A DNA stretch of 32,000 nt from NCBI RefSeq assembly GCF_000698785.1, contig NZ_CP007536.1, positions 150,001 through 182,000 on the forward strand. Direction: 5' to 3'. Below, in pieces: positions 1 to 32,000 of this stretch (positions are counted from its first letter, which is position 1; the number at the start of each line of letters is the position of its first letter). The position numbers and the translations under genes were made by a program. Under the pieces are notes generated by a model that saw nothing but the letters and a program-made list of their open reading frames with translations, was not told the DNA's origin and did no database searches. Origin of the DNA: Nitrososphaera viennensis EN76. GTDB lineage: Archaea; Thermoproteota; Nitrososphaeria; Nitrososphaerales; Nitrososphaeraceae.

Positions 1-70
1 TAGTAGCAGAAGCAGCCGTAGCACTAGAGATAAGTTATTTTACTTGCTTCTGTAAATAGCGTCACCAGAA

Positions 71-1978
71 TTGCGGCGGGACGGCCTTTCGATTCCCTTT
101 GCGGCACTTGCCGTGGCAGTCGCAATAACCATTTTTGCATGGTACACTGTGACAGTCTTTGTCAACGACCTGGAACAGGCCCGTTTTGACGACGAGGTCC
201 TTGCAACCGTGTTTTCGATAAACAACCGCATGCAGGAGTACGAGCAGGTGCTCTTTGGCGGAAAGGGCCTCTTTGCCTCATCGCAGCAGGTGGAAAGGGC
301 AGAGTGGAAGGCTTTTGTGGACAACCAGATGATCCCGCACAGGTTCCCCGGAGTGCAGGGCATTGGCTTTATCGAGCGCGTCCCTGCAGGCGAGCTTGCA
401 TCGCACGTTGCGAGCATGCGCAGCGAAGGATTTGCAGATTATGCCGTGCAGCCGGAAAGCCAAAAACAAGAGTATTATCCTGTCGTGTTTATCGAGCCGT
501 TTGACGCAAGAAACCGGCAGGCGCTCGGCTTTGACGTGTCGTCCGAGCAGGTTAGAAACGCGGCAATATCCAGGGCGCTGGAAAGCGGCCAGACGACGAT
601 AACGGGCAAGATAACCCTGATAACAGAAACCGAGGCCGACATGCAGAGAGGGTTTCTGATGCTGGTCCCCGTGTACGAAAACGGCATGCCTGCCGGCACG
701 CCGGACGAGCGCCGCGAAAGCATCAGGGGCTTTGTCTATGCGCCGTTTCGCATGAATGACCTCATGAACGGCATAATGAGCCTGACTGCCCGCGACATCA
801 CGTTTTCCGTATACGATGGCCAGCCTGCGAGCGAAAGCCTGATGTTTGACCTTGCCGCAGTCACCGGGACCAAAGAGGGCGAGATTGACGGGTCGCTTGA
901 AAAAACCGTCATAATGGACATAGGGGGCAGGCAGTGGACGCTAGAGTTTGCCGCGCTCGACTCCATACACTCTGGATTCAACCTCTTTATACCGTACGTC
1001 GTGCTTGCTGTCGGCTTTGCGCTCAGCGGCGTGCTGTTTTACGTGATGTACTCTGCCAGCAGGCTGCGCGAAGAGACGGCTGAGCTTGCCTGGGCCGCAG
1101 AAGAGATAGCAAGGGGCAATCTTGACGTCCGGCTCGACGCCGGGCTCCTTGGGTCGCAGGACCGGGTGGGCAGCCTTGCGCGCGTCTTTGACGAGATGCG
1201 AAAAAGCGTCAAGGCCGGCACGGACGACCTGAAAAAGATGAACGAAGACCTGGTACGCATCGACAAGATGAAGGAGGAGTTTTCGTCGATGGTGAGCCAC
1301 GAGCTAAAGTCGCCGCTTACTCCGATAAAGTTTGGCGCAGACGCGCTCTTGGACCCTGAAAGCGCCGGCAACCTGACAGAGGATCAGAAGGGGTACGCAA
1401 GGATGGTCATGCGCAACGCGACCAAGATGGAGAACCTGATAAACGACCTGATGGACTCGTACAAGCTTGACATAGACAAGCTGACCTTTGTCATGACCGA
1501 AAACGACATCGGGCAGATGGTCTCCCAGTGCGTTGCAGACCTTGCGCCCTATGCCAAGGACAAGGCGATAAAGCTGGAGGCCGACGTAAAGGCGTCCGGC
1601 ACAATACTATGCGACAGAAAGCGAATCGACCAGGTGATCGCAAACCTCGTGAAAAACTCTGTCGATTTCGTGCCGGAAAGCGGGGGCAGGATAACGGTCA
1701 GGGCACAGGACGCTGGAAACAAGGAAGATGAAGTGGTGTTTTCCGTGGAGGACAACGGGATAGGCATCCCTGCCGACAAGGTGGACAAGTTGTTTGAAAA
1801 GTTCTACCAGATAGACACGTCTGCAAAAAGAAAGTTTGGCGGAAGCGGCCTTGGCCTGCCGATTTCAAAGGGCATAGTGGAGGCGCACGGGGGCAGGATC
1901 TGGGCGGACAGGGAATACAAAGGCGGGGCGGCCATCCGCTTTGCGCTGCCAAGAAAAAGAAGCCTCCAGAAGCCCTGA
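71..1978 (+). CDS. Membrane sensor histidine kinase: extracytoplasmic CHASE domain, TM, HAMP-like linker, HisKA, HATPase_c
   Basis: 635-aa ORF. N-terminal TM (FAALAVAVAITIFAWYTV). CHASE-like block (YYPVVFIEPFDARNRQALGFDVSSE...RGFLMLVPVY). Second TM (FNLFIPYVVLAVGFALSGVLFYV). H-box FSSMVSHELKSPLTPI. ATPase boxes NLVKNSVDF, EDNGIGIP, GGSGLGLPISKGIV. The TTG start at 71 is provisional. Confidence 0.9.
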   Translation: MRRDGLSIPFAALAVAVAITIFAWYTVTVFVNDLEQARFDDEVLATVFSINNRMQEYEQVLFGGKGLFASSQQVERAEWKAFVDNQMIPHRFPGVQGIGFIERVPAGELASHVASMRSEGFADYAVQPESQKQEYYPVVFIEPFDARNRQALGFDVSSEQVRNAAISRALESGQTTITGKITLITETEADMQRGFLMLVPVYENGMPAGTPDERRESIRGFVYAPFRMNDLMNGIMSLTARDITFSVYDGQPASESLMFDLAAVTGTKEGEIDGSLEKTVIMDIGGRQWTLEFAALDSIHSGFNLFIPYVVLAVGFALSGVLFYVMYSASRLREETAELAWAAEEIARGNLDVRLDAGLLGSQDRVGSLARVFDEMRKSVKAGTDDLKKMNEDLVRIDKMKEEFSSMVSHELKSPLTPIKFGADALLDPESAGNLTEDQKGYARMVMRNATKMENLINDLMDSYKLDIDKLTFVMTENDIGQMVSQCVADLAPYAKDKAIKLEADVKASGTILCDRKRIDQVIANLVKNSVDFVPESGGRITVRAQDAGNKEDEVVFSVEDNGIGIPADKVDKLFEKFYQIDTSAKRKFGGSGLGLPISKGIVEAHGGRIWADREYKGGAAIRFALPRKRSLQKP

Positions 1979-2081
1979 CAATAAGGCATTTAAGCCGGCC
2001 GGATCAGTCTTTTCGCCAGTGCACAAGAACAACGTCAGACGACGAGGAAAGCTTGAAAGCAACCTTGCCGAGACAGTGCGC

Positions 2082-2468
2082 ATGGCGTCAATCGTGCAAA
2101 AGGGTGTAGAAAGCGGCCGGTCCAGCTACGTCGAGATGAGGGCGCTTGCCCGGCTGACGGGCCAGAACGTCAGGGCAAAAGTGCACAAGATCCAGGCCAG
2201 CCTGAAAAAGGACGACAACGACAGCGGCAGCAGCCTCAAGGCCCTGCTAAAGACCCTTGCAACTGACATGTCGGAAGGCTATGCCGACGTGCTGACGCCA
2301 AACGGCATAATCAGGGACGACAAGCTCGACGCGCTTTTGTCGCTTGACTCTGACATTGTCACGTGCCTAAAGATTATTGCAGCAAAGGACAGTCCAAAGG
2401 AAGCAGAAGATGTCCTGAAAGGGCTTGTGGAAGAAAGGAAAAAGTTTGTGGCCGCCCTCAGAGCTTGA
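2082..2468 (+). CDS. Hypothetical protein (128 aa)
   Basis: ATG at 2082 inside the 1941..2468 ORF. The 47 upstream codons overlap the kinase 3' end and look non-coding. No recognisable motif. Its 3' end overlaps the convergent tfb stop by 11 nt. Confidence 0.5.
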   Translation: MASIVQKGVESGRSSYVEMRALARLTGQNVRAKVHKIQASLKKDDNDSGSSLKALLKTLATDMSEGYADVLTPNGIIRDDKLDALLSLDSDIVTCLKIIAAKDSPKEAEDVLKGLVEERKKFVAALRA

Positions 2469-3372
2469 GGTGCGTCTTTAGGCCCTTGTAGCGGTTGCGG
2501 ATGGTCACTTCTGTCACGCCTGCCGCCTCTGCCACGTCTTTTTGCGTCTTGTTCTCTCCGTTCATGACGCACGCCACGTACAGCGCGGCCGCTGCGAGGC
2601 CCATCGGGTCCTTGCCGGCAGAGATCTTGCCTTCCTCCGCCTTTTTCAGGATTTCAAGGGCCTTCCTCTTTGTCTTTTCTGAAAGGCCTGCCTTGCTTGC
2701 AATCCTTGCGACACATTTCACCGGGTCTACGACCGGCATCTTCAGGTCCAGCTCGCGGATAAGGAGGCGGTAGCACCTTGCGACATCCTTTTTCTTGATG
2801 TTGCTTGCGTTTGCGATGTCCTTGAGCGTCCTTGGAGTCTCGGTGTCGCGGCATGCCGCATAAAGCGCCGCTGCGACAAGCGCAGAGATGGAGCGCCCGC
2901 GCACCAGCCCTTTTTCAAGCGCCTTTCTGTAGACGTAGGCGGCCTTTTCAATCACCGCGTCGCCCACTGCAAGCTTGTCCTTGAGCCTGTCAAGCTCTGA
3001 GAACGCCTGGCGGAAGTTGCGGTCCACCGGCTCGTGCACCTGGCTCCTGCTGTCCCACGTCCTGAGCCTCTCGATCGTGCTCTTCATGGATGCGGAAAGC
3101 GGCTTGCCCGAGGCGTCCTTGTCGACGGGGCCGATGATTGTTGCAAGGCCCATGTCGTGCATGGCAAGAGACGTCGGGATGCCTGCTCTGCTCCTGTCCT
3201 CGTGCTCTTCCTTTGAGAAGGCGCGCCACTCGGGGCCCATCTCCTCTATCCTTTCGCTTACCACGAAACCGCAGTTACCGCAAAACAGTTCTCCGCTAGA
3301 GTTGTCTGTAACCATCGACCCTCTGCCGCAACGGGGGCAGCGGTCGCCAAACATAGAGATGTCTTTTACCAA
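2458..3372 (-). CDS. tfb: Transcription initiation factor IIB (TFB)
   Basis: 304-aa ORF. N-terminal Zn-ribbon CPRCG...CGNCG, followed by two cyclin-like repeats (ALVAAALYAACR..., GLAAAALYVACV...) and the C-terminal motif VTEVTIRNRYK. Start is TTG at 3372; ATG at 3354 is an alternative. A/T-rich TATA-like stretch at 3413-3446 lies upstream on the minus strand. Confidence 0.95.
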   Translation of the reverse strand: MVKDISMFGDRCPRCGRGSMVTDNSSGELFCGNCGFVVSERIEEMGPEWRAFSKEEHEDRSRAGIPTSLAMHDMGLATIIGPVDKDASGKPLSASMKSTIERLRTWDSRSQVHEPVDRNFRQAFSELDRLKDKLAVGDAVIEKAAYVYRKALEKGLVRGRSISALVAAALYAACRDTETPRTLKDIANASNIKKKDVARCYRLLIRELDLKMPVVDPVKCVARIASKAGLSEKTKRKALEILKKAEEGKISAGKDPMGLAAAALYVACVMNGENKTQKDVAEAAGVTEVTIRNRYKGLKTHLKL

Positions 3373-3610
3373 TTTCTATTCACCAAAACTCTTTTTTTGT
3401 TTCCCTTTTACGGCCTATATTTATATTTTATTCTAATATATAAACATTCTGGGGTCGCGGGGCTTTGTGCAAAAAGTCAGAAGTTGAGCGTGGGAATCTT
3501 GAACTTATGATACTGATTGAGCGTGGCTAAGTCACTTTTTAAACAAAGCCGGGGTCGCGGATACCGCGACAACACACACGCAAAAGCGCCCGCCCAGCTT
3601 GCATGTTGCA

Positions 3611-3660
3611 AGAAAAGCCGCGTACAGGCGCAAAGGTTGCAAATTGTGGAAACCTTGCGC
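3611..3660 (-). terminator. Hairpin plus T-tract directly downstream of the 34-aa basic-protein gene
   Basis: Arms gcgcaaaggtt (3628-3638) and aaccttgcgc (3651-3660) are complementary apart from one bulged A. The hairpin begins 6 nt after the stop codon. On the minus strand it is followed by cttttct (plus 3611-3617). Confidence 0.3.
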
Positions 3661-3666
3661 GCATGC

Positions 3667-3771
3667 TTACCTTGGCTTGTGGCGCTTGCGCCTTTCTGCC
3701 TTGGCATATTTCTTGCTGCCAGACCTCTGGGCGCTGTAGGCGTGCGTCTTGTTGTTCTCGCGTCTTGCCAT
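3667..3771 (-). CDS. Very small, highly basic protein (34 aa, MARRENNKTHAYSAQRSGSKKYAKAERRKRHKPR); possibly ribosome- or nucleic-acid-associated
   Basis: ATG at 3771 inside the 3667..3864 ORF. A TATA box (minus-strand aatatata, plus 3795-3802) is centred about 27 nt upstream of the ATG, which is leaderless spacing. Lys/Arg-rich composition. Family not recognised. Confidence 0.5.
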   Translation of the reverse strand: MARRENNKTHAYSAQRSGSKKYAKAERRKRHKPR

Positions 3772-3794
3772 GCCTGCACTTGCAATTGACGCGC

Positions 3795-3802
3795 TATATA
3801 TT
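3795..3802 (-). promoter_or_regulatory. TATA box (tatatatt / aatatata) in the divergent spacer between 3771 and 3859
   Basis: Near-palindromic TATATA core about 27 nt upstream of the minus-strand ATG at 3771. It could also serve the plus-strand gene at 3859. Confidence 0.45.
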
Positions 3803-3858
3803 CTATCTATCATCGTCTCCAGCAAAAACATAAATGGAATGATGCACGACGGAAAGCC

Positions 3859-4191
3859 ATGCAAGGCAACCGCGTTCCAAGGTGGCTTGTCGAAAGCGAC
3901 CCGTCGTGGGAAAAATCAATCGACTCTGATCTGGGCATGCTAAAGTGGACCAAAAAGGGCACCAACATCCAGGCAGTGTGCCCGCCGACAGGCATGTTCT
4001 GCGACATACTGGGTCAGGATAACAACGGCGTACAGGGCGGCCTTGCAGACCTAAGGGCAGGCATCGAGCGCATGAACAGGCAGCAGGCAAGCCCCGCCCA
4101 GGACATTTCAAAATACTTGTCCAGCCGCTACCTCAACCCGGGAATAAACGGGCCGGCGCGCTTTGACCTGAGAAGGACGCGCAAGTTCTAA
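3859..4191 (+). CDS. Hypothetical protein (110 aa; alternative ATG at 3937 gives 84 aa)
   Basis: This is the only long ORF in the interval and its composition looks coding. No motif recognised. Confidence 0.45.
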   Translation: MQGNRVPRWLVESDPSWEKSIDSDLGMLKWTKKGTNIQAVCPPTGMFCDILGQDNNGVQGGLADLRAGIERMNRQQASPAQDISKYLSSRYLNPGINGPARFDLRRTRKF

Positions 4192-4213
4192 CTTTTTATA
4201 CCCTGCGCACAGT

Positions 4214-4912
4214 GTGCATGTCTGTTTGTCGTCACTGCTGCAGGATGCAATACAAAAGCTGGCCAAGGACGCGGTGGGCAGGTTTGTCAGGCCAAATCAG
4301 GTGGTGGGCCTTGGCAGCGGGAGCACTGCTGCCTACATTGTCCGGGAGATGGCGGGCCTGAAAGCCAAGAACACGCTCCTCTGCGTCCCGACGTCATTGC
4401 AGATAAAGGTCGAGGCAGAGAAATCCGGCCTGCGCTTTGCAGACGAAGGCCGCATACCGGACATCGACATTGTGTTTGACGGAGCCGACCAGATCGACGG
4501 CAGGTTCAACATGATAAAGGGCGGGGGCGGCGCGCTCTTGCGCGAAAAGATCCTGATATCCTCTGCCAAGACAGTCGTCATTGTGGCCGACGAAGCCAAG
4601 TTTGTCAAGTCGTTTTCAAGGTCCGTGCCGATAGAGGTCCACCCGATGGCCCGGACGTCGGCTGCAAAAAAGCTTGAGGAGGTGGGAGGCAGGCCGGCCA
4701 TGCGCACCCTTGACAAGGGCTACCCGTTTGTCACGGAGAACGGCAACATAATACTGGATACTGTATTTTCGTCGATCCCGGACCCGGAAAAGGCCGAGCT
4801 GGAACTGAAAGGGATCGCCGGCGTGATGGAAGTGGGGCTGTTCACGAGAAAGTCTGATGTCTACTACTACAGGGCAAAGAGCGACGGCACGTTTGAGATG
4901 GTCAATCCCTGA
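4214..4912 (+). CDS. rpiA: Ribose-5-phosphate isomerase A
   Basis: Motifs VVGLGSGSTAAYIV, FDGADQID and KGGGGALLREKI, with a typical length of 232 aa. GTG start at 4214; TTG at 4226 is possible. Confidence 0.9.
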   Translation: MHVCLSSLLQDAIQKLAKDAVGRFVRPNQVVGLGSGSTAAYIVREMAGLKAKNTLLCVPTSLQIKVEAEKSGLRFADEGRIPDIDIVFDGADQIDGRFNMIKGGGGALLREKILISSAKTVVIVADEAKFVKSFSRSVPIEVHPMARTSAAKKLEEVGGRPAMRTLDKGYPFVTENGNIILDTVFSSIPDPEKAELELKGIAGVMEVGLFTRKSDVYYYRAKSDGTFEMVNP

Positions 4913-4942
4913 TGAAGCATAATCAGTAAGGTACGTGCATCA

Positions 4943-4952
4943 TCTTTTTATC
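4943..4952 (+). promoter_or_regulatory. TATA-like box upstream of mscL
   Basis: ctttttatcc is centred about 28 nt upstream of the ATG at 4976. Confidence 0.35.
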
Positions 4953-4975
4953 CTGCCCTGCCGGAGCTTTGCCTT

Positions 4976-5365
4976 ATGTCGGGCAGTAGCAGTGGCGGCA
5001 GCACCGCCCCTCCGCCAGAGAAAAAAACCCTGATGACGGAGTTTATCGACTTTCTAAAGACCTTCGGGGTGATAGGGCTTGCCATCGCGTTTGTAATCGG
5101 CGCTGCCGCGTCAAAGCTCGTGACTGCGTTTGTAAACGACATAATAACCCCGATAGTCGGGCTTGCGCTTCCGTCCGGCGACCTGAGGACACTGGCTTAC
5201 AACGTTACAAATACTGCTACTGGGGCGACGTCGAAATTCTCGTACGGAGACCTGATAGCAAACATCATAGACTTTCTCATCATTGCCTTCATAGTCTTTT
5301 TGATGTACAAGCTCCTCTCCCGGTACAAGGTGCTCGGGGTAGAGGACAAGACGAAAAAGACCTAA
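4976..5365 (+). CDS. mscL: Large-conductance mechanosensitive channel MscL
   Basis: TM1 motif GVIGLAIAFVIGAAASKLVTAFVNDIITPIVG. TM2 is IIDFLIIAFIVFLMYKLL. 129 aa. Confidence 0.9.
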   Translation: MSGSSSGGSTAPPPEKKTLMTEFIDFLKTFGVIGLAIAFVIGAAASKLVTAFVNDIITPIVGLALPSGDLRTLAYNVTNTATGATSKFSYGDLIANIIDFLIIAFIVFLMYKLLSRYKVLGVEDKTKKT

Positions 5366-6768
5366 GAGGGGAGCCTTGCAACAAACTGGCCGTGGCCGAG
5401 GGCGTCCTGCGCCACCTGGCCTGCTTCCATCACCACTCTTCCGCGCACCATCGTGAGCACCGGCCACCCCTTCAATCTCCAGCCGTCGTAGATGGTATAG
5501 TCAGAGTATGACTGCAACAGCTCTGGCGTCACCTTTTGCTCAAGGTCCATGTCGACCATCACTATGTCGGCGTCAGAGCCCTGCTGTATCGTGCCCTTTC
5601 TCGGGTACATGCCAAATATCCTTGCGGCGTTGTAACTCGTTATTTCTGCCACCCTTTCGATGCCTATCCTGTCGCCGTTGACGCCCCGGTCAAGGAGCAC
5701 GGGGAGCATGGTGGCAATGCCTGGAAAGCCGGCAAGAGCCGACCACAGGTCGCCGTTTCCCATCTTTATGTCAAGCCTGTTTGCCACGTGGTCCGTGCCC
5801 ACGGTGTCGATTATGCCGTTTCGAAGCGCCGACCAGACGCTCTGCACGTCGCTCTTTGAGCGTATGGGGGGCACCACCTTTCCTGTCATGCTTGCAAAGT
5901 CATAGGTGTGGGTGAGGTACTGCGGGCAGGTCTCGATGTAATAGTTGGCGTTTCCCTTTTGCCTCTCTGCAAGTATCGCGTCAAGCGCAGCGTTTGAGCC
6001 AATGTGCACAAAGTAGAGGTTTGCGCCAAACTTCCTGCCAAGGGCTGACACCTTGGCGACGCTTTCTGCCTCTGACTGCGCCGGCCTGCAGTCCGACCAC
6101 GCCTTCAAGCCCGTCATGCCCTTTTCCTTTCCGCGACGGATGTGCTCTGCGCACACTGCGGGGTTTTCCGCGTGCACGAGGATTGTCGAGTGCTCTTTTG
6201 CGCCGCCCTCGACTATGGCGGACAGGAGCGAGTCGTCCATGTTTACCTCGCCGTCCTTGACCCCGTGCTCGCCGGGCTCCAGGTCCATGTATATGTGGTT
6301 GAGGTCCGCCCCTAGGTTCATGTATATTTTCAGCGAATTGATGCCCTTTTTCTTCAGGTAGGGTATGTCCTTGACCTGCTCCTTTCTCAATATCGACGCG
6401 TGGATCGCATAGTCGATGCAGTGCGCGCCCCTGCTTGCCGCAAGCTGCCTTTCGACTGCGCGGTAGTCGCTGTCGTAGAGGCGCAGCATGCGCATCATGG
6501 TCGTGACGCCGCCGACTGCCGCCGAGCGCGACTCTGTACGCGCCGCTTCGTCAATCGGGGTGTAGACGCCATAGTGGACGTGCGGGTCTATTGCGCCTGG
6601 CAAAACATACTTGCCGGCCGCGTTTATCTTTCTCGATGCGCTTGCGTTCTGCGACGGCTTTAGCGTCTTTATCCTGCCGTCTTCAATGGCGATGTCGCAC
6701 TCGACGACTCCGACCTTGGGTATGACGGCCGACGCGTTTGTGACGAGTATGTCGCAAGAGTTTTCCAT
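5362..6768 (-). CDS. Cyclic amidohydrolase, D-hydantoinase/dihydropyrimidinase-like (metal-dependent amidohydrolase superfamily)
   Basis: 468 aa. Metal-ligand motif GAIDPHVHYG. Candidate carboxylated-Lys context SLKIYMNL. Also VHAENP, FVHIGS and GTDH. Its stop overlaps the mscL stop by 4 nt (convergent). The substrate cannot be assigned from sequence. Confidence 0.85.
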   Translation of the reverse strand: MENSCDILVTNASAVIPKVGVVECDIAIEDGRIKTLKPSQNASASRKINAAGKYVLPGAIDPHVHYGVYTPIDEAARTESRSAAVGGVTTMMRMLRLYDSDYRAVERQLAASRGAHCIDYAIHASILRKEQVKDIPYLKKKGINSLKIYMNLGADLNHIYMDLEPGEHGVKDGEVNMDDSLLSAIVEGGAKEHSTILVHAENPAVCAEHIRRGKEKGMTGLKAWSDCRPAQSEAESVAKVSALGRKFGANLYFVHIGSNAALDAILAERQKGNANYYIETCPQYLTHTYDFASMTGKVVPPIRSKSDVQSVWSALRNGIIDTVGTDHVANRLDIKMGNGDLWSALAGFPGIATMLPVLLDRGVNGDRIGIERVAEITSYNAARIFGMYPRKGTIQQGSDADIVMVDMDLEQKVTPELLQSYSDYTIYDGWRLKGWPVLTMVRGRVVMEAGQVAQDALGHGQFVARLPS

Positions 6769-6843
6769 TCCCGGTGCTCTCTGTGTCCGCTGACACCTGC
6801 GTGCACGTGCTCTTATGACTTTATCGTTCTTTTTACACTGATG

Positions 6844-6852
6844 TTTTATATT
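6844..6852 (+). promoter_or_regulatory. TATA box of tRNA-Ala
   Basis: ttttatatt is centred about 30 nt upstream of the tRNA 5' end. Confidence 0.45.
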
Positions 6853-6877
6853 CGGGCTGTTGTTGCATGTGGCTTGC

Positions 6878-6950
6878 GGGCTGGTAGTTCAGGGGTAGTA
6901 ATGCTCGCTTCGCAAGCGAGAGGTCGCGGGTTCAAATCCCGCCCAGTCCA
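6878..6950 (+). tRNA. tRNA-Ala (anticodon CGC), 73 nt, no intron, CCA not encoded
   Basis: Manual cloverleaf. Acceptor gggctgg/ccagtcc includes the Ala identity pair G3:U70. Anticodon stem ctcgc/gcgag with loop ttCGCaa. 5-nt variable loop. T arm gcggg-ttcaaat-cccgc. Discriminator A. The D stem is weak (3 bp). Confidence 0.9.
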
Positions 6951-6953
6951 TTA

Positions 6954-7004
6954 CTTACGCGGACTCGACTACTGACGCAATTTTACGTAGGGGGTCCGCG
7001 TAAG
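6954..7004 (+). repeat. 11-bp perfect inverted repeat (hairpin) abutting the tRNA 3' end
   Basis: cttacgcggac (6954-6964) and gtccgcgtaag (6994-7004) are exact reverse complements with a 29-nt loop. Confidence 0.8.
6956..6973 (+). repeat. Left terminal inverted repeat of the 6951-8421 segment
   Basis: tacgcggactcgactact compared with the reverse complement of 8394-8411 (tacgcggactcaaccact). 16/18 identical, with an 11-nt exact core. Confidence 0.6.
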
Positions 7005-7363
7005 ATGCCAACCAAGCTGTCAACCATCGTAGAAAAGTGCATAGAAGCGATTCGCAACAAGATCCTTTCTGGCTGCCAAAGCAAGGCATATTCGGGTGTT
7101 TAAAGTCGGAATATGAAGAAAAACACCCGCGCCCGATAATGGCACAGCACGAGCGCGGGATGTAATGACTCTTGGCCGTGGCTTACAACTTCGGGTGATC
7201 AGGGAAGCAGATTTTGTCTATTCCTCGGGGATTCTCACCCCATTATCAGACGACTTTGCTTAGCCTGACCCCGTCGTTAATGATGCTAGAAGCTTTGTAC
7301 TATATCAGAGAGGAGAACATCTTTAGGGAATTAAACGAGTATTTGCCTCATTAAACTGGTAGC

Positions 7364-7597
7364 TTGAAGAAGTGCAAAGTTAAGAATCTTGTAGAGGCTA
7401 ATTACGGTGATTCAGACATGTCCACCTGCGAAAAATGCACCTGCAAGACTGCTACGAGCTTGATGGAATATGAGGAAGGCGGCAAGAGGGCTTTTCGATA
7501 TAGCGGCAAGCTGTTTTGCCAGGAATGCTATCTCGAGATACTGCGAACCAACGAACCAAGGCAGGCAGAGATGCTGCTGTTACAACTGTCAAGCTAA
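7364..7597 (+). CDS. Small Zn-ribbon-like protein (77 aa from TTG 7364; 59 aa from ATG 7418)
   Basis: Cys pairs CEKCTC ... CQEC. Lies inside the tRNA-linked element. Confidence 0.4.
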   Translation: MKKCKVKNLVEANYGDSDMSTCEKCTCKTATSLMEYEEGGKRAFRYSGKLFCQECYLEILRTNEPRQAEMLLLQLSS

Positions 7598-7609
7598 AGA
7601 ATCAAGGGG

Positions 7610-7840
7610 ATGACGCGCGTCATACCCTCATTTTCCAGTATGACGCTGAAAACAGTAAGGGCAGGCATACGTCTGGACAGGGAAGGCATTGACTTTTTGA
7701 GAGGTCGACGTCTTTGGCAATACATCAGAAGGCGCAAGGTGGTGCATCAAATTTTGCAGACTCTGTGGCATTCAGGCCATCAAGAAGATAAAATCAAAAG
7801 TCTAAACCATCGAACCCTTTGCGAGCAACTTGGAGCATAG
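7610..7840 (+). CDS. Hypothetical basic protein (76 aa)
   Basis: ORF only. No motif. Lies within the element. Confidence 0.3.
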   Translation: MTRVIPSFSSMTLKTVRAGIRLDREGIDFLRGRRLWQYIRRRKVVHQILQTLWHSGHQEDKIKSLNHRTLCEQLGA

Positions 7841-7867
7841 ACTAAAGAAGCAGGCCTCATACTGCTT

Positions 7868-8002
7868 CTAAAGATGCACATCTCCATGATGTTTGGCCTT
7901 GTTCTTGTGCCTTTCAAGTGACTCTTTGGTGGTAAATGTCATTTTGCATATCTTGCATCTGAAGCCTTGTGAATCCTTCGCGCGATTAAACGGATTTTTC
8001 AT
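7868..8002 (-). CDS. 44-aa single C2H2 zinc-finger protein (not in the ORF track)
   Basis: Hand translation: MKNPFNRAKDSQGFRCKICKMTFTTKESLERHKNKAKHHGDVHL. It fits F-x-C-x2-C-x3-F-x5-L-x2-H-x5-H exactly. Confidence 0.55.
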   Translation of the reverse strand: MKNPFNRAKDSQGFRCKICKMTFTTKESLERHKNKAKHHGDVHL

Positions 8003-8092
8003 GATCAGGAGTGCTGATTGGCAGTGGTTATAAAAGATCACTTAACCATGTTAAGTCAGGCGCCCAGTGGCTATATCTCACACTCAATCAAG

Positions 8093-8293
8093 TTAATCTT
8101 TCGTCTCTCTTGACACCTTTACTACTTTACAATACGATAGAAATCCTTTCTACGTCCACATCCATTCTGGCGAGTCACCGGGCTGTAGGCGCGGGGCATG
8201 AACAATTTCCATAGGAATAGAGGCTGAAAGGGTGTTTCCATCTGGCCTGTCCCGCACCTTGGACCTCGGAGAAAGATACTTTGGCTTAGTCAT
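8093..8293 (-). pseudogene. AbrB/SpoVT-like (swapped-hairpin) small DNA-binding ORF interrupted by an in-frame TAG at 8150-8152
   Basis: Hand translation: MTKPKYLSPRSKVRDRPDGNTLSASIPMEIVHAPRLQPGDSPEWMWT*KGFLSYCKVVKVSRETKD*. The segment SASIPMEIV...LQPGDSPEW resembles the AbrB/MazE/VapB core (v-t-I-P-k-e-i-r...l-k-p-G-D-k-v-e). It could instead be an intact 47-aa product. Confidence 0.35.
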
Positions 8294-8393
8294 GTAATAC
8301 ACTGTAAAATTGAAAACAACGTTATGTATTACACAGAAGTATCACATTGCGGTCAAAAATGACTCCAACAACACTTCAATGTCAAATAAAAGA

Positions 8394-8411
8394 AGTGGTT
8401 GAGTCCGCGTA
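8394..8411 (-). repeat. Right terminal inverted repeat of the 6951-8421 segment
   Basis: agtggttgagtccgcgta is the reverse complement of tacgcggactcaaccact. It pairs with 6956-6973. Confidence 0.6.
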
Positions 8412-8421
8412 CACGCCATAC

Positions 8422-8440
8422 TCAAATCCCGCCCAGTCCA
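8422..8440 (+). repeat. att-like direct repeat 1: exact copy of tRNA-Ala nt 55-73
   Basis: tcaaatcccgcccagtcca is identical to 6932-6950. Confidence 0.85.
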
Positions 8441-8501
8441 CTTCGACGTTGCGGAGGTTGCCAGCATCTTTTGAATGCGATTCGCCTAGTTAAATATCAT
8501 T

Positions 8502-8756
8502 TTAGGCACGTGCGTTTTCCCTAACGGGAAATGTTGTCTTTTGCCTGCTTGTCAATCTTTTGTGCAAATCATAAAGGCTAGAAAGGAATATTGTAAGTGC
8601 CCCAAATATTACAATAAGTTGATTGCCCTCCATGTGGGCAAACAATGTGATTCCTAACATGCAACTAGCGTAAAACACGCCGGCACTCCATTTATGAATT
8701 AAGAAATGGCCAAGGCCCGGGAATGTGACTCCCCAAAAATATGCAATATTTGGCAT
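8502..8756 (-). CDS. Small membrane protein (84 aa from ATG 8756; the ORF extends to GTG 8843)
   Basis: Hydrophobic segments WGVTFPGLGHFLI, AGVFYASCMLGITLFA and LIVIFGALTIFLSSL. Confidence 0.4.
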   Translation of the reverse strand: MPNIAYFWGVTFPGLGHFLIHKWSAGVFYASCMLGITLFAHMEGNQLIVIFGALTIFLSSLYDLHKRLTSRQKTTFPVRENARA

Positions 8757-8896
8757 TTGGAGAGTTCTCGCACACGAGTCAAAAGAATACGAGCATGTAA
8801 ACGAGTTTACAGATGCCCGCGGTGAAAATCCAAGAAACCACAAACAGAATAATGCCCGGAATAATGGCTAAGCACCGATTTTAAGACTGGACATTA

Positions 8897-8919
8897 CGGG
8901 TTCAAATCCAGCCCAGTCC
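8897..8919 (+). repeat. att-like direct repeat 2: copy of tRNA-Ala nt 50-72 with one mismatch
   Basis: cgggttcaaatccAgcccagtcc compared with 6927-6949 cgggttcaaatcccgcccagtcc. It lies 2 nt from the stop of the 8922..9263 ORF. Confidence 0.8.
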
Positions 8920-8921
8920 GC

Positions 8922-9263
8922 TCACTTTCTACGCTGCTGCATTTGCTGTTGTGCTTTTTTGAATTCCAGTATGATGCCTCTCTTTGCGTCCACGCCAAAT
9001 GAAAGCAATTCTCCAGTTTCTAGCGGGATGGATTCTACAACCACGCCACATGAAGGGCAACGCAGGTCATCTATGGATTCTGTGATTGATGATGCACACC
9101 AATAGCAAGAATTGCACAGCAGGAAACTAGCAGCACTGGACCTGCCCGAGGGTCTCTGCCCCTCTGTCCTTGATAGCTGCTGTTCTCCCAAGTTGCCCAT
9201 AGGGAATTCGCCAGTAGGGGATAGCACTATAAGAATATTCTGCAATTGCAGTTGATTGCTCAA
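8922..9263 (-). CDS. Zn-ribbon protein (113 aa from TTG 9263; 92 aa from ATG 9200)
   Basis: CNSCYWC ... CPSCG cysteine pairs. Gln-rich basic tail. Confidence 0.45.
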   Translation of the reverse strand: MSNQLQLQNILIVLSPTGEFPMGNLGEQQLSRTEGQRPSGRSSAASFLLCNSCYWCASSITESIDDLRCPSCGVVVESIPLETGELLSFGVDAKRGIILEFKKAQQQMQQRRK

Positions 9264-9333
9264 TAAAATTTTCTTTTTTGGTTAAAACCTAGCCTCAATA
9301 TCCTGATTTAACAAGGGAACTGATGCCGATGGT

Positions 9334-9350
9334 GCGAATCCTCCAGTCCA
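9334..9350 (+). repeat. Possible degenerate third copy of the tRNA 3' end
   Basis: gcgaatcctccagtcca. The last 8 nt (ccagtcca) match 6943-6950 exactly, and gaatcc resembles the T-loop aaatcc. An indel and mismatches lie between. Weak. Confidence 0.25.
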
Positions 9351-9353
9351 TTT

Positions 9354-9614
9354 GTGGTCTACTGCCGTAAATCTGCCATGCCCGAAAGCGCGGCCACATC
9401 TCTATTAGACAGAATATCCAATCAAGATGTCATGGTGGAAACAAAAAAGTTGCTTCTTGAGGCTGAAATCCTAATTGACGTGCCCAAAGATATCGTCGAG
9501 GATGAGGAAAGACTGGATGATGTCACACAAGGACTAGGCAAGGCTCTCACCAAGGGGCTCTACGACCAAGGAATAGACTTTCAGGTTAGCCGGCTAAGCT
9601 TTAGGCTGAAATAA
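9354..9614 (+). CDS. Hypothetical acidic protein (86 aa; ATG at 9378 is an alternative)
   Basis: ORF only. Confidence 0.35.
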   Translation: MVYCRKSAMPESAATSLLDRISNQDVMVETKKLLLEAEILIDVPKDIVEDEERLDDVTQGLGKALTKGLYDQGIDFQVSRLSFRLK

Positions 9615-9766
9615 AATAAGGTGTCGCCGAGCCGTCATTATTGATTGCGCGGCTGACCTAAAGCGCGATAAAACCTCCTCAATAATGTGTGTGTATATCC
9701 TAAAATGCCATGCCGTAATGGTTTCGTTTATGTAGATTGATCGCGTATTAATAATACAGATGCAAC

Positions 9767-10072
9767 ATGGGGGCGGTTTTCAGGCCCGGAGATATAACAA
9801 AGGGTCGCAAAAGCATCATACAGAATGCCCTGAAAGACACCCATCCAGATATTAGAAAACAGATCCTGGACCTACTCAGCTCCTGGGAGGGGACGAAATC
9901 GGAAGAAAAACTGATGGTGATGATGGGAAAGGAGAAAGCTGAAACATTCCTCAAAGAGATCTCCAAGCAAGAAGAAAAGAGGGATAATAGCGTTAACGAT
10001 AAAGTGCAAATTACAAGGGCAGGAATGCCTGCGGAAGAGGAGGAAGAAGAAAGAGCCGCGAAAAAGGATTAA
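9767..10072 (+). CDS. Hypothetical protein with a Glu/Lys-rich tail (101 aa)
   Basis: ATG start. Charged, low-complexity C-terminus. No motif. Confidence 0.4.
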   Translation: MGAVFRPGDITKGRKSIIQNALKDTHPDIRKQILDLLSSWEGTKSEEKLMVMMGKEKAETFLKEISKQEEKRDNSVNDKVQITRAGMPAEEEEEERAAKKD

Positions 10073-10665
10073 ACACTTGGAATAGAAGGTCAAGTGCGCC
10101 AAAATGGTAATAGCTGTTGTTGGCTATAGTCTAATGCGACAGAAAAAGAGATCATGCGCTTTTCTAGATGTTCGTGCAGTAGAGTCGAAGAAGCGTTCCT
10201 GCGCATAATTAACAAGATATCATAATCAACAATAAAACAAAGGAGAGGATTATTTTGGAATCAGCCGCCGTCATCCTTTACAAGACCGGCTGCCTGAAAG
10301 AAGCTGGTCAGTGCGTGGACATCGTTTATCTTGTAATAGTTTTGCATCGCGCTAATCATTGCATTATCGTAGTATAGGCGTCGTGACATCTGCATTGGTA
10401 TCTACAGAACTATTGGTGTTAAGCGTACTTGTCAAAAGTGATCAGAGCAAACAGCCAACGATGTAACGCTGTCGCAGAATCCGGTATATTCTTTCAGGTT
10501 CTTGGCCGGCCCGTCAAAATTGAGTCATTGTCGAATCGATGCTGCAGCCATTATTCTTCAGATAACAAATCGCCTTGACAAACTGACAGTCAATGGTACG
10601 CAAGTTACCTGTGCCCCAAAACTTTTGAAATAACTCATTTTACCCACTTTGACGTAGACGATGTG

Positions 10666-11079
10666 ATGCAGGAAGACCGAAGCCCCGATGGCTCTGAAAA
10701 GCAGGAAGGTGAATTCATATGCGTTGCCACTTTTCTTCCGCTAAAAAGCTGGAAGTACATGCTGCCTTTTCAGCTAATGACGTCAAAAGTGTTGAAACAG
10801 GCAAAGAAAAGCAAAGGGATGGTCAACTATGCCGTCAAGGCTAATTTTCCAAAGAAGCATTTCTGGACACTATCAATCTGGAAAGACCAGGATTCGTTCA
10901 GGAACTTTGTCATGGCAGAGCCGCATGCCACTGCCATTGCAAAATTCAGCAGATGGGCCGGCGATGGTTCAGCGTTTGTGGAATGGGCAAGTTCAGACGG
11001 CTCTATCGACTGGGCGGAGGCCCTGAAGAGGCTGCAGAGCCCTACTTTTTACTATGGCAATAAAAACACTGGTGCCTGA
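10666..11079 (+). CDS. Small alpha/beta protein, possibly of the DUF3291/ABM-like dimeric barrel type
   Basis: 137 aa from ATG 10666 (the ORF track starts at GTG 10663). The family call rests only on weak recollection of FLPLKSW...NYAVKA...FWTLSIWKD...F patterns. Confidence 0.55.
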   Translation: MQEDRSPDGSEKQEGEFICVATFLPLKSWKYMLPFQLMTSKVLKQAKKSKGMVNYAVKANFPKKHFWTLSIWKDQDSFRNFVMAEPHATAIAKFSRWAGDGSAFVEWASSDGSIDWAEALKRLQSPTFYYGNKNTGA

Positions 11080-11205
11080 ACGGTTACGTCAAACTGTCGC
11101 CGGATCTGGTTGCGCCTCTCTGCCGCCAAATATTTTTTCCACCTGGGGATTCTTGCCGGCCCTCCTTTTTGCCTGTACGATAGGTTGCTACATGTTCTCT
11201 GCTGT

Positions 11206-12234
11206 CTAGTTGCCAAAGCTCAGCCGGAATGAGGGGACGACGATCGTATTGGCCAGAGGCGCTATGATGTCTGAAACGGTGCTGTTGTTGTCAACGGCCG
11301 GAGGAGGCGTCTGTGCGTCGACCGTGCTGGAAAACGTCCCTATGTGGTAGCCCTGGTCATTGATCCATGTTATAAGGGCATCGAGATCGTCTATCTCTGT
11401 CTGTGAGATGGCTTCGGTGGGGTTGTTGTTTGCGTCCTTTACCGTGAAATCCTGCGGGTGGAGCGTTACCACCGCATAGCCATAGCTGGCAATGGTGCTG
11501 TCTATCTGGCTTTCAATCCTGGTCAGGGGCGTCTTTGTCGGCGGCTCTGAATCGTAGGTGTAAAAGCCTATTGCCTGCGGAAGGTGGTACACGCCGTACT
11601 GGTCCTTGAGGTCAGAGCCGGCGGCCGCCTTGTAGATCTTGTTGTCCGGGCTGTCGGGCTCGTCAGGGTCGTATATGCTGCCCATCTCTTCATCAAACTC
11701 GGAGCTCAAGATCGTTAGGCCCGCTTGGCTGGCTGCCTCGAGGGTGTCGTCGTTGTACGCATTGTACGGGGCCACAAATATTCTGGTCTTGCTTCCAAAC
11801 AGCTCCTCCATTTTCTGGTTGGCCGTTTCCAGGGTCTCCTGCTGTTCCTTCAATGGAAGCGTCCGGTAATCCACGTGGTTCCATCCGTGCAGGGACGTTT
11901 CAATCAGGCCTGTCGCAATGCTTTCCCTTACCTTGCCGACTATGGCGGGATCGTTTCCGATATGGTTCATTATTATCGCCAGGTCAAGGCTCTCGTTTCT
12001 TTCCACGACCTTGTCGATAACTGCGGACTGGACGGTGACGAGCCAAAAGTCCTGGACGTCATCCAGCCGAAATATCACGCAATTGCAGGCGTCAGTCAGG
12101 GCATGCGCCTTTGTCGGCAACATAATGTTGTTGCCGCCGGCGGCGGCCGCTAGTAGTAACATTGCTGCTGCTATTATGGCAAAATAAACAAGATGATGCT
12201 TTGGCAGCCTCGTTGTACTGAAGTGCGGGTTCAC
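11206..12234 (-). CDS. Secreted or membrane-anchored polysaccharide deacetylase (NodB/CE4-like)
   Basis: 342 aa. N-terminal signal anchor LVYFAIIAAAMLLLAAAA. FRLDDV (Asp-Asp) and SLHGWNHVDY (His-x-x-His-like) motifs. GTG start. TATA-like catatagtt lies about 26 nt upstream. Confidence 0.8.
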   Translation of the reverse strand: MNPHFSTTRLPKHHLVYFAIIAAAMLLLAAAAGGNNIMLPTKAHALTDACNCVIFRLDDVQDFWLVTVQSAVIDKVVERNESLDLAIIMNHIGNDPAIVGKVRESIATGLIETSLHGWNHVDYRTLPLKEQQETLETANQKMEELFGSKTRIFVAPYNAYNDDTLEAASQAGLTILSSEFDEEMGSIYDPDEPDSPDNKIYKAAAGSDLKDQYGVYHLPQAIGFYTYDSEPPTKTPLTRIESQIDSTIASYGYAVVTLHPQDFTVKDANNNPTEAISQTEIDDLDALITWINDQGYHIGTFSSTVDAQTPPPAVDNNSTVSDIIAPLANTIVVPSFRLSFGN

Positions 12235-12575
12235 CGCCAGATGTACGAAGAATTAACTATATGTCAGAGATGACCAATTTGCAGTGCTCATAGATTTTCT
12301 ATATAACGATATTCATTGCCGCAGTGAGTTTTCTTGTTCAGACGATATAAATCGCAAAAGTTAGTATCAGCTTTGCTAGAGAGGGCGCCTCTGCTTAAAA
12401 GTCCTAGTGGAAACAGTGCCGGGACATCATGACCTTGCCCGGCGCCGCCCGCAGCCAGCTCTTGTGAATTTAACCAGAAAGATCCACAGTATGGAACAGA
12501 GTAGTAGTCTCCTAGAATATTTCTCTGATTTTCTAATATGGGTACTCATTTAAATGACTAATTCCTATAATCCTT

Positions 12576-12851
12576 GTGAAATACAGAAGCAGGATGGACA
12601 TCGCCGCTGACGTGCTTGAAGTTGCACAGGGCGGCGCGATAAAGACGAGGATAATGTACAAGGCCTTCCTGTCGTTCCCGCAGCTTAAGGAATACCTTGA
12701 GCTTTTGCAGGGCGGCGGGCTCCTTGACTATGTGGCCGAGGAAAAAGAGTACCGTGCCACAGAGCGTGGAAAACGCTTTTTGAAAATGTACAAGGAGGTA
12801 GGGCAGGCTATACTCCCTGCAGGGCTCAAGAAGAAAAAGATGCTGGCCTAG
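12576..12851 (+). CDS. Small winged-helix DNA-binding protein (HTH_45-like)
   Basis: 91 aa. IAADVLEVAQGGAIKTRIMYKAFLSFPQLKEYLELLQGGGLLDY...YRATERGKRFLKMY fits the archaeal wHTH pattern. GTG at 12576 or ATG at 12594. Confidence 0.7.
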   Translation: MKYRSRMDIAADVLEVAQGGAIKTRIMYKAFLSFPQLKEYLELLQGGGLLDYVAEEKEYRATERGKRFLKMYKEVGQAILPAGLKKKKMLA

Positions 12852-13205
12852 GGAAAAAACTCGCGGTCAAAGGTCAGAGGCGTGCTTGATGGCAGCAGGC
12901 ACATACAGGCCACTCTCCTGCCTGCGAGGGTTAAGGGCGGCTGCCTACCGTACACACACGCGATATGTCCGGAATAGAATGATGATGATAATACTATGAT
13001 GAACTGAAATCGCTCATGCGTTCAGGCAATCGCTAAATCGTGCCCTTGCAGAATCGCTTGACAATTACACAACCTGACGGCTTGTCCCGCACTTTTTGCG
13101 TATGAGAGCTGATGGGCAGAAAAGAAAGGAAAAAAGAAAAAGTGGTAGTGTGGCAGCGTGTGACTGCCACATCATCATATGCCTGCAGTTTTTTGTCTCT
13201 ACTTT

Positions 13206-14114
13206 TTACGGAGGCGTTCTTGGAAGCGTTGTTGGAGCTGTGGTTACGTTGAGCGTAGCTGAAGCTTCGACGCCGCTGTCGTCCGTCGCAGTGATCTGGT
13301 GGTCGCCAACTGTCGTGTCCGCCGGGATGACCACAGCTACGGTGAATGCTCCACTGGCGTCAGTTGTTATGGTCGAATTTGTGTCAAGCGGATTGCCGTC
13401 AATCGACAGTGTCACATTCTGGTTATCGCCAAAGCCCGAGCCGGTAATGAGAAGTTCGCTTCCTGCATTGACTGACGTCGGCGTCAGGAAAAGTGATGCG
13501 ATGCCAATTCCCGGAGTGGACGTTGCGTTTCCGGGTGTCGTTGCAGTTTCGTTGCCAAGTGGCACAGGTAAGGTCTCGTTGCCTGGTGGCACTGCTGATG
13601 ATGTCGCGTTGCCCGATTCTTCAACAGTGAACGTGGCAGTTGCGCTTTCTCCCGAGCTGCCTGTCGCCTTTACTTCGTGGTCTCCGATCGTTGCGTTATC
13701 TGGTATGAGTGCTGTTGTAGAGAATTCACCCGTGGCAAACTGTATCATGTTCCCTGTCAAGATGTAATTGTCGTCAAACGTAAATCCAAATGTCTGCCCC
13801 GCTGAGAATCCGGTTCCATCGATAGTAACGTTGCTGCCCGCTCCGCCAGAAGTTGGCGTCAGGGTGATCGATCCTGCTGCTGTTGTTGATGATGATGTTT
13901 CGTTACCTGGTGGCACTGTAGATGATGTCTCGTTACCTAACGACATTGTAGAAGTTTCGTTGCCTGGCGGCGTTACCGTCGTTTCGTTGCCCTGTAGGAT
14001 CTGTGCTGCGGCGTTGCCTGCTACCAATCCTGGCGCCGCGATTGTGCCCAAGATTGCCAGACCGACTATGGCAGCCAGTACTGTTGTGTGTCTTCTTGTT
14101 GTTGTTTCAAACAT
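13206..14114 (-). CDS. Secreted surface glycoprotein candidate: two IPT/TIG-like Ig domains, each preceded by a GNET/GNAT sequon-repeat linker
   Basis: 302 aa. N-terminus TTRRHTTVLAAIVGLAILGTIAAPGLVAGNAAA (signal, possibly Tat-like RR). Eight G-N-(E/A)-T sequons. Two domains: ITLTPTSGGAGSNVTIDGTGFSAGQ... and LFLTPTSVNAGSELLITGSGFGDNQ... Confidence 0.8.
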   Translation of the reverse strand: MFETTTRRHTTVLAAIVGLAILGTIAAPGLVAGNAAAQILQGNETTVTPPGNETSTMSLGNETSSTVPPGNETSSSTTAAGSITLTPTSGGAGSNVTIDGTGFSAGQTFGFTFDDNYILTGNMIQFATGEFSTTALIPDNATIGDHEVKATGSSGESATATFTVEESGNATSSAVPPGNETLPVPLGNETATTPGNATSTPGIGIASLFLTPTSVNAGSELLITGSGFGDNQNVTLSIDGNPLDTNSTITTDASGAFTVAVVIPADTTVGDHQITATDDSGVEASATLNVTTAPTTLPRTPP

Positions 14115-14586
14115 GTGCGTTCAAGTAAATTTTACACACGCACAAGTTAAGGGACTCTGCGGATAGGTGTTTCCAACTAACCTACTGTGCGGCACGCACA
14201 AAAAAATCATCTTGTTTCAACGAACAAGTGCTGTGTTGTGATCCGGCTATTGATTGCATGCTAGAGTTCCATCCAGTCAGGAGATTCACGTATCTTCATC
14301 AGAGTTTACTGTTACAGGAATGATAGCAGTACGGCAAACAGTGCTTGTTTTTTATCGTATTTGAATCTGTGCGCGGCTTCTAGTGTCTCTTATTTTCATC
14401 ACGTCATGTGGCATCGTCGCCGGACAGACACTGCATATCCTGATTATTTTCTGTCGCGGCACTGTTGCTATCTTGTCGAGCAAGTTCCTGCAGGCATAAT
14501 CTTTCGGATATAGCCCACGTTGACTGTGCGTTTATGCAGGGCGCCATGTCTGGCGTTAGTCAACGCATTTCCTGCATGCTGTATTT

Positions 14587-15042
14587 TCAGATTCTTTTCC
14601 ATCTGGCATATCTTCTTGATGCCAGAGCTTTCAAATCCGTTTCCCCTTTCACTTTGCTTCCCGCAGGGCGAGTGGCATCGATGTGCTGAGCTGGAACCTT
14701 CTTTTCCCTTACTGCTGCAGCCGCCGCTTGCCTTCTTTTTGTTGTTTCCTCATAAATCCATATCAGGGTAGATAGCGTGTATACCGGGATAAAGTCTCCG
14801 ATCACAGGAATAAATTCAAGCGCGTTAATCACGGCAGCCTTTTTGCTCTTTGTTATTGAATACAGTACCATGCTGACAAAAGCATCGGTGACATCGCCGA
14901 TCAATGGGGTGGCAAAGAGGGGCGCTGCAACATAGTCCAATACATCTGCAACGACCGAGATTCCAAGCGCGGCAGCCGCCCTCAATCTAAATGGAATCAT
15001 CATCCTGCTGTCTAGCCTGGATATTTTTTCTCTGCCCTGCAT
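14587..15042 (-). CDS. Small membrane protein with a duplicated P-(L/V)-I-G-D motif (DUF1232/DUF4112-like flavour)
   Basis: 151 aa. TPLIGDVTDAFVSMVLY and FIPVIGDFIPVYTLSTLIWIY. Basic C-terminal tail. Lies 147 nt downstream of the patatin gene on the same strand. Confidence 0.6.
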   Translation of the reverse strand: MQGREKISRLDSRMMIPFRLRAAAALGISVVADVLDYVAAPLFATPLIGDVTDAFVSMVLYSITKSKKAAVINALEFIPVIGDFIPVYTLSTLIWIYEETTKRRQAAAAAVREKKVPAQHIDATRPAGSKVKGETDLKALASRRYARWKRI

Positions 15043-15189
15043 TTTTTTCTGTGGTTACTTTTACGTGCAGGGTGCCTATAAGCATATCACTAGCGATATT
15101 AATTTCTTGAGATGTACCCGCTGCCAAAATGCACAAATTCCAATAGAAATTAAAAAGAACAAAAGGATACTCGCTTATTGCCGTCATAA

Positions 15190-16833
15190 TCATACGTATC
15201 GCAATGCGTCTGAATATCCCTTCTCCATCAGTTGCGTGATTGTGTCCGACGAGAAATCAAAGGCTTTGCCGTATATGTCGTTTTTATCGTCAGCTGCAAG
15301 TTCTATTCTTACCACCTTTTCCACGTCGAATCTGCCTCCAAGCAGGTCGCCGTATTTTCTGTCCCTCCCGTCGCGTTTCTTGCTCTTTGCGTCTGCAGCC
15401 CCTAAAAAGTTGCGAATTTCTGTCTCGACCGCATCCTTGCTCCTTGCCTGCTCGATTGCTATTTTGATCAGCTTGTTGGCCAGATCGATGTAATCTGTCA
15501 CAAGGTTTGCAATCTTTTGGTCGTACTTTGTCTTGTCATGGTACAGGATGTCGCCCACTCTGTTCTGTATGCCGTCTGGATCTTTTGGAAAATCGTCTTT
15601 TTCCACAGTCGGGTACAGATCGACAATATACACTTCCAGATCCGGGACCGTTGTTGCAGCTCTTGCTTCTTTTGCTTTTGACATCGCGGCAGCCGCGGTT
15701 AAGGATGCCGTGTTGCTGTGGTTCCTTATTTTGTGCCAGTAATCTCGATGAGCCTGCAACACCTCCCTTAACGGCGTGTTGCTGAGGTAAAAGCCGTCCC
15801 AAAAGTACCTTGTCTCCTTCTTTAAAGTGTCTGCCTTGTTCTGTTCTTCTGTTATCGTGGTTGCCTCGAGATCTGGCGGCCTGTACCTCAGGTGCGATGA
15901 CATGCTCGTCAGCAAATGGTCAATCGAAAGGCCTTGCCCATACTCTATTACGTGCCTGTCCCTTCGCCTGCCGTCTCCTCCAACTGTTTCGTGAGCATAC
16001 TCTGTTTTCCACACGCCGTTTTCCTTCTCATAGCTATCAAACGTCGCCGTGATGGCGTCTTTCACGTCCACGCTCACAAAAAGAAGCCTCGGCTCATTTT
16101 TGTCGTAGCTGGTCTTTATTGGACGCTTTTCGTAATCCCAGTACTTTTTTATCGCCATTGCCAGCGGCGCGTTGCCGTAGCGGACAAGATAGTTGTATGG
16201 ATTGTGGAACCTAAAGTCTGGCTGTATTATCCCCGGGGACAAGACATTCGGCGTTCCCAAGGAAGTAAATGCAAACTGGTACCACGACCAGTAGCGCCTG
16301 AAAGCTTCTTCTGAAGCCAGAGGGCCGAGGTTGTCTGGCCATAGAAAGTAATACGACAGAAACGGCCATTCCTCTCTTGTGCTGGTCGCCGCTTGCAGGT
16401 TTGGCAGTACAAACCTGCCAAAAAAGTCAGCCTGAAATTTCCTCGCGTTTTCCCAAAACTGCCAGCCCCTGCTGAGCCACTTGCTATCCGGCCAGAATAT
16501 CGGCGTGGAAACATCCCGCCAGAAATTGCAGAGCATATCTGAAGCCCCCTCCCACCTTCTCTTCCTGATGACATAGTCTACAATGAGGGCCGCATTGATG
16601 GCCCCTGCCGACGCGCCTGCGACGATGTCAAACAGGTTTCCTTGCTGCCTGCCGTCCCGTCTGTTGCTGTCGTCGTCCAGCGGCGACAATTTTTCTGACA
16701 ATGCCTTGAAAACGCCTGCCTCATACGCACCGAGAGCCCCGCCGCCTTGGAGGATCAGGGCCCTCTGCTTTCTAGGAACGTTATTGTTGCCCGCGTTTTC
16801 CTGCGTGTTGGCCTGACTCTTTTCTGGCTGCAT
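15190..16833 (-). CDS. Patatin-like phospholipase with DUF3734-like C-terminus
   Basis: 547 aa. Oxyanion motif ILQGGGALGAYEAG. Nucleophile elbow G-A-S75-A-G. Catalytic Asp motif FWD346GFYLSNTPL. C-terminal AFDFSSDTITQLMEKGYSDA. Confidence 0.9.
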   Translation of the reverse strand: MQPEKSQANTQENAGNNNVPRKQRALILQGGGALGAYEAGVFKALSEKLSPLDDDSNRRDGRQQGNLFDIVAGASAGAINAALIVDYVIRKRRWEGASDMLCNFWRDVSTPIFWPDSKWLSRGWQFWENARKFQADFFGRFVLPNLQAATSTREEWPFLSYYFLWPDNLGPLASEEAFRRYWSWYQFAFTSLGTPNVLSPGIIQPDFRFHNPYNYLVRYGNAPLAMAIKKYWDYEKRPIKTSYDKNEPRLLFVSVDVKDAITATFDSYEKENGVWKTEYAHETVGGDGRRRDRHVIEYGQGLSIDHLLTSMSSHLRYRPPDLEATTITEEQNKADTLKKETRYFWDGFYLSNTPLREVLQAHRDYWHKIRNHSNTASLTAAAAMSKAKEARAATTVPDLEVYIVDLYPTVEKDDFPKDPDGIQNRVGDILYHDKTKYDQKIANLVTDYIDLANKLIKIAIEQARSKDAVETEIRNFLGAADAKSKKRDGRDRKYGDLLGGRFDVEKVVRIELAADDKNDIYGKAFDFSSDTITQLMEKGYSDALRYV

Positions 16834-16860
16834 GCGTGTTCTTGCTTTTTATTCTGGATC

Positions 16861-16870
16861 GATATATTTT
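16861..16870 (-). promoter_or_regulatory. TATA box of the patatin gene
   Basis: Minus-strand aaaatatatc is centred about 32 nt upstream of the ATG at 16833. Confidence 0.4.
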
Positions 16871-17076
16871 AGATAACCGGTAATAACCAACCATCCGCCC
16901 GCCCGCTAACAATATAGCAAAGACACGGCCAGCGACACAAAATACAAGATGTCCTCCTCGTTTTTGCGGTCGGTCTATTTTTTACTTGCCGCCCCGCAGT
17001 ACTGATCGGTGTTCTCGTAAATGCTCCTATAATCTCGCAGAGAAATCCATAATACAAACGAAATCCCCACGCTTAT

Positions 17077-17436
17077 GTGGCAAGCATTCAGAAGAAAAAC
17101 CTGGATTCGCCAGACGAAACGCGAAATTTTGACAAAGGCAAGATGCAGATAGTGAATGTAGAGGATGTGACTCTTGGCCGCTTTGTACTTGAGCCGGGCT
17201 GGCAGTGGTCAAAGTCAGTCAAACCGCTGGTAAAGACAGACAGTTGCCAGCAGCATCATACAGGCTACATAATCTCTGGAAGGATGAGGGTCAGGATGGA
17301 CAACGGGGCTGAAGCAGAAGCAGGCCCTGGAGACTTTGCGATAATACCGCCGGGTCATGACGCCTGGGTGGTGGGAGACGAGCCCTGCACTGGCATAGAC
17401 TTTACAGGGGCAAAGACGTACGCAAAAAAATCATGA
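17077..17436 (+). CDS. Cupin-domain protein
   Basis: 119 aa. N-terminal NLDSPDETRNFDKGKMQIV plus cupin motifs HHTGYIISGRMRV and GDFAIIPPGHDAWV. GTG start. Confidence 0.8.
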   Translation: MASIQKKNLDSPDETRNFDKGKMQIVNVEDVTLGRFVLEPGWQWSKSVKPLVKTDSCQQHHTGYIISGRMRVRMDNGAEAEAGPGDFAIIPPGHDAWVVGDEPCTGIDFTGAKTYAKKS

Positions 17437-17736
17437 TTAGCCTGTCTTCCTGAGCCGGCTGTCGACCGCGTCCAGGTTTTCTTTCAAGAACTTTTTGTAT
17501 GCAACTAGAATTTTTTTCTGACCTGCCCTTGGGATGCTGTCTATGCTGTCAAGCAGGTATTCCATTTCGTTAGACATGTTGTTGATGTGGTCGTCTATCG
17601 CCACCCTCTCCTCAATAGCAACCGTGACTGAACGCAGCTGGTCTTTAATCGCCTGGGCAGATGACTTTGCTTTTAGGGAAATTTTCTCCAGCTGTTCTTT
17701 GGCGCCAGGGTTTTTGCCTGCTTTCTTTGCAACCAT
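17437..17736 (-). CDS. Hypothetical helical protein (99 aa)
   Basis: ATG start. Coding-like composition. Its stop abuts the cupin stop. Confidence 0.5.
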   Translation of the reverse strand: MVAKKAGKNPGAKEQLEKISLKAKSSAQAIKDQLRSVTVAIEERVAIDDHINNMSNEMEYLLDSIDSIPRAGQKKILVAYKKFLKENLDAVDSRLRKTG

Positions 17737-17841
17737 GTCTTATAAAGTCGCTATCGCATCTAATTAATCTTGAAGTACTGTCTTCTTTCTTGTTGCTTTA
17801 TTAGCTTGCATAGCATATATACCTGACACTGTGCGCCAGCA

Positions 17842-18126
17842 TCAAACGTGATGGGCGTGGCTCTCGTTTAATTCCTCCTGCTCCCTGGCAATTTCCTTGT
17901 CTTGTTCAGTAGATTCTTCATGTAACGTTCCGTGTGCTTCTTTTTCCAGGTGCTGTTTTCTATCTTCATCCGTGTTAAATACGGCTCCGCAAACAAAGCA
18001 CTGGAAATCTGCAGTTATTTTTTCGATGCCGCGGAAACTCTGCCTGGAGTCTGAAGATGCTTCGTCTGCTTTCCGGCTATCCTTGACATTATCATTCCCA
18101 TTCCCTTTTTCTGATCCATCCGTCAT
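17842..18126 (-). CDS. C2H2 zinc-finger protein (one finger) with acidic flanks
   Basis: FQCFVCGAVFNTDEDRKQHLEKEAH fits C-x2-C-x12-H-x5-H. Confidence 0.7.
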   Translation of the reverse strand: MTDGSEKGNGNDNVKDSRKADEASSDSRQSFRGIEKITADFQCFVCGAVFNTDEDRKQHLEKEAHGTLHEESTEQDKEIAREQEELNESHAHHV

Positions 18127-18214
18127 ACTAGATCATAGTTCATTATGGCAGATCGTGACTCATAAAGGCTGTCAATGCATATTCTTTCCTGCCCTCTGCT
18201 AGCCTGCTTGCCGA

Positions 18215-18463
18215 TTACCTTTGGCCGGGTTTCTTGATCTCTGATTCAAGGCATCCTTCGCGTTTGTGCTGGATCTGGACAGCCTTTGCTTCCATCATCG
18301 TATTGCAGAACTGCTTGAGATTATGCCGCTCGCAAATTACCCTGTAGCCCATATACGCGCCTGTGGAATATGTATACGCAATCTTGCTATTTAGCATTGA
18401 CATACAACCCTGTTCTGCAAGTCTCTGGAGGGTGTGCTTCTTGTACTGCTTGCGATGCAGCAA
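18215..18463 (-). CDS. Hypothetical protein (82 aa, internal ATG possible)
   Basis: ORF only. Cys/His-containing, but no clear motif. Confidence 0.3.
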   Translation of the reverse strand: MLHRKQYKKHTLQRLAEQGCMSMLNSKIAYTYSTGAYMGYRVICERHNLKQFCNTMMEAKAVQIQHKREGCLESEIKKPGQR

Positions 18464-18560
18464 CAGCCGTTCCTTCTGTCAAGCAGGCTATGGGCAACAA
18501 AAAATTAGGAAAAGCAGGGTTTGCAGCGATGGCTGCAGAGCCTCTGTTGCTGTTGTTGTT

Positions 18561-19790
18561 TTATTGTGGCAGGACCTGCCGTTCCTTGGCATCCATGTGC
18601 TTCATGACCGCGTCCCGCAATGTCTGCGTAACAACCGGGAGGATCCTGGGGTCGTTTACCCTTGGGATTATGAAGCTCTCTGTCAGGTGCTTGCGGTCGA
18701 CAAGGCTTGCGATTGCAAAGGCCACTGCCACGAGCATGTCTTCGTCCAGGTATCTCGCCCGGAGATCCAGCAAGGCTCGAAGGACAGAGGGGAACACCAC
18801 TGCATTATTGATCTGGTTGGCAAAGTCCGACCTGCCAGTTGCAGCTATCCTTGCCCCCGCGTCCAGAGCGTCAGGGGGAAGTATCTCTGGATCCGGGTTG
18901 CTCAGCGCAAACACGATGGCGTCTTTGTTCATCGTCCCGACCATTTCCTTGCTTATGATGTTCCCCCTGCCCGAGACTCCTATGAACAGGTCTGCCCCGT
19001 TGATGACGTCGCCGATGCCTCCGCGGATTTTTCCAGCGTTGGTCCTTTCGGCTATTTCCTGGCGGTACCTGTTCTTGCTGCTACTGCTACTAACAATGTC
19101 CGCCCTTTCTTTGTATATTGCGCCTTTGCTGTCTGCGACAATGATGTCCCTGCAGCCCGCTTGCTCCAGTATCCTGTATATCCCGTACCCTGCAGAGCCA
19201 GCCCCTGCTATGACGACCTTGATTTTGTCCAGCTTTTTTCCAACCAAGTCCAGCGCGTTTACAAGCGCAGCCAGAGTGATAACAGCAGTCCCGTGCTGGT
19301 CGTCGTGAAACACCGGGATGTCCAGCTCGTTTTTCAGCACCTCTACAATCTCGAGCACCTTTGGGGACTCGATGTCTTCGATGTTGACAGCTCCAAATCC
19401 CGGCTGGATTGCCTTTACAAGCCTGATTATCTCCTGCTTGTCCTGGGTGGCTATGCACAGGGGTATCGCGTTAATGTCTGCCAGCGACTTGAAAAGGACG
19501 GACTTGCCTTCCATGACAGGGATTGCAGCTTCCGGCCCGACATTTCCAAGGCCCAGAACCCTGGTGCCGTCGCAGATTATGGCCACGTTGTTCCATTTTG
19601 AGGTATATTCGTAGGCCAGCTCTTTGTTTCCGCCTATTTCCTTGGATACATAGGCTACTCCCGGCGTGTAAATCAAGCCCAGGGTGCCTTTTTCTTCCTC
19701 GAATATGTTGTCGACAGCAACCCGGTTGCGTATCTCTATCTTGCCCCTGAGCATCCTGTGTAGGTTGATTGCGTCTTCCTTCAATCCCAA
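18561..19790 (-). CDS. NAD(P)-dependent malic enzyme (short, archaeal/bacterial type)
   Basis: 409 aa. LIYTPGVAYVSKEI, FGAVNIEDI, FHDDQHGTAVITLAAL, Rossmann motif VVIAGAGSAGYGI, and FALSNPDPEI. TTG start. Confidence 0.92.
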   Translation of the reverse strand: MGLKEDAINLHRMLRGKIEIRNRVAVDNIFEEEKGTLGLIYTPGVAYVSKEIGGNKELAYEYTSKWNNVAIICDGTRVLGLGNVGPEAAIPVMEGKSVLFKSLADINAIPLCIATQDKQEIIRLVKAIQPGFGAVNIEDIESPKVLEIVEVLKNELDIPVFHDDQHGTAVITLAALVNALDLVGKKLDKIKVVIAGAGSAGYGIYRILEQAGCRDIIVADSKGAIYKERADIVSSSSSKNRYRQEIAERTNAGKIRGGIGDVINGADLFIGVSGRGNIISKEMVGTMNKDAIVFALSNPDPEILPPDALDAGARIAATGRSDFANQINNAVVFPSVLRALLDLRARYLDEDMLVAVAFAIASLVDRKHLTESFIIPRVNDPRILPVVTQTLRDAVMKHMDAKERQVLPQ

Positions 19791-19966
19791 GCGATCTCTT
19801 TACACCGGGATGATAATGTCGCTTCTCGCTCTTATGTCTTGGACAATATATGTGTCTGCGCAGCAATGAAATGCCAGGATTGGCGCGGGTTTTTGAACAA
19901 AATACCCGGCGCTGGCCTAACCATAGTTAAACAATGATTTTATCATAGGTTTGCAACAATCTCTGT

Positions 19967-20257
19967 GTGATCCTGCGCAAGGAGTTCTCATGCGACCAGT
20001 GCGATGCCAAGTTTGAAAATTATGATGACCTGATAAAACACGCCCGGGAAGTGCATCACCATGCGATTGTCCGCTGCCATGACTGTGGCAAAGAGTTCGT
20101 ACATGAAAAGGACAGGCTCCACCATGTCAGAGAAGAGCATGAAAAGAAAGCCCTATCCCGGGCAAACAAGAACCTGCACAAGCACAACGTAAAGAATCCT
20201 GCGCCCCAGGACGAAGTGGACCTGCACAGGAAAACGTTCAGCAGCAATTTTGAATGA
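19967..20257 (+). CDS. C2H2 zinc-finger protein with two fingers
   Basis: FSCDQCDAKFENYDDLIKHAREVH and VRCHDCGKEFVHEKDRLHHVREEH. GTG start. Confidence 0.75.
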   Translation: MILRKEFSCDQCDAKFENYDDLIKHAREVHHHAIVRCHDCGKEFVHEKDRLHHVREEHEKKALSRANKNLHKHNVKNPAPQDEVDLHRKTFSSNFE

Positions 20258-20422
20258 TTCTGTGACTGGCACATGATTTTGCAGCAGAATTAACTTTTGA
20301 AGCGTATAATTATTTAAAAAAAGAGCAGGGCTGTCCGCTCTTTTTTTCCGTCTGGAACCTGCTTGCCAGGCAGTGTGCTTGACCGCACACACACGCAATT
20401 TCGCAGCCCGGGCGGTACTTGC

Positions 20423-21235
20423 TTATGACGCCGCCTGCAGGCCGTACGCCGTCATCAGGCTTGGGTGAATCTTCATGTGCGCTATCTCCATGATCTCCAT
20501 CGGGGACGCCTTGCCTTTGATGGCGCTGGCAAATGCCGGGAACGCGTCGTCAAGCTCCTTCACCGCATTGTCCGTTCCGGAAAGGGCTTCTGGCTTGATC
20601 TGCTGGTACAGCTCTTGCGCCTTCTCTGCAAACGCCTGCGCGCTCTGGTAATCTGGAACGCTTGCGACCGTCGCATTGGCCCGCATATCCGTGTCAGGTG
20701 TACTCATGCTTGACATGTCTGTCATGTTGCCTTCAAAGCCTACTGCTTCGCCATAGTGTTCAAGCGCTTCGTCTACCAGGTTTGCCACCACTGTCGCCTG
20801 GACTGTTGAATTGGTCGCCTGCGACCTTTCAATGCGGACCTGCACGGCCTCATCCAGCAGGTCGCTGACTGCCTGTACGTCCTGTCTTACTTCGTCAGGG
20901 CTGGCGCCTGAATCTATCGCCGTTTTCAGCTGCTCGATGGATAGCGGGAGGTCATTGGCTATCCTCTGGTTCTTTTCTGCTATTTCCTCTATCGTAGAAT
21001 TGGTCAGCGCTTCGGCCGCGTGTTCAATGTGGTGGTTTGCCACTTCCTTGTCTGAAGTACTGTTGCCGGCAAGCAACGTCTCCACCTTTATCTCCTGTAC
21101 CATTGTGAGGAATTCCACGTTTTCATTACCTGCAAACGTGTGTGCGTATGCCCTGCTGACGGAACCAAGGGCAATGGCCGACCCAAGGAGGATCGCAGAG
21201 GCAAAAATGGCCAAAGCCATCGAGATTGTCTTCAT
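20423..21235 (-). CDS. Secreted helical protein, several N-x-S/T sequons (270 aa from ATG 21235)
   Basis: Signal peptide MKTISMALAIFASAILLGSAIALGSVSRAYA. The longer 313-aa ORF extension looks non-coding. Confidence 0.65.
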   Translation of the reverse strand: MKTISMALAIFASAILLGSAIALGSVSRAYAHTFAGNENVEFLTMVQEIKVETLLAGNSTSDKEVANHHIEHAAEALTNSTIEEIAEKNQRIANDLPLSIEQLKTAIDSGASPDEVRQDVQAVSDLLDEAVQVRIERSQATNSTVQATVVANLVDEALEHYGEAVGFEGNMTDMSSMSTPDTDMRANATVASVPDYQSAQAFAEKAQELYQQIKPEALSGTDNAVKELDDAFPAFASAIKGKASPMEIMEIAHMKIHPSLMTAYGLQAAS

Positions 21236-21442
21236 CAGACAAATTTTCTGCTTGATCGGATTAAAGCGTTGTAGTACACGTGACGAACCGTCTAAGCGAT
21301 TAGATGCATCATATAGTATATGCTGCAGGTAGCACCGTCCCGGAGAATGTTCCGGCAGATGCACTTGCTTGCATGACAGGCAAAATTTCTGTAACCCGAG
21401 TTAAACTATTCTTTTATCGCAGCAAGTGTTATTGTGTAACAC

Positions 21443-21742
21443 ATGAAGGTGGAAAATTACGGAGAAAGGGGCCTTGACAACGGCATTGTGCTGAAACTGC
21501 TCTCTGCAATTAATACGGGCTCTGAGAAAAAGCAGCTGGAATCTGCAGCCGGCATTTCAAGCAAGCAGTTGAGCCGGTACCTGCAAGAGTTGATCAAAGG
21601 CGGCCTTGTTGGCTACGACGCTTCAGACGGCACAACGCTCAAAATAACTGAAAAAGGGTCCAGATTCCTGATATCGTACGAGCGCGTTGCTGCATCACAG
21701 ACAAAACACGAACCGCCCAAAGGGCTCTTCGACCTCGAATGA
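21443..21742 (+). CDS. Small winged-helix DNA-binding protein (HTH_45-like), paralogous in architecture to 12576..12851
   Basis: 99 aa. ISSKQLSRYLQELIKGGLVGY...LKITEKGSRFLISY. Confidence 0.7.
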   Translation: MKVENYGERGLDNGIVLKLLSAINTGSEKKQLESAAGISSKQLSRYLQELIKGGLVGYDASDGTTLKITEKGSRFLISYERVAASQTKHEPPKGLFDLE

Positions 21743-21840
21743 CTAGTGCGCTGTTGCGCACATATGTATGTGCACGCAGGCTGATGCAAACAACAACATC
21801 TCTGCCATGTTCCCGCATGGAGTGACGTGTGCGATTATTA

Positions 21841-22068
21841 TTATTTCCGCCTTATGCCCAACGCCATCATCCATCCTCCAAGCGTAACAATCACGATCGG
21901 GAGCATCGAAGTCAGGTACAGGTTGCCGCCGCTATCTGCTATGCCGCAGTTGCCAACGCATTCTGGAGTAACAGGCTGCATACTCACGTACAAAAACAGC
22001 ATAGCTCCTGCTGCCATTATGACTCCGCCCAGCGCGACAAGCTTTGCCTTCATTTCTTTCTTCTGCAT
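21841..22068 (-). CDS. Small two-TM membrane protein (75 aa)
   Basis: LVALGGVIMAAGAMLFLYV and MLPIVIVTLGGWMMALGI, with a CxxxC between them. Confidence 0.5.
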   Translation of the reverse strand: MQKKEMKAKLVALGGVIMAAGAMLFLYVSMQPVTPECVGNCGIADSGGNLYLTSMLPIVIVTLGGWMMALGIRRK

Positions 22069-22144
22069 CCTGTTTTTGGATGGTGGCTTATTTATCGCCT
22101 TGGCTTTTCGAGTAACAATGTTACACGTGGTATAAGAATGCGTA

Positions 22145-22363
22145 TTGGGAATATTACGTCAGGTGGCAGGGTTGAAAGGAGCTCATGCAAAGTGGCTGCA
22201 ATACGCTGGAATAGGTGCCGGCATATCTCTTGCTGGCGGCTTGATTCTTGATATTCCTCTTGCGCAGATAGCGGTGACCATGGCGCTGACGGCCGGTCTT
22301 GTCTTTAGTGGCTTTGCAATGCAGTCGGTTGGCCGCCAGCGCGAAAAGGCAATACGACAATAG
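22145..22363 (+). CDS. Small membrane protein (72 aa)
   Basis: Two hydrophobic segments. TTG start. Ends 3 nt before the next gene. Confidence 0.45.
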   Translation: MGILRQVAGLKGAHAKWLQYAGIGAGISLAGGLILDIPLAQIAVTMALTAGLVFSGFAMQSVGRQREKAIRQ

Positions 22364-22366
22364 CAC

Positions 22367-22858
22367 ATGGCAGCCCTGACACCAATTCGCCTCAACCGTG
22401 GCGTCATACAGTGGTCAGTCATGCTGTATATCGCGCTTGTGGTCCCTGTCAGCCTGCTGCACGAAACAGGCCACGCTTTTGTATGTTCTGCAAGCGGCTT
22501 TGGCTATTCGCTGTGGATAGACGGCATGGGCGGTCACACGGTGTGCGCCGGCGCGCCAGGCGATTCTGTCGCGTACGGCGCGATGGGTGGCGTGTTTGGG
22601 CTGCTTGGAAGCGCTGCAATAATCGGGTTCTGGGCCGTAGCAAAAAGGAGGAAGCACCCTGCGGTGCTGGTTGTCGGCCTTGCCTATGCTGTTGACCAGG
22701 CCGCCAAGTTGATCCTCGAAGGGTTCTTTACCCCGCTCTACGCCTCTGGCGCAACAGACCTTTTCCTGACTGCCCTCCAGCTTGCGTCGTGGATAGGCTT
22801 GACCATCTATTTCGCAAGGACTCCAAGGGCCCAGGCAGTAGCAAGCAGGACAAAGTAG
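22367..22858 (+). CDS. Polytopic membrane protein with an HExxH motif (M50B-like putative Zn metalloprotease)
   Basis: 163 aa. VSLLHETGHAFV lies in the first TM region, followed by several further TM segments. Confidence 0.6.
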   Translation: MAALTPIRLNRGVIQWSVMLYIALVVPVSLLHETGHAFVCSASGFGYSLWIDGMGGHTVCAGAPGDSVAYGAMGGVFGLLGSAAIIGFWAVAKRRKHPAVLVVGLAYAVDQAAKLILEGFFTPLYASGATDLFLTALQLASWIGLTIYFARTPRAQAVASRTK

Positions 22859-22923
22859 CAGCTAATCACGGCATCAGCGTAAACGTCCCTTAAGTAGTGG
22901 CGATGCATTAATAGCTGCGCCAG

Positions 22924-23688
22924 ATGGCAGAAAACGCGCTGGTCGAATCCCTGATGTGGGGATTTGTCTCCAGCTTCTCTTTGCTGCTTGGGGCGGTGAC
23001 TGGGCTTGTGTTTCGCCTGCCAGGAAAGGTCGTTGCAAGCGTGATGGCGTTTGGAAGCGGGGTCCTGGTAGTCGCGCTGACGTTTTCGCTCCTGGGCGAG
23101 GCTTTCCGGTCTTCGCAGGACATCCTGCCTTTGATGGTTGGGTTTGTGGCTGGGGGCTTTGCCTACAATTTTGCCAACCTCGTTCTTGGCAGGGTGACCG
23201 GCGTTCCCCGCAGGAGGCGGCGCCCAAACGTGGAAAAAAGAAGCGCCGATGCCGGGCCTCCGGGACTTGCGCTGCTGGTGGGCTCCCTCATGGACAACAT
23301 ACCGGAAAACATCGCCCTCGGGATCTCTATCGTGGTGGCCGGGGCGGTAAACCCTGTCCTTGCAATCGCCATCTTTCTCTCTAATTATCCTGAGGCCCTT
23401 TCTTCTGTGCAGGGGATGAAGTCCGACGGGATGAGCAGAAAGTTCATACTTGTCAGCTGGTCAGTCGTGGTGGCAGCCGGAACGGCGGCCTCGGCAGTCG
23501 GCGTTGGCCTTCTGGCCGGCTCGGACCCTGCAATAATCTCTTTCTTCCTTTCCTTTGCCTCAGGCGCGATACTCGTCATGCTTATCGAGTCCATGATACC
23601 TGAAGCGTTCCTGGAGGGGGGAAGCCAGATCGGGCTGGCAACGCTTGCAGGATTTGCCCTTGCATTTGTCGTCCACCACTTTCTCTGA
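22924..23688 (+). CDS. ZIP-family divalent metal (Zn/Fe) transporter
   Basis: 254 aa. GSLMDNIPENIALG and FLSNYPEALSS signature helices. About 8 TM segments. Confidence 0.9.
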   Translation: MAENALVESLMWGFVSSFSLLLGAVTGLVFRLPGKVVASVMAFGSGVLVVALTFSLLGEAFRSSQDILPLMVGFVAGGFAYNFANLVLGRVTGVPRRRRRPNVEKRSADAGPPGLALLVGSLMDNIPENIALGISIVVAGAVNPVLAIAIFLSNYPEALSSVQGMKSDGMSRKFILVSWSVVVAAGTAASAVGVGLLAGSDPAIISFFLSFASGAILVMLIESMIPEAFLEGGSQIGLATLAGFALAFVVHHFL

Positions 23689-23733
23689 TGATGATAAAGA
23701 TGGAGAAAAAGAAGAAGCAGGCTCTTGTGGGTT

Positions 23734-24993
23734 CTAGGGGACTCTTGCCATGCAGAATTCCTTCAGGGCATCGTCCTGCGTTTGCTGTATCACGTTTTCC
23801 AGGTTTGCGGTCCTTGAATAAAACGGGGGCAGGCTGCGCAGCATGCCTGACAGTTCCGAGACGTCCTGCCTTGGGATGACGTATTCAAGCTGCCCGCGGC
23901 TATTCCTTGGAAGCTTGCCTTCAAAGAACGAGCCAAGAGAGCCGACCTCCATCAGGCCTGCCGGGCTTCTTGCCGGGCCAAACAGGATTGCGATCTTGCA
24001 ATATTTTGGGTGAGCCAGGTACCGCCTGCCGTTTTCTCCTGCATCGTTTACCAGCGAATAATACCTGCGCATCATGTCAAGCAAAGGCGTCTGCTCAACA
24101 GGACTTGCGCCTCCTGCCAGCAGGATGTTCCCAAACGGGTCTATGATGCAGGCAGAGTTGAACAGTCCTGCATTTCTGTAGGATTCCCTTGCCTTGCTTA
24201 TCAGTACCTGCCCAAGCGCAGCGCCGGGTGCACCCGGATTCAGGGTGTGCTCCTCCGAGAATGCCTGTGGGTTATGGTGCCTGATAGTTTTCACCAGGTG
24301 CGATGAAGGCTTGCTCTTGGCAAGCAGCCCGGGATTTTCCAGGCGGTCTGGCAAAATCCAGTCCTTGTTTATGTTATTTCTGATCTTGGCAAGGCTGGAC
24401 GTAAAGGCCCTAGTGGAGCGCTTGTCAAAAAGCGGGTCGATTTCGCTTCCAGAAAAGATGGAGTCTTGCGATCCCGCAAAGCTTCTTTTTCCGCGCAGGC
24501 CAAATGCAGAGAACCTTGCCGCCTTTTCTTGCCGCAGTTCTGCCGGCAATGTGGTCAGGTCGTCCTGACCCCTGCAGCTGACGCCGCATTCGGGATCGTC
24601 TGAGATGCGGATTACGTTCATACCTGCGCTCAGGATTGCGCCTGCGCACATTATGCACGGATCAAGGGAGCATACTATAGTCATGTCTGCAGCCGGAGGC
24701 AACAGCGGCAACGCCTTTTTCCTGGAAAAATAATACCAGTCCAAAAGCTGTTTTTCAACATGCGCGGTAGGATCGGCTACTATCGTCGTACTTCCCGCTG
24801 CTATCACCCTGTTTTGCATCTTTTTCAGCACTCTTCCGGTGCTGTTTTCAATCAAGAGGCCGCCTACTCCAAACGTGCCCTTCGCAGCCGCCTTTTCTGC
24901 CTCCTCCACCGCTATTCTGGCGCATTTTTCAGCAAGCAGGCCGCTGCTACCACTGCCACGGTCCATTTCTTTCTCTAGCATGACAGCTGGCAT
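23734..24993 (-). CDS. Nucleoside/nucleotide deaminase (CDA fold) with a ~270-aa C-terminal extension
   Basis: 419 aa. The N-terminal half has DPTAHVE (H-x-E) and LDPCIMCAGAI (PCxxC) Zn-site motifs. The C-terminal half has no Zn-site motif. Its resemblance to a second, inactive deaminase fold is my inference. Confidence 0.8.
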   Translation of the reverse strand: MPAVMLEKEMDRGSGSSGLLAEKCARIAVEEAEKAAAKGTFGVGGLLIENSTGRVLKKMQNRVIAAGSTTIVADPTAHVEKQLLDWYYFSRKKALPLLPPAADMTIVCSLDPCIMCAGAILSAGMNVIRISDDPECGVSCRGQDDLTTLPAELRQEKAARFSAFGLRGKRSFAGSQDSIFSGSEIDPLFDKRSTRAFTSSLAKIRNNINKDWILPDRLENPGLLAKSKPSSHLVKTIRHHNPQAFSEEHTLNPGAPGAALGQVLISKARESYRNAGLFNSACIIDPFGNILLAGGASPVEQTPLLDMMRRYYSLVNDAGENGRRYLAHPKYCKIAILFGPARSPAGLMEVGSLGSFFEGKLPRNSRGQLEYVIPRQDVSELSGMLRSLPPFYSRTANLENVIQQTQDDALKEFCMARVP

Positions 24994-25384
24994 GGAAGCT
25001 AAAAAACTCTGGCGTGTACAGAGAGGGGATTAACGTTTGGCTCCGAGTGCAAAACACATCATTTTTTGTTTCAGGTCCGTCTAGACTCTTCATCGCCGCA
25101 AATGATGAAGCAATGATGGAGTACTTGATGCTTCCGTCCGTGCATGGCAGTGGCAGGCTAACTTAAATAACATAAGAACGCACATCACCCTCAGTGAGAA
25201 AATTCAACAAGACAACCAGCGGCAAGTGCGAATGCATTTGCCACAGCAGGCCAAATACTGACTATTGTGGGTATTGTTCGCCTGCGCACAGGCGTACCAC
25301 GTACGCAAAATAGTAAATCAGGCTCCGTGCAATTCTGGCACGCCCTCGTTTCTTTCATCATGCGACAGCTTGCCGGAACTTGAA

Positions 25385-25397
25385 AGCATATATCAAG
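25385..25397 (+). promoter_or_regulatory. Promoter motif agcatatatcaag, 27 nt upstream of ATG 25424
   Basis: A TATA-containing motif that is nearly identical to the one at 27074-27087, with the same spacing to the start codon. Confidence 0.45.
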
Positions 25398-25423
25398 ACG
25401 CCCTTTTCAGTATAATGTTATAC

Positions 25424-25981
25424 ATGTCTGCAAATAATAATAACAACAACAGCAACAAGACAAAGTTCAGCATCTTGGCAATAGCCATTGTAGCATCTGC
25501 CGCAATAGCGATTATCATGCAGATGACAAGTTATGCTACTGCACAACAGCAAAACAGCAGCACCATTGTCCGAGTCCAGAAAACCGTCATGTCCGCTCCC
25601 GCGCCGGTCACCGCACAGGGGCACCCGACCCACCAGGTCGTCTTTGCCCTCCCGCTGAGAGACGACGGCAGGATCTGGTCTGGCACGGTCACGTTTACCG
25701 CAAGCAAGCCAATAGAGATAGAGGTGATGCACCGGTACAACCCTGCCGTGGCACCCACCGCCGAGTACGGCCAGCCGCCGGTTGCCGTCATCAACGGCAC
25801 CACGATAACCTACTCACACATGACCGGGATTGTCGACACGCCGATCCTTTCGGGAGACTCGCCAATCTCGTCGGGCACCTTTGACTTTACGGGAAGTGCC
25901 CTTCTCTTCCACAAGAGGAGCGGCGAGCCCTTTACTGTGACCTACACGATTGACGCGGTCGCAAAAACCCTGACGCAATAA
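25424..25981 (+). CDS. Secreted or anchored hypothetical protein (185 aa) with an N-terminal poly-Asn run
   Basis: MSANNNNNNSNKTKFSILAIAIVASAAIAIIMQM signal anchor. The 25265 extension looks non-coding. Confidence 0.6.
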   Translation: MSANNNNNNSNKTKFSILAIAIVASAAIAIIMQMTSYATAQQQNSSTIVRVQKTVMSAPAPVTAQGHPTHQVVFALPLRDDGRIWSGTVTFTASKPIEIEVMHRYNPAVAPTAEYGQPPVAVINGTTITYSHMTGIVDTPILSGDSPISSGTFDFTGSALLFHKRSGEPFTVTYTIDAVAKTLTQ

Positions 25982-26027
25982 TGAGAATTGGGGCCGGCTA
26001 TGCGCCGGGCCTCTCTGCCTTTTTTTA

Positions 26028-27002
26028 TCATGATTTTTTTGCAACCACGACAATTGCAAGGGCCACGCCTACCGCCGCTGCAATTGCAATCGCGGAATAC
26101 ACCTGCGTCCTCAGGTCCTGCACCGGCTTTATGATCGACTCGTAGGGCTGGATGGAAAACACCGCCCATGTAGTACCAGGCGCCCTGACCGGGTGGTACG
26201 CAACGAGCATCTCCTTGCCTCCTATTGACTCGACTGCCACGCCTGACTCGCCAGAGATGGCCTTTTTGTACACGTCCATGTCCGCAAGGGGCTTGCCGGC
26301 TCCTTCAAGCGCAGACACGATCTCGTTTGAATACACAACCTCGTGGCCGTGCTGGTCGGCGTAGGTAAAGCGCCTGCCGTCGTCGCCCTCAAACATGTCC
26401 TTTGCAAACCTGTCCAGATTTTGAAGGTGTACAAGGCCTATCCAGAGGCCTTTCAGCTCGCCGCCGGACGCGATCGGGACTGCGACTGCTGATGCGCTTG
26501 CGCCGCTTGACGCGGAAATATACACTTCGCCAAGGTATGTAGAGCCGCTGTTCACCGCTCCCTGGAAGTAGTCGCGGAATGCAAAGTTGGTCCTTGTCAG
26601 GTTCATCTGCCTGTAAAACGGCTCTTCGATGTACATCTCGCCATCTGGAAGTATGAACGCTATGGCCTCGATGTCTTGGCTCTTGGACAGAATCGACTGC
26701 GCGACCTGCCTCTTTTCTGCGTCCACGTTTTCAGGCACTCCGTGAAGCTCTGTTGTTATCTGTGACGCGTGTGGTGCGCCAGCCACCTGCGGCAGGCCAC
26801 CTGTTGCTTCCATGAGCGACGCTACAGTGGAGAGCTTGCCCTCCGTGGCGATGGCCAGAGTGCGAATGTCGCTTGCTTCCTTTTCCATTATCTTTTGCTC
26901 AAGCGCGCTGATGCTGGCCGTGCCAGCTGCAGCAAGTATGATGATAGCTAGTGCAACTGCAATTGAATACGCTGCAAGGTTCCTGCTCTTACTCGACAAC
27001 AA
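26028..27002 (-). CDS. Cache-domain membrane protein with TM segments at both ends and no output domain
   Basis: 324 aa. N-terminal TM, Cache-like core (AFILPDGEMYIEEPFYRQMNLTRTNFAFRDYFQGAV...AVAVPI...WIGLVHLQNL...LVAYHPV...WAVFSIQP), C-terminal TM, then ends KKS. TTG start. Confidence 0.8.
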   Translation of the reverse strand: MLSSKSRNLAAYSIAVALAIIILAAAGTASISALEQKIMEKEASDIRTLAIATEGKLSTVASLMEATGGLPQVAGAPHASQITTELHGVPENVDAEKRQVAQSILSKSQDIEAIAFILPDGEMYIEEPFYRQMNLTRTNFAFRDYFQGAVNSGSTYLGEVYISASSGASASAVAVPIASGGELKGLWIGLVHLQNLDRFAKDMFEGDDGRRFTYADQHGHEVVYSNEIVSALEGAGKPLADMDVYKKAISGESGVAVESIGGKEMLVAYHPVRAPGTTWAVFSIQPYESIIKPVQDLRTQVYSAIAIAAAVGVALAIVVVAKKS

Positions 27003-27073
27003 TATCTGCCATCCTGTTATGTGCAGGATATAACCTTTCCATAGATCTTTGTATCACTAAAATTTCCGCACAG

Positions 27074-27087
27074 AGCATATATCCAAG
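27074..27087 (+). promoter_or_regulatory. Promoter motif agcatatatccaag, 26 nt upstream of ATG 27113
   Basis: See the feature at 25385-25397. Confidence 0.45.
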
Positions 27088-27112
27088 TGGGTGCTTGAGT
27101 AGCAAGCGTATA

Positions 27113-27988
27113 ATGTCCTCAACAAAATCCGGGCGGGTTGCCATGTCCATGATAATTGCCGCAGCCATCGTGGCCGCGGCAGGCATTATTGCCGTTGCAT
27201 ACGTTATTCCAGAAGGAAGCAGCAAGCCTGCAGAAAACCCGTCAGGCGTGCGCCTACTTGCCTCAAACCTTGAGGAAAGGATCGCAAGCTCTGTCAAAGT
27301 GATGAGCCTGACAGGCTTGGCGCCAGAAGTCCGAAACACCGACTCGCTGTCGCTTGTAAGCACCGCCCAGATGGGCATCCCGCAGGACGCAGACGTAGCC
27401 AAGAGGCAAGTTGCCAAGAACATTATTTCAACGTACGGCGATGATGTTGCAAGCATCTTTTTCCTCACGCCTGAGGGAAACATCTACATCGGCGAGCCTT
27501 TCGAGCAGCAAAAGCAACTGCCGAGGCTGAACTACTCTGACAGGGACTGGTACCAGGGGGTCTCTGCTACCAATGATGCGTACGTCAGCTCTGTCTTTAT
27601 GTCCGCAGCCATCCACGAGCCGGCAGTCGCAGTCGCCGTGCCGGTCTACGGGCAAGAGGGCACGGAAAAAGAGAGCGCCATCGGCTACTGGGTTGCAATC
27701 ATCAACCTTGACGAGATAGAAAAGGGCCTGAGGCAGCTTGAAGGCGGCTCACGGATAATATTCGCAGACCACAACGGGACTGAAATCGCCGACTCGGCAA
27801 GGGATCCTTCTACTACGCGTACGGACCTGAGAAGCTTATCAAACCTCGAAAGCGTCAAGGCCGCGCTTGCAGGCAAGACCGGCTCCCTTGTGGAGGTAGT
27901 CGACGGCAAGACCATGAAAGTAAGCTATGCCCCCGTGAAGGCCCATCCGCACACGTGGGCAGTGGTGTCGATGCAGCCTGCAGGCTGA
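27113..27988 (+). CDS. Cache-domain protein, N-terminally anchored, paralogue of 26028..27002, no output domain
   Basis: 291 aa from ATG 27113. FFLTPEGNIYIGEPFEQQKQLPRLNYSDRDWYQGV...AVAVAVPV...WVAIINLDEI...KVSYAPV...WAVVSMQP is colinear with the neighbour. Confidence 0.8.
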   Translation: MSSTKSGRVAMSMIIAAAIVAAAGIIAVAYVIPEGSSKPAENPSGVRLLASNLEERIASSVKVMSLTGLAPEVRNTDSLSLVSTAQMGIPQDADVAKRQVAKNIISTYGDDVASIFFLTPEGNIYIGEPFEQQKQLPRLNYSDRDWYQGVSATNDAYVSSVFMSAAIHEPAVAVAVPVYGQEGTEKESAIGYWVAIINLDEIEKGLRQLEGGSRIIFADHNGTEIADSARDPSTTRTDLRSLSNLESVKAALAGKTGSLVEVVDGKTMKVSYAPVKAHPHTWAVVSMQPAG

Positions 27989-28033
27989 TAATAATAATTG
28001 TTTTTATCTGTGCTTGCCGCCTTACCGTGACAG

Positions 28034-28903
28034 TTGGACAGCCGCGACGGCTTTATCATCAGGTCAATGAAAAGACAGGAGCTTGACCTAGCACTCGGCT
28101 GGGCTGCCGGCGAGGGGTGGAATCCCGGCCTGCACGATGCAGATGCGTTCTATGATTTTGATCCTGGAGGTTATCTTGTGGGGCTGCTTTCTGGCGTCCC
28201 TGTCGGCTGCATCTCTGCAGTGGCCTATGGCAGCAAGTTTGGGTTTCTTGGGCTTTATATCGTCAAGCCCGAGCACAGGGGCAAGGGCTTTGGTACGGAG
28301 CTGTGGCACCAGGCTATGCGGCGCCTTGGGAGCCGCAATGTCGGCCTTGACGGCGTGGTTGGGCGCCAGCGGAACTATGAAAGAAAAGGTTTTGTGCTTG
28401 CGCACCGGAATATCCGCTATGAATTAGCCGGCGGCGAAAAAATGGCAATGCCGGACAACAATGTGGTAGACTTGCGACAATACAGTATAGGTGCCGTTGC
28501 GGAATATGAAAAGGGGCTATTTCCTGCAACGCGTGCTAGATTTCTGGAAAAGTGGCTGAATCCTCCGCAAGGGATTGCCTTGGGCTATGTGGACGACGAT
28601 GACGACAGCAGCGACAAGCTTGCCGGATATGGCGTCATTCGCAAGTGCGCTAGGGGATTCAAAATAGGGCCCTTGTTTGCAGACACACAACGCGGCGCAA
28701 GAAAATTGCTTTCTGGGCTGGCAGGGCACGCCGCCGGGGAGCCTGTCTACATCGACATCCCTGAAGCAAACAGGGCGGCGGTTGACCTTGCCAAGGAAGC
28801 TGGGATGAACAAGGTGTTCGAGACTGCGAGGATGTACAACGCCTCCAAGCCCGACCTTGACATTTCACGCATCTATGGCATGACCACACTTGAACTGGGC
28901 TAA
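28034..28903 (+). CDS. GNAT-family N-acetyltransferase with a YitH-type C-terminal domain
   Basis: 289 aa. LALGWAAGEGWNPGLHD. Acetyl-CoA motif GLYIVKPEHRGKGFGTELW. TTG start. Confidence 0.85.
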   Translation: MDSRDGFIIRSMKRQELDLALGWAAGEGWNPGLHDADAFYDFDPGGYLVGLLSGVPVGCISAVAYGSKFGFLGLYIVKPEHRGKGFGTELWHQAMRRLGSRNVGLDGVVGRQRNYERKGFVLAHRNIRYELAGGEKMAMPDNNVVDLRQYSIGAVAEYEKGLFPATRARFLEKWLNPPQGIALGYVDDDDDSSDKLAGYGVIRKCARGFKIGPLFADTQRGARKLLSGLAGHAAGEPVYIDIPEANRAAVDLAKEAGMNKVFETARMYNASKPDLDISRIYGMTTLELG

Positions 28904-28932
28904 GACAAATTTGCTTAAATGAAGGGTAGTTA

Positions 28933-29391
28933 ATGGAGGAAACGTACATGCAGCCCGGAAATGGACCAGACGGTGTGGAGTACTGCAGCTGGCAGGAGAT
29001 CCAGGATCTGGTGCACAAAATTGCCGCAGCCCTGCATGGCAAAGCTATAGCAAAATACGATTGCATACTGGCAATAGCAAACGGCGGCATAATCCCTGCC
29101 AAACTCTTGGCTGAAGAGCTTGGCATCCGCCGGATAATGCTAATCCCTGTCCACGAGAAGCAGATAGTTGAAGCGGAAATGCCACGCCTGGAAGCAGGAA
29201 AGAAGTACCTCGTCGTCGACGACATCTATGACACTGGCGACATTTACCAAAAAGTGGCAAGAGCCACGCGGGGCTTTGACTGCACATTTGTATTCTGCAT
29301 GAGCCGCTACAGCCAGGAATTTGGCGCCTACGGGAAGCTGCTGAACCACAAACGGTGGATAGTTTTTCCGTGGGAAAAAACACAGGCATAG
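28933..29391 (+). CDS. gpt: Xanthine-guanine phosphoribosyltransferase-like (Gpt-type) PRTase
   Basis: 152 aa. ILAIANGGIIPAKLLAEELGIR, PRPP motif YLVVDDIYDTGD and C-terminal WIVFPWEK are colinear with Gpt as I recall it. Confidence 0.75.
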   Translation: MEETYMQPGNGPDGVEYCSWQEIQDLVHKIAAALHGKAIAKYDCILAIANGGIIPAKLLAEELGIRRIMLIPVHEKQIVEAEMPRLEAGKKYLVVDDIYDTGDIYQKVARATRGFDCTFVFCMSRYSQEFGAYGKLLNHKRWIVFPWEKTQA

Positions 29392-29476
29392 CCCAGCTGG
29401 CTGTGTTTTTGTCTCTGCATCTAGAGAGTCTTGCGTTCAAAATTCAAAAAGGGGCTCTGCCACACATATTGTGCAG

Positions 29477-29614
29477 ATGGCCAGAAAAACAGTCTATGGA
29501 AAGTGCCCCAAGTGCAAGGCCCGGGGCGACCTCGTCGTGATGTCAGGAACGCCGGGCAAAGAGAAGTTCAAGTGCAACCAGTGCTACCATGTTTTCGGGA
29601 TGGACGAGCTGTGA
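29477..29614 (+). CDS. 45-aa Zn-ribbon protein (not in the ORF track)
   Basis: Hand translation: MARKTVYGKCPKCKARGDLVVMSGTPGKEKFKCNQCYHVFGMDEL. CxxC...CxxC. Its stop overlaps the next start (GTGA). Confidence 0.5.
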   Translation: MARKTVYGKCPKCKARGDLVVMSGTPGKEKFKCNQCYHVFGMDEL

Positions 29615-29895
29615 CGATCTACCGATGCCATGACGGGCACATCAGCTTTGCAAAGGAGCCTCTTTTGCACTGCGGCATGAAAGGCTGCGAAAACCCGGTT
29701 GATGCAGTAAGCGACGCCGACATCGAGTGGTTTTACCGCATAAGCCCGTCTGGCCTTGCGATAAACGAGCAGGACCTGCACATGATTCTAAAAGACAGGA
29801 ACATGCCGCAAGACGTCAAGGAAAGGGTACGCGAAATCTTTCCTGCCGCACAGAAACAGGAAAAGAAGAAGAGAAGGTTCTTTAGCTTGCGGTAA
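29611..29895 (+). CDS. Hypothetical Cys/His-containing protein (94 aa) translationally coupled to the Zn-ribbon ORF
   Basis: GTG at 29611 is in frame with the 29431..29895 ORF. YRCHDGH...HCGMKGC. Basic C-terminal tail. Confidence 0.5.
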   Translation: MTIYRCHDGHISFAKEPLLHCGMKGCENPVDAVSDADIEWFYRISPSGLAINEQDLHMILKDRNMPQDVKERVREIFPAAQKQEKKKRRFFSLR

Positions 29896-30344
29896 AAACT
29901 TCAGAAGAAGGAGAAAAGAAGGTAAACGGCGCTTGGCGATCCTGCACCAACGACCTGTTCAGCCCATGCCGTCAAAGTCGCGGTTTTTCACCTTCCGATG
30001 CAGTTTTTGTTTTTCTTCGTATGCCGCCAAGCGCCAACCTCAAGTATCGGGTGTCGGCACTATCATTCAATTGTATTATGCAGTTCTAATATAAAAAACT
30101 GCCTTGAATTGCATTTATCTTGTCTTTTTTGTAGTAAACTATATTTTAGATACAGTTTATTCAAATTTGATGAATTATGTATCTTTTCATGCTCTAGGTT
30201 TGACATCAATCTGCTAATGTCGATTGCGCGCAGCGCACGGTTTTGATTGTGTTGGATATTGCTAAATGCCCTGCAGCAGCGACTGGCGTGCTGTAACAAA
30301 AAGCGTCCTGCATAAGCTCTGTATCAGAACCTTAACAAAGCCCT

Positions 30345-30749
30345 TTGGGGGCACCGGTGCATGTGCAGTACGACGAACTGTGCAGCCGCATACTCGGGCT
30401 TGAAGGCTCGATACGCTTTGTGGCACTTGCAGATCACCTGGGCCTGCTGATAGCGACCGTGTACCGGGAGGGCCTCGTACCGCTTGCGACCAAGGAGGAA
30501 ACGGCCAAGTACGCGGGCCAGCTTGTGCTACTCACCGGCGCCGTCTCAGGCGGCAAGTTCATGTCAAAGGTGGGCAAGATGCAGTACGTGGTGGGCAAAT
30601 TCGAGAACCTCGTGAGGGCCACCATCCCGATAGTGTCAGACAGCTATGACAAGTACTATCTTTTGATGTCGCTTGACGTCGACTCGGACTATGTCCGCGC
30701 CATCGACAAGGTGCTTGCCTTTTTGCGCGAGAACCACTCGGCGTTCTAG
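30345..30749 (+). CDS. Hypothetical protein, possibly Roadblock/LC7-like fold
   Basis: 134 aa. An alternating beta/alpha pattern (IRFVALADHLGLLIATVY...) is the only basis for the fold guess. TTG start; GTG alternatives at 30357 and 30363. Confidence 0.55.
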   Translation: MGAPVHVQYDELCSRILGLEGSIRFVALADHLGLLIATVYREGLVPLATKEETAKYAGQLVLLTGAVSGGKFMSKVGKMQYVVGKFENLVRATIPIVSDSYDKYYLLMSLDVDSDYVRAIDKVLAFLRENHSAF

Positions 30750-31093
30750 CTCTGGCCCTTCTTTTCCGGGTTTGGCATGGAGCTTACTATTGTCTGGAGC
30801 TCTGTAACGATGCTCTCGACTGACTTTATCTCTGTCAGCGGCCGGACTGCCCTCTGCACCAGAGGCATCGACGGTAACAGGAACAGCACCTGCTGCAGCT
30901 CCTCGTTTGACGCCACGTCAAGGACGATCATCCCGCCAGGCGAGTCTGCGAACGCGTACGCAAACTTGATCTTGCCCTGGTCCTTCAGCTCCTGGTACGT
31001 GGCAAAGGTCTGCTGGAGCATCTTCATCTGCGCAATTGCGACTTCGGGTCCGACGAATTCAAGCTTCACTGTGTCGATGACAAGAAACAGCAT
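30746..31093 (-). CDS. Muconolactone-isomerase-like dimeric alpha/beta-barrel protein
   Basis: 115 aa from ATG 31093. MLFLVIDTV...GGMIVLDVASNEELQQVLFLLPSMPLVQRAVRPL parallels the MIase pattern (MLF.V....IFDVESNEELH.LL..LPL.P...I.V.PL). Confidence 0.7.
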   Translation of the reverse strand: MLFLVIDTVKLEFVGPEVAIAQMKMLQQTFATYQELKDQGKIKFAYAFADSPGGMIVLDVASNEELQQVLFLLPSMPLVQRAVRPLTEIKSVESIVTELQTIVSSMPNPEKKGQS

Positions 31094-31186
31094 ACTGCCC
31101 AATAATTGCCGCCGGCGCCAATAAGCCTGTCGGTGATCATTATGTGCCAATAATGTTGATATGCTGGCTCTCATTCAAAAAATGCC

Positions 31187-31747
31187 ATGTCGTCTACAGA
31201 ATCGCTGCGCAACGATCATTTCCTCATCGAAAAAATGATGAGGGCGCTCAACGTAACCGCGGACCTGCTGCAGGCCGGCAAGTCCATCCCCGCGCCATTC
31301 CTTGAGCAGGCGCTGGACTTTACAAAGAACTTTACCAATGTCTGCCATCACGGCAAGGAGGAAGACACGCTGTTCCCGACGCTGGAAAAAGGCGGCATGC
31401 CAAGGGAGGGCGGGCCGATAGCAAGGATGCTCTTTGAGCACGAGATTACAAAGCAGCTTGCAGAAAAGATGGACGCGTCTGCCAGGGCGTACGTCCAGAC
31501 TGGCAGTGCAGACCAGCTCGTGGCGGACATTCGCAGTTATACCGGCCACGTCTCGCAGCATTTGACAAAGGAGAATTTCCGCCTGTTTGCGATGGCCGAC
31601 ATGATGCTGCAGGGAAAAGCCGCTCAGGTAGGCCAGGAGCTGGCCAAGACGGAAGAAGCAAAACTGCATTCGCTTGGCAGGACCCGGGGACACTATGAGC
31701 AGCTGGTCGACAGCTACGACGCAGAGATAAGGAAGAAGCAGGCGTAG
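31187..31747 (+). CDS. Hemerythrin-like (HHE cation-binding) domain protein
   Basis: 186 aa. LRNDHFLIEKM, CHHGKEEDTLFP, MLFEHE and HLTKENFRLF metal-ligand motifs. Confidence 0.85.
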   Translation: MSSTESLRNDHFLIEKMMRALNVTADLLQAGKSIPAPFLEQALDFTKNFTNVCHHGKEEDTLFPTLEKGGMPREGGPIARMLFEHEITKQLAEKMDASARAYVQTGSADQLVADIRSYTGHVSQHLTKENFRLFAMADMMLQGKAAQVGQELAKTEEAKLHSLGRTRGHYEQLVDSYDAEIRKKQA

Positions 31748-31757
31748 GCAGGCGGAA

Positions 31758-32000
31758 ATGGCCCGCGAGCAGGACAACAACGACATTGAAAGGATGCTCC
31801 GGGAGCTGCACTCATCATACCTGAAGGGAAACGAGTACGACGAGGGCGACCCTATTTTCTACCGGATAAACTACCGGCTTGCAGACGCCTTTGCCCTCAC
31901 CAAAGAGGAGGCCGAGCGCCACCACGCAGAATACCACCGGAAAAACCCGCGGCGCGTGTCGGAGGGATTCTGCGACGCTTGCAATAGAATAGTCGGGATC
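31758..32000 (+). CDS. Hypothetical protein, 5' part only (runs off the window)
   Basis: ATG at 31758, 11 nt after the hemerythrin stop. 81 open codons to the window end (MAREQDNNDIERMLRELHSSY...CDACNRIVGI). Confidence 0.45.
   Translation, partial: MAREQDNNDIERMLRELHSSYLKGNEYDEGDPIFYRINYRLADAFALTKEEAERHHAEYHRKNPRRVSEGFCDACNRIVGI

What the first reader, a model, noticed from the sequence alone, without database searches (positions are those of the whole stretch)
6927..9350. Serial copies of the tRNA-Ala 3' end mark a stack of integration events at one tRNA hotspot
The last 19 nt of tRNA-Ala (6932-6950, tcaaatcccgcccagtcca) recur exactly at 8422-8440. A 23-nt stretch of T-arm and acceptor (6927-6949) recurs at 8897-8919 with one mismatch. 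A degenerate third copy may sit at 9334-9350. All copies share the tRNA orientation.

Site-specific integration of archaeal viruses and plasmids into tRNA genes duplicates the tRNA 3' end as attL/attR. Repeated integration into the regenerated tRNA pushes older att copies downstream.

The intervals here are only about 1.47, 0.46 and 0.41 kb, and none encodes an integrase. They are therefore either heavily deleted remnants or non-autonomous elements mobilised in trans. The tract is visibly AT-richer than its flanks. My spot counts were 25/60 G+C on the line starting at 8041 and 40/60 on the line starting at 5401.
Basis: partly seen in the sequence, partly recalled or inferred. Interest (0 to 1): 0.72.

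Follow-up and report, generated by a model that had tools for sequence, protein, structure and literature searches.

The report
Decayed mobile-element stack at tRNA-Ala
Two short leftovers of integrated mobile elements sit one behind the other after a tRNA-Ala gene in a soil ammonia-oxidising archaeon (Nitrososphaera), each ending in a copy of the tRNA's tail; this is a clear example of a well-known process, not a new kind of system.

Summary
The core observation holds. The last 19 nt of tRNA-Ala(CGC) (6932-6950) recur exactly at 8422-8440. A 23-nt version recurs at 8897-8919 with one mismatch. All copies are on the + strand; 0.02 such matches are expected by chance. The proposed fourth copy (9334-9350) scores no better than shuffled sequence and is dropped.

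- The closest relative (L001, about 88% nt identity) joins its tRNA directly to the ortholog of window 8920-9286. Modules A (6951-8440) and B (8441-8919) are therefore an insertion polymorphism that breaks at the att copies.
- Module A starts with a short 5' relic of a tyrosine integrase gene (7005-7103). It belongs to a family with more than 1,500 hits, from Nitrososphaeraceae where named.
- Module A keeps a 14-bp inverted repeat inside each att copy.
- Intact integrases of three families sit at this same tRNA in other Nitrososphaera genomes and metagenomes.
- Of 24 loci with the same upstream flank, the downstream flanks fall into 15 alleles.

So the tract holds two stacked, heavily deleted integrative-element remnants at a real hotspot. 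It is a new example, at a tRNA target absent from what I could search of the 2019 thaumarchaeal survey's supplements. Interest is modest.

The parts
6878..6950 (+). Intact tRNA-Ala(CGC), the integration target. Its last 19 nt (6932-6950) serve as attL of module A.
   Evidence: ARAGORN. Rfam RF00005, 60 bits. The same tRNA lies next to the same amidohydrolase gene in L001-L005.
6951..8421 (+). Module A: the youngest remnant, from an integrative element of the F1 integrase type. About 1.47 kb, 45-46% G+C. It has three small ORFs: 7364-7597 (+), 7610-7840 (+) and 7868-8041 (-). The third is a C2H2 zinc finger. The two + strand ORFs have no detectable relatives; 7868-8041 was not in that search.
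   Evidence: Absent from L001. Pfam zf-C2H2 and zf-met hits for 7868-8041. No homologs in 5.8 billion proteins for 7364-7597 and 7610-7840. No match in phage or plasmid records.
6954..7004 (+). Left-arm hairpin between the att core and the integrase start codon. It contains the left copy of the terminal inverted repeat, TACGCGGACTCGAC, at 6956-6969.
   Evidence: Folds with a 13-bp stem, dG -14.5 kcal/mol, z = -4.5, 0 of 200 shuffles as good. The 11-mer occurs 3 times, 0.22 expected. Other F1 elements have the same layout: core, GGRYTCRA motif, inverted repeat, integrase ATG.
7005..7103 (+). Integrase pseudogene relic. It is a 32-codon ORF, MPTKLSTIVEKCIEAIRNKILSG..., of which only the first 12-20 codons are integrase-derived.
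   Evidence: Matches the family N-terminus MP[TSA]KL[ST]T..xKI. It is the top hit of an F1 profile, aligned to profile positions 1-20. The motif is present in 74 of 120 family members and occurs once in the window, at 7005, with 0.004 expected. L005 has the intact 453-aa gene in the same position and orientation.
8398..8411 (-). Right-arm copy of the terminal inverted repeat. GTTGAGTCCGCGTA is the reverse complement of 6956-6969, matching 13 of 14 positions. It lies 10 nt inside the att copy.
   Evidence: The 24 nt before the att copy in L028 are similar.
8422..8440 (+). att copy 2. It is attR of module A and was the tRNA 3' end (attL of module B) before A arrived. Exact 19 of 19.
   Evidence: The same 19-nt block is duplicated in L028.
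8441..8896 (+). Module B: an older remnant of about 0.46 kb and roughly 43-44% G+C. It holds one orphan ORF (8502-8843, - strand, 113 aa, hydrophobic) and no integrase debris.
   Evidence: Absent from L001. No homologs. No F1 profile hit. One gene caller calls an 84-aa version in L009.
8897..8919 (+). att copy 3, attR of module B: the displaced older tRNA 3' end. 22 of 23 identical (C to A at 8910); position 8920 is G where the tRNA has A.
   Evidence: The DNA to its right is orthologous to the DNA directly after the L001 tRNA.
8920..9350 (.). Segment C: the tRNA-proximal DNA of the pre-insertion allele. It holds a small Zn-ribbon ORF on the - strand (8922-9263; the likely start gives 8922-9200). 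It may be an older element remnant or native DNA; this is undecided. The claimed att copy at 9334-9350 is not supported.
   Evidence: 86% identical to L001 4060-4441, with a partial paralog at L001 3373-3489. Weak constraint: 9 synonymous against 14 non-synonymous changed codons. Its left end resembles the flanks of L013 and L042. Copy 4 scores at chance level.
9351..11200 (.). Rest of the AT-rich variable island. It is a mosaic of small genes, some shared with L001 and L002 (9432-9614 +, 10261-10395 -) and some specific to the window (9767-10072 +, 10663-11079 +, DUF3291-like). The conserved backbone resumes at the polysaccharide deacetylase gene (11206-12234, - strand).
   Evidence: G+C profile. 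Patchy homology and changed segment order in L001 and L002. ORF 9432-9614 is under purifying selection: 17 synonymous against 6 non-synonymous codons, with 19 of 26 differences at third positions. Pfam.

Best explanation
The tract is a two-layer stack of decayed integrative elements at the 3' end of tRNA-Ala(CGC).

Proposed sequence of events (inferred):
1. An element (B) carrying a copy of the tRNA's T-arm and acceptor end recombined with the tRNA gene through a tyrosine recombinase.
2. That rebuilt an intact tRNA from element DNA and pushed the original tRNA tail downstream, where it is now copy 3 (8897-8919).
3. A second element (A), of the F1 integrase family common in Nitrososphaeraceae, integrated into the rebuilt tRNA through a 19-nt identity block that starts in the T-loop. 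This pushed the previous tail to 8422-8440.
4. Both elements then lost almost everything by internal deletion. A kept its two arms (14-bp inverted repeats) and the first 12-20 codons of its integrase. B kept about 0.46 kb.
5. Without an integrase the remnants cannot move by themselves. They are identical in all sampled genomes of this species.

Shown directly: the repeats, the empty-site allele, the integrase relic, the arm repeats, and use of the same tRNA by intact elements elsewhere.

Inferred: the order of events, that there were two events rather than one, and that the arm repeats bind integrase.
For: 1. Repeats are far above chance and co-oriented with the tRNA.
2. Empty site: L001's tRNA joins directly to the ortholog of window 8920-9286, and the two homology blocks overlap by exactly the tRNA tail.
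3. Integrase relic at 7005: its start codon lies 55 nt after the att core and it reads away from the tRNA, as does the intact 453-aa gene of L005/L006 (phrog_1 integrase, E = 1.5e-12). The first 24 nt of element DNA are also shared with L005.
4. Arms: TACGCGGACTCGAC at 6956-6969 has its reverse complement at 8398-8411. A third copy forms a hairpin that ends at the integrase ATG. The same layout is seen in F1 elements at tRNA-Ala (L054, L062) and tRNA-Met (L060).
5. Hotspot: three integrase families lie next to this tRNA: F1, F2 (L004, with a restriction-modification pair) and F3 (PF16795). Among 24 loci with one upstream allele there are 15 downstream alleles.
6. Independent stacks occur in L028 (exact 19-nt copy after 1.9 kb with no integrase, followed by an L015-type left end) and L059.
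7. Independent N-terminal integrase relics occur in L036 and L050.
8. G+C is 43-46% against 52-58% in the upstream flank.
9. Tandem re-use of att sites by tyrosine-recombinase elements, and tRNA 3'-end targeting in Thaumarchaeota, are established (PMC6563490).
Against: - No allele with B but without A was found, so two separate events are not proven.
- The direction of change cannot be polarised: insertion in this lineage or precise loss in L001 are both possible.
- The integrase relic is short. HMMER alone rates it marginal (E about 0.2-0.5 in a 4.3-kb search space).
- No intact F1 element with both att ends was recovered, so A's right arm could be compared only with L028.
- B carries no feature that ties it to any element family.
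- All sampled contigs of this species are identical over 6801-11400, so there is no sign of current mobility.
Confidence: 0.82

Rival explanations
1. A single integration. A and B entered together as one composite of about 1.97 kb, or as the remnant of one larger element, through the 23-nt att (tRNA and copy 3). Copy 2 would then be an internal att picked up when that composite formed in an earlier host.
For: L001 lacks A and B together, and no intermediate allele (tRNA, then B, then C) was found among 64 loci. A and B have similar G+C.
Against: A's right-arm inverted repeat lies immediately before copy 2, which marks 8421/8440 as a true element end. L028 shows that the 19-nt block alone bounds a module. 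Even this scenario needs an earlier stacking event elsewhere.
Confidence: 0.1
2. Module A, and perhaps B, is a non-autonomous miniature integrative element. It would still be excised and re-integrated by an F1 integrase supplied in trans from elsewhere in the genome or from an incoming element.
For: A keeps perfect att copies (19 of 19), both arm repeats and the hairpin. The F1 integrase family has more than 1,500 hits, from Nitrososphaeraceae where the source names an organism.
Against: No second copy of A or B was found in the window, in the other fetched loci, or in phage or plasmid records. The ORFs searched (two of A's three, and B's) are orphans. A begins with a truncated integrase gene, which marks a deletion derivative rather than a streamlined mini-element. 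All sampled contigs of the species carry the identical arrangement. No F1 integrase is encoded in the 32-kb window.
Confidence: 0.07
3. The repeats are not mobile-element scars. They would be chance matches, local duplications of the tRNA end by slippage or unequal crossing-over, or parts of a structured RNA.
For: None beyond the small size of the intervals.
Against: Chance expectation is 0.02. A and B are unrelated to each other and to the flanks, are AT-rich, and A carries an integrase relic. Rfam finds only the tRNA. The tract is absent from the nearest relative.
Confidence: 0.01

Closest known systems
Cryptic integrated elements of Thaumarchaeota (Krupovic et al. 2019, PMC6563490)
   Same: Tyrosine-recombinase elements inserted at the 3'-distal part of tRNA genes and flanked by short direct repeats (10-19 nt in their table). 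Soil Nitrososphaera hosts. Sizes go down to 2.6 kb (NitUzo-E2: an integrase plus three small genes), similar to the L005/L006 element. Arrays formed by re-using one att site are explicitly noted.
   Different: These modules lack an integrase and are far smaller (1.49 and 0.48 kb) than any element in that survey, which required an integrase. The term 'Ala' does not occur in the supplementary files held (file 1 is truncated). The five N. viennensis EN76 elements whose coordinates were fetched all lie between about 259 kb and 2.44 Mb, at tRNA-Arg, tRNA-Phe and non-tRNA sites.
Non-partitioning (pNOB8-type) archaeal tyrosine recombinase integration, as opposed to SSV-type
   Same: In the intact relatives (L005, L062, L004) the integrase gene is whole and lies beside attL. 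The att core lies outside the gene, in the tRNA 3' end.
   Different: Here the integrase is destroyed by deletion, not split by integration. The family name rests on my own knowledge and on reviews (PMC8371274), not on a phylogeny made here.
tRNA-linked arrays of integrase fragments and element remnants in Sulfolobales and other archaeal genomes, and tandem prophage or island arrays at bacterial tRNA and tmRNA genes
   Same: Serial displaced tRNA 3' ends downstream of an intact tRNA, with progressively degraded elements between them.
   Different: A different host lineage and different integrase families. This comparison is from my own knowledge, not from a tool result.
T-loop class of tRNA integration sites (Williams 2002 classification, cited in PMC6563490)
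   Same: The 19-nt identity block starts inside the T-loop (TCAAAT...) and runs to the tRNA 3' end. This is what is expected when crossover occurs in the T-loop, flanked by the symmetric T-stem.
   Different: The crossover position itself was not determined here.

Membership tests
tRNA-targeting integrative element bounded by attL/attR (tyrosine recombinase type) | Direct repeats identical to the tRNA 3' part, in the tRNA's orientation, one within an intact tRNA | tested here: met
   19 of 19 at 8422-8440 and 22 of 23 at 8897-8919, all on the + strand. The tRNA is intact.
tRNA-targeting integrative element bounded by attL/attR (tyrosine recombinase type) | Presence/absence polymorphism whose breakpoints coincide with the att copies | tested here: met
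   L001 lacks 6951-8896. Its tRNA is joined to the ortholog of 8920-9286.
tRNA-targeting integrative element bounded by attL/attR (tyrosine recombinase type) | Encodes its own integrase next to an att site | tested here: not met
   Only a 5' relic of 12-20 codons at 7005. There is no catalytic-domain debris in 6951-11300. The modules are therefore remnants, not functional members.
tRNA-targeting integrative element bounded by attL/attR (tyrosine recombinase type) | The same att site is used by intact integrase-bearing elements in related genomes | tested here: met
   F1: L005/L006, L054, L062. F2: L004. F3: L015, L027, L033, L047, L055, L057.
tRNA-targeting integrative element bounded by attL/attR (tyrosine recombinase type) | Excision gives a circular attP junction and restores attB | not testable with these tools
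   This needs raw reads or PCR.
SSV-type (self-partitioning) integrase elements | The att core lies inside the integrase ORF, so int(N) and int(C) fragments flank the integrated element | tested here: not met
   The core ends 55 nt upstream of the integrase start codon. No C-terminal integrase fragment lies at the other end. Relatives have unsplit integrases.
Non-autonomous miniature elements mobilised in trans | Several near-identical copies, or occurrence at different sites or hosts, with conserved ends | tested here: inconclusive
   The ends are conserved, but no other copy was found in the window, in the other fetched loci, or in phage or plasmid collections. The rest of the genome could not be searched.
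Structured non-coding RNA | Match to a known family, or conservation with covariation | tested here: not met
   Rfam at E <= 1 finds only the tRNA. The tract is absent from the nearest relative.

The most novel reading that the evidence does not exclude
Module A may not be dead. With perfect att copies, both arm repeats and the regulatory hairpin intact, it could be a miniature integrative element that an F1 integrase moves in trans.

More broadly, the recurrent tiny att-bounded modules at this tRNA (window A and B, L028, L059) and the repeated breaks right at the T-arm-like arm motif (L028 and L045 both diverge from L054 after GGGTTC) could mean that the integrase itself makes the deletions. 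It would do so by recombining the core with T-arm-mimicking arm sites. That would be a programmed route from full element to integrase-less stub.
Probability: 0.08. Interest if true: 0.55.

Novelty: new member of a known kind. Interest (0 to 1): 0.3.

Why it matters
This is a textbook-quality record of how archaeal genomes accumulate and erode mobile DNA at a tRNA gene. It has base-precise boundaries and an empty-site allele.

Its practical value is for annotation. Gene callers leave 6951-9377 empty. The tRNA-Ala(CGC) site, the 19-nt core and the GGRYTCRA arm motif can be used to find F1-type elements in Nitrososphaera genomes. The F1 family has more than 1,500 hits and no Pfam match.

It does not open a new question. 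Integration at tRNA 3' ends, tandem re-use of att sites and decay of proviruses are all established.

Tried and rejected
- Fourth att copy (9334-9350): rejected; alignment score is at chance level and there is no matching break in L001 or L002.
- Structured RNA: rejected.
- Pfam on the putative integrases of L005 and L004 gave nothing at E < 0.01. PHROGs and archaeal-virus records identified them. A PDB sequence search was uninformative.
- tblastn of the whole integrases against the window missed the short relic. A family profile and a motif count were needed.
- Viral-contig scans with the F1 integrase and with the attL signature: no hits.
- First metagenome scan with the attL signature: no hits. 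L006's own contig, which has this signature, was not returned either.
- One joined query of four small ORFs from A, B and C against 5.8 billion proteins: no hits. The query format was validated locally, where it found the L001 ortholog and paralog of ORF C.
- Search for the right-hand att of intact elements (L004, L006, L060, L062): none within the DNA available. L006 has only an inverted T-arm-like fragment 2.56 kb downstream, which I could not interpret.
- Search for an allele with B but not A: none among the loci.
- DNA search of 6951-8920 against phage and plasmid records: no match.
- Looking up CP104300 in the literature: nothing. The species name of the window's source therefore remains unconfirmed.
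Full report
**Observation.** ARAGORN finds one tRNA in the window, tRNA-Ala(CGC) at 6878-6950 on the + strand. Rfam confirms it at 60 bits and finds no other RNA family in 6000-13000, even at E <= 1.

The last 19 nt, TCAAATCCCGCCCAGTCCA, recur exactly at 8422-8440. With two mismatches they recur at 8902-8920. The expectation from shuffles is 0.02 matches. The repeat finder extends the third copy to 23 nt (8897-8919), 22 of 23 identical to 6927-6949. All copies are on the + strand. Start-to-start spacings are 1490 and 480 nt.

In a gapped local alignment of the tRNA's last 30 nt, copies 3 and 2 score 41 and 38. The proposed copy at 9334-9350 scores 18. That equals seven unrelated positions in the window and lies within the best scores of shuffled windows, 18-28. 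I therefore drop the fourth copy.

The composition claim holds. Every 500-nt bin from 7001 to 11000 has 42.6-46.2% G+C, against 52-58% upstream.

**Source and relatives.** An exact-protein lookup places the window in NCBI record CP104300.1, a 2.52-Mb chromosome. Two further contigs are 100% identical over 6801-11400. The flanking amidohydrolase (5362-6768, - strand) retrieved five Nitrososphaera genomes at 81-94% protein identity. All have tRNA-Ala(CGC) beside that gene.

**Empty site.** In the closest relative, L001, homology with the window runs through the tRNA (L001 4417-7765 to window 6952-3557). It then jumps: L001 4060-4441 matches window 9286-8898 at 86%. The two blocks overlap by the 25 nt of tRNA tail.

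The alignment shows that the DNA after window copy 3 (GCTCACTTTCTACGCTGC...TTTTTTGAATTCC) is the ortholog of the DNA directly after the L001 tRNA (TTCTCTTTCTATGCTAC...TTTTTTGAATTCC). So window 6951-8896 is an insertion/deletion polymorphism whose ends coincide with the att copies.

L002 carries about 2 kb of unrelated DNA at the same place: a metallo-beta-lactamase-fold gene and a DUF3006 gene. L003-L005 differ completely.

**Module A is a gutted F1-type element.** L005, and the longer L006 from the same population, have a 453-aa ORF that starts 145 nt after the tRNA and reads away from it. Pfam misses it. PHROGs calls it an integrase (phrog_1, E = 1.5e-12). It is 21-26% identical to integrases annotated in archaeal virus records.

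It belongs to a family with more than 1,500 hits in the protein collection. Those that carry an organism name come from Nitrososphaeraceae, and many are labelled XerD. I call this family F1.

The window and L005 share the first 24 nt after the tRNA (TTACyTTAnCGGACTCrACyACTG). At 7005 the window has ATG followed by MPTKLSTIVEKC..., and the ORF stops after 32 codons. The family N-terminus is MP[TSA]KL[ST]T..xKI.

A profile built from 92 full-length members has its best hit in the six-frame translation of 6951-11300 exactly here, aligned to profile positions 1-20. It finds no catalytic-domain debris anywhere in the island. The hit is too short for a good HMMER score. However, the motif [MLV]P[TSAV]KL[ST]T is present in 74 of 120 members and occurs once in the whole window, at 7005, with 0.004 expected.

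**Element ends.** TACGCGGACTC occurs three times, with 0.22 expected: at 6956-6966 (+), 8401-8411 (-), and 6992-7002 (-, one mismatch). Extended, the left arm 6956-6969 and the right arm 8398-8411 are reverse complements at 13 of 14 positions.

The two left copies form a 13-bp hairpin that ends at the integrase ATG (dG -14.5 kcal/mol, z = -4.5). The same plan appears in other F1 elements at tRNA-Ala (L054, L062) and at tRNA-Met (L060). The plan is: att core, 5-10 nt, a GGRYTCRA motif that resembles the tRNA T-arm, an inverted repeat, then the integrase start. The 24 nt before the att copy of L028 resemble A's right arm.

I infer, without a test, that these motifs are integrase binding sites. 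A thus has both authentic ends and a deleted interior.

**Interior ORFs and module B.** A's three small ORFs include a C2H2 zinc finger (7868-8041, - strand). Its two + strand ORFs and the single ORF of module B have no relatives in 5.8 billion proteins; the zinc-finger ORF was not part of that query. The joined query behaves correctly in a local test. Gene callers leave 6951-9377 empty in the public records, apart from one call for the B ORF. Module B (8441-8896) has no feature that assigns it to a family.

**Hotspot.** A scan of metagenome contigs with the tRNA's 3' half gave 50 more loci. Integrases next to the tRNA fall into three families:
- F1: L005/L006, L054 and L062. In L062 the integrase heads an element longer than 11 kb with a family-B DNA polymerase, ParB and a methylase, in the same synteny as the window.
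- F2: L004, which also carries a BsaWI-like endonuclease and an N6/N4 methylase.
- F3: about 385 aa, Pfam PF16795 'Archaeal phage integrase' and phrog_5127. Found in L015, L026, L027, L033, L047, L055 and L057.

L036 and L050 keep only the first roughly 70 codons of an F1 integrase. These are independent relics like the window's.

As a control for ordinary divergence, I clustered both flanks of the same 39 loci by the same rule. There are 13 upstream clusters, the largest with 24 loci, against 23 downstream clusters. Those 24 loci with one upstream allele carry 15 different downstream alleles.

**Other stacks.** L028 has an exact copy of the same 19-nt core 1.9 kb after its tRNA, with no integrase between. 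After the copy comes the tRNA-proximal flank of L015, an F3 element. L059 has 34 nt of an L027-type left end, then GCCCAGTCC, then an L021-type left end. Stacking followed by severe erosion is therefore recurrent at this tRNA.

**The rest of the island.** Segment C (8920-9350) is the tRNA-proximal DNA of the L001 allele. Its Zn-ribbon ORF has an intact ortholog and a partial paralog in L001 but shows weak constraint (9 synonymous against 14 non-synonymous codons). Its left end resembles the flanks of L013 and L042. I cannot say whether C is native or an older remnant.

Further on, ORF 9432-9614 is under purifying selection (17 synonymous against 6 non-synonymous codons, 19 of 26 differences at third positions), and 10261-10395 is conserved in L001 and L002. 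In contrast, 9617-10218 and 10503-11239 are specific to the window, and the segment order differs in L001. The backbone shared with L001 and L002 resumes at the polysaccharide deacetylase gene, from about 11240-11317.

**Mechanism.** The best-supported reading is two successive site-specific integrations into the tRNA 3' end, each regenerating the tRNA and displacing the previous tail, followed by internal deletions. The order, A after B, follows from position. It fits the exact copy 2 against the mismatched copy 3, although with so few bases that gradient is weak evidence.

Not shown:
- that A and B arrived separately, since no allele with B alone was found;
- whether L001 is ancestral or has lost the pair;
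- the family of B;
- any present mobility.

**Comparison with what is known.** Krupovic et al. 2019 (PMC6563490) catalogued 74 integrated elements in 20 thaumarchaeal genomes. Of these, 39 are in tRNA genes, typically recombining with the 3'-distal part, with att repeats of about 10-19 nt. The paper notes that tyrosine-recombinase elements form arrays by re-using one site. Its smallest element is 2.6 kb.

The term 'Ala' does not occur in the supplementary files held, one of which is truncated. The five N. viennensis EN76 elements whose coordinates were fetched are at tRNA-Arg, tRNA-Phe and non-tRNA sites.

The present case is thus a further example of a known kind. It is integrase-less, so it falls below that survey's detection rule, and it sits at a tRNA not found in the parts of that survey I could search. 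It is not the SSV type, because the core lies upstream of the integrase gene and relatives have unsplit integrases.

**Verdict.** Novelty: new member of a known kind. Interest is about 0.3. The locus is well resolved and useful for annotation, but it would not surprise a specialist.

Noticed in passing
L062:9835-21392: In another Nitrososphaera genome with the same synteny, this tRNA-Ala carries an intact F1 integrase followed by an element longer than 11 kb. That element encodes a 1156-aa family-B DNA polymerase, a ParB-like protein and an N6/N4 methylase. It could be a provirus or a self-replicating element.
   Followed up: partly
L006:12370-12390 (= L005:710-730): An inverted, partial copy of the tRNA T-arm (TCGAGGGTTCAAATCCCACCC, closer to the L001/L003 tRNA variant) lies 2.56 kb downstream of the tRNA, just beyond the integrase and a DUF6788 gene. 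No direct att copy was found within 7 kb. Its meaning is unclear; it could be the element's end, an inversion, or a fragment of another att.
   Followed up: partly
L059 (first 80 nt after the tRNA); L028 and L045 (first 20 nt after the tRNA): There are extremely reduced modules. L059 has only 34 nt of an F3-type left end before a 9-nt att remnant and another element's left end. L028 and L045 share 16 nt with the L054 F1 left end and both diverge right after GGGTTC, inside the T-arm-like arm motif. This hints at a preferred breakpoint.
   Followed up: partly
window 6980-6985, 8467-8476, 8958-8969; L001, L015, L042 flanks: A T-run, often ...TTTTGAAT(T/G)C, lies 30-45 nt after the tRNA end and after each displaced att copy, in several unrelated flanks. 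Elements may supply a terminator or 3' trailer for the tRNA they rebuild, or these left ends may share ancestry.
   Followed up: no
L036 and L050 (56-300 nt after the tRNA): Two independent loci keep F1 integrase relics that both stop being homologous at about residue 70-72. After that point an unrelated reading frame continues.
   Followed up: no
L010, L012, L041, L051: Several metagenome contigs end within 1-11 nt of the tRNA's 3' end, as expected if assemblies break where the population is heterogeneous.
   Followed up: no
L011, L017, L022, L023, L038, L039, L043 (first 2 kb after the tRNA): A recurrent downstream allele has a conserved 110-117-aa ORF on the opposite strand ending about 35 nt from the tRNA, then a Ser/Thr-kinase-like gene. 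Its first 30 nt carry an F1-like arm motif (TTCGGAGTCAAC and variants).
   Followed up: no
window 13206-14114 (-): A 302-aa secreted-looking protein is full of GNET(S/T) repeats (N-glycosylation-type sequons). The internal DNA repeats are 13540-13613 and 13891-13971.
   Followed up: no
window 7868-8041 (-), 17842-18126 (-), 19967-20257 (+): There are three small C2H2-type zinc-finger ORFs in one 32-kb window. One lies inside module A; the other two have the motif by eye only.
   Followed up: no
window 12001-21500: G+C stays patchy (44-55%) well beyond the island. L003 shares only window 25577-25981 downstream of its tRNA, so the variable region in this genus may be much larger than the att-bounded part.
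   Followed up: no
L001:3373-3489 and 3591-3886: L001 has a second, partial copy of the Zn-ribbon ORF of segment C. It also has the homolog of window 10219-10502 placed before, not after, the homolog of 9373-9616. This is a local rearrangement or a further insertion in that genome.
   Followed up: partly

Follow-up and report, generated by a model that had tools for sequence, protein, structure and literature searches.

Two tandem insertions at the 3' end of tRNA-Ala(CGC) in Nitrososphaera viennensis EN76, probable integrase-less remnants of integrative elements

In the 32-kb stretch of Nitrososphaera viennensis EN76 DNA analysed here (the window), a tRNA-Ala(CGC) gene is followed by a 1.47-kb segment, 6951-8421, which is flanked by direct repeats and carries inverted repeats close to its ends. 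The first-pass annotation compared these ends with those of transposons and casposons, found no enzyme gene between them, and proposed a MITE-like element mobilised in trans. The locus raises the question of what kind of DNA has settled at this tRNA gene, and by what kind of recombination it arrived there.

The tRNA gene itself is intact, as judged by ARAGORN and by an Rfam tRNA score of 60 bits. Its last 19 nt form the direct repeat that had been reported, TCAAATCCCGCCCAGTCCA, which is exact at 6932-6950 and 8422-8440; none of 100 shuffled sequences gave three matches. A third and longer copy of the tRNA end is present at 8897-8920, the pattern of the tRNA-end/att segment being TCAAATCCC(G/A)CCCAGTCCA. 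The features that define the boundaries are as follows.

6878-6950, plus strand: tRNA-Ala(CGC) gene, the integration target (ARAGORN, Rfam, repeat search)
6932-6950, plus strand: attL core, the last 19 nt of tRNA-Ala(CGC) (repeat search)
6951-8421 (6951-8440 with DR2), plus strand: unit A, the tRNA-proximal inserted unit, 1471 bp, missing from related genomes
8422-8440, plus strand: DR2, exact 19-bp copy of the tRNA 3' end, att site at the junction of units A and B (repeat search)
8441-8896 (8441-8920 with DR3), plus strand: unit B, the second inserted unit, 456 bp, missing from empty-site genomes
8897-8920, plus strand: DR3, CGGGTTCAAATCCaGCCCAGTCCg, 24-nt copy of the tRNA 3' end with 2 mismatches (22/24; repeat search)
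8922-9263, minus strand: 113-aa Zn-ribbon-like ORF, native neighbour of tRNA-Ala (protein 82.5% identical in the empty-site relatives by tblastn)

The empty site is found in two related Nitrososphaera genomes, that of the closest relative (L124/L125), whose amidohydrolase is 94% identical, and that of N. evergladensis SR1 (L144). Both have one copy of the repeat, and in both tRNA-Ala runs directly into the homologue of the window from 8921 onward. Positions 8898-9286 of the window align with the tRNA end and the downstream flank of these loci, and orthologous DNA at the tRNA-Ala flanks is 78-92% identical. The third tRNA-end copy and the empty sites together indicate that 6951-8920 is an insertion of 1970 bp composed of two tandem units, both of which terminate in a tRNA 3'-end copy. 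The two tRNA-proximal copies of this end are exact and the distal one is decayed. Judging from the alignments, DR3, which is contiguous with the native downstream flank, appears to be the displaced original tRNA end (attR), and the ORF at 8922-9263 marks where the insertion ends. The earlier description of the 1.47-kb segment as a discrete insert holds with regard to its duplicated-target bounds and the empty sites, but it has to be amended in extent because, given the third copy, the segment is only the tRNA-proximal unit of a two-unit insertion. Low GC was considered as a sign of foreign origin and rejected, since native intergenic DNA at the locus has an equally low GC of 0.44 and this property is uninformative here.

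The inverted repeat of unit A was also borne out. Its arms, 6956-6973 and 8394-8411, match at 16 of 18 positions with an 11-nt exact core, and 0 of 1000 shuffles of the two 40-100-nt ends of the unit reached 16/18 or an 11-mer. It joins only the two ends of unit A, and neither the ends of unit B nor mixed pairs; unit B lacks the motif, and its ends share no inverted repeat. The arms are subterminal, lying 5 nt (TTACT) from the direct repeat at the left and 10 nt (CACGCCATAC) at the right, and the outermost nucleotides of the unit, TTACT and GTATGGCGTG, do not match. With up to one mismatch, the core GAGTCCGCGTA occurs at only three places in 32 kb (0.21 expected), and within the window the motif is limited to about 60 bp around the att copies.

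6954-6973, minus strand: motif copy a, with the core GAGTCCGCGTAAG on the minus strand at 6954-6966 (motif, repeat and fold searches)
6992-7010, plus strand: motif copy b, GGGTCCGCGTAAGATGCCA (motif, repeat and fold searches)
8394-8418, plus strand: motif copy c, GAGTCCGCGTACACGCCA (motif and repeat searches)

Copy a, which starts 5 nt inside attL, comprises the left arm of the inverted repeat and the 5' arm of a hairpin. Copy b provides the 3' arm of that hairpin and repeats copy c in direct orientation; the likeness between 6994-7010 and 8403-8418 had been noticed previously. Copy c contains the right arm of the inverted repeat, which stops 10 nt short of DR2. The hairpin, 6954-6964 with 6994-7004, is a perfect one of 11 bp, as described before; it begins 4 nt past tRNA-Ala and, folded as DNA, has an energy of -14.5 kcal/mol, which makes it far more stable than shuffled sequence (z = -4.5).

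In a circle made by rejoining the ends of unit A, the 19-bp core has copies c and a of G(A/G)GTCCGCGTA on its two sides; they form an 18-bp inverted repeat whose arms are separated by 34 bp, and copy b follows at a distance of 25 bp. In the computed fold of the reconstructed junction, the arms pair into an 18-bp stem and the core occupies its loop (z = -4.1). Such an arrangement around the att core favours an alternative that the first-pass annotation had mentioned, namely a recombinase arm or binding site, and the three copies may be regarded as candidate recombinase- or accessory-protein-binding sites of an attP. A spacing of 34 bp is too large for classical core-type sites, so the role of the arms is conjecture. 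We know of no att site of Thaumarchaeota that has been characterised biochemically. The arrangement is reminiscent of the lambda-type attP with its arm-type Int/Xis sites, in which several copies of short motifs occur in both orientations on both sides of a core shared with attB (PMC8371274); unit A differs in having three copies only, another spacing and no known protein.

The coding content of the insertion is modest.

7085-7705, plus strand: block of a conserved non-coding leader and a Zn-ribbon ORF, with a chromosomal counterpart of 83-84% identity in other Nitrososphaera
7418-7597, plus strand: 59-aa Zn-ribbon ORF, intact, with real homologues
7868-8041, minus strand: small C2H2 zinc-finger ORF, 57 aa (Pfam zf-C2H2, E = 5e-5)
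8502-8843, minus strand: orphan 113-aa ORF, the sole ORF of unit B, with no homologues

In agreement with the initial reading, a Pfam search of 6951-8920 in six frames, and of those larger window ORFs that were scanned, detected no integrase, Cas1 or transposase domain; at E <= 1, none of the six frames matched a Phage_integrase-like profile. The insertion contains no virus or plasmid hallmark gene, and PHROGs gave nothing useful. The segment is, however, not wholly non-coding, as the two small ORFs of unit A demonstrate. The chromosomal counterpart of 7085-7705 is syntenic in two other species (L137 and L143), where the conserved order is a PqqC/TENA-like gene, tRNA-Met, a variable stretch, the block, a 57-aa gene and Nramp. 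The leader, about 180-300 nt of non-coding DNA located at 7120-7300, is highly conserved, and the Zn-ribbon ORF shows 10-14 synonymous versus 7-9 non-synonymous codon changes. The homologous block was itself tested as an element remnant, and no repeats of the tRNA-Met end were found around it in L137 and L143. The zinc-finger ORF, which likely starts at Met14 to give 44 aa, is 61-63% identical to 58-aa proteins (P0236 and P0283) in soil Nitrososphaera contigs, and the genes of these relatives stand in a conserved chromosomal synteny of nitroreductase, ZnF and PNPOx. A full HMMER search with this ORF returned mostly eukaryotic poly-zinc-finger proteins, its true relatives being only the two 58-aa proteins. 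A composite protein query joining the zinc-finger and unit-B ORFs with a 76-aa ORF found nothing at E <= 0.01 among 5.8 billion proteins. By these comparisons, unit A carries as its cargo two tiny genes for zinc-binding proteins, whose nearest relatives reside in the chromosomes of other Nitrososphaera. A bacterial promoter/terminator scan was uninformative, the host being an archaeon.

We consider it probable, though by no means certain, that 6951-8920 represents two decayed remnants of site-specific integrative elements, lacking an integrase and arranged in tandem at the 3' end of tRNA-Ala(CGC), of the sort known as cryptic integrated elements or CIMEs. The parent of unit B would have recombined with the tRNA gene through a 24-nt identity, displacing the original end (now DR3) and supplying a new one. 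A 19-nt identity beginning in the T-loop may then have allowed the parent of unit A to recombine with the restored tRNA, giving rise to DR2. The recombinase, presumably a tyrosine-type integrase, would since have been lost from both units, or may never have been present in them. The inverted repeats of unit A would in that case be not transposon ends but recombinase or accessory-protein sites flanking the attP core, and the parent element of this unit probably circulated inside the genus, capturing host DNA.

The closest parallels include elements of the same host group, for which a 19-bp att site in the 3'-distal portion of a tRNA gene is typical. Thaumarchaeal integrase-borne elements have att sites of 8-26 bp (median 17), 39 of 68 reside in tRNA genes, and tandem re-use of one site by tyrosine-recombinase elements is known (PMC6563490). 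The insertion shares with the cryptic integrated elements of Thaumarchaeota the host genus, the 3'-distal tRNA target, the short att (19 and 24 bp here) and tandem re-use; theirs, however, are 5-75 kb long and encode a XerC/D-like integrase, whereas units A and B, 1.5 and 0.46 kb, are integrase-less and uncatalogued. In Streptococcus, CIMEs (cis-mobilizable elements) are ICE or IME remnants decayed to attL and attR only, which accrete in tandem at tRNA genes (PMC5704250). The insertion likewise keeps attL and attR without integrase or transfer genes (six-frame Pfam search and scanned window ORFs), which is what defines a CIME, and resembles CIMEs also in its tandem position at a tRNA 3' end after successive integrations (PMC5704250). 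CIMEs differ in being bacterial, in their experimentally shown cis-mobilisation and in deriving from known ICE/IME parents, whereas no parent of units A and B was found in the collections searched. Unlike an SSV-type ('suicidal') integrase element, the locus has no int(N) or int(C) fragments beside the att copies.

Some observations speak against the remnant reading. The relatives of the two recognisable genes are chromosomal and do not belong to MGEs, and virus or plasmid hallmark genes are lacking. No related full-length, integrase-bearing element was found in IMG/VR, the JGI metagenomes, the phage and plasmid collections or the 5.8 billion proteins. The catalogue of integrated elements of N. 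viennensis places NitVie-E1 at tRNA-Arg and NitVie-E4 at tRNA-Phe, and contains no element or integrase targeting tRNA-Ala (PMC6563490).

Other explanations were weighed against the same evidence. Unit A could be a non-autonomous element with terminal inverted repeats, MITE-like or a miniature casposon, moved by an enzyme encoded elsewhere, the 19-bp repeat being its target-site duplication. This would account for matched inverted repeats near both ends, a flanking duplication and the lack of an enzyme gene; moreover, family-2 casposons (AciBoo-C1; NitNCS1-C1 at tRNA-Pro), one of them thaumarchaeal, insert at tRNA 3' ends with target direct repeats and inverted repeats near their ends, and can stand in tandem arrays. 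We nevertheless find it quite unlikely. The inverted repeats lie inside the unit at unequal offsets, 5 versus 10 nt, with unmatched terminal nucleotides; the duplicated sequence corresponds precisely to the 3' part of the tRNA and restores it, and in the neighbouring unit 24 nt of this tRNA end are duplicated, so the length is not fixed. Inverted repeats of thaumarchaeal casposons are 43-68 nt long with a CCCCCC...TTTAC motif (Krupovic 2019 Table S2), as against 18 nt in unit A, whose end TACGCGGACTC bears no likeness to them. Family-2 casposons possess Cas1 and PolB, longer repeats that start at the termini, and 14-15-bp duplications, none of which is seen in unit A, and N. viennensis has no reported casposon. 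Comparison with a MITE fares no better: unit A measures 1471 bp and has two conserved ORFs with homologues, its inverted repeat is subterminal, and its 19-bp direct repeat is a tRNA end. These features do not support transposon- or casposon-style ends, and a MITE-like, trans-mobilised family has no support either, as no second copy of the termini or the unit turned up in the window, 20 related loci, IMG/VR or the JGI metagenomes. The hairpin and the motif could instead be a structure of the tRNA flank, a terminator or processing signal of tRNA-Ala, which the first-pass annotation had also envisaged and which the position and the stability of the hairpin would suit. We find this scarcely credible and refuted by the orthologous loci, because hairpin and motif are missing downstream of tRNA-Ala at all seven orthologous loci without the insertion (L124-L129, L144), where a T-rich tract occupies the place of the hairpin; in addition, the opposite end of the insertion, at a distance of 1.4 kb, carries the motif again, and Rfam gave no match besides the tRNA.

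It is also conceivable, though unlikely, that no mobile element was involved, and that illegitimate or homologous recombination moved chromosomal DNA with small genes for zinc proteins to a place beside tRNA-Ala, with the tRNA-end copies as by-products of local duplication. The identity of 7085-7705 to the syntenic chromosomal block equals the orthologous divergence at the tRNA-Ala flanks, the relatives of the zinc-finger ORF are likewise chromosomal and syntenic, and an MGE hallmark gene is lacking. Relocation accords poorly, however, with the precise junctions, the exact tRNA 3' part at the end of each unit, the regenerated tRNA and the clean empty sites in relatives, or with a specific motif whose occurrences in the window are confined to the two ends of unit A; random duplication is not expected to bound two different units alike. 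A cassette-like system, in which small promoter-poor units with tRNA-end-like sites are captured one after another at this tRNA gene by a trans-acting recombinase, which may use the junction in a folded hairpin form, would fit two very small units in tandem (0.46 and 1.47 kb), with one att copy each and no enzyme in either, and a reconstructed junction that places the core in the loop of a stem. It seems very unlikely in view of there being two units only, at one locus, of which unit B lacks the motif; no similar arrays were seen at tRNA-Ala in seven related loci, and no candidate recombinase is known. There is a small chance, comparable to that of relocation, that unit A has stayed intact as a miniature integrative element of the non-autonomous kind, which a tRNA-Ala-specific Nitrososphaera integrase acting in trans could still excise and re-integrate. 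It would then keep a full attP-type site (the core and three copies of the GTCCGCGTA motif) together with two small zinc-binding protein genes, and might be an integrase-dependent counterpart of a MITE, small units being stacked cassette-fashion at the tRNA.

If the insertion does consist of two decayed integrative element remnants, tRNA-Ala(CGC) would be an uncatalogued integration hot spot, and two integrase-less remnants would be added to the mobilome of this model soil ammonia oxidiser. Relics of this kind escape surveys that start from integrase genes. As a concrete candidate for recombinase-binding sites, the locus offers the motif present in three copies around the att core, and the chromosomal-type cargo hints at gene shuffling among Nitrososphaera genomes via integrative elements. 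The insertion at tRNA-Ala leaves current concepts unchanged, and would be a fairly ordinary remnant.

Pattern searches in large collections gave chance matches at most. The same attP-like arrangement was found nowhere in IMG/VR, the JGI metagenomes or the phage and plasmid collections; unit A had no blastn match among phage or plasmid records, and neither the right junction nor the left hairpin had a match in the JGI metagenomes. A scan of a 596-Gb genome collection with TACGCGGACTCNACNACT yielded, among the matches listed, single chance ones in unrelated bacteria, none of them related to the window, the 16 specified bases being too few for a collection of this size. In IMG/VR, the 19-mer att had 0 matches, the right-junction pattern 3 unrelated ones and the hairpin pattern 7, all of them unrelated palindromes or GC-rich coding DNA; both sets were judged to be due to chance, as were 5 matches to the 18-mer end. 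One of these last, a match of 20 nt, falls within a large ORF on a GC-rich viral contig; by eye the ORF looks terminase-like.

The tRNA-Ala(CGC) gene lies in a region that matches three other records at 100% identity, namely the 2.52-Mb chromosome CP104300.1 (GCA_025244945.1) and two contigs from metagenome or read assemblies, and the proteins of the window group with those of Nitrososphaera. Its surroundings comprise the following features.

5362-6768, minus strand: dihydropyrimidinase-like amidohydrolase, upstream neighbour of tRNA-Ala(CGC)
6878-6950: tRNA-Ala(CGC), the integration target
7868-8041, minus strand: zinc-finger ORF with genuine 58-aa relatives (57-63% identity)
8922-9263, minus strand: native neighbour ORF, conserved in relatives

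Orthologous loci were fetched via homologues of the amidohydrolase, and two relatives were informative: the closest one (L124/L125, amidohydrolase 94% identical) and N. evergladensis SR1 (L144). Neither has anything between tRNA-Ala and the homologue of window 8921 onward; positions 8898-9286 align to the tRNA end and downstream flank of L124 with 86% identity, and 8897-9616 align likewise to L144. It follows that the inserted DNA is 6951-8920 (1970 bp), larger than first reported, and that the tRNA-end copy at 8897-8920 (DR3) represents the original end of the tRNA gene, now displaced. An exact copy at 8422-8440 (DR2) marks the boundary between two units, A (6951-8440) and B (8441-8920). Low GC content was rejected as a mark of insertion, since native intergenic DNA here is equally low.

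The repeats described in the first-pass annotation were all recovered. The 19-bp direct repeat TCAAATCCCGCCCAGTCCA occurs without mismatch at both 6932-6950 and 8422-8440, the inverted repeat 6956-6973/8394-8411 matches at 16 of 18 positions, the perfect 11-bp hairpin 6954-6964/6994-7004 is present, and the 11-mer core, including its claimed third copy, occurs at just these three sites in 32 kb (0.21 expected). The inverted repeat was reproduced in none of 1000 shuffles of the element ends, and it pairs only the left and right ends of unit A, the unit-B ends being unmatched. Both the left-end hairpin (z = -4.5) and the reconstructed unit-A junction (z = -4.1) are far more stable than shuffles. 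Two points had been missed: the inverted-repeat arms are subterminal, 5 nt and 10 nt inside the direct repeats, and there is a third tRNA-end copy, DR3, of 24 nt with two mismatches, which reaches 5 nt deeper into the T-stem than the 19-mer. The true terminal bases of unit A do not match between its ends. Together with the 6 nt that precede it, DR3 can be drawn as a mini-hairpin (GACTGG ... CCAGTC, 8888-8917) resembling an acceptor stem and T-arm; this may be left over from the att architecture of unit B itself, or may be chance.

The earlier interpretation is right in part, in that the inserted unit is discrete, lacks an enzyme and has ends that match, but the proposed transposon- or casposon-style architecture is not supported. 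Thaumarchaeal casposon ends are 43-68 nt long with a common CCCCCC...TTTAC motif (Krupovic 2019 Table S2), whereas the inverted repeat of unit A is 18 nt, subterminal and asymmetric, and is accompanied by neither Cas1 nor PolB. No further copies of the unit-A ends were found in IMG/VR or JGI metagenomes. The alternative that the motif is a conserved hairpin of the tRNA flank is removed by the absence of GTCCGCGTA from all seven orthologous loci. In our reading of the sequence, the footprint is the classical one of successive site-specific integrations, because the repeat is an exact 3' part of the tRNA gene, the tRNA is regenerated, the empty sites are clean and a second unit stands in tandem, with an identity to the same tRNA end of a different length (24 nt for unit B, 19 nt for unit A). 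Thaumarchaeal integrated elements have att sites of 8-26 bp that mostly lie in the 3' portion of a tRNA gene, and they are known to form arrays (PMC6563490). Unit A is probably the younger, as it adjoins the intact tRNA and its DR2 has no changes, against two in DR3, although the statistics for this order are weak.

Six-frame Pfam analysis of the whole insertion returned a C2H2 zinc finger only, with no relic of an integrase, Cas1 or transposase even at E <= 1, and no such gene was found among the larger window ORFs scanned, in agreement with the claimed lack of an enzyme gene. In bacteria, CIMEs (decayed elements) arise when recombination genes are lost while attL and attR are kept, and such remnants accrete at tRNA genes (PMC5704250). 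The published catalogue of N. viennensis integrated elements contains none at tRNA-Ala and no casposon; the locus is a relic of a known kind that the catalogue lacks. A mildly interesting detail is its candidate recombinase-binding motif. Rejoining of the unit-A ends gives ...AGTGGTTGAGTCCGCGTA-N10-[19-bp core]-N5-TACGCGGACTCGACTACT-N18-GGGTCCGCGTAAG..., in which one motif occurs three times, placed on both sides of the core. This resembles the arm or accessory sites of attP (PMC8371274), while the arms, 34 bp apart, are too distant for core-type sites; we therefore only infer a binding role for them.

Within unit A, block 7085-7705 consists of an intact ORF for a 59-aa Zn-ribbon protein and, ahead of it, a non-coding leader whose conservation is striking. 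The block is 83-84% identical to one shared by N. evergladensis (L143) and a sister lineage (L137-L142), a divergence equal to that between the orthologous flanks of tRNA-Ala; on those chromosomes the gene order around the homologue is conserved (PqqC/TENA-like, tRNA-Met, variable stretch, block, 57-aa gene, Nramp). Locatable relatives of the zinc-finger ORF (the P0236 cluster) also sit in conserved chromosomal synteny, and the 76-aa ORF and the unit-B ORF are orphans without homologues in the protein search. The leader (7120-7300, plus strand; L137 9665-9880; L143 9716-9925) shows about 95% conservation among three lineages of Nitrososphaera that are otherwise about 84% identical, exceeding the conservation of the ORF. 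Its predicted fold is a long hairpin (z = -1.9), its sequences vary too little to assess covariation, and it has no Rfam match; it is a candidate ncRNA or regulatory leader. In N. evergladensis (CP007174 2080055-2086877, L143 1-6823), only about 3 kb separates the block homologue from the edge of NitEve-E3, a catalogued element with a Phage_integr_3 integrase at a tRNA-Glu pseudo-site, and the tRNA-Met/tRNA-Glu region is therefore also an integration neighbourhood.

Comparison across the genus presents the flank 3' of tRNA-Ala(CGC) as a variable hot spot. Another lineage (amidohydrolase 91% identical) carries a different insert of about 2 kb directly after this tRNA (L126 6960-9230, L127 3730-6000), encoding a metallo-beta-lactamase-fold protein (weak Anti-Pycsar Apyc1 match) and a DUF3006 protein; no repeat of the tRNA end could be detected there. 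In the window, the native DNA that follows the insertion (8921-11200) is itself rearranged, the order of shared blocks differing from that in relatives; L124, L125 and L144 all lack counterparts of 9617-10218 (101-aa ORF 9767-10072) and 10503-11200 (DUF3291 ORF 10663-11079). A compensatory pair in the tRNA T-stem (6921-6945) differs between lineages, being GCGGG/CCCGC in the window, L126, L127 and L144, and GTGGG/CCCAC in L124, L125, L128 and L129; an element specific to one variant would face a 1-nt att-core mismatch in the other.
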